Below, one piece after another: positions 1 to 64,000 of a DNA stretch of 64,000 bases. The position numbers and the translations under genes were made by a program. The stretch covers positions 89,819 through 153,818 of the forward strand of contig JADJXF010000018.1 in the NCBI GenBank assembly GCA_016715995.1, given 5' to 3'. Positions within the stretch are counted from its first letter, which is position 1. The number at the start of each line of letters is the position of its first letter. The notes below the pieces were generated by a model, which did no database searches, was not told where the DNA came from, and saw nothing but the letters and a program-made list of their open reading frames with translations. The stretch comes from Flavobacteriales bacterium (GTDB lineage: Bacteria; Bacteroidota; Bacteroidia; Flavobacteriales_F; PHOS-HE28).

Positions 1-446
1 CGCTCGGCCACGACGCCAACAGCCAAGTGGTGGCCGCGCAGGCATCGCTCTTCGCCGCGCCCGGCACCGACTTCCACCTGCTGAGTGGTTCGCAGCCCGT
101 GGATGCCGGCAGTGCCGCTGTGAGCGCCGTGGTGAGCGACGACCTCGAGGGCACGCCGCGTCCGGTGGGTGCTGGCTACGATATCGGCTGCTATGAGAAC
201 GACCTGGGCACGGGCTTGTCGCCCATGACGTCAGCGGGACAGCGCTTGCACTGGAATGGTGAGGCGCTGCTCATCGGCGATATCGCGAATGGCCGGCTGC
301 GGGTGTGGCTAACGGATGGCCGGCTTGTCCTGGACCGCAGCGCCCAGGCGGGCGAAGCGGTGCGCGTGCCGGGCCGTGGACCTTGGATCGCCGTGCTCCA
401 TGATGGGCAAGGTGCCGTGATCGCGCGGTTGAAGTTCACGGATTGA
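1..446 (+). CDS. T9SS C-terminal sorting domain protein, 5' partial (runs off window start)
   Basis: Frame open from position 3 with no upstream stop. C-terminal ~80 aa (GRLRVWLTDGRLVLDRSAQAGEAVRV...IARLKFTD) has the beta-rich pattern of Por/T9SS type-A CTDs seen in other genes here. Confidence 0.5.
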   Translation, partial: LGHDANSQVVAAQASLFAAPGTDFHLLSGSQPVDAGSAAVSAVVSDDLEGTPRPVGAGYDIGCYENDLGTGLSPMTSAGQRLHWNGEALLIGDIANGRLRVWLTDGRLVLDRSAQAGEAVRVPGRGPWIAVLHDGQGAVIARLKFTD

Positions 447-634
447 ATCCCCGCAAGGTCTCCTCCCGCGCTCAACGATCGTTACAGCTTCCTCATCACC
501 GCTATCCGATCGCGGAAGAAATGCCCCACAACTCGTGGCCGGTGGAAGGGACAATGGACCTCTTGAGCACTTTGACAGGCAAGCAGTTAAGCTTTGGCTC
601 CCAGGTGTGGACCAACTATTGAGGGGATTGGGAC

Positions 635-796
635 ATGGCAACGGACAAGCATTACAACGAACCCGGTGTTGTGGATGAGGCCCTTGAGGACCATGAGCCA
701 ACGGATATGCCCGCGACCCGCAGCATATTCATTGTCGTCGCGATCCTTGCAGCCCTCTCGATAGCGATTCTGGTCGTGCTTCAGATAAGCCAGTAG
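635..796 (+). CDS. small (53 aa) tail-anchored membrane protein, hypothetical
   Basis: ATG at 635, TAG at 794. Acidic N-terminal half, then one strongly hydrophobic helix (IFIVVAILAALSIAILVVLQI). Below the ORF-track size cutoff. Confidence 0.2.
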   Translation: MATDKHYNEPGVVDEALEDHEPTDMPATRSIFIVVAILAALSIAILVVLQISQ

Positions 797-853
797 GAGG
801 CCACGGCCGAAAAGGCGGAATCGCTTTCCACCTGGAATGAGCAATGGGGTACG

Positions 854-1393
854 TCAGAACCCCATAACGAATCTCCTGCGCACATGCACGAATGGGAAGC
901 GCTTGCTGACATAGAGCTTGCGCGCAGGACGTCGATTGTGATGCCACTTGGGCTCCTCCTCGGGCACGGGACAGGTTCCGTTGACGCCGTCGGGCTTGTC
1001 GGTCGGCAGCAGCACCGGTTGTACTTGATCTAAGGCGGCTGGCTCGATGCCTGCCGGCGCGATCTGCTCCGTCGGCGGGGGCGCATCGACCTGCGCCATC
1101 ACCTGCACGCTGCCCAGCAGCAGGCCAGCGGCGAGGACACCACGTTTCGGTTTCAGCAGGTCAGCCAAGGGAATCAGCTGCGGTTCGAGGTGCTCCGGGA
1201 GGTATCGCCCACAGGCATCAGGGTGGGCGCGCTTGTAGGCGAGCACGGCTTCGCGGCTCCACCCGGTGAAGTCCACCACGGCATGCTGGCATTTCCCGCA
1301 GAAACGGCCACCCTCCACGGGCGACATCCGGTTCCAATTCTCCTGGCACGATACGGTCAACATGATTCGGAGCGGTTTACCCCAAGACGGCAT
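854..1393 (-). CDS. hypothetical Cys-rich protein
   Basis: 179-aa ORF with an N-terminal CxxxxxxxxxxxxxCxxC cluster (SCQENW...FCGKCQH). No recognised family. Confidence 0.4.
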   Translation of the reverse strand: MPSWGKPLRIMLTVSCQENWNRMSPVEGGRFCGKCQHAVVDFTGWSREAVLAYKRAHPDACGRYLPEHLEPQLIPLADLLKPKRGVLAAGLLLGSVQVMAQVDAPPPTEQIAPAGIEPAALDQVQPVLLPTDKPDGVNGTCPVPEEEPKWHHNRRPARKLYVSKRFPFVHVRRRFVMGF

Positions 1394-1420
1394 CGTGCGC
1401 GAATGGCTGCGTCCGGAAAT

Positions 1421-1447
1421 GAGAAGGCCCCATTTCTGGGGCCTTCA
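1421..1447 (-). terminator. putative intrinsic terminator downstream of rplS
   Basis: GC hairpin gaaggcccc-atttct-ggggccttc immediately 3' of the rplS stop. Minus-strand transcript continues tctcatttcc (U-rich). Confidence 0.4.
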
Positions 1448-1467
1448 AGCTGCTTCGTGATATCCGA

Positions 1468-1836
1468 CTACTTCGCCGTGGCCTCCACGGCCTGGCGCTT
1501 CTCGGTGATGCGCGCGCTCTTGCCGCGGCGCTGACGCAGGTAGAAGATGCGTGCCCGGCGCACGTCGCCACGCTTGTTCACGTCGATCTTATCGATGAAC
1601 GGGGAAGCGATCGGGAAGATCCGCTCCACGCCCACGTTGTTGCTGATCTTCCGAACGGTGAAGGTGGCGGTGCTGCCGCTGCCCTTGCGCTGGATGACCA
1701 CGCCTTGGAACTGCTGGATGCGCTCCTTGTTGCCTTCCACGATCTTGTAGTGAACCGTGACGGTGTCACCGGCCTTGAAATCGGGCAGCGCGTTCAGCGG
1801 CGCGATTTCCTTCTCGAGTTGCTTGATGCGGTCCAT
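1468..1836 (-). CDS. rplS: 50S ribosomal protein L19
   Basis: [10 protein letters not shown]...[27 protein letters not shown]... is a canonical L19 sequence. Classic position directly after trmD. Confidence 0.9.
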
Positions 1837-1935
1837 GACCTTGGTTGTTAGCGGGTTGCCCAGCGGCCCAAGCACGGAGGCAGGGGCATTCGGTCCCGGA
1901 TTTGGGGCCGCAATAGTACGGATCTTTCAGGCACC

Positions 1936-2629
1936 TTACCCTTCCGTGGCCCCTCCCGTTGACCCAAGGAGGCCCGGCCGCCGCTTCCGGGTGCGCTCCA
2001 ACGCCTGCTCATGCCGCCAGGCATCGATCCGGGCCTGATGGCCGCTGAGCAGCACATCGGGCACCATCCAACCCTGGTAATCGGCTGGGCGGGTATAGGC
2101 CGGGGGCGCCACCAGCCCATCCTGGAAACTGTCGCTCAGGGCGGAGGTCTCGTCGCCGATGACGCCCGGGATCAAGCGGATGACCGCATCGCTGAGCACG
2201 GCGGCAGCCAATTCGCCCCCCGTGAGCACGTAATCGCCGATGCTCACCTCCCGGGTGATCAGGTTCTCCCGCACCCGCTCATCCACCCCTTTGTAGTGGC
2301 CGCAGAGGATGATCAGGTTCCGGCAAGTGCTGAGTCGCCAGGGGCTGGTCGAGCAACTGGCCATCGGGGCTCATGTAGATGACCTCATCGTACCCTCGTT
2401 CGGCCCGGAGTTCAGCGATGGCCCGGTGGATGGGTTCCACCTGCATCACCATGCCCGCCCCGCCGCCGAAGGGGTAATCATCCACCCGCCGGTGCTTGTC
2501 GGTGCTCCACTTCCGCAGGTCGTGAACATGCACCTCGACCAGCCCTTTGGCCCGGGCGCGTTCCAAGATGCTCTCGCCGAACCAGCTCGTGAGCAGGTCG
2601 GGCAGGGCGGTAAGGATGTCGATGCGCAC
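1936..2629 (-). CDS. trmD: tRNA (guanine37-N1)-methyltransferase TrmD, split by one frameshift near 2320-2360
   Basis: N-part [13 protein letters not shown]...[19 protein letters not shown] (ORF 2279-2809 frame) and C-part [16 protein letters not shown]...[11 protein letters not shown] (ORF 1936-2364 frame) together make a full TrmD. GTG start at 2629. trmD-rplS synteny. Confidence 0.85.
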
Positions 2630-2743
2630 GGGGCAAAGATCTCCTTGCGCGGCATACCACGGCACATCCTTCTCCACCGCGTGTTGGCCGCTATTCCTAC
2701 CTTCGGCACAGTGGTTGCCAACCGCCACGCATCCCCAACCGAC

Positions 2744-3469
2744 ATGAAGAAATTCCTGACCCTGACCGCCTTCCTGCTGGTGCAAGCAGCGGCCTTCGCG
2801 CAGAAGCACGTGTATGAGGACCTCCTGGTCCTGTACGTGGACGAGAAATACGAGAAGTGCCTGATGAAGGCCGAAGCCTACACCATGGCCGAGGCGACCA
2901 AGAAGGACGCGCTGCCCTTCCTCTACATGAGCATGTGCCTGTTCGAGATGAGCAAGCAGGAGAAGTTCGCGGTGGATTACCCCAAAGCAGCCCGCGATGC
3001 CGTGAAATGGGCCGAGAAGTACCGCAAGAAGGACAAGGACAAGGAGTTCTTCAGCAATTACGAGGACTATTGGGCAGAACTGAACACCGTGTCGTTCCAG
3101 GCCGGCGAGAACCTGCTGGACGACCCGAAGGGCGTGAGCAAGGCCAAGCAGCTCTTCGATGGCATGGTGGGCTATTACCCGGAGAACCCAGGTGCCTGGC
3201 TGATGCTGGCCATGTCCCAGTACAAGAGCAACTTGCTGAAGGAGGGCGACCTGAGCGTGAAGGCGTTCGACAAGGCCATCGCCGCCGCCGGCGATATCGC
3301 TACCCTGCCGAAGGACCAGCGCACCCTCCTGAAAAACGCGTTGATCCGTTATGCGGACTACCTCGTGGGTAAAGGCCAGCGCGACCGTGCGAAGCAGTAC
3401 GCGAGTCTGGGAAAGGACCAGTTCATGGAAGAGCCCGACTTCAAGGGTTTGTGGGAAAGCCTTCGCTGA
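2744..3469 (+). CDS. hypothetical secreted protein (signal peptide)
   Basis: ATG at 2744 gives MKKFLTLTAFLLVQAAAFAQ signal peptide. 241 aa, Lys/Glu-rich with balanced composition. No family recognised. Confidence 0.7.
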   Translation: MKKFLTLTAFLLVQAAAFAQKHVYEDLLVLYVDEKYEKCLMKAEAYTMAEATKKDALPFLYMSMCLFEMSKQEKFAVDYPKAARDAVKWAEKYRKKDKDKEFFSNYEDYWAELNTVSFQAGENLLDDPKGVSKAKQLFDGMVGYYPENPGAWLMLAMSQYKSNLLKEGDLSVKAFDKAIAAAGDIATLPKDQRTLLKNALIRYADYLVGKGQRDRAKQYASLGKDQFMEEPDFKGLWESLR

Positions 3470-3488
3470 ACCGCCGTTTAGTCGATTG

Positions 3489-3529
3489 TGATTCCTGACT
3501 GCATCCGGCAGTCAGGAATCGCTTTTTCT
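3489..3529 (+). terminator. rho-independent terminator
   Basis: Perfect 12-bp stem attcctgactgc / gcagtcaggaat with 5-nt loop, followed by gcTTTTTct, 20 nt after the 3469 stop. Confidence 0.55.
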
Positions 3530-3536
3530 AGAACAC

Positions 3537-4580
3537 TCAGGTCCGTCCGATGCGTGCCATCCGCTGCCGAAGCCAATGATCGGCCAGCACCAGGCACGCC
3601 ATGGCTTCCACGATGGGCACGGCGCGTGGCACCACGCAGGGGTCGTGCCGGCCCTTCGCCTCCAGCATCACCTTCTCGCCGGTCTTGTTCAGCGTCTCTT
3701 GGGCCAGCGCGATGGTGGCGGGCGGCTTGAAGGCCACGTCGAAGAAGAGATCCGATCCATCGCTGATCCCGCCCGCCAGCCCGCCTTGCGAGAGCCGGTT
3801 GTGCGCTGAGCCGCGCAAGGCCGCCGCTGCGAAGCCGCTGCCGATCTGGAAGCCCTTCGATGCGTTGATGGAAAGCATGGCCTTCGCGAGGTCGGCGTCC
3901 AACTTATCGAAGACGGGCTCACCCAATCCTTCTGGAAGGCCGCGCACCACGCACGAGACCACCCCGCCGACGCTGTCGCCTTCTGCACGGGCCTGCTCGA
4001 TGATCGCTGCCATTCGTGCGCCGGTGTTCTCATCCGGGCATCGCACCGCGCTGCTCCATACGGGGGCTAGATCCGCCGGGATTCCACCTAGCGCCACTTC
4101 GCCCACGCGACTCACGTAGGCGTTCACCTGAACGCCATCACGCGTTAAGAGCTGACGCGCTATGGCGCCGCCCACCACGCAGGCCGCCGTGGTGCGCGCG
4201 CTGCTGCGTCCGCCGCCACGGTGGTCGCGCAGCCCATACTTCACTTCCCACGTCCGGTCGGCGTGTCCGGGGCGGTAAACGTCCTTCAGCGCGTCATAGT
4301 CGCTGCTTCGCGCATCGTTGTTGCGGATCAGGAAGCCCATGGGCGTGCCAAGTGCCCTACCCTCGAAGATGCCACTGAGCCACTCCACGCCATCGGCTTC
4401 GTTGCGCGCGGTGCCCAAGGGCGTGCTACCCGGCCGACGGCGATCCAACTCCATCTGCACGGCGTGCTGGTCAATCGGCAGGCCCGCAGGGCAACCATCC
4501 ACCACGCCACCAATGGCCGCGCCGTGGCTTTCGCCGAAGCTGGTGAGCCGGAAGAGCTGGCCGATGGTGTTGCCGGGCAT
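3537..4580 (-). CDS. aroC: chorismate synthase
   Basis: [34 protein letters not shown]...DRRRPG is the diagnostic AroC N-terminus. Full-length ~347 aa. Confidence 0.9.
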
Positions 4581-4680
4581 GGGGGTCGAAAGTACACGGG
4601 ACCGGCCTCCAGGATTCTCGTGAGGTGATGTGCCCAGTGGTGGCACTTTTGCAATCTTCGGCACACCAAAGCCAGCAGCC

Positions 4681-6131
4681 ATGAAGAAAGCCTACGCCAT
4701 GTTCTTGCTGATCCTCGCCTTCACCCCTGCGCTTCAAGCCCAGATCAGCCGATCGCTTCCCATCGTGGACCAGCGCACGCATGACGGCTCGCTACACCCA
4801 GCGCCACCGGGAGAGGTGGTAAGAGTGGACATCCCGCACGGCGAATGCCTGGATGACGAATCCCGGCGACAACTCTTTGAGGAGGTAGCGGCGAACATCG
4901 AGCACTTGAGGTCGACGAACCCCGGAGCAGTGGCGGTGGAGCGTGGCGCTCAGCCCTTCTTCATCTGGCCACACGTCCCAGCTCCGACTTCAACGATTAC
5001 GGCTACTACACCAACAACTTCTTCGTGGACCACAATCCCACACCCAACAACAATCTAACCGATTGGAATTGCGGCACGCGCACCTACGATTGGAGCAGCG
5101 GCAACCATATGGGCACGGACATCATCCTCTGGCCCTATGCCTGGCGGCGCATGCAGGAAGGGGTGATGGAAGTGGTGGCGGCCGCGCCCGGCACCATCGT
5201 AACGAGGCGGGATGGATACTATGATACCCAGTGCTCCAACAGCGGGCAAACGACCTGGAACGGCATCGTGCTGCAGCATGCCGATGGATCCACCACCATA
5301 TACATGCACTTCAAGAACGGATCGGTCACCAGCAAGGTGGTCGGAGAAACGGTTGAGGAAGGGGAATACCTCGGGCGGGCAGCAGCGGCAGCAGCAACTG
5401 GCCGCACCTGCACTTCGAGGTGCATGACAACGCCGGGAACTACATCGACCCCTTCGCAGGGCCTTGCAACAGCTTCAACGGAAACCAGACCTGGTGGGCC
5501 GCGCAACAACCATACACGGTGCCGCGAATCAACCATATCAGCACGCATTACGCCAGCCATGAGTTCTACCAGTGCCCTGTGCCGGAAACCACCTACGAGC
5601 AGAGCAATTTCATGCCAGGCGATTCACTGATCCTTCGCCTCTACTACCGCGATCTGGATAACAATGCCCTTACCAACCTCCGCATCCGACAGACTGGCGG
5701 ACCAGTGGTGGACAGTTGGGACTTCAACAGCCCATGGGCGTTCGGCGCGACGACCTGGGCGTGGTGGTACAACATCATCGATGACTCTGGCCACGGGCGC
5801 CTACACCTTCGAGGCCACGTTCAACGGACAGGAGTACTCTCGGCCGTTCACCATTGGAATGCCCATCGGGGTGGATGAGAACGAGGCTTCAGCAACCTTC
5901 AGCCTCTCGCCCAATCCAGCAGGCGCTGTGCTGCGGATCATCGGGCTGACCGAAGGCCATGGCGTTGCGAGTGCCTTCTTGTACGATGCGACAGGACGAT
6001 TGACGCTCAACGAGCGGGTGTCAGCTCCATCGGCGGAATTGGATGTCTCACGGCTCCCCCAAGGCATGTACCAGCTGCGCATCGATGCTGGCGGGCAGAC
6101 GCAAGCCCGCCGGGTGGTCATCGCACGATAG
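4681..6131 (+). CDS. M23-family metallopeptidase with T9SS C-terminal sorting domain (three frameshifts)
   Basis: Signal peptide [22 protein letters not shown]23 core ([12 protein letters not shown]...[21 protein letters not shown]...HLHFEVHD). C-terminal CTD ([15 protein letters not shown]...[22 protein letters not shown]). Reading frame shifts 1->0->2->0 at about 4950-5025, 5385 and 5780. Confidence 0.7.
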
Positions 6132-6145
6132 ACGAGTCCAGTCCC

Positions 6146-7849
6146 TTGACCAAGAACTCAGCCATGAATATCACTCGCATGCGCCGCGATGTACCCGGAT
6201 TCACAAGGATGGCTGCCGTGCTCCAGGCCACCCTGCTGGCAGCGACGCTGTTCTTCCATCACCACGTTGCGGCTCAATGCGCCGAGACCGACGAGCGCCG
6301 CGTGCTCCTCGTGGGCGATAGCTGGGCCTTCTTCATGGGCGTGGACCAGACCATCAACACGGTGCTGGAGCGCTGGGGGCACAGCAACGCCATCTTCCAC
6401 ACCAACCTCACGCTGGCGGAGAACGGCGCGGAGACGGACGATTTCCTGGGTGCGGAGAAGCAGGCCGAGATCCAGGCGCAGATCGATGCCAACCCATCAA
6501 TCAAGGTGGTCCACCTGAGCATCGGCGGAAATGATGTGCTGGGCGATTGGCACGTGAGCTTCACGCAGCAGCAGACCGATTCGCTCCGCGCCGCCGTAGC
6601 GGCTCGGCTGCTGCAGGTGATCGAGTTCATCAAAGGCACGCGGCCCGACATCCACATCCTCTGGAGCGGTTACGTGTACCCCAACTTCGGCGAGGTGATC
6701 GAGAGCATCGCGCCCTTGCAGAGCATTCATCCCTTCTACGATACCTGGGCTGACATGGGCTTCCCGGACTTCGCGCAGCTCAACACCATCCTCAACGAAT
6801 TCTCGGCGAGCGTTGAGGCCTACTGCGCCACCGACCCGCGCGTGGATTTCGTGCCATGCACCGGCCTCATGCAGCACACCTTCGGACAGGATGCGCCGCT
6901 CGGCGTGCCACCCAGTGGCAGCTACGCGCCCTTCGTCGCGCCGCTTCCCCAAGGCTTCATTGACTATCCCTCGCCGCAGAGCTCCATGCGCAGCTACGGC
7001 ATCTTCCTGGATTGCTTCCACCTGTCGGCAGGTGGCTACCGCGACATGATCGACTACCACGCACGGAAGTTCTACCACAAGTTCCTGATGCACGACCACT
7101 GGGCGCTGAGCGAGGGCGGCACCCACGACGGCTCGATCACTTCCACGGGCTCCGTCTCCAATGCGCTGACCCTCGGCGAGCAAGACGGTGTGCGCCATGC
7201 AACCATGCTCTCGTTCAATCTGGATGCGGTGCAGGGCAACGTGACCTCTGCCGCGAGCCTATTCCTGCGCCGCTCTTCGTTGACGGGCTCGAATCCGCTC
7301 GAAGGTGCCATCCGCGTCGCTGTGAAAGGGACGTTCGGGGGCTCACCTGAACTCGACGCGCTCGATTACATCGATGCCGCCGCTGCGGAGGAGCAAGCGT
7401 GCCGATTTGGTGATTCCGATGGCAACGCGCGTTGGATCCGTTTGGATCTGCCAGAGGCGCTATTGCCGTTCATCACCGCAGGGACCGTGCAGTTCCGGAT
7501 CACCGCGCCGGATGCGCTGGGCGGTTTGGTCACCTTCACCGATGCCAGCGATCCCGAGCTGGCGTCGGTGCTCGACCTCACCTTTGGCGAGTTGACGACT
7601 CCGGTGCCCGATCCGCAGATGTCAACGGATGCCCTTCGCATCTACCCCAACCCCACAGAGGGCCCCTTGATGATTGATGCAAGGCCGGGTCAGATCCAGT
7701 CGCTCGAGCTCAGCGATCAGCTCGGTCGCATCGTATGGCGGTCGGCATCGTTCACCTCGATGGACTTGAGCGAGCTGCCGCGCGGCGCCTACCTGCTCCG
7801 GATTGAAACCACGCATGGGAGCACGGTGGAGCGCGTGGTGAAGTGGTAG
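6146..7849 (+). CDS. SGNH/GDSL-family hydrolase with T9SS C-terminal sorting domain
   Basis: LLVGDSWAFF (GDS block I), HLSIGGNDV (block III), DCFHLSAGGY (DxxH). C-terminal LRIYPNPTEGPLMID...GAYLLRIETTHGSTVERVVKW is a CTD. True start may be an internal Met (e.g. 6209). Confidence 0.75.
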   Translation: MTKNSAMNITRMRRDVPGFTRMAAVLQATLLAATLFFHHHVAAQCAETDERRVLLVGDSWAFFMGVDQTINTVLERWGHSNAIFHTNLTLAENGAETDDFLGAEKQAEIQAQIDANPSIKVVHLSIGGNDVLGDWHVSFTQQQTDSLRAAVAARLLQVIEFIKGTRPDIHILWSGYVYPNFGEVIESIAPLQSIHPFYDTWADMGFPDFAQLNTILNEFSASVEAYCATDPRVDFVPCTGLMQHTFGQDAPLGVPPSGSYAPFVAPLPQGFIDYPSPQSSMRSYGIFLDCFHLSAGGYRDMIDYHARKFYHKFLMHDHWALSEGGTHDGSITSTGSVSNALTLGEQDGVRHATMLSFNLDAVQGNVTSAASLFLRRSSLTGSNPLEGAIRVAVKGTFGGSPELDALDYIDAAAAEEQACRFGDSDGNARWIRLDLPEALLPFITAGTVQFRITAPDALGGLVTFTDASDPELASVLDLTFGELTTPVPDPQMSTDALRIYPNPTEGPLMIDARPGQIQSLELSDQLGRIVWRSASFTSMDLSELPRGAYLLRIETTHGSTVERVVKW

Positions 7850-7875
7850 CGGAGCCTGCTGCCTTTCTTTGCCCC

Positions 7876-9177
7876 GTGCATCGCCTGTTGATCAAGAATG
7901 CCAAGGCCCTCGTGGGCACCTTCCCGCAAGGGAAGCAGGTGATGTCAGGCGCGGACATGGCCCGGCTGCCGATGATCGAGGATGGGTGGCTGCAAGCGGA
8001 GGATGGGCGCATCACGGCCATGGGGCCGATGAGCGCATTCGCGGGCATCGACGATTGGAGCGACCTGACCGTGATCGATGCCACTGGGCGGTACGTGCTG
8101 CCCGGCTGGTGCGACCCGCATACGCACACGGTGTTCGCCGCCCCGCGCGAAGAGGAGTTCGTGAACAGGATCAAGGGCCTCAGCTACCAGGAGATCGCGG
8201 CACGCGGCGGCGGGATCATCAACAGCGCGATGAAACTGCGAGCGATGAGCGAGGACGCTCTCTTCGCGCAGGCCAAGGGACGGTTGGATGAGATGATGCG
8301 CCGGGGCACAGTGGCGGTGGAGATCAAGAGCGGCTACGGCCTCACGGTCGAGAGCGAGCTGAAGATGCTGCGCGTGGCGAAGCGCTTGAAGGAAGCACTG
8401 CCTTTGCAAGTGAAGACCACCTTGCTCGCCGCGCATGCGCTGCCCCCGGAATTCAAGGACGACCGCAACGGCTACGTCGATATGATCTGCGACACGCTGC
8501 TGCCACAGGTGGCAGCCGAAAGGCTCGCCGACTTTGTGGACGTTTTCTGCGAGACGAACTATTTCACCGTGGCGGAGATGGAACGCGTGCTTGCAGCAGG
8601 ACGGAAGCACGGCCTCCCCGGCAAGCTGCATGTGAACCAGTTCACCAGCATCGGTGGCATACAAGCCGCTATCGCGCATCATGCCATCAGCGTGGACCAC
8701 CTGGAGGTGCTGGCTGATGCCGACTTCGAAGCACTTCGGATCGCGCACAGTCAGCGGTCAGTCGCAAGTGATGGCATCGAGGTGATCCCCACGTTGCTCC
8801 CCTCCTGCTCCTTCTTCCTGCGCATCCCCTACGCTCCGGCTCGTCGGTTGATAGACAGCGGTCTTCCAGTGGCACTCGCCAGCGACCACAATCCTGGAAG
8901 CACGCCAAGCGGCAACCTCAATCTCGTGCTCTCCTTGGCGTGCATCCAGCTCCGCATGCTTCCGGAGGAGGCCATCACGGCGCTCACGCTCAACGCGGCT
9001 TCCGCCATGCGCTTGGGAAGCGAGCTCGGCGGCCTCACCGTGGGCAAACGCGCCAGCCTGATCATCACCAAAGAGGCGCCTTCGCTGGCCTACCTCCCTT
9101 ACGCCTTCGGAACCGACCACATCGATACCGTGCTGATAGATGGAAAGCCCGTCCGCTCCGGAGCAGCGCTCCAGTGA
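7876..9177 (+). CDS. hutI: imidazolonepropionase
   Basis: HRLLIKNAKALVG..., metal-binding HTH motif (DPHTHTVF), KLHVNQF, ASDHNPGS are amidohydrolase-superfamily HutI signatures. GTG start at 7876. Confidence 0.9.
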   Translation: MHRLLIKNAKALVGTFPQGKQVMSGADMARLPMIEDGWLQAEDGRITAMGPMSAFAGIDDWSDLTVIDATGRYVLPGWCDPHTHTVFAAPREEEFVNRIKGLSYQEIAARGGGIINSAMKLRAMSEDALFAQAKGRLDEMMRRGTVAVEIKSGYGLTVESELKMLRVAKRLKEALPLQVKTTLLAAHALPPEFKDDRNGYVDMICDTLLPQVAAERLADFVDVFCETNYFTVAEMERVLAAGRKHGLPGKLHVNQFTSIGGIQAAIAHHAISVDHLEVLADADFEALRIAHSQRSVASDGIEVIPTLLPSCSFFLRIPYAPARRLIDSGLPVALASDHNPGSTPSGNLNLVLSLACIQLRMLPEEAITALTLNAASAMRLGSELGGLTVGKRASLIITKEAPSLAYLPYAFGTDHIDTVLIDGKPVRSGAALQ

Positions 9178-9181
9178 TTTC

Positions 9182-9931
9182 ATGCCCTTGGAGCCCGGCC
9201 GACCACCCGGCCTGGAGTTCTCCATGGGCGTTGCGCTCTTCGCCATCACGATGCTGGCGTTCTTCGGTGTGCAGAGCGTCGCGTTGGTGAAAGGCGTGAT
9301 CGACCGTACCCCGGAGCTGCAGGGCGAATCCTTCTCCTTCAGCTGGTTCCAGGATCCCCTCTTCCAGCAGCGCCTTCAGGACCTGGCCTTCAATGGCGAT
9401 CTGGTGGGCAAGGAGTCCGCGTGGAGCGGCGGCATCTGCTCGGTGCTCATCCTGTTCGCCTGCTGGCGGTGGAAGCGCGACCGCGTCGGGCTGCTGCTCG
9501 GTCTGAAGCTGCCCAAACCCAAGGAATTCCTCAAATGGTTCGGCCTCTTCGCCGGCATCATGCTGGGCATCGAGCTGCTCGCGCAATTCGTACCGGCCTT
9601 CGATACAGACTTCATGGAGAAGGTCGTGGGCAGCACCACCAACTGGCCTTTGCTCGTCATCGGCGTGGTGCTGCTCGGCCCGCTCTTCGAGGAACTGCTG
9701 CTGCGCGGCCTCCTCTTCGGCACGCTACGGCACATCGCCGACGAGCACATGAGCGTGGCGATCACGGCCGGCGTATTCGCGCTCATGCACCTGCAGTACA
9801 GCCTGCCCATCATGCTGCTCATCCTGCCCATGGGCATCGCGCTCGGCTATGCGCGGTCCCGTAGCGGTTCCATCTGGGTGCCCGTGCTGCTGCATATGCT
9901 GAACAACGGGATGAGCGTGCTGTGGCCGTAA
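9182..9931 (+). CDS. CPBP-family intramembrane metalloprotease (CAAX protease-like)
   Basis: Multi-TM protein with EELLLRG, FALMH and HMLNN motifs characteristic of Abi/CPBP proteases. Confidence 0.8.
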   Translation: MPLEPGRPPGLEFSMGVALFAITMLAFFGVQSVALVKGVIDRTPELQGESFSFSWFQDPLFQQRLQDLAFNGDLVGKESAWSGGICSVLILFACWRWKRDRVGLLLGLKLPKPKEFLKWFGLFAGIMLGIELLAQFVPAFDTDFMEKVVGSTTNWPLLVIGVVLLGPLFEELLLRGLLFGTLRHIADEHMSVAITAGVFALMHLQYSLPIMLLILPMGIALGYARSRSGSIWVPVLLHMLNNGMSVLWP

Positions 9932-10040
9932 GCGGTGGCGACGCGCCGGGTGGTTAAGCGACGAGTTTCGCGCATTGCTGGTCGCATGGCCTCCCGGGGA
10001 AGCGCTCGCTAGATTTGGCGCCCTCAATCCGAAGCCAGCC

Positions 10041-11701
10041 ATGCAACGCCGCCTGATCGAATGCGTGCCCAATATCAGCGAGGGCCGCGACCGTGCCAAG
10101 ATCGACGCCATCGCCGCCGTGGTGGAGACCGTGGAAGGCGTTCGCCTGCTCGACGTGGACCCCGGCAAGGCGACGAATCGTACGGTGATCACCTTCGTGG
10201 GAGAGCCTGAGCCGGTGTGCGAGGCCGCCTTCCGCTTGATCCGTAAGGCGCAGGAGCTGATCGACATGCACGGCCATAAGGGCGAGCACCCGCGCTTCGG
10301 AGCCACGGATGTGTGTCCGCTGGTGCCCATCAGCGGCGTGAGCATGGAGGAGTGCGCCGCATATGCGAGGAAGCTCGGTCAGCGCGTGGGCAAGGAACTC
10401 GCCATACCGGTATACCTGTATGAAGCAGCGGCGAGCGAGGAGAAGCGCCGCAACCTGGCCAACAACCGGAGCGGTGAGTATGAAGGCCTGCCGAAGAAGC
10501 TGAGGGATGCTGCGTGGAAGCCCGACTTCGGCCCGGCGGAATTCAACGACAGCGTGGCGCGGAGCGGTGCCCTCGCCATCGGTGCGCGCAATTTCCTGGT
10601 AGCGTACAACGTGAACCTGAACACCACGAGCACGCGCCGCGCCAACGCCATCGCATTCGACATACGCGAGGCGGGCCGAAAGGTGAAGCAATCCGATGGC
10701 AGCGAGCTTCAAGTGCCAGGCAAACTGAAAAGCGTGAAGGGGATCGGCTGGTACATCGAGGAATACGGCATCGCTCAACTCTCCCTCAACCTTACAGACA
10801 TCACGATTACACCGGTACACATCGCCTTTGATGAAGCATGCACGAGCGCGAGCGAGCGTGGAATCCGCGTCACCGGCAGCGAACTGGTGGGCCTGATCCC
10901 GAAGCAGGCGTTGCTCGATGCAGCCGACTTCTACCAGCACGTCAAGAGCGCAGCCTCGGCATCCCCGAGCGCGAGAAGATCAAGATCGCCGTGAAGTCGC
11001 TCGGCTTGGATGACCTCGGCCCCTTCGACCCGCAGAAGAAAGTGATCGAATACATGCTGGAGGAGCCGGGCCAGGAGCGTCTGGTTCGAATGGACCTTAA
11101 GCGCTTCAGCGAGGAGACAGCCAGCGAGAGCCCGGCCCCGGGCGGTGGATCCGTGGCCGCATACGTGGGTGCGCTCGGAGTGGCGCTGGGCACGATGGTC
11201 GCCAACCTCAGCGCCCACAAGCGCGGGTGGGATGATCGCTGGAAGGAGTTCAGCGACTGGGCCGTGAAAGGCGAGAACCTCCGCCATGAGTTGCTCCTCT
11301 TGGTGGATGAGGATACGCGCGCCTTCGACCGTATCATGGCTGCCATGGGCCTGCCCAAGGGAAGCGACGAGGAGAAGAAAGCACGCAAGACGGCCATCAC
11401 GGAGGCCACGAAAGGCGCCATCAATACGCCGTTGCGCACCATGCAGGTGTGCGTGGAGAGCATGGGGCTGATGAAGGCGATGGCCGAACACGGCCTGCCC
11501 GCGAGCGTGAGCGACGCAGGCGTGGGCGCGTTGTGCGCACGCACCGGCGCGCTGGGGGCCTACCTCAACGTGCGCATCAACTGTGCAGGGCTCGACGATG
11601 CCGCCTTCAAGGACGACGTGCTGAAGAAAGCCGAAGCATTGAAGTCCGTGGCAGAGCAGCTGGAAGCCGAAGTGATGGCGCTGACCCTCGCCAAGGTGTA
11701 G
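10041..11701 (+). CDS. ftcD: bifunctional glutamate formimidoyltransferase / formimidoyltetrahydrofolate cyclodeaminase (FtcD-like), one frameshift near 10950
   Basis: N-domain MQRRLIECVPNISEGRD... (formiminotransferase) and C-domain ...APGGGSVAAYVGALGVALGTMVANLS... (cyclodeaminase) lie in two overlapping frames (ORFs 9975-10994 and 10838-11701). Adjacent to hutI. Confidence 0.8.
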
Positions 11702-11822
11702 CGCGGTTCTGAGTGGCGGTTGCCAATCACGGGGCCGTATAAGCCCATCTGACCAACCCACGACCGTTGATGAGGAGTGCCGGCTGGCACAACACGCAAC
11801 GCGCTACGGCCGTATCATTGGT

Positions 11823-14192
11823 GTGATCGCCCGCGCCATCATGACCGCAAGACATACCGTTCGCCCATGGTGGCGCCGCGTGCTCTACTTCTTCCCGTTG
11901 CAGCTCCTGCTGCTGCACCTGAAGAAGAACCACATGCTCCTGCTGGCTTGGCTGCTGCTCTTCGGTTATGTGACCGAGAGCCTTGGTGTGAAGTACGGGG
12001 TGCCCTACCTCTTCCTCTTCCCGGAGTATTTCGGCCGGGTCAGCCTTTTCTCCCACCTCATCACCGGCTTCGCGCTGGGCGGCTTCATCACAGCTTTCAA
12101 TCTGTACAGCTACGTGATGCACGGCTACCGCTTCCCGTTCATCGCCACCATTGCCCGGCCGTTCCTGAAGTTCAACGTCAACAACGCGATCATCCCGGTC
12201 GCCTTCGTGCTCACCTACCTGTTCTGCGCCGCGCGGTTCCAGCACGCGCAGGAACTCGTCCCCTGGTCGCGTGTCGCGCTCCACATGGCAGGCCTGGTCA
12301 TGGGCATCCTGCTGTTCATGGGCTTCGCGCTGCTCTACTTCACCCGCACCAACACCGACATCATCAAGCTGCTGGGGAAACCAGCCGAGGAGTACCGCCC
12401 AGCCGAACCGCTCATGGACATCCTGGGCCCGCAGCATGATGAGCCGCCCCATCGCCCGCAGGAGAAACGAAAGGCCATGCGGTGGCTGCGACGGCAGCAG
12501 CGCTCGGAGAAATGGCGTGTGGAGACCTACCTCACGCCGCGCCTCCGGATCATGCTGGCCCGGAGCAGCTCGCACTACGACCAGGAGCTCCTCCGCGACG
12601 TGCTCTGGCAGAATCACATCAACGGCTCCATCTTCGAAGTGGTGCTCATCGTCACCTTCATCGCGCTGGGGGCTTTCAGCAACGTGGCGCTGTTCGCCAT
12701 CCCCGCAGGCGCCAGCGCCTTCCTGCTCTTCACCATGCTGCTCATGCTCATCAGCGCCCTCTTCAGCTGGATGCAGGGATGGACCGGCACCGTGCTGCTG
12801 CTGCTGATCGTGGGGCTCAACCTCGTGAGCCAGCGCAGCGAACGGTTCCTCTACGACACGCATGCCTACGGCCTCGACTATAGCGCGCCGGCGTCGGTCT
12901 ATGACCGCGCGAACCTCACGCGCCTCGCGAACGACACCGCGGCGGCCACCGCCGATGCCCGGGCAATGCTCACCACGTTGGAGCGCTGGAAGGCCAACAA
13001 CCAGCGCTTCCTTCCGGAAGGAGGCAAGCCGAAACTCGTGGTGATCACCACCAGCGGCGGCGGGCTCCGCAGCATGCTCTGGTCGTACCGGTGCCTGCAG
13101 GCGGCCGATAGCATGCTGGGGGGCACATTGATGGAACGCGCCGTGCTCATGACCGGTTCCTCCGGCGGGGTGATCGGCGCCGCTTACTATCGCCAGTACG
13201 ATCTGGCGGATGCCCGCAACGGTGCCAAGGACCGCTTCGACCATGCAGTGCTCCAGGAGATCTCAGGCGACATGCTGAATCCGATCGCCTTCAGCTTCGT
13301 CACGAACGACATGTTCATCCGGTACCGCCATGTGGAGGATGGCGAACGGCGGTACACGCTGGACCGCGCCGAAGCTTTCGAGCGTCGCTTGAACGCGAAC
13401 ACACGTGGGCTGCTGGATGTGCGCCTGGGCGATTTCGCCGTTGATGAGCAGGCGGCTCGTACACCGATGCTGGTGGTGAGCCCGGTGAGCATCAACGACG
13501 GCCGTCGTGTGGTGATCGCCGCGCAGCCAGTCGCGTTCCTCACGGCCATCACACCGGCCGCCGGAGTGAACCTGCAGAGTCAGGCGGAGGCCGTGGAGTT
13601 CCGACGGTTCTTCGCCGCGCACGACCCGGACAACCTGAAGCTCACCAGCGCGCTGCGTATGAATGCCAGCTTCCCTTATATCACCCCGATCACCACGTTG
13701 CCCAGCGAGCCGGCGATGCGGGTGATGGATGCCGGCGTGCGCGACAATTACGGCTATCGCGCCACGCTTTCGTACCTGAGCACATTCCGAACGTGGATCG
13801 AAGCGAACACCAGTGGTGTGGTGGTGCTTCAGCTGCGCGATACCCAGAAGGAGCTGGAAGTGAAGCCGAGCAGTGCCTCGCTCCTAGGCCGTGTGCTCGA
13901 TCCGGTGGGCAACGTGTACGACAACTTCGTGCGCGTGCAAGATCAGGACTACGACCTCATGCTGCGGCTCTTCGAGCCCGCGGGCAGCGCGCCGCTTCAA
14001 GTGGTCGACGTGCAGCTCCGCCACGATGAGGAGGAGCGCATCTCCCTGAGCTGGCACCTGACGCGCGTGGAGCGCGACCGTGTCCTGCGTTCCGTGCACA
14101 GCCCTGCGAACCGCGCCGCGCTCGAACGGTTCGTCCGGCTGGTCCGGCCCGCTACGCCGGCCGTTGGCGATGCCAGCGTACCAGTCCGTTGA
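11823..14192 (+). CDS. patatin-like phospholipase with large N-terminal polytopic membrane domain
   Basis: About 8 hydrophobic helices in the first 330 aa. Patatin motifs: oxyanion hole VVITTSGGGLRS, nucleophile GSSGG (GxSxG), catalytic Asp MDAGVRDNYG. Confidence 0.8.
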   Translation: MIARAIMTARHTVRPWWRRVLYFFPLQLLLLHLKKNHMLLLAWLLLFGYVTESLGVKYGVPYLFLFPEYFGRVSLFSHLITGFALGGFITAFNLYSYVMHGYRFPFIATIARPFLKFNVNNAIIPVAFVLTYLFCAARFQHAQELVPWSRVALHMAGLVMGILLFMGFALLYFTRTNTDIIKLLGKPAEEYRPAEPLMDILGPQHDEPPHRPQEKRKAMRWLRRQQRSEKWRVETYLTPRLRIMLARSSSHYDQELLRDVLWQNHINGSIFEVVLIVTFIALGAFSNVALFAIPAGASAFLLFTMLLMLISALFSWMQGWTGTVLLLLIVGLNLVSQRSERFLYDTHAYGLDYSAPASVYDRANLTRLANDTAAATADARAMLTTLERWKANNQRFLPEGGKPKLVVITTSGGGLRSMLWSYRCLQAADSMLGGTLMERAVLMTGSSGGVIGAAYYRQYDLADARNGAKDRFDHAVLQEISGDMLNPIAFSFVTNDMFIRYRHVEDGERRYTLDRAEAFERRLNANTRGLLDVRLGDFAVDEQAARTPMLVVSPVSINDGRRVVIAAQPVAFLTAITPAAGVNLQSQAEAVEFRRFFAAHDPDNLKLTSALRMNASFPYITPITTLPSEPAMRVMDAGVRDNYGYRATLSYLSTFRTWIEANTSGVVVLQLRDTQKELEVKPSSASLLGRVLDPVGNVYDNFVRVQDQDYDLMLRLFEPAGSAPLQVVDVQLRHDEEERISLSWHLTRVERDRVLRSVHSPANRAALERFVRLVRPATPAVGDASVPVR

Positions 14193-15021
14193 GCGGATCG
14201 CGCTCCACAGCGAGCAGTTCCATACCGTGCTCCAGCAGGCAGGCCGACAGGATCTCTTGGAATCCCCAGGCCACGGATCCCGTGGCACGCACGGCCGCGC
14301 GCTGCTCCAAGGAATGGAATGGCTTGAATGCCTCAATGAAGGCGTGGAACCGGGCCGTGATCAATTCCCGCACGTACCCATGCTCGGTCAACGCCGACAG
14401 GCGTCCGGCGTACACCGCAAGCGCGCGCGACGGGAATGGTGAACGGTACACCTCTTCAAGGACTGTCGTGACCGACGGACCCTCAAGTCCGAAAAGGCTG
14501 ATGCTGATATCCTCTGGCATGCGTCGGTAGAAGGCATCCTGCAGCAGCGTGCGGCCGATATCAGCCCCGCTCCCCTCATCGCCGAGCACATAACCGAGGG
14601 AAGGCATGGACTGATGGACCCGGTCCCCATCGTACCAGCCCATATTCGATCCCGTGCCGAGCACAAGGACAAGGCCGGGGTCGGCGCCCCAAAGCCCACG
14701 AGCGGCTCCTTCCAGGTCCGTGCGCACCGAAATGGAAGCCGAGGTCCAAACCTGCTGGATGGCGCTCTGCATGGTGGCCGCGCGCTCCGGCGTCCCGCAT
14801 CCGGCACCGTAGGCGATGATGCGCCGGGCTTCCAAGGCCCGCGGCAGCCGCTGGTTGAAATAGGACGACACACCTTGGGCGAAGCGCACAGGATCGCCGC
14901 TCAGCGGATTCAGCCCGGGCATCGACTCGCCTGTGAGCGGCAGCACGGACTCCGTCACGCCTCCATCGAGGAACGCCCAACGGGAGGAGCTGCCGCCGAT
15001 CTCGGCGATGAGCAGGGCCAT
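14152..15021 (-). CDS. BadF/BadG/BcrA/BcrD-type ATPase (N-acetylglucosamine kinase-like)
   Basis: MALLIAEIGGSSSRWAF... (ASKHA-fold phosphate-1 motif) and LVLGTGSNMG. Confidence 0.7.
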   Translation of the reverse strand: MALLIAEIGGSSSRWAFLDGGVTESVLPLTGESMPGLNPLSGDPVRFAQGVSSYFNQRLPRALEARRIIAYGAGCGTPERAATMQSAIQQVWTSASISVRTDLEGAARGLWGADPGLVLVLGTGSNMGWYDGDRVHQSMPSLGYVLGDEGSGADIGRTLLQDAFYRRMPEDISISLFGLEGPSVTTVLEEVYRSPFPSRALAVYAGRLSALTEHGYVRELITARFHAFIEAFKPFHSLEQRAAVRATGSVAWGFQEILSACLLEHGMELLAVERDPLNGLVRWHRQRPA

Positions 15022-15045
15022 GCCGCTAAGATGGCCCCGACGGCC

Positions 15046-15729
15046 TCATTGGCCCGCGTTGAAAAGGAAATGATTGGGGCTGGCCAGCCCATTGCGCACC
15101 GCGTAGAGCACGACGGCAGCCGTACTGTTCACGCCAAGCTTCTGCATGATGTTGCGCCGGTGCGTGGTGATGGTGTGCGCGCTCAAGTGCAGCTGGTCGG
15201 CGATCCGCGTATAGGACTTGCCCTCGGCGATCAACCCGATGATCTCGCACTCGCGCTCACTGAGCGTGACCGGCGCGCATGAGAGCGGCTCGGCGATGAA
15301 ACGCTCCGCATCGTGTCCTGCCCGACGCAGCGTTTCCAGCACCTTTCCGCAGAAGTAGCGGTCGCCTGCGGCCGTGCTCACCACCGCATCGTGGATCTCC
15401 TTCAGGTCGCAATCCTTCTTCACATAACCCAAGGCACCGGCCTTCACCGCGTGAAGCACCATCATCGGCGACGGATCATGCGTGATGGCGACGAATCGGG
15501 TGCGGCGCGATCGCTTGATGCCATCGCGTATGTCGCGCGCGCTGAAACCTCCGGATACATGATCCATCAGCACGACATCGGGCCTGTGCCTCACCAACAA
15601 GGCCTGCAACGCGATGCCATCCCGCGCGGCGCCCACCACTTGCACTTGATCGCTCACCTCGAAAACCGCGCGCAGTCCAACGATCGCCAGTTCCCCATGA
15701 TCGGCCAGCAGCAACTTGATCGGGCTCAT
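15046..15729 (-). CDS. LuxR/FixJ-family response regulator
   Basis: Receiver domain (MSPIKLLLADHG...VVLMDHVSGG) plus C-terminal LuxR HTH (LSERECEIIGLIAEGKSYTRIADQLHLSAHTITTHRRNIMQKLG). Confidence 0.75.
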   Translation of the reverse strand: MSPIKLLLADHGELAIVGLRAVFEVSDQVQVVGAARDGIALQALLVRHRPDVVLMDHVSGGFSARDIRDGIKRSRRTRFVAITHDPSPMMVLHAVKAGALGYVKKDCDLKEIHDAVVSTAAGDRYFCGKVLETLRRAGHDAERFIAEPLSCAPVTLSERECEIIGLIAEGKSYTRIADQLHLSAHTITTHRRNIMQKLGVNSTAAVVLYAVRNGLASPNHFLFNAGQ

Positions 15730-15799
15730 TTCCAGTTTGGAATCATTCCAGATAGCGGGCGAATGTACCCGACTTCTCAGAACGACCGGCGAGCTTGTT

Positions 15800-16732
15800 C
15801 TACACGATCGTTCGTTCGTTGATCGAATACACCGCACCCTCCTCGCTCACCTCGGCATCCGGATAGATGGCTTGGGCTTCGGACAAGAGTTCATCGGTGC
15901 TCTTGTAGCGCGAGCTGAAATGACCGAGCAGCAGCCTGCGCGCACCAGCATCGCGGGCCATGGTCGCGGCCTCGGCAGCAGTGGAGTGCATGGTCTCCTT
16001 CGCGCGCCGCGCCAACTGCCGTGTGAATGTGGCCTCGTGGTAGAGGAGGTCCACCTCCTTCAGGTATGAGAGCAGTTCCGGCGCATAGGCGGTATCCGAG
16101 CAGTAGGCATACCGCCGTGGTGGTGGCGGCTCGTGCGTGAGGACGGCATTCGCTGTGACCGAGCCATCGGACTGCACCAGATCCTCTCCTTCCTTGATGC
16201 GCGCCCGCATGTGCGTCGGTATCAGGGGCAGGCAGTCCTTGCGCAACGGACGCAGCGCCTGGCTCTCCTCGAAGAGGAAGCCCGTGCAGGGGATGCGGTG
16301 CCGCAGCGCCAACAGCGTCACTGTCACGCGCTCATCCTGCCAGGCCATGCGACCGCTCACGGGTTCAAGCGGTCTGAACTCCAACTGGTAGCGCAGGAAG
16401 GTCCGCGAAGCGCGCAGTTGCACCTCTATGATCTCCTGGAGGGGCGGGGGACCATGGACGAGGAGCGTACGCGTGCGGCCCATGAGGTGCATCGAGCTGA
16501 TGAGCCCCATTAGGCCGAGATAGTGATCGCCATGCAGATGGCTGATGAAGATGTGGCCGATCCGGGAGAAGTTGGCCCCGACGGCGCGAAGGCGCTCCTG
16601 GGTACCCTCCCCGCAATCAATAAGGTAAGGCTCCTCATGAACCGTCAGCAGTTGCGCGGTCGGGTATCGGCCACGCGCAGGAAGGGCCGCGCCCGTGCCC
16701 AAGGTGATCAGCTCGAATCGGCGGTGGGCCAT
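15800..16732 (-). CDS. rnz: ribonuclease Z
   Basis: Metallo-beta-lactamase fold with HLHGDH motif. ~310 aa, typical short-form RNase Z. Confidence 0.85.
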   Translation of the reverse strand: MAHRRFELITLGTGAALPARGRYPTAQLLTVHEEPYLIDCGEGTQERLRAVGANFSRIGHIFISHLHGDHYLGLMGLISSMHLMGRTRTLLVHGPPPLQEIIEVQLRASRTFLRYQLEFRPLEPVSGRMAWQDERVTVTLLALRHRIPCTGFLFEESQALRPLRKDCLPLIPTHMRARIKEGEDLVQSDGSVTANAVLTHEPPPPRRYAYCSDTAYAPELLSYLKEVDLLYHEATFTRQLARRAKETMHSTAAEAATMARDAGARRLLLGHFSSRYKSTDELLSEAQAIYPDAEVSEEGAVYSINERTIV

Positions 16733-16784
16733 GGAAGGAAGAAGGCCCCGATAGGGGCCTTCAATCAGTGTTACTTCACTATGC

Positions 16785-17543
16785 TCACCGGTTCACCATC
16801 ATGCGCCCGGTGAAGGCCTCACGGCCGCTCTCGACCTTGAGCAGGTAAACGCCTTCCTGCAAGGTGCCCCCTTCATATGGTACGCGGTTCGCGCCAGCCT
16901 TGCCTTGGGTGCGGTGACTCCACAGCTCCTCGCCCAGCAGATTGAAGATACGCAGCTTGACATCACTGGCGCGCGCGAGCTGGAACTCAATCATGGTTCG
17001 GTTGCTGAACGGGTTCGGCACGTTGCGAACGCTCGCCAGTCCAATCGGCGCCAGCTCGGCCACAGCCGTGGGATCAAGAATGAAGATGCGGTAGCCCGTG
17101 AAGCTGAGGGGATACGGAATTGGGTTTCCGAACAAGGTGAAGTACCCTGTCACATTCAGCGTCAGTTCGAACAACCCTGCTTCCGACGGTGTCCCTTGGA
17201 CCACTCCGCAGCCGAGCACCGATGGCAGATAGGTGCATGGAGCTGGGGTCTGTGACGCGCATGCGACGGTGAGCCCGGCCGGAAGCCCGGTAACCCCATC
17301 GAACACCACTGAATCAATCTGAACCGCAGGAAAGGTCGGATCGATGTCCTGGGCATTCACTGGCACAATCAGGTTCAGGTCCTGCGAGTAGGGCATACCC
17401 AACTGGCCGGGCATGAAGTTCTGCGTGGTATCCGGCCAAACGCCGAAGACGCTATCCGCATAGAGCGGATTGGGCGTGCATGGCTGTGCGATTGCAGCGG
17501 CACAGGCGAAGGCGAATACGGTGGCGAGTAGCGTTCTGCTCAT
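16785..17543 (-). CDS. T9SS C-terminal sorting domain secreted protein
   Basis: Signal peptide MSRTLLATVFAFACAAAIAQ. C-terminal VRNVPNPFSNRTMIEF...GVYLLKVESGREAFTGRMMVNR is a CTD. Confidence 0.75.
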   Translation of the reverse strand: MSRTLLATVFAFACAAAIAQPCTPNPLYADSVFGVWPDTTQNFMPGQLGMPYSQDLNLIVPVNAQDIDPTFPAVQIDSVVFDGVTGLPAGLTVACASQTPAPCTYLPSVLGCGVVQGTPSEAGLFELTLNVTGYFTLFGNPIPYPLSFTGYRIFILDPTAVAELAPIGLASVRNVPNPFSNRTMIEFQLARASDVKLRIFNLLGEELWSHRTQGKAGANRVPYEGGTLQEGVYLLKVESGREAFTGRMMVNR

Positions 17544-17553
17544 GATTGTCGGT

Positions 17554-17928
17554 TCACTGTCCTTTGTTCACGTCCTTCTCAATCTCCTCCATGTACAGCA
17601 GATCCACCGCTTCAGCAGCCGTGGGCGTGATGGAGAGCACGGTCTCCAACTGCGAGATCTGCACCAGCTTCTGAACGGCTTCCTGCAAACCGCAGACCAC
17701 AAGGCCGCCGTTCACGCTCTTGCATAGTCGGTTCGCCACGAGCAGCGCGCTGAGCCCCGAGGAATCACAGTAACGCGTCGCGGTGAGATCGATGATGACG
17801 TTGCGCACCCCCGTCTTGTTGAGATAGACGAGTTCACTCTTCAATTCGGGCGCGCAGGTGGTGTCCAGCTTGTCCACGTTGCTGGTCACGAGCGTGTACC
17901 GCCCTTTGTCCTCGATGGTGAAGTTCAT
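17554..17928 (-). CDS. STAS-domain anti-sigma-factor antagonist
   Basis: 124 aa. SpoIIAA-like pattern ...IIDLTATRYCDSSGLSALLVANRLCK.... Confidence 0.8.
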   Translation of the reverse strand: MNFTIEDKGRYTLVTSNVDKLDTTCAPELKSELVYLNKTGVRNVIIDLTATRYCDSSGLSALLVANRLCKSVNGGLVVCGLQEAVQKLVQISQLETVLSITPTAAEAVDLLYMEEIEKDVNKGQ

Positions 17929-17997
17929 GGGAAAAGGCTTCCGGTCAAAGATAGTCAGGCGCTCCTTGGCTATGCAACGCCCGGAGCGCCCGCACTT

Positions 17998-18981
17998 TCA
18001 AACACCGGTTCGTGGGATACGGGCCGCCAGCAGGTACAGCACAGCCATGCGGATGGCGACGCCATTCTCGACCTGGTCCAGGATGATGCTGTTGGCATGA
18101 TCCGCGACCTCGCTGGTGACCTCCACGCCGCGGTTGATGGGCCCGGGATGCATGATGACCACATCGCGGCCGATCCTCTGGTAGCGTTCGATATCCAGCC
18201 CGTAGAGCATGGCGTATTCCCGCAGGCTCGGGAAGTTGGCGATGCCATCGCCGTTCTGCCGCTCCAGCTGGATCCGCAGCATGTTCGCCACATCGCACCA
18301 GCGCAAGGCCTTGTCGAGATCGCGCTCCACCTTCACGCCCAGCGCGTCGATGTGCTTGGGCATGAGGGTGCTGGGACCGCAGAGCATCACCTCGGCGCCG
18401 AGCATCTGCAGGCAGAAGATGTTGCTGAGGGCCACACGGCTGTGCAGGATGTCGCCCACGATCAGGACCTTCACGCCGCGCACGCGTCCGAGCTTCTCTC
18501 GGATGCTGTAGGCATCGAGCAGCGCCTGCGTCGGATGCTCGTGCGTGCCATCACCTGCGTTCACGATCCGGGCATCCACATGGCGGCTCAGGAACTGCGC
18601 GGCGCCGGGGTCGGGATGGCGCATCACCACCATGTCCACCTTCATCGCCAGGATGTTATTCACCGTATCCACCAACGTCTCCCCCTTGCTCACGCTGCTA
18701 CCGCCGCTGCTGAAGTTCACCACATCCGCGCTGAGGCGACGCTCCGCCAGCTCGAAGCTCACGCGTGTGCGCGTGCTGCTCTCGAAGAACAGGTTGGCGA
18801 TGGTGATGTCGCGCAGCGAAGGCACCTTCTTGATGGGTCGTCCCAGCACCTCCTTGAAGCCATCCGCCGTCCGGAAGATGAGCTCGATATCGGCAGCGCC
18901 CAGGTCCCTGATGCCCAGGAGATGCTCCACGCTCAGCTGGTCGCTTGGTGGTGTACTGGGGGACTTGGTCTTCAGGCTCAT
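17998..18981 (-). CDS. pyrB: aspartate carbamoyltransferase catalytic subunit
   Basis: STRTR, HPTQALLD and HPGP motifs. ~327 aa. Confidence 0.9.
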   Translation of the reverse strand: MSLKTKSPSTPPSDQLSVEHLLGIRDLGAADIELIFRTADGFKEVLGRPIKKVPSLRDITIANLFFESSTRTRVSFELAERRLSADVVNFSSGGSSVSKGETLVDTVNNILAMKVDMVVMRHPDPGAAQFLSRHVDARIVNAGDGTHEHPTQALLDAYSIREKLGRVRGVKVLIVGDILHSRVALSNIFCLQMLGAEVMLCGPSTLMPKHIDALGVKVERDLDKALRWCDVANMLRIQLERQNGDGIANFPSLREYAMLYGLDIERYQRIGRDVVIMHPGPINRGVEVTSEVADHANSIILDQVENGVAIRMAVLYLLAARIPRTGV

Positions 18982-19571
18982 TGATCAGCGGTTGATCCCT
19001 TGGCGATGCCTGATGCGACGCGGCCACCGCCATCGCTGGTGTGCAGGATCACACGGTCCTGCCCGTCGATTTCCTTCCACTCCACCGTCACCCGCTGGTC
19101 GCCGATGCTGTCCACCCACTTGCCGACATAGTCCGATTGGATGGGCAGTTCCCGGCTGAACCGCCGGTCGATGAGGACGAGCAGGTGAACGGATGAAGGA
19201 CGACCGAAGGCCAGCAGCGCATCGAGCCCGGCGCGGATGCTCCGGCCGGTGTAGAGCACATCATCCACGAGCACCACCTTGCGTCCCTCCAAATCGAAAT
19301 CGAGCGCGGTGACACTGGGCGTGGCCGGCGTGGCCCGATGCCGGAAATCATCGCGGTGGAAGGTGATGTCCAGCTCGCCATAGGCATGATGCTGCTGCCC
19401 GATGATGCTCCGCAGCTCGTCGCGGAGCCGACGGGCAAGGAGCACACCGCGCGGTTGCAGGCCGATGAGGGCCAGGCCCTCCAGCTTCCCATGATCCTCG
19501 ATGAGCTGATGACAAAGCCGCGTGACCGTGAGGCCGAAGGCCTTGCTCGCCAAGAGGGTCACCGGTTTCAT
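18978..19571 (-). CDS. pyrR: bifunctional pyrimidine operon regulator / uracil phosphoribosyltransferase
   Basis: PRT-fold motif VVLVDDVLYTGRSIRAGLDAL. 4-nt ATGA overlap with pyrB. Confidence 0.9.
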   Translation of the reverse strand: MKPVTLLASKAFGLTVTRLCHQLIEDHGKLEGLALIGLQPRGVLLARRLRDELRSIIGQQHHAYGELDITFHRDDFRHRATPATPSVTALDFDLEGRKVVLVDDVLYTGRSIRAGLDALLAFGRPSSVHLLVLIDRRFSRELPIQSDYVGKWVDSIGDQRVTVEWKEIDGQDRVILHTSDGGGRVASGIAKGSTADQ

Positions 19572-19626
19572 CGCACTTCCCGCCCGAGCGGAACGCGCCG
19601 AAGATAACGGGGCGCCTTGGTGAACG

Positions 19627-19655
19627 ACGAAGCCCCCGGTGGCCGGGGGCTTCGC
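19627..19655 (-). terminator. putative terminator downstream of rpsA
   Basis: Hairpin gaagcccccgg-tg-gccgggggcttcg between the rpsA stop (19675) and the pyrR start. Confidence 0.4.
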
Positions 19656-19674
19656 ATCCGTATCAGTCCGCGCT

Positions 19675-21543
19675 TCAGGCTTCTTCGCCTTCGGCCTCTT
19701 CGTCGCTCTTCTTGGCTTTGGTGCCGCGCTCGCCCTTCTCCATGGTGCTCTTCAGGTCGCTCAACACGCTGAGGTCGCCCAAGGTGCTCTTCTCCACCTT
19801 GTCGTTCACGCTCCTCACACTGGCGCTGCTGGCGCCCGTCTCGCCTTCCTTGCGGGTACGCTTGCCCTTGCTCACGGTCTCCATCGGCTCATCACCGTCC
19901 TCGAAGGTGCGGGTGTGGCTCAGCACGATGCGGCGCGCATCGGCGTTGAACTCGAGCACCATGAACGGCATCTTCTCCTCGAGCTCCGCCTTGCTGCCAT
20001 CGGCCTTCTTCAAGTGCTTGGCGGTGACGGCGCCTTCCACGCCGTAGGGCAGGCTCACCACGAAGTTCTGCCCTGCCCGGCCGGTGAGAGTGCCTTCATG
20101 CACGCTGCCTGGCGTGAACACGGTGGCGAACACCTCCCAGGGGTTCTCCTCCACCTGCTTGTGCCCGAGGCTGAGGCGGCGATTGTCCTTGTCCACCTCG
20201 AGCACCATCACCTCCACGCTGTCGCCGATGGCGCAGAACTCGCTCGGGTGCTTGATGCGCTTCGTCCAGCTCAGATCGCTGATGTGGATGAGGCCATCCA
20301 CGCCCTCCTCCAGCTCGGCGAAGATGCCGAAGTGGGTGAAGTTGCGGACCTTGGCGGTGTGCTTGCTGCGCACCGGGTACTTGAACTCGATGTCGGCCCA
20401 GGGATCGGTGCTCAGCTGCTTCATGCCGAGGCTCATCTTGCGCTCCTCGCGGTCGATGTTGAGGATCACGCACTCGATCTCCTGCTGTTCCTTCAGGAAG
20501 TCCTTCGGGCTGCGCAGGTGCTGGCTCCAGCTCATCTCGCTCACATGCAGCAGGCCTTCCACGCCGGGGGCCACCTCCACGAATGCGCCGTAGTCGGTGA
20601 TCACCATCACCTTGCCCTTCACCTTGTCGCCGGCGTTCATGTCGGCGCTCAGCGCATCCCACGGGTGCGGCAGCAGTTGCTTCAGACCAAGGGCGATGCG
20701 GCGCTTCTCGTCGTCGAAGTCCAGGATCACCACGTTGATCTTGTCGTCAAGCTTCACCACCTCCTCTGGATGGCTCACGCGGCCATAGGCCAGGTCGGTG
20801 ATGTGGATGAGGCCATCCACGCCGCCCAGGTCCACGAACACACCATAGCTGGTGATGTTCTTGACGGTACCCTCGAGCACCTGGCCTTTCTCCAGGCCGC
20901 CGATGATCTGCTTCTTCTGCGCCTCGAGTTCCGCCTCGATCAGCGCCTTGTGGCTGACCACCACGTTCTTGAACTCCTGGTTGATCTTGACGACCTTGAA
21001 CTCCATGTTCTTGCCCACGAACTGGTCGTAGTCGCGGATTGGCTTCACGTCGATCTGCGAGCCGGGCAGGAAGGCCTCGATGCCGAACACGTCCACGATG
21101 AGGCCGCCCTTGGTGCGGCACTTCACGAAGCCCGTGATGATCTCGTTGGTCTCCATCGCGTGGTTCACCTTTCCCCACGCGTTGTGCACGCGCGCGGTCT
21201 TGTGGCTCACCACCATCTGGCCGCCCTTGTCCTCCTGCTTCTCGATGTACACCTCGACTTGGTCGCCGATGGCGAGGTCGGGCTTGTAGCGGAACTCGCT
21301 GATGGGGACCACGCCTTCGGACTTGTAGCCGATGTTGATCACCACCTCTTTCTTGTTCATGCCCACCACGGTGCCCATGAGGACCTCCTTCTCGGAGATG
21401 CTGCTCAGGGTCTTCTCGTAGGCATCCTCCATGCTCTTGTGCGCATCGGCGCCCAAGGCCTTCTTGTCATCTTCCAGGCCCGCCCAATCGAAATCGGTGG
21501 GAGGCTCGGCGAAGGTGACCTTGTTGTTCTCGACAGTAGACAT
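19675..21543 (-). CDS. rpsA: 30S ribosomal protein S1
   Basis: Six S1 repeats (e.g. VEGTVKNITSYGVFVDLGGVDGLIHITDL). ~622 aa. Confidence 0.9.
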   Translation of the reverse strand: MSTVENNKVTFAEPPTDFDWAGLEDDKKALGADAHKSMEDAYEKTLSSISEKEVLMGTVVGMNKKEVVINIGYKSEGVVPISEFRYKPDLAIGDQVEVYIEKQEDKGGQMVVSHKTARVHNAWGKVNHAMETNEIITGFVKCRTKGGLIVDVFGIEAFLPGSQIDVKPIRDYDQFVGKNMEFKVVKINQEFKNVVVSHKALIEAELEAQKKQIIGGLEKGQVLEGTVKNITSYGVFVDLGGVDGLIHITDLAYGRVSHPEEVVKLDDKINVVILDFDDEKRRIALGLKQLLPHPWDALSADMNAGDKVKGKVMVITDYGAFVEVAPGVEGLLHVSEMSWSQHLRSPKDFLKEQQEIECVILNIDREERKMSLGMKQLSTDPWADIEFKYPVRSKHTAKVRNFTHFGIFAELEEGVDGLIHISDLSWTKRIKHPSEFCAIGDSVEVMVLEVDKDNRRLSLGHKQVEENPWEVFATVFTPGSVHEGTLTGRAGQNFVVSLPYGVEGAVTAKHLKKADGSKAELEEKMPFMVLEFNADARRIVLSHTRTFEDGDEPMETVSKGKRTRKEGETGASSASVRSVNDKVEKSTLGDLSVLSDLKSTMEKGERGTKAKKSDEEAEGEEA

Positions 21544-21744
21544 GTTGACTCGTTTCAACTTGTATCCCGGACCAAGGGGGCGCTGTCCGAAAGGGTTCGA
21601 CAGGTTCAGCCCAGGGCTCCCCTGCCTGGACTATCCCGGTCCCGCCAACAAGCGGCGGGGGGAAACGGGGCCGCGAATCTAACGGTATTCCCTGAACTTC
21701 AGCCCTATCACGGCCGAACCGGAAGGTCTTGTCCGCCCCTGCTG

Positions 21745-22425
21745 CTAGGGCAGGGTGCACCAGTATCCAGCCTGGTCTGGGTCGCAGCGCTCGAAGAGCG
21801 GGAGTTCCATTCCGGGTTTCACCAGCAGTAGCTCCCACGGTTGAAGGAGCGTCATGAACCGAGCACCTTCCTTAGTGGGTGCCAGCGCCAATGCGCGGTC
21901 GTGCGTCTTGTCCAAACGAGGCTTGCAAAGCTCCAGACGCAGGAGCACCCCCTCGCCCAACCCGGTCCGTTTGGTGAATGTCCTGATATCCATGTGCCCG
22001 GAGAGCAGGGCCTTCTGGAGCTGTTCGCAACGCTGCGCCTGCCAGACATCCCGACCGGCCTGCTCGCGCTGCGTCCGCAGTGCATCGAACTGCTCCTGGG
22101 TTGGTTCCGTGTATGTAGGCTTGAAGACGGCCTTCGGAGCTGGATCCTTCTTCAACATTGCGAAGAGCGCAGCGCTCTGGCCCGGACGGATAAGTATCAG
22201 TTCCTTCTCCGGGATATACAGGAAGAGGTCCTCCGCTGCGGGTGTAGGCAGGTAGCCGTGGTAGCGCTGGTACTCATTGTTCACTTCGCGGCGGCGCAAC
22301 AGACCGAGGCGGACCAAAGGTCCCAAATCTGACTTCCGCCCGAGGAAATCGCTGAGCTCCTCATATCCCTGCTCCCGCGACCGCAGGATGCGGTTGTACC
22401 GCGCTTCAAACACCGCCGCTGTCAT
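21745..22425 (-). CDS. hypothetical protein
   Basis: 226-aa ORF with balanced, non-antisense-like composition. No family recognised. Confidence 0.55.
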   Translation of the reverse strand: MTAAVFEARYNRILRSREQGYEELSDFLGRKSDLGPLVRLGLLRRREVNNEYQRYHGYLPTPAAEDLFLYIPEKELILIRPGQSAALFAMLKKDPAPKAVFKPTYTEPTQEQFDALRTQREQAGRDVWQAQRCEQLQKALLSGHMDIRTFTKRTGLGEGVLLRLELCKPRLDKTHDRALALAPTKEGARFMTLLQPWELLLVKPGMELPLFERCDPDQAGYWCTLP

Positions 22426-22514
22426 GCCGCCAAGATCCGGAGGCGCACAAAGCCGTTGGAGGCGACATGCAGTCGATCACCAACGAACCGATGTTGATCG
22501 GTCCTGAATGCCGA

Positions 22515-23384
22515 TTACGGAAGCACGAACCGGCGCGTCTCCTGCCGTGTTGGCGAAGTGATTCGCACCAGCAGCAGACGCCCGCGCAGCCCGGACAAGT
22601 CCACCTGCCAGGAGATCCGCTGGGCGGTGGTGGCACCTCGGGAGGCGACCCACGAGCCATCGGCCGCGAAGAGGTCCAAGGCCACGCGCTCACCTGCGGC
22701 GTTCGCATCGAATACCAGAACGCCGGTCCCATCCGGTGAGGGCAACACGAGGAGGCCTTGAACGGGAGCGGGAGCGGCCGCAGGCAACGCGGTGCTGAGA
22801 TCGCATTGCACGGGATCAATGACATTCGCTTGGCCCGGGGTGCTGCACATGAGCCGGAAATCGGTGGCGTTGTTGTCGGTGTCCGTTCCATCTGGATACC
22901 GGCCTATGCTCACGCCCGGTGAGATGTTGGTGTCCTCTGCCGAGGTGCCATCACCTTCCGTGTAGCCCGGCACGCTGCCGCCGTAACTGAGTGCGTCAAT
23001 GATGGTGGGCGTCGGTTCCGTGAGCACCAAGGCGATGGCATCCGGGGACCCATTCTGGATGAGGTTGGTGGCAGGTGTAACCACCTCGTTGCAGTTGGGC
23101 GTTGCTGCGTTGGCGCAGATCACGAAGTAGCCGCCAGCAGGAAGCGCCGGCCAGGACGTGCCGTTCAACGTGCGGTACACGGCCGCGCCACCGGCATTGC
23201 CGTTCACCATGACCACTTGCACATACTGGAGCGGGAAGACCGTCCCGCCGGAGTTACGCAGTTCGATGTACTCCGTAGCGTCGGTGCCGGGCTGGTCGTA
23301 GTCCACCTCATTGATCACCAACTGCGCGTTCGCGGCGCACGGTGCAATGAGGCAAATCTTCAGGAGGAGGCGTAGTCTCATCAT
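22515..23384 (-). CDS. lamin-tail-domain (LTD) protein with T9SS CTD
   Basis: LVINEVDYDQPGTDATEYIELRN is the LTD hallmark. Signal peptide present. C-terminal CTD. Confidence 0.75.
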   Translation of the reverse strand: MMRLRLLLKICLIAPCAANAQLVINEVDYDQPGTDATEYIELRNSGGTVFPLQYVQVVMVNGNAGGAAVYRTLNGTSWPALPAGGYFVICANAATPNCNEVVTPATNLIQNGSPDAIALVLTEPTPTIIDALSYGGSVPGYTEGDGTSAEDTNISPGVSIGRYPDGTDTDNNATDFRLMCSTPGQANVIDPVQCDLSTALPAAAPAPVQGLLVLPSPDGTGVLVFDANAAGERVALDLFAADGSWVASRGATTAQRISWQVDLSGLRGRLLLVRITSPTRQETRRFVLP

Positions 23385-23467
23385 GGGTTGTCTTGATGGT
23401 TGATCAAGGTCAGCCTCGCGAAGATCGCATCACCAGCCGAACGAACGTCCGGTGAGGCAAGCCAGTG

Positions 23468-25435
23468 TTAGTGCTTGGCGAACCGCGTCTGCAACCAATC
23501 CTCGCCATCCCGCACACGCAGCAGGTAACTGCCCGGAGCCAATGCGGAAACATCCAATTGACCACCGTGGCTGCGCGTTGCGAGCGCGAGCTTACCGGTT
23601 GCGTCAAGAATCTCGACGGCGGTGTTCATGGGAGAGCCGGTGAGCACCAGCATGCCTGTGGTGGGATTCGGACCTGCGCTGAATGCTGAAGCAGCAGCAG
23701 CCGGGATGCTGCTGAAGGTGCCTTCCACCACCGTATGCGCTGTGTTGATGGCCGGATGCTCGATCACGTCGACGTTGCCACTCGGCCACTGGATCGTCAT
23801 GGATTCCACCTCGGTGTCCTGCCCGAGGCCGAAATGGGCGCCGATGAAGCTCATGAACGCGAAGCCATCGCCGCTGCGGATGTCGCGGATCTGCGTGCCA
23901 AGCGCGCTGGTAATGATCACGCGGGCACCGATCGCATCGCGGTTGCTCGCCACGCCGACGGGATTGATGCGGATCCAATTGTTCGCATTGCCGTTGTTGC
24001 GGAGGTACCCGGAACTGGTGGCAATGTCAAGGAAGCCGTCGTGGTTCAGGTCGCCGATGGCTTGGTTGCCCGGCGCGGAGGCATCGTGGCTGAAGGTGCC
24101 ATCGCCATTGTTGTAGTGCATCGCGCCGCCACCGAGCACATCGATCCAGCCATCGTTGTTGAAGTCGTGCGCCGTCCATTCGATGCTCTGCCCGGCGAAG
24201 GTCTCCATGCCGCTGCCGATGGTGGCATTGGTGAAGTTGCCCACGCCATCGTTGCGCATGAGTTTGTGGTAGCCGCTGCTGCTGGCCCCGATGAGCACAT
24301 CCATGTCGCCATCGTTGTCGAAATCGCCCCAGGCGCTGCTCCAGCTCTGGTGCCCATCGCTCATGCCCTGCGCGGGGGCCACATTGAAGAAGGCGCCGCT
24401 TCCATTGTTCCACATGAGCAGGTCGAGGGGGTCGCAGCCGCACTTGGCCACGAAGAGGTCCACCGCGCCATCGTTGTTGTAATCGGTGAAGATGGAGCCG
24501 TAGTTGCCGCAGGAGGTGCCGTAGCCGCCCTGGGTAAAGACCAGGTTGCCGTTGCCATCGTTGATGAAGCCGACGTTGGCATCCACATCATGGCAGCTGA
24601 AGGCATCGAGGTGGCCGTCGTTGTTCAGGTCGACGAAATTGGTCCGCTGGCAGAAGATGTATTGCAAGAAGGTGACCTCGGTGTAAGCGGTTCCTGTGGG
24701 ATTGGCCTTCATGAAGGTGGCCCCGCTCCCACCGCCGTAAAGCAGGTCGCGGTGCCCGTTGCTGTCGAAATCGCCGATGGCGAAGCTCCAGGAGGCCGTG
24801 TTGTCCGCCGGGGTGGTCGGATAGGTGGTGGGCACGAATCCGCCTCCGGCCTGCTGGTGGTTGATGATGAAGCTGGTGTATCCCGGCGTGATCGCGTCAT
24901 CACGGCCATCGTTGTTCATGTCTACCACGCCCATGATTCCACCAGCGCCGGAAATCGGTGTTGGCGAAAAGGTGACGGCCCCCTGTGGCGGACCGGGAAC
25001 GTTCAACTGGACGAGTTGGAAGGTGAAGCCCGAAGGGGTCCAGTAGCTATCCCATGCGATGTAATAGGTGACGCCCGCCAACACCTGGAACGAGCTGATG
25101 GAAGAATAACCAGGCCCCGAATCATCATCGCCCGCATGGCAGATCAACCCGGCGCAGGAACCCACATACACATGCAGGCGCGTATCCACGTTCGGGAACC
25201 CGGTGACATTGCTGCTCACCATCACCATGGTGTCGTGGGTGGCCGTGTAGCGGTACCAGGCACCCGCGGCAGCCAACGGACCGCCAACGCACAAGGTGCT
25301 CGGAGGCGTGCCCGTCAGGGTCGGCACGGTATGAATGCCCGGCGTGATGGCGATGGCGCTAACGCAGGTGCCCTGCGCGCTGACCGTGGTCGAAAGGGTG
25401 GCGGCACATGCGGCGAGGAGCAGGGTGGTTCTCAT
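23468..25435 (-). CDS. FG-GAP/VCBS-repeat (ASPIC/UnbV-like) protein with T9SS CTD
   Basis: Repeated DxNxDGxxD/FG-GAP motifs (DMNNDGRDD, DLNNDGHLD, DYNNDGAVD, DFDNDGDMD, DFNNDGWID), ASPIC/UnbV-like segment and CTD. Confidence 0.8.
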   Translation of the reverse strand: MRTTLLLAACAATLSTTVSAQGTCVSAIAITPGIHTVPTLTGTPPSTLCVGGPLAAAGAWYRYTATHDTMVMVSSNVTGFPNVDTRLHVYVGSCAGLICHAGDDDSGPGYSSISSFQVLAGVTYYIAWDSYWTPSGFTFQLVQLNVPGPPQGAVTFSPTPISGAGGIMGVVDMNNDGRDDAITPGYTSFIINHQQAGGGFVPTTYPTTPADNTASWSFAIGDFDSNGHRDLLYGGGSGATFMKANPTGTAYTEVTFLQYIFCQRTNFVDLNNDGHLDAFSCHDVDANVGFINDGNGNLVFTQGGYGTSCGNYGSIFTDYNNDGAVDLFVAKCGCDPLDLLMWNNGSGAFFNVAPAQGMSDGHQSWSSAWGDFDNDGDMDVLIGASSSGYHKLMRNDGVGNFTNATIGSGMETFAGQSIEWTAHDFNNDGWIDVLGGGAMHYNNGDGTFSHDASAPGNQAIGDLNHDGFLDIATSSGYLRNNGNANNWIRINPVGVASNRDAIGARVIITSALGTQIRDIRSGDGFAFMSFIGAHFGLGQDTEVESMTIQWPSGNVDVIEHPAINTAHTVVEGTFSSIPAAAASAFSAGPNPTTGMLVLTGSPMNTAVEILDATGKLALATRSHGGQLDVSALAPGSYLLRVRDGEDWLQTRFAKH

Positions 25436-25542
25436 TGAGGATTGGATTCGTTGGCCAATGTACCCGGAGTGACGCACGGTTGACCCCATCCGTTGCCGGG
25501 ATTATGGCACAGGACAGGATTCCTTCCAACAGGAATGACCGG

Positions 25543-25923
25543 CTAGTCGATGCGCAGCAACAGATCCACGCGCCGCGGACTGCGGTCCACAACGACCCAA
25601 TCGGTGTTGTGCACACCCGCGTACAGCACGACCTGGCTTCCGGTGCTGTCGGCTCCATGCACCTCAAAGGTCCGAAGGAAATTGCTCGGCAGCACATGGC
25701 CCCCGGAGCCTTCCGATACCTCCAGGAACAAGGTGGACTCTCCCGATGGGACGCTATCGCTTAGCACGGACGAATCGCCGAAAAGCGTGGTGGCCTCGAC
25801 GCGGAGCGGCGCGCCCGTGAGATTCTCTACGTAATAGCTGCCCAAGGTGACCGGCTCCGTGATCCTCGCGCAGGCCCCGAATAGAATGACCATCGCTAAG
25901 AGCAAAGCGCACCGGTGAACCAT
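25543..25923 (-). CDS. hypothetical lipoprotein
   Basis: MVHRCALLLAMVILFGACA is a lipobox-type signal. Confidence 0.5.
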   Translation of the reverse strand: MVHRCALLLAMVILFGACARITEPVTLGSYYVENLTGAPLRVEATTLFGDSSVLSDSVPSGESTLFLEVSEGSGGHVLPSNFLRTFEVHGADSTGSQVVLYAGVHNTDWVVVDRSPRRVDLLLRID

Positions 25924-26125
25924 GAAGCAAAGATGGCTGTTCATCGTCCCCTATCGCCCAGGAAACACATCACGAACGAACGAAGGCTGATCCGCATGCT
26001 GAACCCCGGTAGCCAATCACGCATCGCGGAACGGTGTGGGGTAGAAAGCGTGAATGAAGGTTAAAGGTTCAGCCGCGCGCAATAGCGGGCGACGGACGAC
26101 GGTTGCAGCGTAAATCCAACCCGTC

Positions 26126-26872
26126 ATGGTCCATTCATCGGCTTTCTGGGAGCAGCACTTCCGTCAGAACCTTACTGTCCAGCGCGTCGACTGGTCAATG
26201 GCGCCCGCCATCACCACCGAAGAGAAGGAGCGCATCCTGTATTCCCTGAAAGCCTGGCAGCTGGGCGAGACCAGCGATGGTCGCCACTTGCTGGCCGCTG
26301 CGGGGCGCTACGCATCGCGCATCGGCGACCCGCGCTACGTGGCCGCCGTGCAGCAGTTCATCCGCGAGGAGCAGAAACACGGCGCGAACCTCGGCCGCTA
26401 CATCGACCTCATCGGCGCCCAGCGCGCGCGCGCAGACTGGGGCGACACGCTCTTTCGGAAGGTGCGCTACTTCAACCGCAGCATGGAACTGTGGACCATC
26501 TCCGTGATCATCGTGGAGAGCGCCGCGCAGGTCTTCTACCAGGCCCTGCACGATGCCACGCGCTGCCCGCTGCTCAAGCAGGTCTGCACCGACATCCTCA
26601 TCGACGAGGCGCACCACATCAAGTTCCAGAACGAGCGCATGTGGATGATCTTCCAGCGCAAGCGTTTCTATAACAAGGCGGTTTCACTGCTCCTCTACTC
26701 CTTCCTCTTGTTCTGCACCATCCACGCCATCTGGTACGGCCACCGTCGCGCGCTCAAGGCCGGCGGCGTGGACCGCCCGGAGTTCATGCGCGCCATGTAC
26801 TACAAGTTCTTCAGCACGGTGAAGTTCCTGCACCGCCGCGAAAGCACACCCGAATTGGCTCTTGCCCAGTAA
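26126..26872 (+). CDS. hypothetical ferritin-like (putative di-iron) protein
   Basis: Two ExxH motifs (REEQKHG, DEAHH) spaced as in ferritin-like four-helix bundles. C-terminal hydrophobic segment. Confidence 0.55.
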   Translation: MVHSSAFWEQHFRQNLTVQRVDWSMAPAITTEEKERILYSLKAWQLGETSDGRHLLAAAGRYASRIGDPRYVAAVQQFIREEQKHGANLGRYIDLIGAQRARADWGDTLFRKVRYFNRSMELWTISVIIVESAAQVFYQALHDATRCPLLKQVCTDILIDEAHHIKFQNERMWMIFQRKRFYNKAVSLLLYSFLLFCTIHAIWYGHRRALKAGGVDRPEFMRAMYYKFFSTVKFLHRRESTPELALAQ

Positions 26873-26879
26873 GCACTTT

Positions 26880-27768
26880 TCAGTGCGCCACGTAGAGACG
26901 GGCTGTGCGGCCATCGCTCGTGACCACGTAGCAGCCGTTGGGCAGGGCGGATACGTCCAGTTGCAGGCGATCCGTCGAGGAGCGTTGAGCCAGTACCGTG
27001 CGCCCTGTCGCGTCCGAAACGGTCACCTGCGAACCAGCGCGGAGGCCGGCAATGAACACATTACCATGCGATGGGTTCGGGGCGATGGAGAACACGCGTG
27101 GTTCTTCCAACTGGGCGGTGCCCATCTCCAGTTCGCAACCTCCTACCCAATCCTCAGGATAGAACCCTTCGGCACCCAAGCCGAAGCAATCCAACGTGTA
27201 GCCGCAATCGAAAAAGTTCGACAGGGGTTCGAACAGGCCGTGCGAACTGCCCACGCCTTCGATGAGGTATTGCGCCCAGCTATTGCCCAGTTCGTAACGG
27301 GCGCGCATCGCGGTACCGATGAGCACGCTGTCCACCGCCACCACCGTGATATCCGCATTCCAGTTGGTATAGCTCAGTGGCAGCGTCTGACCGGCCACCA
27401 GGATCGAACTCGTGGAGCAGTTGATCGGCATCGTCCGCCCAGATCCGAAGCTGTCGGTCCTGCTGGCGTATGAGCCAGACGCCATGGAAGCCTGTGCCGT
27501 AGGGCGTGGTGCCGCTGCAGCCAGGCTGCGGTGGCGGCATCGATTGCCAGTTCAATGTGACGACGCCAGCGCGCAGCACTTTGGTCCAAGTAACACTTTC
27601 AATGACCGAGTCACCGGCCGTGAAGTAGTTGAATCCGTCATTCGCGATGCAGGGTGCGGGCACGCCACAGACGGAATGCTGCAGCCAGATGGGATCGTTC
27701 GCCAAATACTCCTGGCCTTGGGCTGCGGAGGTCATCAAGGCGATGGCACAAAGGGTAGCAAGGCGCAT
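26880..27768 (-). CDS. T9SS C-terminal sorting domain protein (one frameshift near 27475)
   Basis: N-part with signal peptide MRLATLCAIALMTSAAQG (ORF 27280-27768) and C-part ending ...VFSIAPNPSHGNVFIAGL...GCYVVTSDGRTARLYVAH (ORF 26880-27485) overlap in different frames. Confidence 0.65.
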
Positions 27769-27838
27769 GGGAGCAGGTTTGAATCGCAGACAATGTTCGA
27801 AGCCTGGGCGCTGCCTAGTTGATTGGCACCGAAACCAC

Positions 27839-28252
27839 CTAGGGCTTGCGTGAAGCCCGCTTGGTGGACGGTTTCCGGGCGGGTTCCTTCTTCATCACCT
27901 TCTTCTTGGCCGTTGCCTTCTTCGGTGGAAGAGCGCTCACGTAAACCAGCGAAATCCTCACCCACCTGGCCAATGCTGCTTTGGTGCCTACCGAGGTAGG
28001 CTCCACGAAGAGAAAGCCCTTCATGTCGCCCTTGCCGAAGGTCATGGGCTTGGCCCCTGGCCATCCGCTCACCTCCGCATGCCGGGCCGGGTCGAAGCGC
28101 GCCATGAAGTCGCCCTTGTTGGTGATGCCTACGCTCATGTGGCCCTTCACCATGAAGGCCACGCCGCCGAACATCTTCTTCGGTTCAGCCTTCGCACCTT
28201 CGGCGGTGAGGACATCGAGGATGCGCTGCTCGAAGAGCGGGTCGTGGGGCAT
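27839..28252 (-). CDS. TfoX/Sxy N-terminal-domain protein
   Basis: KMFGGVAFMVKGHMSVGI matches the TfoX_N signature. Lys-rich tail. Confidence 0.7.
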   Translation of the reverse strand: MPHDPLFEQRILDVLTAEGAKAEPKKMFGGVAFMVKGHMSVGITNKGDFMARFDPARHAEVSGWPGAKPMTFGKGDMKGFLFVEPTSVGTKAALARWVRISLVYVSALPPKKATAKKKVMKKEPARKPSTKRASRKP

Positions 28253-28357
28253 GGGAGCTTGCTATGCGGCAAAGATGACTGATACGTCCTTGTCTTCTCG
28301 AGCACAGGCGGACGTGCGGATAGTCATGGGGCAGGGCTGGCAGAGGCGCCCGCTGCC

Positions 28358-29368
28358 TCACTCCATGGAAAAAGGCGGGGTCCGCACCATCTCCATGTTC
28401 GCACCCATGAATACCAGGCGGTAGCTGCCCGGCAACAGCTCCTTCCCATCGGCCGGTTGGCTCCCGCGCACCCACCATCTGAGCGGCGGCAGCACCACCC
28501 CGTGGTCCTCCCAGTCCGCCCAAGGCATGCCGCAATCCATCTGGACCAGCTCGAAGGGAATGCGCTCCACCCAGCCGGTATCCGTCCGCATCTCCACACC
28601 GAAAAGCGGCATGCCACTGCCGCAAGCACCGTTGAGCATCACCCGGCCGGTGATGTGCACCCACACCGTATCCGCACTTACACGCTTCACATGCACCTCC
28701 TTCAGCCCCGGTCGTGCTGCCACTTCCGCTTCCCATTGTTCCGGTGTCATTGGCGGTGGCGGTATATATGGCGCTGCTGGTGGTCTGGGCGGTGGTTGGT
28801 TGCGGTAGTGCGCCTCTAGTTCGGCGAGTTGCTGTTTGTAGGCAGCATCCCCCTCGGCAATCAGGCGCTTGGCGAAGGCGTTCGCCGTTTCCACCGCCCA
28901 AGGGTCCGCGATCAACTCCTCGAATGAGTATGTGCCCTTGCGAAAACGGATCACCTCCGGCGACTCCTGGTCCCAGCGCCCCCAAGCGCGTTGCATCAGG
29001 CGCCAATGCACCTTCGAGCTGTCCGGAAACTCCAAGCGCATGGTATCCGCATCCGCAATGATGAGCAGGTAGCCCTTGTTGCAATACGAATCGTACATCC
29101 CATAGCGGACCCACCCGCTCGTGGTGTCCGCGAAGAGCGGTCCACCCGTGAACACTTGCCGCACCCATCTGCCCGCCTTCTCCGGGTCGTAGTTGTAGTC
29201 GTTGCTGTATCGGCAATAGGACACCACAACGTGGGCGCGCGATAACGGCAACGGCCGTGCCTTGTCCTCTGCCAGGGTGAAGGTGACACTGGGCGGTTGC
29301 GGTTGGGCGGCGCAGATCAACGCATCCAGCGTCATGCAGATGATCACCATCGAACGCCACGTCATCAT
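28358..29368 (-). CDS. hypothetical secreted protein
   Basis: 336 aa with N-terminal signal-like segment. The overlapping 391-aa ORF (28185-29360) in another frame has antisense-like composition. Confidence 0.6.
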   Translation of the reverse strand: MMTWRSMVIICMTLDALICAAQPQPPSVTFTLAEDKARPLPLSRAHVVVSYCRYSNDYNYDPEKAGRWVRQVFTGGPLFADTTSGWVRYGMYDSYCNKGYLLIIADADTMRLEFPDSSKVHWRLMQRAWGRWDQESPEVIRFRKGTYSFEELIADPWAVETANAFAKRLIAEGDAAYKQQLAELEAHYRNQPPPRPPAAPYIPPPPMTPEQWEAEVAARPGLKEVHVKRVSADTVWVHITGRVMLNGACGSGMPLFGVEMRTDTGWVERIPFELVQMDCGMPWADWEDHGVVLPPLRWWVRGSQPADGKELLPGSYRLVFMGANMEMVRTPPFSME

Positions 29369-30291
29369 CGCAACTTCAGCGTGAAGGTTTCCTCGCGGCC
29401 GTTGGCCAGCAAACGCACCGGGTGATCACCGATCGGCCAGTCGCTCACATCCGTCAGCGCATCCGCTGGGTCACCGATAGGGACGTGGATGCGCACGGGT
29501 TCCCTCTGCTGTTCGGGGAAGTGCGCAACGAAGGTGATGATGTACTCGGCGGCCACGCCCACCGATGGGAATCGAACGAAGTGCGTTCCGCAATAGCCCG
29601 AGCGCAGGACCCATGCATCGCGCATGGGCATCTTCGGCGGATCGAGGTCAGGTGGAAGGAGGAGCTCCTGCCTGCACGTATCCATGTTCAACTGCGGAAC
29701 AACGCGCTCCTCCTTCATTGCCCTAGTCCAAAGCACATCGAACTGCTTCGTCAGCGAGGCCGTGCGGGCATCCACCTGTTCCGCTCTATCATCCATGGCG
29801 TAGTATTCCTTGGTGAAAGGAAGTCCGATAGGCAGGTAGCGGCCCGGCCTGAACGGCATCACCACGGGGGGCCTACGCGTACAGTCCAAGGTCCTGCATC
29901 GTTCCTCCACCTCTCCTCCCCTGGCCCGGTAGTACACGGACAATTCCACGACCATGGTATCCAGGCCACGGACCACCACCACCTTCACATCCGGAGAATC
30001 CCTGCCCCGCGCCGGCGTGGCTTGGAACGATGGGAGGCCCGCCCCGAACAAGGGCTTGAGCCGCATGCGCTCATCAACCTGTGGGCTTACCGGGTAGTGC
30101 AACGGCATGTTGTTCCACCACATCCCGTGTTGCATGTAGTACACGCGGTAGTCGCCCTGCAACGGCACCAGGGCGCTGCTGTCTTCCACGAAAGCATAGC
30201 GCGTCCAATACGGGTTCTGGTCAGGGTCGAGGCGCTGGGCGTGAACAGCGAGCGTGCCAATGGTCGAAGCAAGCAGGATCGCGACGCGCAT
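29365..30291 (-). CDS. hypothetical secreted protein
   Basis: MRVAILLASTIGTLAVHAQ signal peptide. 308 aa. Last core-GC gene before the GC drop. Confidence 0.6.
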   Translation of the reverse strand: MRVAILLASTIGTLAVHAQRLDPDQNPYWTRYAFVEDSSALVPLQGDYRVYYMQHGMWWNNMPLHYPVSPQVDERMRLKPLFGAGLPSFQATPARGRDSPDVKVVVVRGLDTMVVELSVYYRARGGEVEERCRTLDCTRRPPVVMPFRPGRYLPIGLPFTKEYYAMDDRAEQVDARTASLTKQFDVLWTRAMKEERVVPQLNMDTCRQELLLPPDLDPPKMPMRDAWVLRSGYCGTHFVRFPSVGVAAEYIITFVAHFPEQQREPVRIHVPIGDPADALTDVSDWPIGDHPVRLLANGREETFTLKLR

Positions 30292-30349
30292 CGGCTTTCG
30301 GTACCCCGAAGGTGGGGGGAAGTTCAGTGGGCCACGTCCATGCCCGTAT

Positions 30350-30555
30350 TCAGCCCTTTGGTCCCGGAGCTGCGGTGAGGAGAGTCAGTGGCTTGCCTTC
30401 GTAGGCTTTGAAGTTCTGGGCTACGGTCGCCTCGGCGAAGTGGTCGCGGAGCGAAGACCGGTCACGACGCAGCGGCGACCGTAGTGGTTGAGCACCACAT
30501 CGCGGAAATAGTCCTAGCCTAAGCGCAAGGTGACCTCGCGCCGGGAAGTGCTCAT
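30350..30555 (-). pseudogene. HNH-endonuclease remnant (in-frame amber stop, 3' truncated)
   Basis: Minus-strand reading MSTSRREVTLRLG-[TAG]-DYFRDVVLNHYGRRCVVTGL... resembles the start of HNH_2-type restriction nucleases (Y..rC.vTG) but lacks the downstream AHI/N-H residues and contains a stop. Confidence 0.35.
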
Positions 30556-30623
30556 ATATGGCGCTATATGTGATGCGTACCTGATACTTCGAACCACCAC
30601 CTTACAAACTACATATGTGTGTC

Positions 30624-30631
30624 TATATTTG
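30624..30631 (+). promoter_or_regulatory. Bacteroidetes sigma-A -7 element (TAnnTTTG)
   Basis: TATATTTG in an AT-rich stretch 24 nt upstream of the ATG at 30655. Confidence 0.3.
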
Positions 30632-30654
30632 TCGACATATTCATCCAGAAGACC

Positions 30655-30880
30655 ATGAAAGAGAAGCGCGATCGGTTCGCCAAGGTGGCCGCCTCGAGAG
30701 TCCAGAAGGCGCTGGATGCGCTAGGAGAGCCTCTCGAAGTGCAGCAACAAGACCAACTACGAGTACACCGAGGCCGATATCCGGAAGATGTCGCGTGCGC
30801 TAAACGACAAGCTCAAGACCACCTTGGGTATGTTCCGCTCCGGGGCTGATTCCAAGGGTGCCAACACCTTCAAATTCTGA
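30655..30880 (+). CDS. small (~75 aa) hypothetical protein, first gene of the dcm operon (frameshift near 30725)
   Basis: MKEKRDRFAKVAASRVQKALDAL... continues after a 1-nt shift as ...SKCSNKTNYEYTEADIRKMSRALNDKLKTTLGMFRSGADSKGANTFKF. Confidence 0.45.
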
Positions 30881-30974
30881 TGATGCGCTGTCCAGGGTCG
30901 CATGTTGAAACATTCGCCGGAATTCCCATCTTACGGGACGGGTTTCTGCCGAATTTTCTGGCAGCCCCATTCCC

Positions 30975-32575
30975 ATGGCAAAGCCGCGTCAATACACGGC
31001 CCTCGACCTCTTTTCAGGTTGTGGGGGCTTCAGTCTCGGACTCCAACGCGCAGGCATCAAGGTGCTTGGTGCTGTCGATTTCAACAAAGAGGCCATCGAA
31101 ACCTACCGGGCGAACTTCCCGGAAGTGCCTTTCGTGAAGGAAGCGGACATGAAAACCATGAAACCCGCAGACCTCGCCAAAGCTATCCACGCCAATCACG
31201 TCGATGTGATTGTTGGTGGGCCACCTTGCCAAGGGTTCAGCATGGCGCGACAACGCGATGGAGCGAACCACGGGCAGCGACGTTTCGTGAAGGATGAGCG
31301 CCGCGAACTATACCAGGAATTCCTACGGTTCGTGGACCACTTCCAGCCGAAGGTGTTCGTAATCGAGAATGTCCTTGGCATCAAGAGCGCGGAAGGCGGC
31401 AAGTATTTCACCGCCGTCCAGCACGAAGCGCGGAATTTGGGCAAGGAAGATGGCAGACCGGGCTACCGTGTGCATGCGCAAGTGGAGCAGGCATGGGAAC
31501 TCGGTGTGCCTCAGAAGCGCAGACGCCAACTCATCATCGGTGTTCGGGCTGACCTACCAGGATACTTCCCAACGAAGCTCTCAACGCCGAAGCGGTCCAT
31601 GAAGGATATGACCCTTGGTGCTGCGATCATGGATCGTCCTGTGTTGGAAGGTGGGCAAGTCGAAGAGGAACGCGAGTACGATCGCGCCTCCGGGAAAAGG
31701 CCATCAAGCAATTCGGCCGCCACGCTGAGAAATACCTCTACAATGTACTTGAGGTTAAGAGGGCCAAGAAGCTTACTGGACATCGTGCACGGAAGCATAG
31801 CGACCGTGACTTGCGGGACTTTGCCAAGTTGAAGGAGGGACAGAGTTCCGCCAACGCCATGCGAGCTGGCATCAAGTTCGAATTCCCGTACAGCACAGAG
31901 AGCTTCAAGGACCGCTACACCCGGCAGGATCGGAAGGCACTCTGTAGCACTATCGTCGCACACTTGAGCAAGGATGGACTGATGTTCATCCACCCAACGC
32001 AGAACCGCTCGTTGACCCCGCGTGAAGCCGCACGGGTGCAGAGCTTCCCGGATTGGTTCCAGTTCCCGTTCTCACGTACACATCAGTTCAGGATGATCGG
32101 CAACGCCGTACCGCCGCTGGTTTCTGAAGCCGTAGGGAATGAGGTGGTGAACTTCATTGCTGGTCAAACCTTGATTAAACGAACTCGCATGAACCGCACG
32201 ATACCACAAGACCAAGAGGAAGCCGTGAACTGGCTGCTACCTGTCCTTGACCTATCTGCCAAGGAGTTGAGCCAAATGGAGAAGGCGGAATTCCTGCGCG
32301 CATGGCGTGCGGTTGCTTTCCTCTACCCTGGCTTGCACCCCGATGGTGCGTTGGATCATGGAAAGCGCATCGAGCAACGGAGGGAAGGACCGAGTTGGGT
32401 GATGATGATCGAGCCCAGACTTGTCACACCGTACTTCAGCCAAAGCGGATGGCCTGTTGTGTTGAAATCACTCGCTAATGAGGCGTGGCGGAGGGACGAT
32501 GCTGGTCTGCTTGCTGACGACGAGTTGTACTCGATAGATGCGCAGCATGCCGGTATGACACACGCAATGAACTAG
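30975..32575 (+). CDS. dcm: DNA (cytosine-5)-methyltransferase (frameshift in A-run at 31694-31698)
   Basis: Motif I DLFSGCGGFSLG, motif IV GGPPCQGFS, motif VI ENV, and C-terminal QNRSLTPREAARVQSFPDWFQF / GNAVPPLV. The two halves are ORFs 30975-31832 and 31811-32575. gggaaaagg lacks one A relative to the in-frame reading. Confidence 0.85.
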
Positions 32576-32579
32576 GCAC

Positions 32580-35247
32580 ATGCAGGCTCCTCATTGGCAA
32601 TTCGCATCCACTGGGGGCGGCACCGAGGATGGGGTTTCCAATCCCGACCTTGAGTATTTCGAAGGGATTAGAACTACTATCTCGCTCGCGAGATCCTTCA
32701 GAACGCCCTCGATGCGCGGCTTGATGCAACGAAGCCGGTCCGTGTGGACTTCACCTTGCTCGAAATGCCGAAGTCACAGTTCCCTGGCTTCGATGAGTTC
32801 GTTGATGTCTGGAAAGCTGCCAAAGCCCTTTGGCCACAAAGCGAGGAGAAGTGTCACCAATTTCTTGATGCTGGTCTGCGTTGCTTGGAGCAGCCCAAGC
32901 TTCGCGTGCTCAAGATTTCGGACCACAACACAGTTGGCCTGAATGGCGACGATGGCGATCGGAGTGGTGCTTGGTTCTCCTTGGTAAAGTCAGTTGGGTC
33001 CACTACCAAAACTGGAGGACAGGGTGGATCATTCGGTATCGGGAAAGGAGCCCCATTCGCGGCTTCGATGCTTCGCACTTGCTTCTACTCCACGGTCAAC
33101 GAGCGTGGTCAAAACGTCTTCCAAGGCGTGGCCAAGCTGGTCAGCCACAAGAAGGACGACGACGTGAGGCGCGGTGAGGGGTCCTATGGTTTGGCGATGC
33201 AGTCCTCCATACGAAACAGGGAGCAAATGGAGGAAGCCATGGTGCGTAAGCAGCGTGGCTTGGACATATACGTGATGGGATACAAGGTTCAGGACGACTG
33301 GCAGGAAAAGCTCATTCGGTCTGTCCTGCGGAACTTCTGGCTGGCAATTCGTGACCAGGAACTCGTGGTCGTCATTGATGGTCAGGAAATTTCTGAAACA
33401 ACCGTTGACGAACTTCTGGCCAAGTACTTTCTGAACGAACCTTTCAAAGACGCTACTCGTCCCGAAGGGAATCCGCTGGAGTACTTCAAGGCATACAAGA
33501 ACGGTACGCCGTTCCACAAGGAGCTGCCGATACTTGGTCCTGTCAGGTTCTATTTCAATCTGACCGAGGAACCCTTGAATTGGGTCGCGATGATCCGGAA
33601 GCACAAGATGGTCATCTACACTCGCACATTCCACTTCCTTCACCATACGCCGGGGTGTTCATTTGTGACAATGCCGCTGGCAATGCAGAACTGAGACGGA
33701 TGGAAACACCGGCCCATGATAACTGGGACCCGGCAAGGCATAAGGAAAAGGGGCAGGCGATCGAGGAAGAGATCAGAGGCTTCATACGAGAGTGCTTACG
33801 CGCCATGACCAAGTCTCAAGAGGGAGGAAAGGTTGAGATCCCAGGACTCCATCGATACCTCCCGTTTGAGCATGAGGATGACGACACACAAACAGGCGGA
33901 ACAGCCATGGAGTATTCCGGAAGACCAGTTGCCGGACCAGAGGAAACCGCCCGTGAATTGGGTGCGGCAGAAAGCATCAATGAGACCGTCACGATAAGCC
34001 CTTATCGAGTTACGGTCTTAAATGAACGCAAAGCTGGGTTTGAAGGTGAGGGCGCAGAAACAGGGGGAAAGAAGACCAAGAAGAAGCGGAAGCCGCATCG
34101 CGGTGGCGAAGGCGAAAACGATGCGCTACTGAAAGAGCACCTGCACACCCGTGCATTCTGTATCGGCCAGTCATCCGATGTTCTCATTTACCAGCTCGTA
34201 GTGCGGAGCGGCATTGACGGACTTTGCAGCCTGAAGGTGAATGCTGTTGGTGAAGAGGGTGGCGAGAAGGTGGTCTTGAGGACCGCAGTAGATCGCAGCG
34301 GAAATCAATACAAGGTCAATGGACACCGCATCTTGAACATTCCGATCAGCAGTTCATCGGACCTCCAACTCAGCTTGGAGGTGGAAGGTCTGGACGGCTT
34401 GCACTCAGCATTGACGGCTATGCGCTACAACAATAGAGACTATCCCCATCCGGTTCTTGGTGTTGGCGATGCCGTTGCTGGTCATTTCAGCGTGCGGTTA
34501 GCCGTCCGCGCAGGTACCAAGGAGATTCGCTTAGAGCCGGTCTACGACCTTGGCAATCGCACACCAACGCATCCTGGCATTGAAGGCGGGCAGGCTCAGT
34601 TCGCAACTCACATCTATTGCAAGGGCACCATGTTCCGTGAAGTGCGGAAGTCGACCAAGGCCGTAGCGGAAACTATTGTACTTCCAGCCAGTGCGCTTCG
34701 CGACAAGGTGGAAGTGGACTTCTTCGTATGTGCGAACGCTCCGATCGCAGCCTACACGAATTCCGACGCGCATTCCGACTTCGTGGGGCACTCGTTCCCA
34801 GTTGAGCGAGGCGTGATTCTGGCATACGGCGGGCAAGGCGTCTTCTATGCGAACAAGACTCCTGAGGAACTGAAGGCGATCTCGTCCTTCATGAACATCG
34901 ATCGCGACCCACGACCTCACGGGCCTATGTACAACGCCTACGATGGGGACAAGATCACCGTGATGCTGTCCTCGAACGACTACCAGCGCTATCAGATCGT
35001 CAAGAGGGATCCGTACATCGTTGAGATCCTGCACAGCGCGATCGTTCTGCCCGCTTTGATGCAAGCCATTGCCGTAGTCCAAGAGGAGCCGTCAGAGTTT
35101 GCTGAGCACAAGTGGTTCGACATTCTCAAAGGACTAGTCGAGGAAACCAAAGAGGAAGATCCGATGAAGATCGCGCAGAAAATCTTGGAGAACCCGCTCA
35201 ACCGTTCCTTCAATGCTGTGACCAGCATGATGGAAACAGCAGATTGA
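32580..35247 (+). CDS. large (~890 aa) protein with N-terminal GHKL/Bergerat-fold ATPase domain (sacsin/MutL-like) and uncharacterised C-terminal region (two homopolymer frameshifts)
   Basis: N-box LAREILQNALDA, G1-like ISDHNTVGLNGDD, G2 GGQGGSFGIGKGAPFAAS. Pieces are ORFs 32580-32942, 32744-33694 and 33580-35247. Shifts at agaac (32669-32673, one A short) and ttcc (about 33645, one C short). Starts 5 nt after the dcm stop. Confidence 0.7.
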
Positions 35248-35251
35248 TGGC

Positions 35252-35995
35252 ATGAGCAGCACGGAGCAACCCATCGCTCTCCTAGAGCAGAAGATCCTAT
35301 CGACACGCACAGTCGACAGGATGTATCGGCAACTCAAGAACCTTCAGGATCACTCACAATACCTAGCTGGGTCATACGTCGGCGAGCTAGAGTTTCCGAA
35401 AGGGGGTTCCGGTATTGCGGCCGTCGAGGACCTCAAACTTGTTCCTCCAGACTCCAAAGACCTGCAAGACTTAGCCAATACCAAGCTCATCTATCACGCC
35501 TTTCAGAAGCTCACTCCGGCACAGGCGTCTGACAAGAGGCTGTGGACCTACCTGACGCATGTGACTTTCTGGGACTACATGAGAAAGCGATGGCCAGTAG
35601 ATGAGGCGGACAAGCCCATCAACAGGATAAGTGATCGCTACTTTCTCACTACGACAAGCTTGGAGTCGCTGACTAGGAATGGCATCTCGCGCTTGTGGTG
35701 GTATGGCTATTTAACGCACGACGCGAGTCGCAGCAATCCATGGGAGTTGACGGAGACACTTCTGTCGCGCGCGGATCTTGTGGTTGGCATTACAGAGCGC
35801 GCTGTCGGCAGCAATCAAACCTTGCGTACTGCTGTACTGGAGTTTCTTGCTGACAACCCGGAGATCAGTCTAAGTGAAAAGCTCACCCGTGAACTTCTCA
35901 AGAAGCTGAATCTTGTTGGGGGTACTCGCAATCTGCCCTTCCTGGATGTCGCAGAGTTGAAGGTGCTCTTAGCGAGTATTACCCCAACCTCTTAG
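35252..35995 (+). CDS. hypothetical 247-aa protein, translationally coupled to the GHKL gene
   Basis: Starts 5 nt after the 35247 stop. Trp/Tyr-rich motifs (KRLWTYLTHVTFWDYMRKRW, RLWWYGYLTHD). No family recognised. Confidence 0.6.
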   Translation: MSSTEQPIALLEQKILSTRTVDRMYRQLKNLQDHSQYLAGSYVGELEFPKGGSGIAAVEDLKLVPPDSKDLQDLANTKLIYHAFQKLTPAQASDKRLWTYLTHVTFWDYMRKRWPVDEADKPINRISDRYFLTTTSLESLTRNGISRLWWYGYLTHDASRSNPWELTETLLSRADLVVGITERAVGSNQTLRTAVLEFLADNPEISLSEKLTRELLKKLNLVGGTRNLPFLDVAELKVLLASITPTS

Positions 35996-36234
35996 CCATC
36001 ACTACTTCTTGGTTCTTCAGTAGGCTCTGCATTTCGCGTTAGGGACAGCAGCGGAAAAGCCCGGAGCGTTCTTAGGCGAGGACTTGTAGCGAATGGCCCG
36101 ACGGCGCGTCTTCGAACCGGAATAGCCAAACCACCGGCATTCCCCGAAGACACCGCCCCACCACCTAGAACATTGCTGCCGTAGGGTGCTCCAGAAAGCA
36201 ATACTTCTAATAGCCTTTCCCAGTGCCTCTTGCC

Positions 36235-36807
36235 CTAGTAGATAAGTATGCAAGTGTCAGCACCCCTTTGGGCGAAGCCAAGCTTGGATGGCGGACAGGC
36301 ATTTGACCCAGCAATCTCAAGCGGCCCAAGAACAAGATTCACCCAATCTACGCTCGCAAAACCTGGAGCAGGATTATGGTTAACCCAGACTCCTTTAACC
36401 TTCAATAGATTCGCCTCGATCGTATTCATTATCACCCCAACTCGATCCGGAGGTAACGCCCAATCCATTGGCCCCCATTTGCGGCGAAACTCAATGCGCC
36501 ATTTAGGTCTTCGCGCTCTTTCATCCGGAATCTTGACTAACCTGGGAGTGGCAAGCCATGGGCGAATCAAGCGGCCTTCAAGTGAGGTGCTTCTCAGCCT
36601 TTCGATCTCACGACCATTCCCACGTTCCACTCTACCATCATCGCGTACCTGTGCGGTTGAGGACTTGGAGGAAGCCAATACATTCTGGGTCCTCTCCTGA
36701 CGAGTCCGCGTTGTGTGTGGGAAAGCCTGTAGATCATCTGCGTGACATGACAAAAATCGCTCGGGATGGAAAACGGTCACGAGGCCAAGTACGATTGTCT
36801 CCATCAC
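36235..36807 (-). CDS. hypothetical protein (weak call)
   Basis: 190-aa ORF with protein-like composition (...KWRIEFRRKWGPMDWALPPDRVGVIMNTIEANLLKVKGVWV...). The plus-strand alternative is S/P/L/R-rich. No motif recognised, Vsr motifs absent. Confidence 0.35.
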   Translation of the reverse strand: MMETIVLGLVTVFHPERFLSCHADDLQAFPHTTRTRQERTQNVLASSKSSTAQVRDDGRVERGNGREIERLRSTSLEGRLIRPWLATPRLVKIPDERARRPKWRIEFRRKWGPMDWALPPDRVGVIMNTIEANLLKVKGVWVNHNPAPGFASVDWVNLVLGPLEIAGSNACPPSKLGFAQRGADTCILIY

Positions 36808-36816
36808 TCAGGCTAG

Positions 36817-37818
36817 TTACTTCCTATGAATGAAGCGAACACCCAATGATACCAAGAATACGCTCGTTAGAAGAATGCCAAGAAACGCCTCGAGTGCGGC
36901 CATAACATCACCCCAAGTTGTCAATGGGACAATCGTCCCGCCTCCCATAGTCGCAAAGGAAATGAAGCTCAAAGCAATCCCATGAACCAGGCTGTAAGAT
37001 TCGATTGAACTCACACAAACACCGAGTATAGGATAAACGATGATGCCAAAAACCAAGATTACGCCAAGCATCCAAAGCAGGGTGAGTTGTGGTCGAACTC
37101 CATAACCCCACAGGTGTCGATGGACATTCCAAAGCAAGTTGGCAATCGATGATTCTGAGCGTGCTCGTTGGGCACGGTGGAGATTGCGCATTTCTCGCAG
37201 ATACCATCGGTGAGCCGCGAAGTAGTTTGACCGGGCTTCGGCATTCTTCCCTAAGACCCTGTATACACTTGCGGCCCTTTCATGCTGACAGATGCACTCT
37301 TCACCAATCGACCCAATATGTACGCCTTCCCAATTAGTCTGTTCATCCATACGACAACCATAGAAGAAAGCTCCCTCTAGGCTAGATCCTTCTAAATCGA
37401 CCCCGGACAGGTCAGAAAACTCAAAATGCCCACCTACTGCTTGTGTGGCGGTGAAGATTGATCGACAAAGAACTGCGTTCGTAAGCACAGCTCCATTCAG
37501 TCTTGCAGAGCGACAATTCGCAAACTCAAAATTTGCACCCACCAACACCGTGCGCTCTAAGTTCGCACCCTCAAGGTCCGCAAGTGGCAGTTGTGCCCCG
37601 GTCAAATCGAGATCTGATAAATCACGTCCCGCCAAAGTCGCTCCCTCAAGCCATAAATCGGAGGACCGAATCGCTGCATTCAGGGCGTCACGAACGCGAT
37701 GGTTCCCCTCCGCGACAAAGTGGAATACACAATATTCTGTACTGCCCGCAGCAATCTCCCGCTCGCAGTAGTCGCGAGGACGACCTGTGTGCAGATACTT
37801 ATGCTTACAGACGGCCAT
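36817..37818 (-). CDS. pentapeptide-repeat protein fused to a C-terminal 2-TM pore-like (ion-channel-like) domain
   Basis: N-terminal 4-Cys cluster (CKHKYLHTGRPRDYCEREIAAGSTEYCVFH). Tandem A(D/N)LxxA pentapeptides (ADLEGANLERTVLVGANFEFANCRSARLNGAVLTNAVL...). C-terminal two hydrophobic helices flanking SFATMGGGTIVPLTTWGD. Confidence 0.7.
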   Translation of the reverse strand: MAVCKHKYLHTGRPRDYCEREIAAGSTEYCVFHFVAEGNHRVRDALNAAIRSSDLWLEGATLAGRDLSDLDLTGAQLPLADLEGANLERTVLVGANFEFANCRSARLNGAVLTNAVLCRSIFTATQAVGGHFEFSDLSGVDLEGSSLEGAFFYGCRMDEQTNWEGVHIGSIGEECICQHERAASVYRVLGKNAEARSNYFAAHRWYLREMRNLHRAQRARSESSIANLLWNVHRHLWGYGVRPQLTLLWMLGVILVFGIIVYPILGVCVSSIESYSLVHGIALSFISFATMGGGTIVPLTTWGDVMAALEAFLGILLTSVFLVSLGVRFIHRK

Positions 37819-38011
37819 CTATTCGAAAGAAAGAGTACTACAGCTAGTTCATTGGGTGTGCCGGCAATTCGCAGCGTGTCATTCACTGTTCACATATTCC
37901 TCCGATACTGCCCCCCTACCTCGTCCTTCGGCTGCCGCTCAGGACTCGCCGCCGTCAGCTGCCCCAGTGAGCAATACTATCGCCTCCATCAGCACCATTT
38001 TATCACGTTGC

Positions 38012-38344
38012 CTATGCCTTGGCGGCAGTTCTCCGCTCCATAGACTTCCGGCGCACTGGCCTGGCCAGCGGCTGGGGCATCTTGGGCAATTTCCCGGCGT
38101 ACAGCGTCTCGAAGCGGAAACACATCTCCCAGTCGTCCCAGTATACATCCACGTTGCGGTGCAACTTGAACTGCCGGAAGCGCAGCACATCCAGGTACTG
38201 GCTGTTCATGGGGTTCTGGCCCGCCGCGCTCAGGAACGGGTGGAAGTCGATCTCGCTCACATGCCCATCGGTGAACTGGAAGCGGATGGCATAATCACCC
38301 TTGTAGGTGGCCTTCTTGATCCGGACGTTATCTGCGATCCTCAT
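38012..38344 (-). CDS. DUF2442-family protein
   Basis: MRIADNVRIKKATYKGDYAIRFQFTDGHVSEIDFHPFL matches DUF2442. Confidence 0.65.
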   Translation of the reverse strand: MRIADNVRIKKATYKGDYAIRFQFTDGHVSEIDFHPFLSAAGQNPMNSQYLDVLRFRQFKLHRNVDVYWDDWEMCFRFETLYAGKLPKMPQPLARPVRRKSMERRTAAKA

Positions 38345-38646
38345 TTCACACGTCGGGTGATGCGCTCGGGCTTGATGCGCTTGTGTTCTACATAGAAGGC
38401 GGTCCATTTGGCAACGATGTCGCCTTTCATTGCCCGCACGAAGGACTCTGCTTCCCGTTGTTCCTTCTCGTTCAGCATAGCAGCTCCGCGCTTGGCACGC
38501 CAGCGCAATTCCACGAGCTTGCCTTCCACGATGATGAGCATGATGATGCCCTCGCGGTCGCCATGCTGCACATGGAGGTGCATAGGGTCATGGTCGTCGC
38601 TGTAGAACAGGAAGATGAGGCCGAAGTAATCGTACAGCTTGGGCAT
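38341..38646 (-). CDS. DUF4160-family protein
   Basis: MPKLYDYFGLIFLFYSDDHDPMHLHVQHGD matches the DUF4160 N-terminus. Stop overlaps the DUF2442 ATG (ATGA). Confidence 0.7.
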   Translation of the reverse strand: MPKLYDYFGLIFLFYSDDHDPMHLHVQHGDREGIIMLIIVEGKLVELRWRAKRGAAMLNEKEQREAESFVRAMKGDIVAKWTAFYVEHKRIKPERITRRVK

Positions 38647-38667
38647 TGGCCCAAAGGTAGCGACCGG

Positions 38668-39143
38668 TATGGCCTTACATGTTCCTTCTATACTGCCCAC
38701 CTACTTCAAACATCGCAGCAGTAAGCTGTCCAAGGCTACAGTACTTGGTCGCCTCCATCAGCACTGCGAACATGTTCTCGTTCTTGATCGCCGCTTCTTG
38801 CAATTTGCGCAACGCCGCCTTGGCTTCTTCGGCGTAGGCCTGCTGCACGTTCTCCACCGTCCTGATCTGCGCCTCCTTCTCTTCCTCCGTAGCGCGAATG
38901 ACCTCCTTCGGCAGGATCGTCGGTGAGCCTTTGCTGCTGAGGAAGGTGTTCACGCCGATGATCGGGTATTCACCGGTGTGCTTCAGCGTTTCGTAGTAAA
39001 GGCTTTCCTCCTGGATGCGGCTGCGCTGGTACATGGTCTCCATGGCGCCGAGCACACCGCCGCGTTCGGTGATGCGGTCGAACTCGGTGAGCACGGCCTC
39101 TTCCACCAGGTCGGTGAGCTCTTCGATGATGAAGGAGCCTTCG
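38668..39143. repeat. direct repeat copy 1 (icmF 3' end, ~470 bp, diverged)
   Basis: DNA alignment to 43666-44143 with scattered substitutions. Homology begins at ggctccttcatcatcgaagagctcacc. Confidence 0.7.
38675..39143 (-). pseudogene. diverged partial copy of the 3' end (last ~155 codons) of icmF
   Basis: Encodes ...[28 protein letters not shown]...[14 protein letters not shown], about 90% identical to the C-terminus of the intact gene at 43666-44143. Same stop context (ttacat(g/a)ttcc). No upstream gene body. Confidence 0.7.
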
Positions 39144-39157
39144 CGGGTTCACACCGA

Positions 39158-39880
39158 TTACACAGCCACAACTACTTCCCCAGTTTCGTTGATCACCAAC
39201 TGAGCCCCGGAATGTTCCCGAACCAACGACTGCCCATTGTAGAACGGCTCGATCGTTCTGAAGCGGTGTTGATACAATTCCTTGCCCTGACTGTCAATGT
39301 GGAACCAGCCCTTCTTGTCCAAAGCCGTTGCAATTCCCTTATGATAAGGCCCCAGTTCAAGGTAGCGGCCATCATTAACCGGCTGACCATCGGGGTCAAT
39401 GTGCATGAACAGTCCGTCCATGGTCTTTACACATGCAACGCCGTCTCGAAAGTCTCCGGCATACCGGAATTTATCCGAGTAGGCCGAAGTTCCATCGATT
39501 TGAATGTGATGATAGCTGCCATCGCTCGCCCTCACCGGACAACGGCCCTCTTGAAAGTTCCCACACCATGCGAACGACTGCGAACCCACCCGGCGACCTA
39601 GTGGGTCGATGTGGAACCAGTCGTCTCCAACCCACACTGCTGCTCGGTCGTTGTAATAGCCGAACGCTCGGTCATACCGTTCCGGATAAACTGGTTGGCC
39701 GTGTATATCGATGTGATACCAGCCCTCGTTACCTAGCACTGGGGCCAAGCCCGGTGCATGGAACTTCAGAACGCGACGGAAACGACCTTGCCACAGCGGC
39801 TGATCATGAAACAGGAAGCCCAGACCATCCTTTGCGACCCGGATCGTCCTCCACTCCATGGTTCTATTCTCATCAAGCAT
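39158..39880 (-). CDS. WG-repeat (KWG) protein
   Basis: Repeated G(W/Y)xHIDxxGxxV units (GWYHIDIHGQPV, DWFHIDPLGRRV, GSYHHIQIDGTS, GLFMHIDPDGQPV, GWFHIDSQGKEL). Confidence 0.7.
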   Translation of the reverse strand: MLDENRTMEWRTIRVAKDGLGFLFHDQPLWQGRFRRVLKFHAPGLAPVLGNEGWYHIDIHGQPVYPERYDRAFGYYNDRAAVWVGDDWFHIDPLGRRVGSQSFAWCGNFQEGRCPVRASDGSYHHIQIDGTSAYSDKFRYAGDFRDGVACVKTMDGLFMHIDPDGQPVNDGRYLELGPYHKGIATALDKKGWFHIDSQGKELYQHRFRTIEPFYNGQSLVREHSGAQLVINETGEVVVAV

Positions 39881-39930
39881 GTCAGGCCGGGTTCGTGATG
39901 ATCAATGACGTTCGTTCCTGAACCGTTCAA

Positions 39931-41376
39931 TTACAGATGACACATCCGGATCTTCAAGGCATTCACCTCCTCTTGAGATAGCCCGCAGTTCAACAGGTAC
40001 TGTTCCACGCCGCCCTCTTGCTCAATGATGTCCAACACTATTTGCAAGTTGTAGCCGTACGTATCCGACTCGCTAGCTAAGTAATCCGTCTGCACAGTTT
40101 CGTGGTCGGCTCCGGCGACTAGATGAAGCAATGTGACGATGATGCCCGTACGGTCCTTTCCTGCATGGCAGTGTATCAAAGCCCCCTTGCCGTTTGGCAC
40201 TTCAGCAAGTGCGCGAACTACAACAGAAATACTCTCACGACAAGCAAGCGCAAAGAAGCGATAGGCCACCTGCTGGTTACCCCCCCGCTGGTACTCCGCT
40301 GTTTTGAACCAATCCGGTTGACTCCATGGATCCAATGGAGCATGCACGTATCGGCCGATGGGCCATTTCTCCCGTGGATGGGGATGCTCTTCCAACTCCC
40401 GAGGCGCTCGAAGGTCAACGACCGTATGCACATCATGATCAGCCACCAATGTCGCAAGCATGTCCTCATTCATCAGCGCAGGTGCAGAAGAGCGCAAGAG
40501 ATTTGACCAACGGACCTTGGGGTTGTAGGTGCCGACGGCCCGCAGGTTCCAATATCGATCTCGCTCATAGATCTGTTCACAGGTCGCGCGAACATCGGCT
40601 AGCTTCTCGAAAGCGAGATCATCCAGTGTCTCGTACAACAGATCCAGCAATTCACGCTTCTTCCCATTCATTTCCGGCAGAAACATGGAGCCGCTCAACC
40701 GGTACAACCTTTCGCGGAATGTCCCATCAGTTATGTTCACCAAGAGATTTCTTGGAAGGAACTGGAAACGGTCCTGGGCGATTTTCATATTGAGCAACTG
40801 GACCACACAGTGCAGAGCGATCTGATAGAAGTAGAGGGCTCGATGGCCATCGCTTCTTCGATGGAACGTCGATGCATTGTCGAACTCGTAGATGAACTTG
40901 TCCACTAGGTCCTGGACCGTGCTCGGTCGGTATCCGATACCCAAGACGCCTTCAAGTCTACCAAGCAGGTGGCCCGACCTATCGATCAGAATGGCCTGCG
41001 GGAGAAGGTCACGAGGAATAGCAGACCCTGTCAAATCGCGCGAGAAGGACTCCATGCTCCGATGTATGGAGAACTCAGTCTTCAACCGCATGCCTTGAAA
41101 GAACGCCACCACCTTGTTCCGCATTTCAACCCGCATTACACGATCGGGTTTAGGCGATGCCTTCACCAAGGCGTTCGTCAGCGCTTCGCTACTGAACCTT
41201 TCATCGACGATCAGCGCAACATCGATATCAGAGTTCGGGGTTGCTTCCTGCCGAGCAACGGATCCATAGAGCACGGCAGCATCGATCCCAACAACTCCTT
41301 CGAGTATCGGCCGGAAACCATCAATGATCTGGTGATGCATCATGTTGTTGGTTTCCTCATGTTGCAGGTCATACAC
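39931..41376 (-). CDS. nucleotidyltransferase (Pol-beta/MNT-like) fused to C-terminal Cys-based tyrosine phosphatase domain
   Basis: N-terminus LYGSVARQEATPNSDIDVALIV (GS...DxD NTase motif). C-terminus IHCHAGKDRTGI (CX5R P-loop, Tyr_phosphatase_3-like). Confidence 0.7.
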   Translation of the reverse strand: MYDLQHEETNNMMHHQIIDGFRPILEGVVGIDAAVLYGSVARQEATPNSDIDVALIVDERFSSEALTNALVKASPKPDRVMRVEMRNKVVAFFQGMRLKTEFSIHRSMESFSRDLTGSAIPRDLLPQAILIDRSGHLLGRLEGVLGIGYRPSTVQDLVDKFIYEFDNASTFHRRSDGHRALYFYQIALHCVVQLLNMKIAQDRFQFLPRNLLVNITDGTFRERLYRLSGSMFLPEMNGKKRELLDLLYETLDDLAFEKLADVRATCEQIYERDRYWNLRAVGTYNPKVRWSNLLRSSAPALMNEDMLATLVADHDVHTVVDLRAPRELEEHPHPREKWPIGRYVHAPLDPWSQPDWFKTAEYQRGGNQQVAYRFFALACRESISVVVRALAEVPNGKGALIHCHAGKDRTGIIVTLLHLVAGADHETVQTDYLASESDTYGYNLQIVLDIIEQEGGVEQYLLNCGLSQEEVNALKIRMCHL

Positions 41377-41490
41377 AATGGCCTTGTCTTGTAATCCATC
41401 ACCAAGCTGCGGTAATTGGCTCCGTGCAGCGTCTCTTCAAGGCCGATCTCGTTCACATTCCCAAAATCACCTAGCGACTGCCTTTGTTCA

Positions 41491-42366
41491 TCAGGCGCAC
41501 AACACGGCGAGATCTTTACCCGTGGCCGATACCCACAACTCCTTGCCGAGGAAAGGGCAATCATAGTCCTCTGGCACTGCGTGCCCAACTACTGGCTTCA
41601 ATGGCTCGATGTTCTCCAGAAGAACAGGGCGGCCATCATGCCTCCTGAATTCATCTGCTGCGTCCCGTGCAGCTTCAACAATGCCGTTCCAATGCTCAAT
41701 GGCCTCTGGCGACGACTTGAAACTGAGTTCCTCGATCTCTTTGAAGTGTGCCCACAGGTGGTGACCCTTCACGCGGTCAACACCCAGGTCTGCTGCGAGG
41801 CGAATGATACCGGGTAGTTCGTGCATGTTGTTCTGCATGAACGTGAGTTGAAGGGTAACGCGGCAGTAATAGCCTGATCTCTTGAAGTGGTCATCCCTGA
41901 CCTTGACAAAGCGCCTGACGTTCTCCAACGCTTGCACGAACGTCAAACCCTTCATAATAGACTCCGCCGTTTCCTTGGTTGCACCATTCCATGAGATCTT
42001 CACGTCCGAGGTAACAGGAACGATGAGCGCCGCCCACTCCTCCACTGACTTCTTTGGGAAGGTGCCGTTGGTCGTTAGGTTGATCTTCATCCCCAACTCC
42101 GCTGCGAGCGCGAAGACTTCATCCATCTGACGGTAGAGCAGCGGTTCACCCATTGTCGAAGGGATGATCTCGCGGACACCCATGGCCTTCGCTTGCTCCA
42201 TGATGTCCCGAACCATGGTGAAGGGCATCCGCCTGCGTTTGACACCCGTGCGTTCGTAGAGTCGTTGGATGAAATCGCTGTGCTCACTGTGCTCTTCGCA
42301 CATGGTGCAACTCAGGTTGCAATCCTCTGGATTCGTGTCCAGTGTTATGCGCCACAACTTGCTCAT
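41491..42366 (-). CDS. radical SAM enzyme (small, no SPASM domain)
   Basis: CNLSCTMCEE (CxxxCxxC), SAM motifs STMGEPLL and NLTTNG. ATG overlaps the GT4 stop (ATGA). Confidence 0.75.
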   Translation of the reverse strand: MSKLWRITLDTNPEDCNLSCTMCEEHSEHSDFIQRLYERTGVKRRRMPFTMVRDIMEQAKAMGVREIIPSTMGEPLLYRQMDEVFALAAELGMKINLTTNGTFPKKSVEEWAALIVPVTSDVKISWNGATKETAESIMKGLTFVQALENVRRFVKVRDDHFKRSGYYCRVTLQLTFMQNNMHELPGIIRLAADLGVDRVKGHHLWAHFKEIEELSFKSSPEAIEHWNGIVEAARDAADEFRRHDGRPVLLENIEPLKPVVGHAVPEDYDCPFLGKELWVSATGKDLAVLCA

Positions 42367-43643
42367 GACCGGGCGATCAGTTGCGCATACACGTTCTCCA
42401 GGATCGCACAATGATCCAAGATGGAGGGAACTACGCCAGCTGTCGAGAACAGATAGCCTCGTCGTCCGAGCCGTTCCATTTCCTTGGGATGCATACAGGC
42501 CCAACGCATCTGCTCCCGAAGGTCTTCGATGGACCTATGCCTGAAGAGCAGCCCGTTGACCTGGTGTTGCACATATTCCGCCATGCCACCGGCATCAGCC
42601 GTGATCACAGGAATGCCGCATGCTTGTGCTTCGTGGATGACCAAGGGCGAGTTCTCCATCCAGATGGACGGTACCACGATGCAATCGACCCGGTTGAACA
42701 CTTCGTTGGCGAGGTTCTGGTTCACATATGCACCCATGAAGTGGATGCCCTTTCGAGAAGCACCCATGGCCTGAAGAGCGGCAGTGCTCTGCTGGTCCTT
42801 CGCGCCCCAGACGTAAAGTTCGGCAGCATCACCAAGTCCGTCAAACGCTTCGATGAGCTTGTTCACTCCTTTCGCCGGGATGTGCGTGCCGATATATCCA
42901 AATCGGAACTTGGGATAGGCATCGCGCTTCGTGGTCGCAACCAAGTAATCCGTGGGGAACCCGTAGTCGAGGTACATGACCTTGCTTGCTTCAACGCCGA
43001 ACTCATCAATGAAGCGTGTGCGCAAATACTTGGATGGCGCGATGAAGAGATCCACCGCAGACGCCAATCTGTGCATCTCATCCATTCTTGTCGCGACCCA
43101 TTTTGACCAGTAACCCTCTTCATCGTTTATCCTGCCATCGACACCAGACAATGCCGAAGAGTAGCAGGTCGTTGCGCACTTCCGATCCTCCTGCCCGTCG
43201 CACAGTTCATGCAATCGGCCTTGTCCGAAGTTCCGTTGAAGGAATTGGCCCCGCGGGCACATCAACCAGAAGTCGTGCAGCGTGAACACGATCGGAATTC
43301 CCGCCCTCTCCAGCACATCCACGATGCCTGTGGACAAGTGATTGAGGTGGCCGATATGTGCCACATCCGGCTTAAAGGATCGAACCAACTCTGCGAACCG
43401 AGCATCGAGTTCGGCATGGCGATAACCATCTTTCGCTCTGGGCATGTTCACCAGATGAACCGCAAGTCCCGGATGCACTTCAGTAATCCGGATGGTCATG
43501 TCTGGCGCGAAGGGGTTCTCCTCGCGTGAGAAGACAACCACCTCATGGCGATTGGAGAGTTCTTCGCAAATGGACTGGCTGTAAACCTCGGATCCTGCGC
43601 TGTACAGCGGCGGATAACCGTGTATGACCTTCAAGATCCGCAT
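42363..43643 (-). CDS. GT4-family glycosyltransferase
   Basis: GT-B fold, C-terminal EAQACGIPVITADAGGMAEYV (EX7E-like) motif. Confidence 0.8.
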   Translation of the reverse strand: MRILKVIHGYPPLYSAGSEVYSQSICEELSNRHEVVVFSREENPFAPDMTIRITEVHPGLAVHLVNMPRAKDGYRHAELDARFAELVRSFKPDVAHIGHLNHLSTGIVDVLERAGIPIVFTLHDFWLMCPRGQFLQRNFGQGRLHELCDGQEDRKCATTCYSSALSGVDGRINDEEGYWSKWVATRMDEMHRLASAVDLFIAPSKYLRTRFIDEFGVEASKVMYLDYGFPTDYLVATTKRDAYPKFRFGYIGTHIPAKGVNKLIEAFDGLGDAAELYVWGAKDQQSTAALQAMGASRKGIHFMGAYVNQNLANEVFNRVDCIVVPSIWMENSPLVIHEAQACGIPVITADAGGMAEYVQHQVNGLLFRHRSIEDLREQMRWACMHPKEMERLGRRGYLFSTAGVVPSILDHCAILENVYAQLIARS

Positions 43644-43665
43644 GTTCGCGCCGACCTCGAAGAGC

Positions 43666-44143
43666 TTACATATTCCTTCTGTACTGCCCACCTACCTCAA
43701 ACATCGCCGCCGTCAGCTGCCCTAGGCTGCAGTACTTCGTCGCCTCCATCAGCACGGCGAACATGTTCTCGTTCTTGATCGCCGCCTGTTGCAAATTCTT
43801 GATGGCGGTCGCCGCTTCATCGCTGTAGGCCTCACGCAGGTTCTCCACCGTCGCGATCTGGGCTTCCTTCTCCTCTTCCGTGGCACGGATCACCTCCTTG
43901 GGCAGGACAGTAGGTGAGCCCTTGCTGCTGAGGAAGGTGTTCACCCCGATGATCGGGTATTCGCCGGTATGCTTCAGCGTTTCATAGTAGAGGCTTTCCT
44001 CCTGGATGCGGCTGCGCTGGTACATGGTCTCCATGGCGCCGAGCACGCCGCCGCGTTCGGTGATGCGGTCGAACTCGGTGAGCACGGCCTCTTCCACCAG
44101 GTCGGTGAGCTCCTCGATGATGAAGGAGCCTTGCAGCGGGTTC
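43666..44143. repeat. direct repeat copy 2 (in-gene 3' end of icmF)
   Basis: See copy 1. Confidence 0.7.
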
Positions 44144-47100
44144 TCGTTCTTGGCCAAGCCGAGCTCCTTGTTGATGATGAGCTGGATGGCCATGGCGCGG
44201 CGCACGCTTTCCTCGGTGGGCGTGGTGATAGCCTCGTCGTAGGCGTTCGTGTGGAGGCTGTTCGTATTGTCGTAGATGGCGTAGAGCGCCTGCAACGTGG
44301 TGCGGATGTCGTTGAAGTCGATCTCCTGCGCGTGGAGGCTGCGGCCGCTGGTCTGGATGTGGTACTTGAGCATCTGGCTGCGCTCGTCGGCGCCGTAGCG
44401 GTGCTTGAGCGCCTTGGCCCAGAGGCGGCGCGCCACGCGGCCCATCACGGCGTATTCGGGGTCCATGCCGTTGCTGAAGAAGAAGCTCAGGTTGGGCGCG
44501 AAGGCGTTGATGTCCATGCCCCGGCTGGAGGTAGTACTCCACGTAGGTGAAGCCGTTGGCCAGCGTGAACGCGAGCTGCGAAATGGGGTTGGCGCCGGCC
44601 TCCGCGATGTGGTAGCCGCTGATGCTGACGCTGTAGAAGTTGCGGACCTTCTGCTCGATGAAGTACTGCTGCACATCCCCCATCAAACGCAGCGCGAACT
44701 CAGTGCTGAAGATGCAGGTGTTCTGTGCCTGGTCTTCCTTCAGGATGTCGGCCTGGACGGTGCCGCGGACCTGGGCGAGGGTGTCGGCTTTGATCTTGGC
44801 GTAGACGTCGGGCGGGAGGACCTGATCGCCGGTGATGCCGAGCAGAAGCAAGCCTAGACCGTCATTCCCTTTCGGAACCTCACCATGATACTTCGGGCGC
44901 TGGCTGCTGGCTGTTGGCTGCTGGCCTTTGGCTGCTGGCTGCTGGCCGCTGGCTACTGGCTGCTGGCTCGCTTGCGGATTGGAGCCAGTAGCCAGTGGCC
45001 TGTGGCCAGCAGCTTCCCAACGCTCCTTGACCTTCTTTTCAACCTCTGCTTCCAATCCGTTCTCCCGGATGTATTTCTCGCAGTTCTGATCGATCGCCGC
45101 GTTCATGAAGAAGCCCAACAACATGGGCGCCGGACCGTTGATGGTCATGCTGACGCTTGTGGTGGGCGAGGTGAGGTCGAAGCCGCTGTAGAGTTTCTTG
45201 GCATCGTCGAGGCAGCAGATGCTTACGCCGCTGTTGCCCACCTTGCCGTAGATGTCCGGACGACGACCGGGATCGTGGCCATAGAGCGTGACGCTGTCGA
45301 ACGCAGTGCTGAGGCGCTTGGCGGGCAGGCCTTGGCTCACGTAGTGGAAGCGCTTGTTGGTGCGCTCCGGTCCACCCTCGCCGGCGAACATGCGCGCGGG
45401 ATCCTCGCCGGTGCGTTTGAAGGGATAGATGCCTGCGGTGTAAGGGAAGAAGCCGGGCGTGTTCTCCTGCATGGCCCAGCGCACCTTGTCGCCCCAACTG
45501 CGGAACTTCGGCAGCGCCACCTTCGGGATCTTCAGGTGACTGAGGCTCTCGGTGTGGTTGGGCACCTTGATCTCCTTGCCGCGCACGAGGTAGGTGTAGA
45601 ACTCGCCGCCGTACTTCTCCTCTTCGGCCTTCCAGCCGCTGATCATGGACCAGAGGTGCGGATCCAGGTCCTTGCGTAGCTCGTTGAACTTGGTGATCAG
45701 TGTTTGGACTTCAGGTGTTGAGGTGAATGGTGAATGGGAGCTGGTGACTGGCGAACCCGCATCCACGGCATTTCTCCATTCGCCATTCACCAACGACCAT
45801 TCACCCGCAAGCATATCGGGTCCTCCGAAGGTGATGACAGCAGAGTGCAGCCCATACAGTTGATCAGCAATGTTCGCCTGGGCATCCACCCGGGAATCGT
45901 AGCGGCGATTGTTCTCGCTGATCTCGCTCAAGTATCTGCTCTTCGCAGGAGGGATGATCCACACCTTCTCGCTCATCTCGTCGTGCGCGTGGAAAGTGCT
46001 GTGGAAGTCGACGCCCGTCTTGGACTTGATGGTCTCCATCAACCGCACATACAGGTTGTTGGTGCCGGGATCGTTGAACTGGCTGGCGATGGTGCCAACA
46101 ACAGGCAGCTTGTCATCGTCCGCATCCCAGAGCTGGTGATTGCGCTTGTACTGCTTCTTCACATCGCGCACCGCGTCTTGCGCGCCGCGCTTGTCGAACT
46201 TGTTGATCGCCACCACATCGGCGAAGTCAAGCATGTCGATCTTCTCCAATTGCGTGGCCGCGCCGAACTCCGGCGTCATGATGTAGAGCGAAACGTCGCT
46301 GTGATCGAGGATCTCCGTATCGCTCTGGCCGATGCCGCTCGTCTCGAGGATGATCAGGTCGAAGCCCGCGGCCTTCAGAATCTCCACGGCTTCCTTCACG
46401 TGCTTGCTCAGCGCGAGGTTGCTCTGGCGCGTGGCGAGTGAACGCATGTATACGCGTTCGCCGCGGATGCTGTTCATGCGGATGCGGTCGCCCAGCAGCG
46501 CGCCGCCGGTCTTGCGCTTGCTCGGGTCCACGCTGATGACGCCGACCGTTAAACCTTGTCCTTCCGGGCCTGACCCGGAATGATCGAGGATGAAACGGCG
46601 GATCAACTCGTCCACCATGCTGCTCTTGCCAGCACCGCCAGTGCCTGTGATGCCCAGCACCGGCGCCTTGCTCGCTTCGGCCTTCTTATGGATCTCGTCG
46701 GCGATGGTGGCGAAGACCTCCGGATGGTTCTCCGCCGTGCTGATCAGCTTGGCGATGGCCGGCCAGTTCTGCGGGCTCAGCTTCTTCGCCTCGCCGTTCA
46801 GCTTGTCGCTCAGGTCGAAGTCGGCCTTCTCGAGCATGTCGTTGATCATGCCCTGTAGGCCCATCGCACGACCATCATCCGGGTGGTACAAGCGCGTGAT
46901 CCCGTACGCGTGCAGCTCCTTGATCTCCTCGGGAAGGATCGTCCCTCCTCCCCCGCCGAAGATCTTGATGTGCCCTGCGCCCTTTTCCTTCAGCAGGTCG
47001 TGCATGTACTTGAAGTACTCGTTGTGCCCGCCTTGGTAGCTCGTCATGGCGATGGCGTGCGCATCCTCCTGGATCGCGGTGTTCACCACGTCCTCCACAC

Positions 47101-47257
47101 TGCGGTCGTGCCCTAAGTGGATCACCTCGGCGCCGGTGCTCTGGATTATGCGCCGCATGATGTTGATCGCGGCATCGTGGCCGTCGAAGAGGGAAGCAGC
47201 GGTGACGACGCGGATCTTGTTCTTGGGGACGTAGGGCGGGGCGGAGACGAAGGACAT
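43666..47257 (-). CDS. icmF: fused isobutyryl-CoA mutase (B12-binding domain, MeaB-like GTPase, mutase catalytic domain), one frameshift near 44525
   Basis: B12 domain (...[18 protein letters not shown]...), P-loop [17 protein letters not shown], mutase core [35 protein letters not shown]. The true C-terminus is in ORF 43666-44676. The 1175-aa ORF's last ~180 aa are an out-of-frame artefact. Extra C in ctcc at about 44527. Confidence 0.85.
44885..44960. repeat. short tandem repeat (gctgctggc-type units) encoding a Gln/Pro/Ala-rich inter-domain linker of IcmF
   Basis: ggctgctggctgttggctgctggcctttggctgctggctgctggccgctggctactggctgctggc encodes ...[26 protein letters not shown].... Confidence 0.4.
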
Positions 47258-47327
47258 AGCGCGAAAGTACCGGCGAGAAGGTGAACCCGTGATGCCCTGA
47301 GCATCGTTACGTTCGCCCTTCACGGCA

Positions 47328-48578
47328 TTGGAACCTAGCATGCGCAGCATCCTCCTTCCATTCGCCTTCCTTCCCTTCAGCGTCATGGCCTGCACAGCCT
47401 TCAAGGTGACGCAGGACGGCCGCACCATCGTGGGCTTGAACGAGGATGCCTGGAGCATCAATGCCCAGGTCCGCTTCGAGCAAGGGCGCAACGGCGGATA
47501 TGGCGCCATCTACTTCGCCCACTTCAACGGCCACCCGATGCGCGTGATGAACGACCAGATGGGCATGAACGAGGCGGGGTTGGTGTTCGATGGTCTGGTG
47601 GTGGGCCCAGGGACGGTGAAGCGGCGCACAGGAATGCCCGCTATGGAGACCTCGGATGCGATCAACCATGTGATGCGCACGTGCGCTACGGTGCACGAGG
47701 TCGAGGTTTTCCTGCGCACGGTGAACACCGGGCCAATGGCTGGCATGCTCTTCTTCTGCGATGCGGCAGGCGGCTACTTGGTGGTGGAGCCCGACACGAT
47801 GCTCCTCGGCCACGACCCATGGTACGCGGTGAGCAACTGGCGGATGAGCAATTGCAGCGACCCGGCCACGATCCCGATACCACGCCTGCAGAACGGCCGC
47901 CAATTGTTGACGAGCGGAAGCGGCGCATCGCCCGAAGAAGCGGAGGAAGTCCTCTCCACCATGGCTGCATGCCGCGCGAAGTTGGGCGAAGGCACCTTGT
48001 TCAGCGTGCTCTTCGATCCCACTGAAGGACAGGCGCACCTCTACTTCTACCACGACTTCAGCGAGCGCCTCACCTTCAATCTGGAGGAAGAACTCACCAA
48101 GGGCGACCACCGCGTGGACATGGCCTCGCTATTCGGCCCAAGACCCGAATACGAAAAGCTCAGGGCCTACGTCACGCCCTTCCACCAGCGCTGGTTGTTC
48201 TGGGCGATGCTGGGCTGGCTCGGACTTGCGCTCCTGATTGGCGCGGCATCCTTCGTGCATCTCTGCACCCGCATCATCCTTCGTTTGCGCCGCCGAGCGG
48301 CCGGTTCGCTCATGGTTCCGCTGCTCGGCGCATCCACCACTGCGCTCGTGGCTTTGCTGCTCGGCGTGCTGCTCATGCAAGAAGGGCCGTACTACTTCGG
48401 CTTGGGCGATGTGCATCCCGCCCTGGTCTGGGCGCCCGTTCTCATCGCGTTGATCGGTATAGCCTGGCTGGGCATCGCGAAAAGGAGTGACGCTTCACGG
48501 TTGACGCTCTTGATTGGATCAGCGTTTCTCCTGCCATTGCTATCAGCCCTCACCTATTGGGGTATGCTTCTGCCGTAG
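47328..48578 (+). CDS. choloylglycine-hydrolase-family (C59, Ntn) linear amide C-N hydrolase with C-terminal membrane domain
   Basis: Signal peptide ends ...SVMA then nucleophile Cys (CTAFKV). C-terminal ~130 aa contain 3-4 TM helices. Confidence 0.65.
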
Positions 48579-48637
48579 GAGGTTATCCACCAATCAGGCG
48601 CGGCAGTTGTGCGCAATCGCTTCCGCAAGCCGACTGT

Positions 48638-49219
48638 CTACCCCGCCCGGCGGAACACCAAGCCTAACCAGCCACGGTCCACGCGGATCTCCTGCAGCAA
48701 TCCGTTGCGGTACACGTAGTGGTTCTTCTCCTTGTTGGGCAGCTTCAGGATGTATTCGCCCGGTGCGATGCACTCCACGGCGCACTCGAACAGTTCGCTC
48801 TCCACGAAGACGCTGTCCTGGCCTACCGGTTCCTCGTAATACATGCGCGCCGTGGTCCACGGGTTCTTCGGCAATTCCGCGCTGTACACCTTGTCCGGGT
48901 GAACCACATAGAGTCCCTGGCCGCCGATGGCGCGCATCGTGCTGCTGTCGCGGAGCTCCCCGCTCACATGCACGGTGGTGAGGCAGCTGGCCACCTTTCC
49001 GGAGATGTACTGCGTGCGGGCCACCGTGCGCACCTCCCGCTTCCAAAACATGGTGAAGCTGGAATAGGAGATCATCGAGAACGTCACGCGATCGCCCTCG
49101 GCCACGCGCAGCGCATCGATGGTGCCCAGCACTTTATCGTTGTGCAGGATGTTGAAGACGGCATCCTGCGCAACGCTGGTGCATGATGCAAGGAGAAGTA
49201 CGACGGAAAGCGCGCGCAT
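48638..49219 (-). CDS. hypothetical lipoprotein
   Basis: MRALSVVLLLASCTSVAQ lipobox. Confidence 0.55.
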   Translation of the reverse strand: MRALSVVLLLASCTSVAQDAVFNILHNDKVLGTIDALRVAEGDRVTFSMISYSSFTMFWKREVRTVARTQYISGKVASCLTTVHVSGELRDSSTMRAIGGQGLYVVHPDKVYSAELPKNPWTTARMYYEEPVGQDSVFVESELFECAVECIAPGEYILKLPNKEKNHYVYRNGLLQEIRVDRGWLGLVFRRAG

Positions 49220-49255
49220 CAAGTGGATGGAATGCGCGGGCAATGTAGGCGGATG

Positions 49256-49825
49256 CTACCGACCGTATTCCGCCGGGAACACGAATCGATCCGGCCCGCC
49301 CGAAGGGTCCTTCACCACCTTGGGCTTCGCGAACACCTGGTGCGCCAGATAGAGTGCCAGCGCGCCGATTCCTGCCGTCAATGCATTGGCCAGGATCAAC
49401 CCGGCGTCGCCCTGGCCCTTGGCCATGGCACCCAGCGCGCTGATAAGCCCCGTCGCCCCGAACACATTCCCCCAACCCACCCACTCGAACACCTGCCCTT
49501 GCCAGACGTAGATGCTCCAGCCCACCAGCAATGATGCAATGGGCACCAAGCTGAGGTAGGCTGTCGGCATATCCCACCGAATGGCATTCTGCCATACGGG
49601 GCCAAGGACACGCAATAAGGCCGAGACCGCGATGAGACCGAGCAAAGCCAGGTGCATTCCGCGATAGCGCTCTTTGGACCACAGCGTGGGCATGTAACGC
49701 AGCAGCTCCGCGATCTTCTTCAGCTTGGCCTCGGGGTGCTCGATCACGAGGGTGTCGAACACCGCCTGCTTGGGTATGCCGAAACCTAGGAGTTCCTTCG
49801 CCTTGTTGCGGATGGCTTTGCTCAT
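49256..49825 (-). CDS. hypothetical membrane protein
   Basis: Four predicted TM helices. No family recognised. Confidence 0.5.
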   Translation of the reverse strand: MSKAIRNKAKELLGFGIPKQAVFDTLVIEHPEAKLKKIAELLRYMPTLWSKERYRGMHLALLGLIAVSALLRVLGPVWQNAIRWDMPTAYLSLVPIASLLVGWSIYVWQGQVFEWVGWGNVFGATGLISALGAMAKGQGDAGLILANALTAGIGALALYLAHQVFAKPKVVKDPSGGPDRFVFPAEYGR

Positions 49826-49945
49826 GGAGGGCGAAGGTGCGGAGCACAGGGCAACGCCAATCGCCGCCCGTGGAGGAAAGGCACCAAACATCCCAAGGGC
49901 AGCGAATGGACCTTGTCCGCCGTCTGCCGAATACATTTGTTAGGC

Positions 49946-50815
49946 ATGCGTGCATTCCTCCTTGCTCTTGCGATTACGCCGCACATCGGAACCGCCCAGA
50001 GCTGGTGCCCACCGGGGGCCACATGGGTTCACGATTACGCAGACCACATGTTCAACGGCGGGTTCGGCGTTACACGCGTGGTGTATGAAGGCGATTCCTT
50101 CGTCGGTGGCTTCACCGCGCAGAAACTTCGGGAGACGAACGTGATCGCGCCATGGGGTTCAACGCAATATGCTTCGCAGACGAACAGCATCCCCATTCTC
50201 ACGCGCTACGAGGATGACGTCGTGTACCTGTGGAACTGGAACAACGTCTTCGACACACTGATGTGGTTCAGTGCCACACCGGGCCAGTATTGGCAAGCAC
50301 CCGGGCTAGATGATCCCTTTGCGCGCATCACGGTCCTCGACACATCCACCGTGGTGATCGATGGCGAGCCGTTGCGACAGCTCATTGTGGAGTTCGGTGA
50401 TTGGGAGGGCATCCCAGCTGACACCTTGCGCGAGCGGCTTGGCTATTCATTCAACTACCTCAACGGCTGGTCGTGGTTCCTGACGGACATGCCTTGGGCT
50501 GGGTTGCGGTGCTACCGCGATGAGGAGATCTCATTCAGTGCGGCTGGGGTGACGGATTGCGGCTTCACGCTTTCGATTGGTGATGCCGTGGACAATTCTG
50601 CGCCCGTCTTATTCCCCAACCCCGGCACCACCCACTTCACCGTAACACCGCCACCCGGCCCGCACACCATCTCCCTCGTCGATGCCATAGGCCGCGAGGT
50701 GCTGCATCTGCGCGCGTCAGAGCAAAGACAGGTAATCAGCACCGCCCATCTGGTACCCGGGCTTTACATGGTCCGTGTGGATGACCAAGCTCCGCTTCGC
50801 TGGGTGAAGGAGTAA
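49946..50815 (+). CDS. T9SS C-terminal sorting domain protein
   Basis: Signal peptide MRAFLLALAI. C-terminal PVLFPNPGTTHFTV...GLYMVRVDDQAPLRWVKE. Confidence 0.7.
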   Translation: MRAFLLALAITPHIGTAQSWCPPGATWVHDYADHMFNGGFGVTRVVYEGDSFVGGFTAQKLRETNVIAPWGSTQYASQTNSIPILTRYEDDVVYLWNWNNVFDTLMWFSATPGQYWQAPGLDDPFARITVLDTSTVVIDGEPLRQLIVEFGDWEGIPADTLRERLGYSFNYLNGWSWFLTDMPWAGLRCYRDEEISFSAAGVTDCGFTLSIGDAVDNSAPVLFPNPGTTHFTVTPPPGPHTISLVDAIGREVLHLRASEQRQVISTAHLVPGLYMVRVDDQAPLRWVKE

Positions 50816-50906
50816 CGGTTCAACGGATCGTGGATATCCGGCAGCCCCAATTCCACCGCATACAGGCAATTCCTCTACTTTCACCTGCGTCAAGGGTGCA
50901 GGCCGC

Positions 50907-52751
50907 ATGCGACGAATCACCACCATCATCGCCATTTCCGCTGCTGTGCTGGCGCACGCCCAGTGTCCGAACAACAACGTGCTCTTCAACGTGACCGCTA
51001 CCCCGGCGAGCTGCCCCGGCAGCATCACGGCCAATTGCATCTTCGGCGGCGAGTACGTGCTGGTGAACGTGGTGGCCGGCAACACGTACACCTTCAGCAC
51101 CTGCGGCGGCGCGGCCTGGGACACGCAGATCACGCTATACAACAACGCCGGTGGCGGTTCGCTCGGTTACAACGACGATTTCTGCGGGCTGCAGAGCACC
51201 GTGACCTGGGTGGCCACCTTCACCGGGCAGCTGCGCGTGCTGATTGACCTGTACAACTGCGCATCGAACTTCTCCTGCGCCAACCTCACCGTCACCTGCG
51301 TGCCGCCTTCGGTGCCGAGCGATTGCGTGTACATGCTCACGCTATCCGACAGCTTCAGCGATGGCTGGGGCACTTCGTTCGTTGGCGTCAGCATCAATGG
51401 AGGGCCCGTCCAGAACTACACCGTCCCGTTCGGCGTGCCGTCCACCACCATCCCGATCCCGGTGAACATCGGTGACGTGGTGGTGTTGAGCTACAATGCC
51501 AGCGGCGCGTGGCAGACCGATAATTCCTTCACGCTCATGCTCAGCGGCGGCGTGCTCTACTCCTCCGGATCGCCGCCGACTGCAGGCACAGTGTACGCCG
51601 CTACGGTCACCTGCACCCCGCCGCCCGCTTCGCAGGAGGATTGCATCGGTGCGATGACGATCTGCAGCAACCTGTCGCTGAACAACAACACCAACCATAC
51701 CGGCGGCGTGGTAGACATCCATCCGGGCAACAGCGGCTGTCTCGATACGCAGGAGTACCAAGGCACCTGGTACGTGTTCTCGCCCAGCGCAGGGGGCAAC
51801 CTCGGCTTCACCATCCTGCCGAACGGCCCCGACGATTATGACTGGGCGGTGTGGGGTCCGTATCTCCCCGGAACGACCCCCGGCAGCATCTGCCCGCCTG
51901 CCGGCCCGCCCATCCGCTGCGCGGCCTCCAGCGGCCCGGCCACCTTCAACAACACCGGCAGCTACGGCACCGGCATGGGCCACGCCACCTTCTCTCCGCC
52001 GCAATTCGCCAGCACAGCCGTGAGCTATGGCATACCCGCAACCACCGACATCTGCCCCTTGGTCGCGCCGCAGCGCTGCGGCTGGGTGCCAGGCATGCAG
52101 GTCACCATTGGGCAGGTGTACCTCATGTACATCAGCAATTGGTCGCAGACGAACTCCGGCTTCAGCCTGAACTGGAACCTGCAGAACGGCGCGTCGCTGG
52201 AATGCGTGATCCTGCCCATGGACCTCTTCGCCTTCGATGCCCATGCACGCGATGGCCGGGTCTCGCTCAACTGGTCGGTTGGGCGCGAGAAGGACGAGCG
52301 GCGGTACGAAGTGGAGCGCTCGGCGCATGGCACGGCCTACCAGCTCATCGGCACGGTGGCGGGCAGCGGCTCCTCACCGGGCGCGCACCACTACAGCTTC
52401 GTGGATGAGGCCCCGCCGATGGGCGTGGTGACCTACCGGCTGAAGCTCGTGGACACTGGTGATGCCGGAACGTATTCCGTGGAGCGCGTGGTGCTCATCG
52501 GCCACAACGGGGGCGGCTTGTTGCTGGTACCGAATCCTGGCAAGGACCTCATAGATGTGATGATCCCGGAATCGTTGGAAGAGGGATGGCTAACGCTGAT
52601 GGATGCAACCGGACGGATGGTCCTGCGCGCGCGGACCCAAGGCACATCCACACGGCTGGATGCCTCGCCCTTCCCCAGCGGCCTCTATGCGGTCCTGCTC
52701 ACGGATGAGCATGGCCGTGCTGTGGCGCGCAGCACGTGGATCAAGGAGTGA
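50907..52751 (+). CDS. large T9SS-secreted protein (Cys-rich N-domain, CTD)
   Basis: Signal peptide MRRITTIIAISAAVLAHAQ. CTD LLLVPNPGKDLIDVMIP...GLYAVLLTDEHGRAVARSTWIKE. Confidence 0.75.
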   Translation: MRRITTIIAISAAVLAHAQCPNNNVLFNVTATPASCPGSITANCIFGGEYVLVNVVAGNTYTFSTCGGAAWDTQITLYNNAGGGSLGYNDDFCGLQSTVTWVATFTGQLRVLIDLYNCASNFSCANLTVTCVPPSVPSDCVYMLTLSDSFSDGWGTSFVGVSINGGPVQNYTVPFGVPSTTIPIPVNIGDVVVLSYNASGAWQTDNSFTLMLSGGVLYSSGSPPTAGTVYAATVTCTPPPASQEDCIGAMTICSNLSLNNNTNHTGGVVDIHPGNSGCLDTQEYQGTWYVFSPSAGGNLGFTILPNGPDDYDWAVWGPYLPGTTPGSICPPAGPPIRCAASSGPATFNNTGSYGTGMGHATFSPPQFASTAVSYGIPATTDICPLVAPQRCGWVPGMQVTIGQVYLMYISNWSQTNSGFSLNWNLQNGASLECVILPMDLFAFDAHARDGRVSLNWSVGREKDERRYEVERSAHGTAYQLIGTVAGSGSSPGAHHYSFVDEAPPMGVVTYRLKLVDTGDAGTYSVERVVLIGHNGGGLLLVPNPGKDLIDVMIPESLEEGWLTLMDATGRMVLRARTQGTSTRLDASPFPSGLYAVLLTDEHGRAVARSTWIKE

Positions 52752-52755
52752 TCGC

Positions 52756-53487
52756 CTAGTAAGGGATCAGCCGCCCGCTACCGTTGATGGTGCTGGAGAT
52801 GATGTCAGGCGACCCGCCGTAGTACACATCACCCACGTCATCGATCCGCACGTTCAACGTGCCGTTGGTGAAACAGCGGATATCCGCCACACCGCCGTTG
52901 TTCACGTTCACCGTGGATGCGACGACCCCGCGCGCATCGATGGGCGCCATGATGCCGCTGAAGACCTCCAGCAATCCAGTGCTGCCGTGCAACGTGATGG
53001 ATCCCGCGCCGGTATGCATGGCGATGTCGGACCGCGCGGTGCGCAGCAGCAGTTGCGCACGTCCTTCGGCGCCCCATTGCTCCAGCAGGAAGTAGTCGCA
53101 TCGGATTGAGTCGGTGCATGCGATATCGCCGGTGCCGCGGACAGTCAGGCGGCAGATGTCCTCCACCGGCACATGCACCGTGATGCGCGGCTTGAAGCTG
53201 CGCACCCAGTTGCACGTCATCGCGCTCCGGATGCGCAAGGTGCCGTCCTTCACCTCCGTGGTCACTTGATCGAGCAGGTTGCGGCCGGCTTCCACCGCGA
53301 TGGTGCCGGGAGCGCGGTCCTCCAGCACCAGGTCAATGCGATCACTCAGGTCGATGGCGGTGAACGCTCCAACAGCGCGCTCGTCCACGCTCACCGGACC
53401 GGTGCTGGTGATGCAATCGTCCCATTGCTCGCGCTGGCACCCGGCAAGCGCGATGAGCAGCAGCGGAAGCAGGCGTCTCAGTTCCAT
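52756..53487 (-). CDS. DUF2807/GIN-domain (putative adhesin head) lipoprotein
   Basis: Lipobox LLIALAGC. Repeated beta-helix-like GSG/TG strands (GAGSITLHGSTGLLEV, GSGRLIPY). Confidence 0.55.
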   Translation of the reverse strand: MELRRLLPLLLIALAGCQREQWDDCITSTGPVSVDERAVGAFTAIDLSDRIDLVLEDRAPGTIAVEAGRNLLDQVTTEVKDGTLRIRSAMTCNWVRSFKPRITVHVPVEDICRLTVRGTGDIACTDSIRCDYFLLEQWGAEGRAQLLLRTARSDIAMHTGAGSITLHGSTGLLEVFSGIMAPIDARGVVASTVNVNNGGVADIRCFTNGTLNVRIDDVGDVYYGGSPDIISSTINGSGRLIPY

Positions 53488-54551
53488 CGGTATCCGATGC
53501 CGAACTCCCAGTGGTCGGCGGTGGCGAAGTGTGTCTTGAGGCTGCCGCTGGCGATCAGGTGCCGCCCGATGCGGTAGCGCCCGCCGATGCGCTGGTACAC
53601 CGGCGCGTCGTCGTCGATCGGACTGAGCGCATAGGCGCCGAAGTGGAAGAGCAGTTCGCTTCGGCCCAGGAGCAGGGCAGCGCCGCCATGAACACCCAAT
53701 TGCGTGAGGGCGAGCCGGTCGCCTTCCTTCAGATCCTCATCAGCGGTGCGCAGATCGCCCTTGTTGAACACGTCGATGCCTGCGCTCCAAGCTCCCTTCC
53801 GTCCCAGCCGCCACGAGGCATCGCCACAAAGTGTCCACACACTGTGCTGGCCGTTGAGCGGACGGCCATTCTCGCTCAGGCCCACCGCGCCGATGATGCT
53901 GAACTCGCGATGCGGCCGTTCAAACGCAGCGGTGTCCACGGTCGCCATCGGCACATGTGCGCGCAGCGCGTATGCAATGCCCACGGAGGCGGAGAGGAAG
54001 TTGAGTCCGAGGTTCGGCTGCTTCAGGCTGCCATTGCTCCAGTGATCAACAGCGATGCCGACCGTTCCCACGAGCCGGCCGGCCTCATAGCGCAGCTCGG
54101 GCATGAGCTGGATGGCGGCGTTGATGCGCGAGCCGATGGCGATCTGCCGGGTGTTCACGCGCCGGTCGAAAGGCTTGGCAATGAAGCCCACCCCCCAGCC
54201 CACCCGCAATCCGAACGAGAAGCGCTCGCCGTGCGTGAGGGGCATGGTGAGGTACGGGATCAATCCGATGGCATCGCCGATGTGCCGCGGGTTGGCCATG
54301 CGGGTATGCACCGCGAGCAATCCGTAGCGCGGCATGCCATAGGCGCGGTGCCATGGCCGGTCGCCGCTCACCTGCCGCTCGATGAAGAGCTCGCTGGCCC
54401 CGGCATGGCCCTCCACCAGGATCCAACTAACCGGCCGGTGCGCCCAGAGGAAGCCGAAGTGGCCGCGCGCGCCGATGGACCAGGGTTGCTGGGCAAAAGC
54501 CCCGCAGGCCAACAATCCCGTTGCGAGAACCAGCACGCGCATCGTCAGCAA
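53478..54551 (-). CDS. outer-membrane beta-barrel protein, acyloxyacyl-hydrolase (PagL)-like
   Basis: Signal peptide. Alternating beta-strand pattern. C-terminal ...HFATADHWEFGIGYRWN with His and aromatic terminal residues as in PagL-family barrels. Confidence 0.45.
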   Translation of the reverse strand: MLTMRVLVLATGLLACGAFAQQPWSIGARGHFGFLWAHRPVSWILVEGHAGASELFIERQVSGDRPWHRAYGMPRYGLLAVHTRMANPRHIGDAIGLIPYLTMPLTHGERFSFGLRVGWGVGFIAKPFDRRVNTRQIAIGSRINAAIQLMPELRYEAGRLVGTVGIAVDHWSNGSLKQPNLGLNFLSASVGIAYALRAHVPMATVDTAAFERPHREFSIIGAVGLSENGRPLNGQHSVWTLCGDASWRLGRKGAWSAGIDVFNKGDLRTADEDLKEGDRLALTQLGVHGGAALLLGRSELLFHFGAYALSPIDDDAPVYQRIGGRYRIGRHLIASGSLKTHFATADHWEFGIGYRWN

Positions 54552-54560
54552 AGGAAGGGG

Positions 54561-55485
54561 CTAGCTGAGCACAGGCTCGTTGCGCGGGTAGCGCACGTTG
54601 CCGTACTGCTTCATGTACATGTCGTAGATGATGCCATCGGCGAGACCCACCTTGGGCACGAAGACCTCGTCGATGTCGGCGAACTCCATGATGCGGAGGA
54701 AGATGTCGGCGGCGGGTATGATCACATCGGCGCGGTCGGGGCGCAAGCGCAGTTGGCGCACGCGGTCCTCGAAGGAGAATGAGGCGATGCGGTCGCGCTG
54801 CTGCTGGATGTCGCCGCGCGCAAGCGGCTCGCCGAAGAGGTTGCCGTTCTCCTTGAAGATGCGGTTGATGTTGCCGCCGGTGCCGATGGCCAGGAGCTGG
54901 CCGTGCTGCGCGCGCAGCTCGTCGAGGAACTCCTGAATGGCCACCCAGTTATCGGGGTCCACCTTGCCCTTCAGCATACGCACGGTGCCGATCTTGAAGC
55001 TGGCGCTCTTCACGCGGCGCCCATTCTCCAGCCAGGTGAGCTCGGTGCTGCCGCCGCCCACGTCGATGTACAGGTAGCTGCGGTCCTTCAGCAGGTCCTG
55101 GGTCCAGAAGGTATTGGTGAGCAGGTCCGCCTCCTTCTTGCCGCTGATGGTCTCGATGTGGACGCCGCTCTCCATCTCCACCCGCGTGCGCACCTCGTCG
55201 GTGTTGGTGGCCTCGCGCATGGCGCTGGTGGCGCAGCAGCGCATGTACTTCACGCCGTATACCTCGGCGAGGAGCCGGAAGGCCTTGAGGCTCTTGCTGA
55301 GGTAATCGCGCTTGGCTGCTGATGGCGCCGCCGTCGAACACGTCCTCGCCCAAGCGGATGGGCACGCGCACGAGCGTCTGCTTCTTGATGATCGGATGGT
55401 CGTCGCGCTCGATCACCTCACCGACCAGCAGGCGCACGGCATTGGAGCCGATGTCGATGGCGGCGTAAGTGAGGTCGCTGTCCAC
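54561..55485 (-). CDS. ppx: Ppx/GppA-family exopolyphosphatase (one frameshift near 55290)
   Basis: N-terminus [17 protein letters not shown] (ORF 54949-55485). Remainder ...[13 protein letters not shown]...[12 protein letters not shown]...LAIGTGGN... in ORF 54561-55253. Confidence 0.8.
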
Positions 55486-55542
55486 GGGGCGAATCTATTG
55501 CAGGAGCCGGTCCTTTCGCTTCCTTCGCCGTACCCAACGACC

Positions 55543-57069
55543 ATGAGCACCACTTCCGCCAAACGCAGCGGCGTCGACCGCTTCCTCGCAATCATCGAGC
55601 GCGCGGGCAACGCGCTCCCTCACCCGGCCACGCTCTTCGCGATCCTCGCCCTCGTGGTGGTGGTGATCAGCTGGATCGCCGACCTCAGCGGGATGAGCGC
55701 CATCCACCCGGCCACGGGCGCGTCGGTGACGCCGAAGAACCTGCTGAGCGCCGAGGGCCTGCACTTCATCCTCACCAAGATGGTGGTGAACTTCACGGGC
55801 TTCGCACCGCTGGGCACCGTGCTTGTCGCGCTGCTTGGCATCGGCATCGCCGAGGGCAGTGGATTGATAGGTGCCGTCCTGCGAGCGGTGGTGCTGGCAT
55901 CGCCGAAGAAGCTGCTCACGTTCGTGATCGTATTCGCGGGCGTGATGAGCAATGCGGCGAGCGAGGTGGGCTACGTGCTGCTGGTGCCGCTGGCGGCGGT
56001 GATCTTCCTCGCGGCCGGACGGCATCCGCTCGCGGGCCTCGCGGCCGCGTTCGCTGGCGTGAGCGGCGGATACAGCGCCAACCTGCTGCTGGGAACGATC
56101 GACCCGTTGCTGGCCGGCCTGAGCCAAGAGGCCGCGCGCATCATCAAGCCGGACTATCTGGTGAACCCCGCGTGCAACTATTACTTCATGGCAGTGAGCA
56201 CCTTCCTGATCGCGGGCCTGGGCACATGGGTCACCGAGCGGGTGGTGGTGCCGCGCTTGGGCGCCTACAACGGCGAAGAGAAACCGGAGGAGGTTCGCAG
56301 CGCCACGCCCGAGGAGCGCAAGGGCATGCGCTACGCCCTCATCACCGTGCTCGCCGTGGTGGGCATCATCCTCTGGGGGCTGGTGCCGGAGCAGGGTTTC
56401 CTGCGCGATCCGAAGACCTTCGAGATCCTGCACTCGCCCTTCATGAGCGGCATCGTGGCGCTGATCTTCCTGAGCGCATCGCTGGCCGGCATCGCGTACG
56501 GCATCGGCGCGGGCACGTTCAAGAGCGACAACGACGTGATGAAGGGCATGGCCAAGAGCATGGAGACGCTCGGCAGCTACATCGTGCTGGTGTTCTTCGC
56601 GGCGCAGTTCGTGGCGTATTTCAACGAGACCAACTTGGGCCTCATCCTCGCCATCAAGGGCGCGGCCATGCTCAAGGCCGCCAACCTGGGCCCCATCCCG
56701 CTCATGCTCTGCTTCGTGCTCATCAGCGCCACCATCAACCTGATCATGGGGAGCGCCAGCGCGAAGTGGGCTATTATGGCGCCGGTCTTCATCCCCATGT
56801 TCATGCTGCTGGGCTACTCGCCGGAATTCACGCAGATGGCCTACCGCGTGGGCGACAGCGTCACCAACATCATCAGTCCGATGATGAGCTACTTCGCATT
56901 GATCGTGGCGTTCATCGCGCGGTACGACAAGAAGGCGGGCATCGGCACGGTGATCAGCACCATGCTCCCCTACTCCATCGCGTTCCTGATCGGCTGGAGC
57001 GTGCTCCTGGTGATCTGGGTGCTGCTGGAACTGCCGCTCGGGCCGGGGGCGAGCATGTTCATCAAGTAG
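55543..57069 (+). CDS. abgT: AbgT-family (p-aminobenzoyl-glutamate) transporter
   Basis: ~508 aa polytopic membrane protein with AbgT-like N-terminus [35 protein letters not shown]. Confidence 0.8.
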
Positions 57070-57302
57070 CGTGCGACCGGCATAGCGCCGACAAAGCCAG
57101 CGGTGCCCGCAATGGGATTGTGCAATGGCCCTTGTAGCGCAATGCCCATCCGCAGCTTGGCCACTGGGCGCGGATTCCCTTCGGCGCGGCACCGCTGACA
57201 TGCCCGTCTCATGAATAGTCCCGACCTTCAGGCATCCAAATCCGGAAGGGGCGTCTGCCGAGTGGCAGGGTGCCCGCCCTGTCACCACCGGACCAGGACC
57301 AT

Positions 57303-59522
57303 ATGACGCGAACCCTACGCGCGCTTTTTGTCTTTCAAGCTTTTGTGATCACCGCAGCTGCGCAGGCGCTTACGGTCACCTTCAGCACGCATCATGAGTA
57401 CTGCGGCAACTCGAACGGCTATGTTCTCGCCCAGCCAAGTGGTGGTGTTCCTCCCTACACGTACCTCTGGGACAATCTGATCACGGAGCAATACTTGAAC
57501 AATGTATCAGCGGGTACATACAGTGTTACAGTAACGGACTTCGTGGGAACCCAGGTGACAGAGCCGGTGACCGTGCTGGCCTATTCGTCGTTCCCATATA
57601 CCGATCTGGGGGGAGCGCGCGCCTATTGCTATGCACTGAACAACGAGTACTGCCATTCGGTGTTCAGTACCACAGCGTTGACCGAGATCAACCTGTCGGT
57701 GAATTTCGCGCTACCGATCCAGACCATCGGGTACTGGAGCGAGGTGATCGGTGGTCCGCCGAACGGTGAGATCCTGTTGAATCATGATGGCGTCCCTGGA
57801 GGCACGCTCGAGGTGGATTACCAGGATGCCACTGGATGTCCCGGGACCGCGTTGCTCCATGTGGGCTACCCGGTGCAATGGCCGGTGATGTCTGTTTTGG
57901 ATGTGCAAGGTGCGTGCGCCTCATCGGCGACAGGAAGCATACAGGTGGCATTCACTGCGGAGGGCAACGACCAGGTGGTGGATCTCCGCTTGAAACGCAA
58001 TGGAACGACGTTGAACTACGATTATCTCGGTTACACACCCTTGGTGAAGTCGTTCACGGGACTTCTTCCCGGTGACTATTGGGTGGTGCTGAAGATCTTT
58101 GGGCTTGGAAGCGGTTCACTCAGTCAGGCGATGGACGCGTGCGGCGATTCCATGATGGTGACGGTGCCCGACCTCGGCGCAGCCTGCGGCAATGTGAATG
58201 GCACCATATACATGGATTACAACGAGGATTGTGTGATGGGAGGTACGGGGAGTGAGACACGCATTCCCGGTGCGCTGCTGGAATTCAGTCCTGGCCCTTA
58301 CTACACCACGGCTAATAGTGGTGGAGGATACAGCATCAACCTGCCTAGCGGCACTTATGCCATGCAGCAGATCGCGGCCGACATCGCGCAGCATTGTCCC
58401 GCCCCACCGGCACCGGTGAACGTCAGCGGTGTGCAAACCATCAACGTGGCTGATACCGCGTTGGTGCCGCTGGATGCGCAGGTGATGATCGCCAGTGGCG
58501 CTGCTCGACCCGGCTTCGTGTTGCAATACTCCATCCAACAGAGCAACCTCACGCCGGCCACCACAGGTGCCACGAGCACGGTGTTCACATTCGATCCTGC
58601 CTTCACCTACATCTCGGCCAACCCGGCGCCATCCCTCGTTAGTGGTACTACGGTCACCTGGAACCAAGGAGCCTTGGGTGCCTTCGGGCAACGTTCCATC
58701 CACGTGCAATTGCAGGTCCCGCCCGATTTGGGCTTGATCGGCAACGTGATCGGTGCATCCGTTTCGCTCAGCACCGCGAACACGGATGCGGTGGTTGCGA
58801 ACAACAGTGCAAGCACGAGCGTGACCGTTACCGCCAGCTTCGATCCGAACGATAAGACGGCACTGACCAGCTCGCAGTGGAGCAACGACCTCTACTACAT
58901 TGATGTGGACAACTGGATCGACTACACGATCCGATTCCAGAACACAGGTACTGATACGGCCTTCAACGTGATCATCACCGACACGTTGCCGACCACGCTC
59001 GATCCGGCGACGATCCAATGGGGCGCGGCTTCGCACAGTTGCATGCGCAGTTTGATCGGGCAGGGCATCGTGAAGTTCATTTTCCCCAATATCCTGTTGC
59101 CGGATAGCAATGTGAACGAACCGGCCTCGCATGGCTTCGTTGCGTTCCGCATCCAGCCGAAGCTGCCGTTGATTCCTGCAACGGAGATCGAGAACACCGC
59201 CAACATCTTCTTCGATTACAACCCGCCGGTGATCACCGAGCCGAGCGTGCTGGTGGCAGAATTCAGCACGGGCATCGCCGAAACTGCAGTCAGGGATCTT
59301 ACGCTCTCACCCGTTCCGGCAAGTGATGTGCTTCGCGTGAATTCGGTGGTAGGCTTATCATCACTGCGGGTCATCTCGGCGGATGGAAGGGAGGTGCTCG
59401 CGCAATCGGCGCGCGGGACCAGTGCTGATGTCGATGCCTCCAGCTTGAAATCGGGTGCCTACGTGTTGATCGCCGAATTGCAGAACGGAACAGCTGCGCG
59501 CGAGCGTTTCGTCAAACATTGA
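57303..59522 (+). CDS. SprB-repeat / DUF11 conserved-repeat / T9SS-CTD surface protein (paralog 1)
   Basis: SprB repeat (CGNSNGYVLAQPSGGVPPYTYLWDN...AGTYSVTVTD), DUF11 block (DPNDK...IDYTIRFQNTGTDTAFNVIITDTLP), FDYNPPVITEPSVLVAEF, CTD. Confidence 0.75.
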   Translation: MTRTLRALFVFQAFVITAAAQALTVTFSTHHEYCGNSNGYVLAQPSGGVPPYTYLWDNLITEQYLNNVSAGTYSVTVTDFVGTQVTEPVTVLAYSSFPYTDLGGARAYCYALNNEYCHSVFSTTALTEINLSVNFALPIQTIGYWSEVIGGPPNGEILLNHDGVPGGTLEVDYQDATGCPGTALLHVGYPVQWPVMSVLDVQGACASSATGSIQVAFTAEGNDQVVDLRLKRNGTTLNYDYLGYTPLVKSFTGLLPGDYWVVLKIFGLGSGSLSQAMDACGDSMMVTVPDLGAACGNVNGTIYMDYNEDCVMGGTGSETRIPGALLEFSPGPYYTTANSGGGYSINLPSGTYAMQQIAADIAQHCPAPPAPVNVSGVQTINVADTALVPLDAQVMIASGAARPGFVLQYSIQQSNLTPATTGATSTVFTFDPAFTYISANPAPSLVSGTTVTWNQGALGAFGQRSIHVQLQVPPDLGLIGNVIGASVSLSTANTDAVVANNSASTSVTVTASFDPNDKTALTSSQWSNDLYYIDVDNWIDYTIRFQNTGTDTAFNVIITDTLPTTLDPATIQWGAASHSCMRSLIGQGIVKFIFPNILLPDSNVNEPASHGFVAFRIQPKLPLIPATEIENTANIFFDYNPPVITEPSVLVAEFSTGIAETAVRDLTLSPVPASDVLRVNSVVGLSSLRVISADGREVLAQSARGTSADVDASSLKSGAYVLIAELQNGTAARERFVKH

Positions 59523-59526
59523 TTCC

Positions 59527-61701
59527 ATGAACAAACTGCTACTCCTATCCTGCGCTTTCGCTCCATTCACCGCGTCTGCGCTGAGCGTGGCCATTGAGGT
59601 GCTGCCCCCTACATGCAACTACGCGTCGGGTGGGGTGATGGCCTATCCGAGCGGAGGCACACCGCCCTACAGCTATCTGTGGGGCGGGGGAGAGACGACA
59701 CAAGGCTTCGGCGGCCTGCTGCCGGGCACATATTCCGTTACGGTAACCGATGCCAATAGCGATCAGGCAACGGCACAAGTCGATCTGGTCTCCGAGCCTT
59801 ATCAACTCCAAGGCATCGTTGATCTGGTACCGTGGTGCTTCGCCCCGGGCAATGCGTTCAGTGATCCCGGCTACTCGGGCATGGCGAATGTGTGGACCGT
59901 GAACGGCATGGCCACCGGGACCAGCCCTGGCGGGTTGCCGGTCTTCTACCCGAACCCGTGGGACAACGTGTACACCTACACGATCGACGACGGCAATGGC
60001 TGCTCGGGGACCATCACCGGCATGAACGGGCCGCAGATCACCAGTTGGCCGGCGCTTACGATCACAGGGATCGATCCTTCGTGCGACAATGAGGACATCG
60101 GAGCGGTGCGCGTCCAGGCGGCTGCGGATCCAGCGAACAGCTCCGGTCCATATATCACCATCTTCAGTGTGACCGGGGCGCCGTTCGCTTGGCAGGCCTA
60201 CGACCCCACCGACTCGGATCTGGATTGGGAGTTCGCGAACCTTCCGCCTGGTGACTACGGGATACACTGGTGGCTGGGCGCAACTGGCGAGAACCTCGAT
60301 CCCGGCGAGTGCGGGTACGATACCCTCTTCGTTACGGTGCCCAACTTGGGAAGCACCTGCGGGAGTATTGGTGGAACGAGCTACTTCGATGTCGATGGCG
60401 ATTGCATGCTGGATCCGAACGAAACGGGCATACCGTACTCGCCGCTGCTGGTGCAACCGGGCAACGAGCTGGCAATCACGAACGCATCAGGTCAGTACAG
60501 CTTTCCCTTGCTCAACGGGAGCTACACCCTGGCGCAAACGGACCCCACGCTCGTGCCGATCTGCCCCTTGCCTCAGCCCATCAACTTCACGGTGAGTTCC
60601 GACCTGACGACGATCGATCTTGCCAACGGCAGCACGCAACAGCTCGACCTTAGGGCTAGCATCGGCAGTGGTCTATTCCGGCCAGGCTTCACCACCAGTT
60701 ACCACCTGTTCGCGCTCAATATGTCACCGCAACTGAGCGGCCCAGTCACGATCACCCTGGAGTTGGATGCTGCATTGGATTACATATCAAGTGATCCGGT
60801 GGCAGCAACTGTCACGGGCAATACGCTCACATGGGAACTGCCTGCTTTCAATAGCTACCAGATGTTCGAGGCGCAGATCGCCGTGCAGGTGCCAGTGGGA
60901 ACTACACTGGGCATGCAGCTGATCACCACTGCCTCCGTGAGCAACACCCTGCCCGATGCCAACCCGGTGAATGATACCAGTACGGCCGCCGATGTGGTGG
61001 TAGGCAGCTACGACCCAAACGACAAGCGCGCGCAGACCAGCACACGAGCAAGTGATGCGCTCTACTTCATCGATCAGGATGAGTGGATCGACTACACCAT
61101 CCGCTTCCAGAACACCGGCACCTTCCCTGCGGAATTCGTGGTGATCACGGACACGGTCGCGCCCGAGTTGGACATGCTCACCTTCGAGCAAGGCGCGGCC
61201 TCGCATTCGTTCGCTGTGTCGTTCAAGCCCGGCCGCGTGATCGAGTGGCGCTTCGATGACATTCAATTGCCGGACAGCACCAGCGATGAGCCGGGCAGTC
61301 ATGGCTTGGTGAAGTTCCGCATGCGCCCGAACGGGCCGTTGGTGCCGGGCACGGTCATCGAGAACACCGCCAACATCTACTTCGACTTCAACGAGCCGGT
61401 GATCACCGAGCCGAGCGTGCTGGTGGCGGAGTTCAGTACGGGGGTGTCGGAGTTGATGGAAGATCCCTTGGTGCTACGACCTAATCCCGCCAGTGATTTG
61501 CTTACGGTTATAATGGGAGGCCGTGGATCCGCGGGAGGTCAGTTGCGGATCATGGCCATGGATGGCCGTGCGGTGATGCAGAAAAGGGTGGTCGGCCCGA
61601 ACATCGTGCTGGATGTCGCGCAACTCTCCTCCGGCCCCTACGTGCTCGAATACATAGAAGGATCGGGCCTACGGAAGGTCTCTCGTTTTGTGAAACAATA
61701 A
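59527..61701 (+). CDS. SprB-repeat / DUF11 / T9SS-CTD surface protein (paralog 2)
   Basis: Same architecture (GGTPPYSYLWGGGETT...GTYSVTVTD; ...IDYTIRFQNTGTFPAEFVVITDTV...). Starts 5 nt after paralog 1. Confidence 0.75.
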   Translation: MNKLLLLSCAFAPFTASALSVAIEVLPPTCNYASGGVMAYPSGGTPPYSYLWGGGETTQGFGGLLPGTYSVTVTDANSDQATAQVDLVSEPYQLQGIVDLVPWCFAPGNAFSDPGYSGMANVWTVNGMATGTSPGGLPVFYPNPWDNVYTYTIDDGNGCSGTITGMNGPQITSWPALTITGIDPSCDNEDIGAVRVQAAADPANSSGPYITIFSVTGAPFAWQAYDPTDSDLDWEFANLPPGDYGIHWWLGATGENLDPGECGYDTLFVTVPNLGSTCGSIGGTSYFDVDGDCMLDPNETGIPYSPLLVQPGNELAITNASGQYSFPLLNGSYTLAQTDPTLVPICPLPQPINFTVSSDLTTIDLANGSTQQLDLRASIGSGLFRPGFTTSYHLFALNMSPQLSGPVTITLELDAALDYISSDPVAATVTGNTLTWELPAFNSYQMFEAQIAVQVPVGTTLGMQLITTASVSNTLPDANPVNDTSTAADVVVGSYDPNDKRAQTSTRASDALYFIDQDEWIDYTIRFQNTGTFPAEFVVITDTVAPELDMLTFEQGAASHSFAVSFKPGRVIEWRFDDIQLPDSTSDEPGSHGLVKFRMRPNGPLVPGTVIENTANIYFDFNEPVITEPSVLVAEFSTGVSELMEDPLVLRPNPASDLLTVIMGGRGSAGGQLRIMAMDGRAVMQKRVVGPNIVLDVAQLSSGPYVLEYIEGSGLRKVSRFVKQ

Positions 61702-61707
61702 CCTGCC

Positions 61708-63983
61708 ATGATGAACATGCTTTCCATGCGCCCCGCCTTGGCTGGCTTGCTGTTGTTGGGTACTGAAGCATCGCACGCACTCACGGCGAACCTTCAAGTG
61801 ATCCAAACGGACATCTGCGGGCAGTCCGTTGGCATGCTGGAGGCCAGCGCTTCGGGCGGAACGGAGCCGTACCAATACGATTGGTATCGCATCGTGGGTG
61901 GTACACCCGAGGCTTATTGCCTGGATTGCGGTGTGAACATCCAAGGGTTGCCCGGCGACTTCGACTACAAGGTGGTGGTGACCGATGCCTTGGCAGCGAT
62001 GGCTGAACAGACCGTATACCTCAATGTTGACGCGATGTGGGGACCGGACTATTTGTGGGTGTTCCCATACGTGGCCGGTGAACTTCCCTATTTGAAGGTG
62101 TACGTCGGGGGTGGGGGGCAACTGGGACCTGGAAGCAACGTGCTGGTGGAAGTGACAGGAGCGGATCTGTTCGCGGAGCCGGAAGCTCAGTTCCAAGGGA
62201 TCGGTATTTGGTGGTTCCGACCCACTGCTCCTTCCGGGATGGTCACGATCACCTACACCTTCCCCGGTGGGCAATGCGTTGTTCAGGAGCCGTATAGCGT
62301 ACCGCCGCCCATAGTGGTCCCGGACATGACCGTACTGGATGTGCAGGGCTCTTGTTCCAATGCGCCAACCGGTAGTGTGACCATAGTGCTCAACAACGGG
62401 GTAGGGCAAGGGTGGTTGCGGCCGTGGCTTGGTGGCGCCTACTGGCCTGCTGAAAGTCCAATGGTTCAGATCCTTGATGGAACGACGATCGTCACACTGG
62501 AGAATTTGTACCCTGGTGTGGATTCGTTCTTCGTGTCCGGCAACCTCCTTTTCGCGTCGCCCGGTGACCAAGGCTTTCCGTATGGTTGTTATGGTTCGGT
62601 CTCGTTCACCATCCCCAACCTTGGCCCCACCTGCGGCACTGTGCAGGGTCGGGTGTTCATGGATGACAACTGGATTGCTCCTGGCAAAGTACTGAAGCCG
62701 GTGTGCCGGATGTGGTGATCGAAGTGCAGCCCGGCCCGGTCTACACGAATACGAACAATAGCGGACAGTATGATGCGGGACTATTCAACGGCAATTACAC
62801 CGCGGAACTCCTGAGTGCTGTGGTCGAGGAACATTGCATCAATGCGCCGATCCCCTTCACCATCGCCGGGAACACGAGCACGGTGAACCTCGCTTCCATT
62901 TCGCTGGTGCCGTTGGATGCGCGCATCGCGCTCTCCAGCGGTCCTGCGCGACCCGGCTTCGAGTACCATCTTGGTCTCAGTGCCCGCAACTTGACACCGG
63001 CAGCCAGCGGTGCGGTCACCATTGCCATGGACTACGACCCCGCGTTGGGCTTCATCAGTGCCGAACCACCACCAAACACCGTTTCCGGGAACACGCTCAC
63101 GTGGGATCAGCCGCAGTTCACGCCGTTCCAACAGCGGTCCATCCAGGTGCGGTTCCAAGTCCCGCCTGATGTCGGCTTGATCGGCACCGACCTGATCACC
63201 ACGGCAAGCGTCACCACGGTCAATGCGGATGCGGATCCCACGAACAACACGGCAACGATCCAACAGACCGTCACCGGCAGCTTCGACCCCAACGACAAGC
63301 TGGCCACTACGAGCACGCGCCTGAGCGATGCGCTTTACTTCATCAATGAAGACCAGTGGATCGACTACACCATCCGCTTCCAGAACACCGGCACGGATAC
63401 GGCCTTCCACGTGATAATCACCGATACACTGCCTGCAACCCTGGATCCAGCCACGCTCGAGATGGGTGCTGCGTCGCACGCATTTACATGGCAACTCAGG
63501 GATCAAGGCACCTTGAAGTTCCGGTTCTTCGACATACTCCTTCCGGACAGCAACGTGAACGAAGCGGCGAGCCATGGCTTCGTGTCCTTCCGGATTCGTC
63601 CGCGACCTCCACTGTTTCCTGGCACCGTGATCGAGAACACCGCCAACATCTACTTCGACTACAACCCGCCGGTGATCACCGAGCCGAGCGTGCTTGTGGC
63701 GGAGTTCAGTACACATGTGGACGGAGCGGAACCATCGAGTGACCTCGTGCTGATGCCGAACCCGACTGCGGACCTGATCCCCATCGTTGGTCACGTCGGC
63801 CAATGGTCAGGTGCAATTTGGCGGATCGTCGCTGCAGATGGGCGGATTGTCCTCGCTGGTCGGGGCGCGGAAGGCCGCGCGACGATCGATGTGCGGGACC
63901 TTCCATCCGCCCTGTACACACTCACACTTGTCGCTTCGGATGGAGTTCATTCCTCGCGATTCATTAAAACTGACCAGCCATGA
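61708..63983 (+). CDS. SprB-repeat / DUF11 / T9SS-CTD surface protein (paralog 3), frameshift near 62672
   Basis: ORFs 61708-62718 and 62703-63983 join at ...FMDDN|LDCSWQ... (one C short in aacc). Conserved DUF11 and CTD blocks. Confidence 0.7.
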
Positions 63984-64000
63984 ACACAACTCTCCGCTTC
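63981..64000 (+). CDS. start of a fourth paralog (3' partial, runs off window)
   Basis: ATG at 63981 (MNTTLRF...) overlapping the paralog-3 stop. Pattern matches the previous inter-paralog junctions. Confidence 0.3.

Follow-up and report, generated by a model that had tools for sequence, protein, structure and literature searches.

Positions 32580–35247 (plus strand) of the 64-kb window, by which we mean the whole stretch of DNA analysed here, were read in the initial annotation as a gene for one 889-residue protein, in which a GHKL ATPase core is fused to about 500 residues of unrecognisable sequence, a candidate effector or sensor part of a defence-type system. This locus raises the question of whether such a fusion protein is encoded there and, if it is not, which component of the system would be the effector.

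Two neighbouring genes at 32580–35247

The span comprises 2668 nt, a number not divisible by 3, and its coding sequence is distributed over three reading frames with an in-frame TAG; its ORFs (32580–32942, 32744–33694 and 33580–35247) each lie in a different frame, and no single continuous ORF extends over the ATPase and the tail. The figure of 889 residues is the length of a conceptual translation across all of the frame breaks. We located these breaks by comparison with an intact relative of 73% identity (locus L001). Its A protein aligned by tblastn with four frame segments on the window, and DNA alignment placed 1-nt deletions at ~32663, ~33624 and ~34390 in the first gene, gene A, which additionally has a TAG stop at 32669–32671 where the relative has TAC. 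The ~34390 deletion shifts the frame of A into that of the following gene, gene B, giving rise to the apparent A-B fusion. The last 13 codons and the stop of gene A are found in another frame (34395–34436), and bridged gene A (32580–34436, plus strand; ~619 aa) ends with GRLALSIDGYALQQ followed by the stop codon, as in relatives. It retains all 46 invariant and all 44 near-invariant residues of its family. The PADLOC profile for this protein, PDC-M33A, was matched at positions 33–344 (E = 1e-95) and 346–612 (E = 1.5e-23), in two different frames.

Gene B (PDC-M33B in PADLOC; 34420–35247, plus strand) is intact. It begins with the ATG at 34420, overlapping the true stop of A by 17 nt out of frame, and encodes 275 aa that match positions 1–283 of the 289 in the profile (E = 3e-53). 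A and B overlap by 11–17 nt in 65 of 74 loci. The A homologs (~550) are ~620 aa each and cover just 68% of the read-through query, and all of the 60 B homologs are standalone proteins of ~274 aa. No A/B fusion ORF was present in 84 related loci, and B was a separate gene in each of the 77 loci that have it.

A genuine single protein, made up of the GHKL ATPase and a novel effector/sensor region, has in its favour the 889-aa read-through and the 555-aa ORF at 33580–35247, which physically links the C-terminal part of A with B in one frame and from which a 515-aa protein (P0001) has been annotated at NCBI. It would, however, require three frame changes and the crossing of a TAG in a span whose length is not a multiple of 3. 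The preserved true C-terminus of A in the other frame and the lack of any fusion among the A homologs, the B homologs and the 84 loci also speak against it. The frame analysis already refutes this reading, to which we attach next to no probability. Programmed frameshifting was likewise ruled out, since the homologs are without exception encoded by one uninterrupted ORF. Thus, the span consists of two neighbouring genes, A and B, and no fusion protein. Of the supposed tail, a linker and a beta-sandwich do lie within A, behind the GHKL domain; more than half of it, residues ~615–889, is gene B.

Predicted domains of A and B

The N-terminal region of A (32580–33355, plus strand) is, as judged from its motifs and from structure modelling, a GHKL (Bergerat-fold) ATPase domain, for which ATP binding/hydrolysis is predicted. 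Motifs of the GHKL type are encoded on the plus strand at 32687–32716 (REILQNALDA), 32915–32947 (ISDHNTVGLNG) and 33014–33061 (GGQGGSFGIGKGAPFA). When 49 homologs were aligned, the residues E38, N42 and D45 of the N-box (ExxxNxxD) were invariant, as were D115, G120 and G123 of a G1 box with variant spacing (within ISDxNTxGLxG) and G150, S151, G153, G155, K156 and G157 of the G2 box (within GGSFGIGKGA). The AF2 model of an intact A homolog with 73% identity has pLDDT values above 90 in this domain, and its comparison with the PDB by Foldseek returned Topo VI-B (2q2e_B; E = 1.1e-8, probability 1.00) as the only match at E ≤ 1e-3; the alignment is one whole-chain match of 747 columns, with 9% identity and a global TM-score of 0.25. 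Pfam detected no GHKL/HATPase_c match on the window pieces of A, and among 49 members of the A family there was no Pfam GHKL/HATPase match at E ≤ 1 and none to NCBIfam. The structural match and the motifs bear out the N-terminal ATPase core of the initial annotation.

The annotation had assigned no transducer domain, a point at odds with the Topo VI-B match and with the confident alpha/beta domain that follows the GHKL domain in the homolog model (P0002). This second domain, which ends in a long helix, is encoded at 33362–33819 (plus strand); it corresponds to residues 263–415 of the model, where pLDDT is ~90, with the closing helix at 393–418. We interpret it as a transducer-like domain similar to that of Topo VI-B. 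Its invariant residues are R341, C364, G369, L373, E377, P379, H381 and W384, and the window sequence here reads GVFICDNAAGNAELRRMETPAHDNWDP. A linker of ~100 aa (33820–34128, plus strand) then follows, predicted to be disordered (pLDDT <50 at residues 416–519 of the homolog model), which includes the acidic/Gly/Lys-rich stretch GEGAETGGKKTKKKRKPHRGGEGEND (34045–34122) and has few conserved positions (P423, Y428, L429, P430 and E457). The protein ends with an all-beta domain of ~100 aa (34129–34436, plus strand; nine strands, residues 524–619, pLDDT ~85), which begins at HLHTRAFCIGQ... (34138–34170). Its Foldseek matches are only generic ones, to beta-sandwiches of the CBM2 and mu-homology kinds (E ~1e-2). 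Compared with M. mazei Topo VI-B, A as modelled shares the order of a GHKL domain and a second, putatively transducer-like domain closed by a long helix, whereas the disordered linker and the beta-sandwich are extra in A, and the cassette encodes no Top6A/Spo11 partner (winged-helix plus Toprim).

The AF2 model of B (pLDDT 89) has a beta-sandwich at residues 20–185 and a helical bundle at 185–275. The stretch FFVCANAP...AYGGQG (34720–34839) corresponds to residues 101–140 of B; like GEGAETGGKKTKKKRKPHRGGEGEND and HLHTRAFCIGQ..., it is encoded on the plus strand as originally quoted. The His, Asp and Cys residues of the FFVCANAP...SDAHSDF stretch, which had looked conserved, proved not to be so in the B family alignment. 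The invariant residues of B are P9, C67, T70, R73, V97, F142, A144, V209, L210, P211, W232, Q253 and P259, a set in which there is no acidic or His group. Foldseek comparison of B with the PDB and a viral library gave nothing significant, the matches being generic FnIII/Ig-like ones at E ≥ 1e-3. From its alignment and model, B is predicted to be non-catalytic, having no conserved catalytic residues. The Pfam family RNaseT2L_C was considered for B; 10 of 43 members match it weakly (14.5 bits, where the cutoff is 27), and we rejected it as evidence because the match is below the cutoff and lies within the beta-sandwich.

Searches of Pfam and NCBIfam with the A and B pieces and with the whole family alignments gave no real match, and profiles of A, B and C (the gene downstream of B) found no match among all PDB sequences even at E ≤ 10. 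The region described as unrecognisable thus remains so in Pfam, NCBIfam and PDB-sequence profiles. The suggestion that it forms an effector fares less well: structure prediction and Foldseek assign to it only a disordered linker, a beta-sandwich and the beta-sandwich plus helical bundle of B, generic folds with no nuclease-like match, a result that speaks against such a function. It may still serve as a sensor or adaptor.

A methylase-linked cassette and its DUF6339 protein

Genes A and B are part of a cassette with the order small gene, C5-methylase, A, B and C. The small conserved gene (~74 aa; 30655–30880, plus strand) is broken by a 1-nt insertion at ~30725, an extra G in the DNA alignment; residues 1–23 of the L001 small protein align by tblastn at 30655–30723 and residues 24–74 at 30725–30877 in the next frame. 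Its conserved residues are F8, A12, R15, N31, Y35, Y37 and F60. The C5 cytosine DNA methyltransferase gene (Dcm-type; 30975–32575, plus strand) is split by a 1-nt deletion at ~31684 into ORFs at 30975–31832 and 31811–32575, in which Pfam DNA_methylase is matched at 2–189 and 244–322, respectively; L001 Dcm aligns by tblastn with residues 5–255 in frame 3 and 257–552 in frame 2, and DNA alignment confirmed the deletion. Gene C (PDC-M33C; 35252–35995, plus strand) encodes an intact protein of 247 aa that matches Pfam DUF6339 (E = 6e-58) and PDC-M33C (E = 6e-56).

The profiles of PDC-M33A, B and C were thus all matched by contiguous plus-strand genes, in the same order and orientation as in the catalogued system. 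From these matches the cassette is the PADLOC candidate system PDC-M33, with a predicted defence role, in agreement with the defence-type setting proposed at the outset. Such PDC entries are 'guilt-by-embedding' candidates without experimental test (Payne et al. 2024, bioRxiv 10.1101/2024.01.29.577857), and our literature search for DUF6339 or PDC-M33 returned no paper mentioning either. PADLOC models A, B and C only, whereas the cassette described here and most of its relatives add the C5-methylase, the ~75-aa gene and often Vsr: among the 84 related loci, B was present in 77, C in 74, Dcm in 73, the small gene in 57 and Vsr in 44. The window copy also differs in its frame breaks, and A, with three frameshifts and a TAG, is not an intact, expressible gene as sequenced. 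Relatives occur in 283 of ~185,600 GTDB species representatives across many phyla, and DUF6339 proteins form more than 2,000 clusters at 50% identity. The tight overlaps from A to B to C suggest joint synthesis of the three proteins, as would befit a complex.

Not all loci have the methylase; those of Deinococcus combine an HNH gene with A-B-C and carry none. On the L. lactis conjugative plasmid pS127, A-B-C is flanked by an AlwI-family restriction enzyme on one side and by AbiGI/GII on the other, and HNH nucleases are present in L001, L002 and L067. No recognisable nuclease fold or motif was found in any cassette component, and a 'restriction' role is proposed from methylase linkage and context only.

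GHKL ATPases have been tied to Dcm, Vsr and HNH proteins in restriction-modification operons (Iyer, Abhiman & Aravind 2008, PMC2292703). A resembles the MORC and paraMORC proteins in having a second domain behind the GHKL ATPase (of the S5/transducer type in those proteins; in A, a confidently modelled alpha/beta domain that may be of this type), in its linkage to methylase, Vsr and sometimes HNH, and in its patchy, laterally mobile distribution. It differs in that Pfam GHKL and MORC profiles do not detect it even at E ≤ 1, that it lacks a fusion to any nuclease, TIR or HEPN domain, and that its partners are B and DUF6339. Moreover, SF-II helicases occur in ~70% of MORC operons, whereas we recognised none by eye in the 14 largest recurrent neighbour clusters of A (84 loci).

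The prominence of Vsr, the commonest accessory gene, brings up a different function, in which A-B-C would be no immune effector but a MutL-like accessory to Dcm-Vsr that aids very-short-patch repair of the T/G mismatches left by 5mC deamination. MutL has a functional tie to Dcm/Vsr biology, E. coli MutL stimulating Vsr, and A as modelled has a MutL-like layout, with N-terminal GHKL and second domains, a flexible linker of ~100 residues and a small C-terminal globular domain. An analogy to mismatch and VSP repair has been discussed (PMC2292703). However, we detected no sequence similarity between MutL and A, the C-terminal domain of A is modelled as an all-beta sandwich and not as the MutL dimerisation/endonuclease fold, and inspection of the A consensus by eye revealed no endonuclease motif of the DQHA(X)2E(X)4E type. 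Vsr is absent from 40 of the 84 loci and some loci have no methylase, while the trio resides in defence islands (with AbiG and AlwI on pS127), was picked up by PADLOC through defence embedding and is associated with HNH nucleases and with a DNA-binding domain of restriction enzymes. We consider this repair function very unlikely.

That DNA-binding domain is found in a relative, P0306, in which DUF6339 is fused to an NgoFVII-type B3-like domain (E = 5.7e-16); this protein belongs to a bona fide cassette, with a B homolog immediately upstream. C also has many invariant residues, including Y37, D94, R96, W98, H103, Y109, W114, R147, W149, W150, E182 and R183, and the D-R-H set (D94/R96/H103) is kept in 71 of 74 loci. 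The invariant polar residues, the retention of D-R-H and the DUF6339-B3 fusion together single out C, ahead of the GHKL tail, as the leading candidate for a subunit that engages DNA or acts as the effector. A dependence of the triad on a neighbouring methylase was not established, as Deinococcus keeps the triad without methylase; it is lost at one locus only, that of L. lactis pS127 (D94/R96/H103), where the methylase is also absent. No relatives of C were found in PDB sequences or in Pfam beyond DUF6339.

The B3-like fusion invites comparison with CglI and NgoAVII, which combine a C5-methylase, an R protein (a PLD-family nuclease with a B3-like domain) and an ATPase subunit that is not of the GHKL type. 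The likeness lies in the C5-methylase and in a multi-subunit, ATPase-containing restriction side, together with the B3-like domain that P0306 joins to DUF6339. In the present cassette, by contrast, the ATPase is predicted to be GHKL-type, and we saw no PLD motif in C.

R96 and H103 of C also fit the Rx4-6H motif of HEPN proteins; R96-x6-H103 is invariant in the alignments and kept in 73 of 74 loci. A-B-C could accordingly be viewed as an abortive infection system, whose effector would be an RNase, C, a divergent HEPN protein restrained by the GHKL ATPase; PrrC and the paraMORC-HEPN fusions would be its analogues. HEPN (Ymh) domains are indeed fused to paraMORC GHKL ATPases in restriction-modification neighbourhoods (PMC3710099). 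The motif, however, has no profile counterpart: none of 32 aligned C members matched a HEPN-clan Pfam model at E ≤ 1, nor did C match a PDB sequence. In addition, the sole informative fusion of C is to the B3-like DNA-binding domain of restriction enzymes, and its further invariant motifs (RLWW and ER..G) are atypical of minimal HEPN proteins. We thus keep a HEPN identity of C as a minor rival only, and judge the abortive-infection scheme to be unlikely.

Origin of the frame breaks and a model for the cassette

Besides the four lesions of A, the methylase and the small gene have one indel each, whereas no lesion is present in B or C. The cassette as a whole thus carries five indels and one nonsense mutation in ~4.7 kb, compared with at least two indels detected over ~55 kb of flanking sequence, a lesion density ~20–30 times that detected in the flanks. 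This concentration would be expected if the cassette were truly decaying, in which case the methylase gene, A and the small gene would be pseudogenes, B and C would so far have been spared, and the system would no longer function. The lesions affect the modification gene as well as the ATPase gene, as would follow the loss of selection on a restriction-modification-like module; the cassette belongs to an island accreted at the 3′ end of icmF; one stop codon, the TAG in A, arises by substitution; and the other genes of this low-GC island appear undamaged, an observation at odds with a generally poor local consensus.

We nevertheless lean slightly toward errors left uncorrected in the consensus of a long-read MAG; the locus-tag series is presumably that of a long-read activated-sludge MAG set. 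This leaning stems from the frame breaks in the housekeeping genes FTCD and IcmF on the same contig, which fall within highly conserved motifs and are unlikely to be real, and from the nature of the lesions, five of the six being 1-nt indels. It also stems from the retention of all 90 conserved A residues, none of which is substituted; true decay was roughly estimated to bring several-fold more substitutions than indels. No shared sequence motif, a sign of methylation-related base-calling error, was evident at the lesion sites, and no tRNA genes were found in the 64-kb window. We place real decay a little short of an even chance.

Taken together, these observations are best accommodated by a two-gene arrangement with frame breaks within a restriction-modification-like defence module, an explanation that, as a whole, is probably correct. 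In such a module, the Dcm-type methylase would mark host DNA, and Vsr, the frequent companion, would repair the T/G mismatches arising from methylation. A may dimerise on ATP, as Topo VI-B, MutL and MORC do, and work on DNA as a clamp or switch gated by ATP. The linker and the C-terminal beta-sandwich of A, together with B, might tether and position C, which in turn would engage the target DNA and probably attack it. A more specific version, which we put forward tentatively as possible though not probable, is that A-B-C constitutes a new methylation-gated restriction machine. A GHKL clamp, instead of a helicase or translocase, would license a DUF6339 effector of an unrecognised fold (a DNase or a cryptic HEPN-like RNase), with B and the small protein as new adaptors or regulators.

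The locus is a cautionary case, in which an apparently novel domain fusion is the read-through of frame breaks in a MAG. The cassette itself is widespread, occurring both on plasmids and within defence islands, and its catalogue entry is that of an untested candidate. Our analysis supplements the PDC-M33 entry with a predicted domain map for A and B, with the small gene, the methylase and Vsr as parts of the module, and with evidence that A, B and C are translationally coupled. It also indicates that DUF6339, not the GHKL tail, is the priority component, a candidacy backed by the fusion to a DNA-binding domain of restriction enzymes. Should activity be demonstrated, the cassette would represent a restriction-like system in which neither the usual nucleases nor the usual motors can be recognised.

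Separate reading frames for A and B

The span 32580–35247 had been read in the initial annotation as a single 889-residue protein, in which a GHKL ATPase core is fused to a tail of ~500 residues. The peptide strings quoted there and the GHKL-type motifs are all encoded on the forward strand at the positions to which we mapped them: REILQNALDA at 32687–32716, ISDHNTVGLNG at 32915–32947, GGQGGSFGIGKGAPFA at 33014–33061, the Gly/Lys-rich stretch at 34045–34122, HLHTRAFCIGQ at 34138–34170 and FFVCANAP...AYGGQG at 34720–34839. They do not share a single ORF. The span is 2668 nt long, which is not divisible by 3, and it contains three ORFs in three frames (32580–32942, 32744–33694 and 33580–35247); the frame holding the GHKL N-box lacks a start codon upstream of it. 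Conceptual read-through of every break gives exactly 889 residues, and the initial reading was thus evidently a translation across the breaks.

Intact relatives show where the genes end. The closest intact relative, P0002, shows 73% amino-acid identity and comes from the JGI metagenome locus L001. As separate and unbroken genes, that locus encodes a 74-aa protein, a C5-methylase, the 622-aa GHKL ATPase A, the 274-aa B, C (DUF6339) and an HNH protein, with B overlapping the end of A by 17 nt in a different frame. Three further loci (L002–L004) are arranged similarly. The read-through query gave 552 matches among 5.8 billion proteins; the intact ones, of ~620 aa, covered only its first 68%, and the 100% match, with locus tag IPM46_11535, was a 515-aa NCBI protein of a MAG named 'Flavobacteriales bacterium'. 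The B portion used as the sole query gave 60 matches, all standalone and of ~274 aa, and no ORF in the 84 fetched loci matched both A and B. The stop of A and the start of B overlap by 11–17 nt in 65 of 74 loci, and in most loci C either overlaps B or is separated from it by no more than ~15 nt; this overlap and tight spacing indicate translational coupling of A, B and C. In the window, a deletion at ~34390 shifts the frame of A into that of B, which creates a 555-aa 'fusion' ORF, while the genuine final 13 codons of A and its stop (GRLALSIDGYALQQ followed by the stop codon) survive in the other frame at 34395–34436 and B starts at ATG 34420. The proposed fusion of a GHKL domain to a novel 500-aa effector is therefore a product of frame breaks, A and B being separate in all homologs and loci examined, and it is not real whether the breaks are artefact or decay.

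Lesions in the cassette: assembly error or decay

We located the lesions by tblastn of relatives' proteins and gapped DNA alignment against the window. The small gene at the head of the cassette carries a 1-nt insertion (~30725), the C5-methylase a 1-nt deletion (~31684), and A three 1-nt deletions (~32663, in a G-run; ~33624; ~34390) as well as a TAC to TAG change at 32669–32671. The cassette thus has five indels and one nonsense substitution in ~4.7 kb, against at least two lesions in the ~55 kb of flanks, a roughly 20–30-fold higher density; by rough, post-hoc arithmetic, the probability that at least 5 of 7 indels, uniform over 64 kb, fall in one 4.7-kb stretch is ~4e-5. Most of the flanking genes are long (as many as ~835 codons) and unbroken, and the remaining genes of the low-GC island around the cassette look complete. 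This clustering, the nonsense substitution and the damage to both methylase and ATPase speak for real decay. Against decay, nearly all lesions are 1-nt indels and no conserved residue of A has been substituted: after bridging, the window A has 619 residues and keeps 46 of 46 invariant and 44 of 44 near-invariant family residues.

Housekeeping genes on the contig are also broken, which likewise argues against decay. The formiminotransferase-cyclodeaminase gene (9915–11698, forward strand) is split near 10940–10990, with FTCD_N and FTCD positions 1–111 in one frame and FTCD positions 108–145 and FTCD_C in the next; this break, outside the island, indicates indel errors or a pseudogene. The IcmF-type fused mutase (B12-binding, MeaB and MM_CoA_mutase; 43672–47509, reverse strand) is split near 44520, within the conserved motif ...YVEYYL.... 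Both breaks lie inside highly conserved motifs. Weighing these points, we lean slightly towards artefact, and real decay retains nearly comparable weight. The IPM46 locus-tag series presumably stems from a set of activated-sludge MAGs assembled from long reads, which would also favour artefact.

Predicted domains of A, B and C

An AlphaFold2 model of P0002 (49 homologs in the alignment; mean pLDDT 79) contains a GHKL domain (residues ~1–260) and a second alpha/beta domain ending in a long helix (263–415), both confident, followed by a disordered linker that includes the Gly/Lys-rich stretch (416–519; pLDDT <50) and an all-beta domain (520–620; pLDDT ~85). Its sole significant PDB match was the Topo VI B subunit (E=1.1e-8), and the C-terminal domain gave only generic beta-sandwich matches. 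As to the conserved His/Asp/Cys positions initially ascribed to the tail, there is one strongly conserved Cys/Glu/His cluster (C364, E377, H381 and W384, in GVFICD...MEPPxHDKWDP), which lies in the second domain and not past the linker. For B, the copy in the window is intact and was itself modelled (pLDDT 89); it is predicted to form a beta-sandwich (20–185) and then a helical bundle (185–275), for which no significant PDB or viral fold match was found. Its invariant residues are P9, C67, T70, R73, V97, F142, A144, V209, L210, P211, W232, Q253 and P259; no invariant acidic or His set exists among the homologs, and the His and Asp residues of SDAHSDF, which had looked conserved, vary. The 'tail' is thus made up of an accessory domain to the GHKL core, a linker, a small beta-sandwich and B, which is a separate and apparently non-catalytic protein.

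C has the invariant residues Y37, D94, R96, W98, H103, Y109, W114, R147, W149, W150, E182 and R183, its D-R-H triad is retained in 71 of 74 loci, and C, the candidate effector, is the sole cassette part with catalytic-looking conservation. The spacing R96-x6-H103 fits the HEPN signature Rx4-6H, and HEPN-paraMORC fusions are known (PMC3710099), but no HEPN profile matched C, which makes a HEPN-type C an unlikely alternative. An exhaustive DUF6339 profile search gave 2,056 cluster representatives, of which the best 150 were almost all standalone proteins of ~250 aa. Among these 150, P0306 (L085, 287–1579) joins DUF6339 to a B3-like DNA-binding domain of the NgoFVII type, which belongs to restriction endonucleases (PF20731; E=5.7e-16), and a B homolog (E=1.6e-27) lies immediately upstream on the same 1.66-kb metagenome contig. 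This arrangement links DUF6339 with the recognition of DNA by restriction enzymes.

Distribution, genomic setting and proposed mechanism

PADLOC assigns A, B and C to the candidate system PDC-M33, one of 145 'guilt-by-embedding' candidates (bioRxiv 10.1101/2024.01.29.577857). We found 283 relatives among GTDB species representatives, in Bacteroidota, Patescibacteria, Proteobacteria, Planctomycetota, Deinococcus, Bacillota and others. Across 84 loci, B was present in 77, C in 74 and the C5-methylase in 73; Vsr was the commonest further neighbour (44 of 84), and inspection by eye of the 14 largest clusters of recurrent neighbours showed no other nuclease or helicase. HNH genes flank the trio in L001–L002 and in Deinococcus. 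A conserved ~75-aa gene outside the PADLOC definition (window 30655–30880; L001 4074–4298) precedes A or the methylase in 57 of the 84 loci, conserves F8, A12, R15, N31, Y35, Y37 and F60, and has no family match. The methylase (L001, 4337–5995) has a C-terminal extension of ~140 aa (window 32150–32575) past the Pfam methylase domain, which stops at residue ~112 of the second methylase ORF; it measures ~510–560 aa with this extension in Bacteroidota, versus ~320–350 aa in Patescibacteria. A ~500-aa protein with, by eye, a serine-recombinase-like N-terminal motif (YLRKSTDDE) adjoins the cassette in 12 of 84 loci (for example L043, 5312–7198); such a neighbour would suggest that the module travels on integrative elements.

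In the window, the 3′ end of the icmF-type gene (43652–43951) is repeated at 38661–38960 with 82% identity over 300 nt, shorter copies lie at 36173–36205, 37946–37995 and ~38713, and an exact 16-mer of this end occurs three times. The repeats resemble what successive insertions of islands into the icmF 3′ end would leave behind, and the low-GC block at 30.6–43.7 kb, cassette included, would be an accreted island, in which no integrase was seen. Its cargo beside the cassette, all on the reverse strand, comprises a nucleotidyltransferase and Tyr-phosphatase fusion (39934–41376), a radical SAM protein (41494–42504) and a GT4 glycosyltransferase (42369–43691) that matched 'GT4-conflict' weakly; together these three may make up a further module for conflict or modification. 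Elsewhere, the products of two tandem paralogous genes (57219–61698, forward strand) are large surface proteins that carry DUF11, DUF7619 and Por_Secre_tail (T9SS sorting), which fits a Bacteroidota host.

We propose that the methylase would mark self DNA, that A, in analogy to Topo VI-B, MutL and MORC, may dimerise and serve as a clamp or switch gated by ATP, that the linker and beta-sandwich of A, together with B, would tether C, and that C would engage unmethylated DNA and probably cleave it; in none of these components was a nuclease fold or motif recognised. Methylase-less variants count against the generality of this scheme. In Deinococcus L067 (6994–11498) and L069, A-B-C instead follows directly on a gene for an HNH endonuclease, and no methylase lies within ~8 kb upstream or ~6 kb downstream of the L067 trio (the downstream range is shorter for L069); L067 is probably a plasmid, since it has a gene for the replication initiator RepA as well. 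On the conjugative dairy L. lactis plasmid pS127 (NZ_CP061323.1, 106588–110213), A-B-C comes without a methylase and is flanked by an AlwI-family restriction enzyme on one side and by AbiGI/AbiGII on the other. The DUF6339 protein of this plasmid has K, E and N in place of D94, R96 and H103, and its RLWW motif has changed.

The cassette is similar to the GHKL modules of paraMORC type that were described in restriction-modification systems (Iyer et al. 2008, PMC2292703), but A is not detected by any curated GHKL profile, and the cassette has neither a linked SF-II helicase nor a fused nuclease. It is a member of PDC-M33, and the window copy is a damaged or mis-assembled, otherwise ordinary, member of this catalogued candidate defence system. 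That the cassette works by a restriction mechanism of a new kind, in which DUF6339 would supply a novel effector fold, is a tentative and rather doubtful prospect.

Follow-up and report, generated by a model that had tools for sequence, protein, structure and literature searches.

In the window, by which we mean the whole 64-kb stretch of DNA that was analysed, four nested copies of the icmF tail in the same orientation bound three tightly packed, co-oriented gene blocks of low GC, and arrays of the same design carrying other cargo are present in related uncultured Flavobacteriales. The reading that we favour, if only slightly, is that this locus is an additive cassette hotspot at the icmF stop codon, where recombination takes place within the gene tail and is driven by homology with occasional illegitimate joins.

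Organization of the icmF locus

The features of the locus are given below in the order in which they are met downstream of the start of icmF.

43666..47257, minus strand: icmF, fused isobutyryl-CoA mutase (B12 domain, MeaB GTPase, and mutase), its start at ~47257 being inferred from the alignment to the related locus L001
43665..43766, minus strand: R0, the terminal repeat unit at the working icmF end, last ~28 codons and stop (nhmmer E 3.9e-27)
39158..43643, minus strand: block A, a co-oriented operon of four genes (Pfam; weak viperin-like and PDC matches in PADLOC)
42363-43643, minus strand: GT4 glycosyltransferase of block A (Pfam)
41491-42366, minus strand: radical SAM protein of block A (Pfam)
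39931-41376, minus strand: nucleotidyltransferase-tyrosine phosphatase fusion of block A (Pfam)
39158-39880, minus strand: WG-repeat protein of block A (Pfam)
39134..39157, minus strand: block A/copy 1 junction, a post-operon spacer of ~16 nt running into icmF codon ~1123 via the octamer GAACCCGC
38675..39150, minus strand: copy 1 (R1, long form), a displaced tail comprising icmF codon ~1123 through the stop (tblastn E 4e-94)
38012..38646, minus strand: block B, a two-gene cassette with a toxin-antitoxin-like pair (Pfam and translation)
38341-38646, minus strand: DUF4160 protein of block B (Pfam)
38012-38344, minus strand: DUF2442 protein of block B (Pfam)
37889..37997, minus strand: copy 3 (R2), short tail repeat (nhmmer E 1.5e-20; tblastn E 3e-6)
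36235..37818, minus strand: block C, whose ORFs occupy the space between copy 3 and copy 4 (Pfam)
36817-37818, minus strand: pentapeptide-repeat/ion-channel protein of block C (Pfam)
36235-36807, minus strand: 190-aa protein of unknown function of block C
36136..36231, minus strand: copy 4 (R3), which ends the array and is its most degenerate tail repeat (nhmmer E 5.5e-16; weak tblastn E 0.07)
36031..36107, plus strand: Flavo-1-like repeat element (Rfam RF01705, 25.7 bits)
30975..35995, plus strand: separate convergent island outside the array, with a split cytosine-5 DNA methylase and the candidate defence system PDC-M33 A/B/C

The reconstructed IcmF protein is 88-97% identical to IcmF of relatives, and a plasmid match to it is annotated as 'fused isobutyryl-CoA mutase/GTPase IcmF'. 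The possibility that icmF here is a type VI secretion gene was rejected, the protein being the fused isobutyryl-CoA mutase/MeaB GTPase. R0 lies inside copy 2 (43666-44142), which is the real 3' end of icmF, as the preliminary description of this DNA had proposed when it reported two diverged tail copies around the four genes of block A; the Pfam matches agree with the functions that it gave to these genes. The icmF frame ends in TAA, 22 nt ahead of the first cassette gene. The duplicated 3' end keeps icmF intact, apart from an apparent +1 frameshift near 44527, an extra C that breaks the frame upstream of copy 2, where the window reads CTCCAGCCGG and seven relatives read CTCAGCCGG. Other genes in the window (dcm, PDC-M33A, and FTCD) are also split, and given this, the small indels in the tails may be errors of the assembly. 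When the ORF maps of the window, L001, L002, L085, L096, and L097 were compared it was found that all cassette ORFs share the orientation of icmF, begin 3-72 nt after a tail, and finish at or within the next tail. From this packing the cassettes are apparently promoterless. Tail decay rises with distance from icmF both in the window and in L001.

The GC content across 30.9-43.7 kb is 0.51-0.58 as against 0.62 in the backbone, and the tetranucleotide distance to the backbone is 0.35-0.40 as against 0.11-0.23 in control stretches. The blocks are thus accessory, and the lower GC that the preliminary description had noted between the copies and to the left of copy 1 holds. That description had also allowed that the island extends leftward through the dcm/GHKL region as a composite of integration events. 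The array does comprise several events (four tails and three blocks), but the dcm/GHKL region (30.9-36.0 kb) is a separate island, situated past copy 4 and past the putatively ancestral sequence downstream of icmF. It carries the PADLOC candidate system PDC-M33, whose models were matched at E 1e-82 (A), 3e-53 (B), and 6e-56 (C), with the A protein split by a frameshift, and the Pfam domains DNA_methylase and DUF6339.

Copy 1 and its junction with block A

Copy 1 keeps an intact frame over the final 154-158 icmF codons and is not preceded by a gene body. Its start is 4991 nt from that of copy 2, in the same orientation. The two copies differ at 54 positions over the last 462 nt and are thus 88% identical, but by segment the identity is 96% (aa 1127-1198), 78% (aa 1199-1252), and 88% (last 28 codons). 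In the conserved segments all 18 differences fall at third codon positions, as do 10 of the 11 changes that are private to copy 1. This bias and the intact frame indicate that copy 1 evolved within a working gene and was displaced recently. Its nearest relative is the tail of L082, which has a single icmF tail and no array (90.8% over 477 nt and 88% in the variable segment). For the variable segment of copy 2 no comparison gave more than 82% identity, and this segment looks foreign. The notion of a replacement end with an older end displaced by it, which was part of the preliminary description, is therefore upheld by the coding constraint and L082-like character of copy 1 and by the foreign variable part of copy 2. 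A diversity-generating retroelement, which came into consideration since the gene end recurs close by, was rejected: such an element has a template repeat that differs from the gene at adenines, the differences here are third-codon changes of all kinds, and no RT domain was present among the scanned ORFs.

At the junction with block A, which was seen in this assembly only, the octamer GAACCCGC at 39143-39150 is identical to an octamer in the real icmF at 44135-44142. The junction spacer TCGGTGTGAACCCGCG is homologous to TCGGCATGAAACCGGA, which is found after the block A operon in L087, L088, L090, and L092. An att site at this junction was rejected, since the join is an 8-nt microhomology.

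The terminal repeat unit

Most repeat units (R) begin 84-94 nt before the stop codon and their right edge is sharp at the stop. The 5' limits of the tail copies among relatives are, however, at 76-104, ~200, 224, ~394, at least 420, 473, and more than 1000 nt before the stop, and as they vary in this way, the e14/icd type of crossover core, with one set position at the inner duplication edge, was rejected. Within R the 13-mer GACGGCGGCGATG hardly varies, and both its flanks tolerate insertions. The left half of R is ~92% conserved in every comparison and the tails are mosaic, which obscures the crossover point within R. No dyad, inverted-repeat core, or stable hairpin was found in R when four copies were folded on both strands (z-scores of -0.1 to -1.3). 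An attC-like structure was not found either, as the consensus of R folds at -3.5 kcal/mol with no real covariation and what is conserved is the sequence.

Arrays and empty-site-like loci in related genomes

The comparison draws on about a dozen metagenomic contigs, mostly short, from one narrow clade. Arrays of the same design were found in L001 (four tails and three cassettes), L002 (nine tails and at least eight cassettes), L081, L085, L087, L096, and L097. The empty site that the preliminary description had suggested looking for among relatives has a counterpart in L084, which looks like an empty site with a single tail followed by Flavo-1-like sequence. L082, with its single tail, is in a similar state. 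In a three-way alignment the same sequence follows the sole tail of L084, the last tail of L002, and copy 4 of the window. The match to RF01705 scores 34.5 bits in L084, and both this and the score in the window are below the gathering score of 42. The element thus appears to mark the ancestral sequence downstream of icmF and hence the far edge of the array.

Cassettes are shared among these loci at different positions. The block A operon, at 89-92% identity, is directly behind icmF in L088, L089, and L091, follows a 224-nt tail copy in L087, and occurs behind icmF in relatives that have no distal tail copy. The DUF4160 and DUF2442 cassette is at position 2 of the array in the window and position 3 in L002 (83% identity), with a part of it in L081, and a DUF2281 and PIN cassette is at position 1 in L085 and position 2 in L001. 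Relatives thus do carry tail copies around unrelated DNA, a finding that goes against the e14-type reading of the preliminary description and points to recurrent insertion at a hotspot and not to one ancient duplication.

The tails themselves are also shared. Copy 3 carries a 2-nt deletion that recurs in five L002 copies and in L081, and an insertion of ~18-22 nt that is similar to the first part of a 68-nt insertion found at this position in L096. As such variants (the 2-nt deletion and hairpin insertions) are common to different cassettes and genomes, the tails are more than local duplicates. L085 shows in which direction tails are replaced. The distal half of its working tail is 84% identical to L082 and 82% to the working end of L001, and it is 86% identical to the L001 tail upstream of the same cassette, with which it has a distinctive ending in common; its displaced tail is 96-98% identical to the type of L082 and the L001 working end. 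By these identities the working end of L085 is the cassette-linked variant and the displaced copy is the ancestral one. In L097 the displaced tail and the gene end of the same locus share lineage-specific features, and this holds for both halves. Long tail copies analogous to copy 1 were found in the independent short-read assemblies L085, L087 (two), L086, and L083.

Search for recombinase genes

No recombinase, transposase, or Phage_integrase Pfam domain was detected in the 47 ORFs scanned in the window, which are nearly all those of at least 150 aa (~13 of them had no Pfam match of any kind and five others were left unscanned); to this extent the same negative statement in the preliminary description is confirmed. 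Blocks A, B, and C contain no integrase or excisionase gene and block A has no phage genes. The called genes of L082-L097 yielded no recombinase. Nor was there a recombinase or resolvase domain, large serine recombinases (ccr) included, in any module examined, or an intact integrase-bearing element in the ~15 loci, most of which are short contigs. The window has no tRNA or tmRNA gene, and no phage or viral contig carrying the icmF tail was found.

How the array may have arisen

According to the reading that we favour, new gene modules would have been placed repeatedly and immediately behind icmF in this Flavobacteriales lineage. Each incoming module would bring its own copy of R, that is, the terminal codons of icmF and usually the last 84-94 nt, and because the module carries R, recombination within R would leave icmF whole and shift the previous tail and all that is behind it one step downstream. 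The window would represent at least three such steps, with block A probably the newest, then B, and then C. The most likely engine would be the host's own homologous recombination, acting between R copies on DNA that arrives in circular or linear form, with any enzyme presumably acting in trans, and the long copies would be made by occasional illegitimate, microhomology-mediated joins. Copy 1 could be an array segment starting in the icmF of another genome (codon ~1123) that was joined to the block A spacer at GAACCCGC, or the reverse. The same direction and the end-to-end packing of the cassettes suggest that they are expressed by read-through from icmF. Homology with illegitimate joins is supported by the fuzzy left limits, the microhomology junction, the failure to find a recombinase in the genes scanned, and the lack of a hairpin in R. 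No circular intermediate, donor, or enzyme for cassette insertion was observed in the window and the related loci. Homologous recombination should be inefficient here, as the tails differ by 10-25% and identical runs are only ~13-15 nt. Also, the use of a single gene end, the sharp right edge, the 84-94-nt mode, and the uniform polarity look more like a dedicated site-specific system.

Such dedicated cassette capture is a real but less probable possibility. A recombinase encoded elsewhere would recognise the icmF tail both as a chromosomal and as a cassette-borne site and would insert and excise circular promoterless cassettes, as in integrons or staphylococcal SCC, with the long copies as side products. 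Besides the one specific target with its boundary and preferred unit, the ~13 independent cassettes, co-oriented, tightly packed, and including toxin-antitoxin ones as in chromosomal integrons, speak for it, as do their reshuffling between genomes, the frameshifted tail variants that still propagate, and the near invariance of GACGGCGGCGATG with insertions tolerated on both sides. What it has against it is that no recombinase was found among the ORFs scanned in the window or in any related locus, that R has no inverted-repeat core, stable hairpin, or covariation, that left edges vary and long copies start at scattered codons, and that a microhomology junction is present. More doubtful is the further step of taking the locus for an undescribed gene-capture platform of Flavobacteriales, in which a trans-encoded recombinase uses the last ~90 bp of icmF as docking site and cassette tag. 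If true, this platform would build integron-like promoterless arrays with read-through from icmF but without an IntI-type integrase or attC hairpins. That the tail is duplicated at each insertion, by machinery that cuts both tail ends much as CRISPR repeats are duplicated, the cassettes having no tail of their own, we regard as very improbable. It would fit the displaced tail of L097, which matches its own gene end in both halves, and the position of new units next to the gene with more decayed tails distally in the window and L001. However, copying only the intact first tail cannot yield the frameshifted and insertion-bearing variants that recur with different cassettes and genomes (five times in L002, and in the window, L081, and L096), and the working tail of L085 is the cassette-linked variant.

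The preliminary description had suggested an e14/icd-like element, perhaps a decayed remnant, with copy 2 as the element-borne end and copy 1 as the displaced pseudo-end. Spelled out, this model has a single element inserted by its own integrase, later lost, at a fixed core in icmF. Low-GC cargo flanked by a duplicated gene end would be expected from it, as would the native look of copy 1 and the foreign look of the distal part of copy 2. We nevertheless think this quite unlikely, since there are four tails and three blocks instead of one element, block A is a plain operon without integrase, excisionase, or phage genes that is behind icmF in relatives lacking a distal tail copy, the duplication has a different 5' edge in different relatives, block A and copy 1 are joined at a microhomology, and the icmF tail was on no phage or viral contig found. 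It is also unlikely that the long duplication exists in no cell and is a chimeric join of two co-existing strains, one with icmF and block A and the other with icmF and cassettes B and C. The split genes suggest an error-prone assembly, the exact block A/copy 1 junction was not seen elsewhere, and both halves occur separately in other samples. The join, however, is at an 8-nt microhomology and not within a long shared repeat where assemblers switch paths, analogous long copies are present in the four independent assemblies, and the arrays of short tails stand independently of this junction.

Comparison with known systems

By analogy, the overall layout may be called integron-like, without an integrase in sight. 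Like sedentary chromosomal integrons and CALINs, the icmF locus has small, co-oriented, tightly packed, apparently promoterless cassettes of one or a few genes between repeats of ~90 nt, toxin-antitoxin cassettes, cassettes common to genomes at different positions, and array-specific repeat variants; the promoterless status is taken from packing. Unlike in integrons, there is no adjacent IntI, which is a tyrosine recombinase, and the anchor is the 3' end of a metabolic gene and not attI. The attC sites are imperfect palindromes that form single-stranded hairpins and are conserved in structure rather than sequence, whereas the icmF repeats are the last codons of a coding gene, conserve their sequence, and show no attC-like hairpin fold. 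With e14 at icd and SGI1 at trmE the locus has in common that an incoming replacement end keeps the gene intact while a partial copy, the older end, stays behind downstream. Unlike these elements it has neither an integrase nor an excisionase, and it also differs from them in its several nested events of tiny cargo, its variable duplication edges, and a junction by microhomology.

Homology-facilitated illegitimate recombination, reportedly described by de Vries and Wackernagel in 2002, combines a one-sided homologous anchor with a microhomology join. It fits the scattered starts of the long copies and the 8-nt block A/copy 1 junction, a single case in which a one-sided microhomology join without an att site keeps a donor-type spacer. 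Alone, it leaves the 84-94-nt unit, the uniform polarity, and the reshuffling of cassettes unexplained. In the orphan arrays of rhs and cdiA the displaced pieces are alternative toxin tips with immunity genes. There too, the main gene is followed by an accumulation of displaced 3' ends, each after a conserved fragment that permits recombination, but at icmF what is repeated is the actual end of the gene, and unrelated genes make up the cargo.

The composite SCC islands of staphylococci at the 3' end of rlmH (orfX) include modules without ccr (for example PMC9430635), some modules having no recombinase and depending on one in trans. Their repeats are 15-30 bp with ccr in at least one module, whereas the icmF repeats are 85-476 bp and no recombinase was found with them; the tandem modules behind a conserved gene, the preserved frame, and the bounding direct repeats of the target end are alike. 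The tycheposons of Prochlorococcus are additive islands formed by serial integration next to tRNA genes (bioRxiv 10.1101/2020.12.28.424599). The icmF loci differ from them in having a protein gene as target and cassette-sized cargo of uniform orientation, and no integrase-bearing intact elements or integrase fragments were seen among the mostly short loci compared. As in tycheposons, newcomers at the gene-proximal site would push older ones inward and partial target copies are scattered through the island (bioRxiv 10.1101/2020.12.28.424599), and the icmF array likewise consists of tandem units between partial target copies, with what is probably the newest unit next to the gene.

Copies of the icmF 3' end in the window

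The repeat finder returned a single direct-repeat family between 36 and 47 kb, 38661-38960 against 43652-43951, and upon alignment the homology of the two copies was found to extend to about 476 nt. The preliminary description had placed two copies of the icmF tail here, one without a gene body, around an accessory block, and both methods agree with it. By segment, copies 1 and 2 were 96% identical at aa 1127-1198, 78% at aa 1199-1252 and 88% in the last 28 codons. When the window was searched with the IcmF tail, two extra short copies were found on the same strand as icmF, and all four copies scored with E-values of 4e-27 to 6e-16 against a DNA profile of R, the terminal unit of icmF of about 90 nt.

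Tail copies of icmF in the window
43666-44142, - strand: copy 2 (carrying R0), the true icmF end
38675-39150: copy 1, without gene body, frame still open (IcmF tail search, E 4e-94)
37893-37976, - strand: copy 3 (R2), short tail (IcmF tail search, 3e-6)
36138-36206, - strand: copy 4 (R3), degenerate tail (IcmF tail search)

Along the direction of icmF the order is icmF-R0, block A (four genes), the long copy 1, block B (DUF4160 and DUF2442), R2, block C (a pentapeptide/ion-channel protein and a 190-aa protein) and R3; the genes occupy the space between the tails and every one of them is oriented like icmF. The genes between copies 1 and 2 were as described before, and a composition check bore out both the low GC and the deviant tetranucleotide usage reported for 30.9-43.7 kb. 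Also upheld was the lack of a recombinase or transposase, no such domain being found among the 47 ORFs scanned in the 64-kb window (nearly all ORFs of at least 150 aa). The remaining large repeat families of the window are explained by one other locus.

57270-63983, + strand: three or four paralogues in tandem, coding for T9SS-secreted surface proteins (SprB repeat, DUF11, DUF7619, Por_Secre_tail)

The icmF of the window is a minus-strand gene for a fused isobutyryl-CoA mutase with B12, MeaB GTPase and mutase domains, and over its C-terminal 286 residues the protein has 82-97% identity with Bacteroidota homologues named methylmalonyl/isobutyryl-CoA mutase in the sources; the type VI secretion reading of the name was dropped. 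Compared to seven relatives the gene has one extra C near 44527 (44520-44530, - strand; CTCCAGCCGG in the window, CTCAGCCGG in the relatives), which breaks the frame 286 codons ahead of the stop. Either the extra base is a sequencing indel or the gene on which the array is anchored has truly been inactivated. Because several other genes of the window also appear to be split by frameshifts, namely those for formiminotransferase-cyclodeaminase (10838-10994), the cytosine methylase dcm (31811-31832) and PDC-M33A (33580-33694), assembly indels are suspected, and the data suggest that this assembly is indel-prone. The icmF and copper-ATPase calls are fragmented in the related contigs L082 and L083 too. 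The interdomain linker of IcmF (44885-45015) is a Gln/Pro/Ala-rich low-complexity stretch encoded by short tandem and inverted repeats (GCTGCTGGCTG units) that is missing or different in L001 and L002, and chance matches to Rfam miRNA models arise from it.

Tail copies and cassettes in related genomes

Among 80 Bacteroidota icmF loci, extra tail copies were present in only two, those of the closest relatives L001 (CADEDY01, 97% protein identity) and L002 (JANNYL01, 94%). L001 has three further R copies, and L002 has the real end and eight further R copies within 5.7 kb. Further contigs were reached through protein look-ups; an exact look-up of the window's WG-repeat protein gave no match, and a metagenome pattern scan for a tail variant with a 2-nt deletion gave one additional contig only, L081.

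Arrays and displaced tails in further contigs
L081: array fragment
L083: 8-kb defence island, then a tail remnant (aa 1183-1223)
L085: icmF-R0-[DUF2281+PIN]-R1, followed by a long copy that starts at aa 1141
L086: displaced copy of >1 kb, split by a 190-nt inverted-repeat element
L087: two long copies, a DUF5122 cassette and block A
L096, L097: a single cassette each

The right edge of R is sharp, at the stop codon and a few bases, and most left edges lie 84-94 nt ahead of the stop, the others at about 200, 224, about 394, at least 420, 473 and >1000 nt. Comparison of cassettes common to several genomes showed that the left half of R is about 92% conserved in all pairs and that the tails are mosaic; GACGGCGGCGATG is nearly invariant. 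The 2-nt deletion variant (GCGAT--AGTATTGCTC) is common to copy 3 of the window, five L002 copies and L081, a 20-nt hairpin insertion is common to three L002 copies, and an insertion after GGCGATG in L096 is found in part in copy 3 as well. The displaced tails thus form lineages of their own, and the tails cannot all be explained as recent copies of the gene end next to them. Rfam gave no known structured RNA in the repeats, only a sub-threshold Flavo-1 match outside them and the chance miRNA matches. Small palindromic insertions also dot the displaced tails (CCCGGCTCGCAGGCCGGG, CCGCCGTACGGCGG, CCTGCCTGCCGGCAGGCAGG, a 68-nt insert, and the 190-nt element with GGGTACCAC inverted ends) and may be miniature mobile elements or repair footprints.

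Sites of palindromic inserts
L002: 4920-4940, 6190-6210, 7455-7475
L085: about 1955-1975
L086: 1967-2160
L087: about 110-130
L096: 1470-1540 and 2050-2120

The cassettes, about 13 of them independent and all co-oriented, encode among others two toxin-antitoxin-like pairs, small membrane, lipoprotein-like and T9SS-tagged proteins, and unknowns. Their ORFs start 3-72 nt past a tail and stop shortly ahead of or within the next one, at times at a TGA inside its GCTGATGG. The DUF4160/DUF2442 cassette is second in the window and third in L002 (83% identity), and the DUF2281/PIN cassette, first in L085, takes second place in L001 (86%). A sigma-70 promoter and terminator scan gave counts at or below shuffle expectation, with a model that is wrong for Bacteroidota. 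We infer that the cassettes are expressed by read-through from icmF. The block A operon is conserved and lies immediately behind icmF in L088, L089 and L091; what follows it in L087, L088, L090 and L092 is a Flavo-1-like element, oppositely oriented, and no tail copy is present. The genomes with block A differ in the upstream variable segment of icmF and have in common only the last 25 nt or so and the TAA stop. Block A (39158-43643; also L087-L095) encodes a 'conflict system'-type GT4, a radical SAM-SPASM protein, an NTase-tyrosine phosphatase fusion (NTase-PTP) and a WG-repeat protein, and may serve in conflict or defence. The NTase-PTP family has many members in Bacteroidota (495 proteins at E<1e-10), and its neighbours in more distant relatives are kinase-like, methyltransferase and zeta-toxin genes.

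The far edge of the array

L082 and L084 have one tail only. In L084 a Flavo-1-like element comes after it, and this sequence also stands behind the last tail in the window and in L002. The array was therefore inserted between the icmF stop codon and the ancestral neighbour; L084 resembles an empty site.

Flavo-1 (RF01705) sub-threshold elements
Window, 36031-36107, + strand
L084, 1088-1171, - strand
L092, about 3590-3720, + strand

The orientation of this element relative to icmF differs between genomes. In published transcriptome work Flavo-1 matches occurred in either orientation and in many cases were not transcribed (PMC9723704), as suits a dispersed DNA repeat better than an RNA gene. 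Beyond the element is a PADLOC candidate defence system, convergent with the array and separate from it; the dcm island, earlier considered a possible part of the inserted element, lies outside.

30975-35995, + strand: cytosine-5 DNA methylase, then PDC-M33 A, B and C matches (C = DUF6339)

Behind icmF in L083 (10882-18976) and L084 (1223-5904), defence islands stand in place of cassette arrays, and therefore the site is a general hotspot for accessory genes. These islands hold BglII and BsuBI/PstI restriction-modification, S24 peptidase, SAVED/HNH and OLD-family nuclease genes.

Which end is new, and how the array may be built

The L085 working tail has in its distal half only 84% identity to array-free L082 and 82% to the L001 working end, against 86% to the L001 tail upstream of the same DUF2281/PIN cassette, with which it has a distinctive ending in common (..CAGTACCG.CGCAACATGTGAACAGGCT); the displaced tail of L085 is 96-98% identical to the type in L082 and the L001 working end. 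In the window, copy 1 matches L082 best (88% in the variable segment and 90.8% overall), and for the variable segment of copy 2 no match exceeds 82%. The two copies differ at 8 + 10 sites in the conserved segments, all of them third codon positions, as are 10 of the 11 changes private to copy 1; therefore both copies evolved in working genes and copy 1 was displaced recently. Past the stop codon of block A are 16 nt homologous to the spacer behind block A in relatives, and this spacer runs into icmF at about codon 1123 through an octamer, GAACCCGC, common to both partners. The junction, which is specific to the window, has the signature of an illegitimate microhomology join and not of an att site.

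The arrangement requires serial recombination in the icmF tail, the incoming DNA bringing its own tail. This would probably proceed through host homologous recombination with occasional illegitimate joins, which we rank only somewhat higher than a dedicated recombinase acting in trans on the icmF tail because the left edges are fuzzy and long, microhomology is seen, and no recombinase was found; target specificity, uniform polarity, the preferred unit length and the near-invariant motif count for the recombinase. An e14-like element, as proposed in the preliminary description, is disfavoured, there being no integrase, no hairpin and no fixed inner edge. A phage origin is disfavoured since no phage or plasmid with the icmF tail as attachment site was found in IMG/VR, INPHARED or PLSDB. 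A canonical integron (no integrase, no attC-like fold), a tRNA target (no tRNA in the window) and a diversity-generating retroelement (no reverse transcriptase, wrong substitution pattern) were rejected, and CRISPR-like target duplication is disfavoured as variant tails propagate. The sample is narrow and consists largely of short metagenomic contigs.

Comparison with known systems

Integron-like cassette arrays are thought to require an integron integrase and hairpin attC sites, and additive islands to require integrase-bearing elements at tRNA genes; integrons are rare in Bacteroidota. Here the repeated boundary of the cassette stack is the last codons of a housekeeping enzyme gene, in several uncultured Flavobacteriales and with no recombinase nearby, and a literature search brought up no account of arrays anchored on icmF. 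Should there be a dedicated enzyme, the array would represent a new system for gene capture in this phylum. Should host recombination be enough, it would show how an insertion hotspot that perpetuates itself can arise from a short repeat of a gene end, and this would also account for the mosaic IcmF C-terminal region among close relatives. In practice, hotspots of this kind can be searched for simply by looking for scattered copies of the tail of a conserved gene. Although it lacks defining features of each family compared, the icmF array is like chromosomal integrons in layout, like tycheposons (additive tRNA islands), SCC composite islands at rlmH and e14 at icd in its logic, and like homology-facilitated illegitimate recombination at its long-copy junction.
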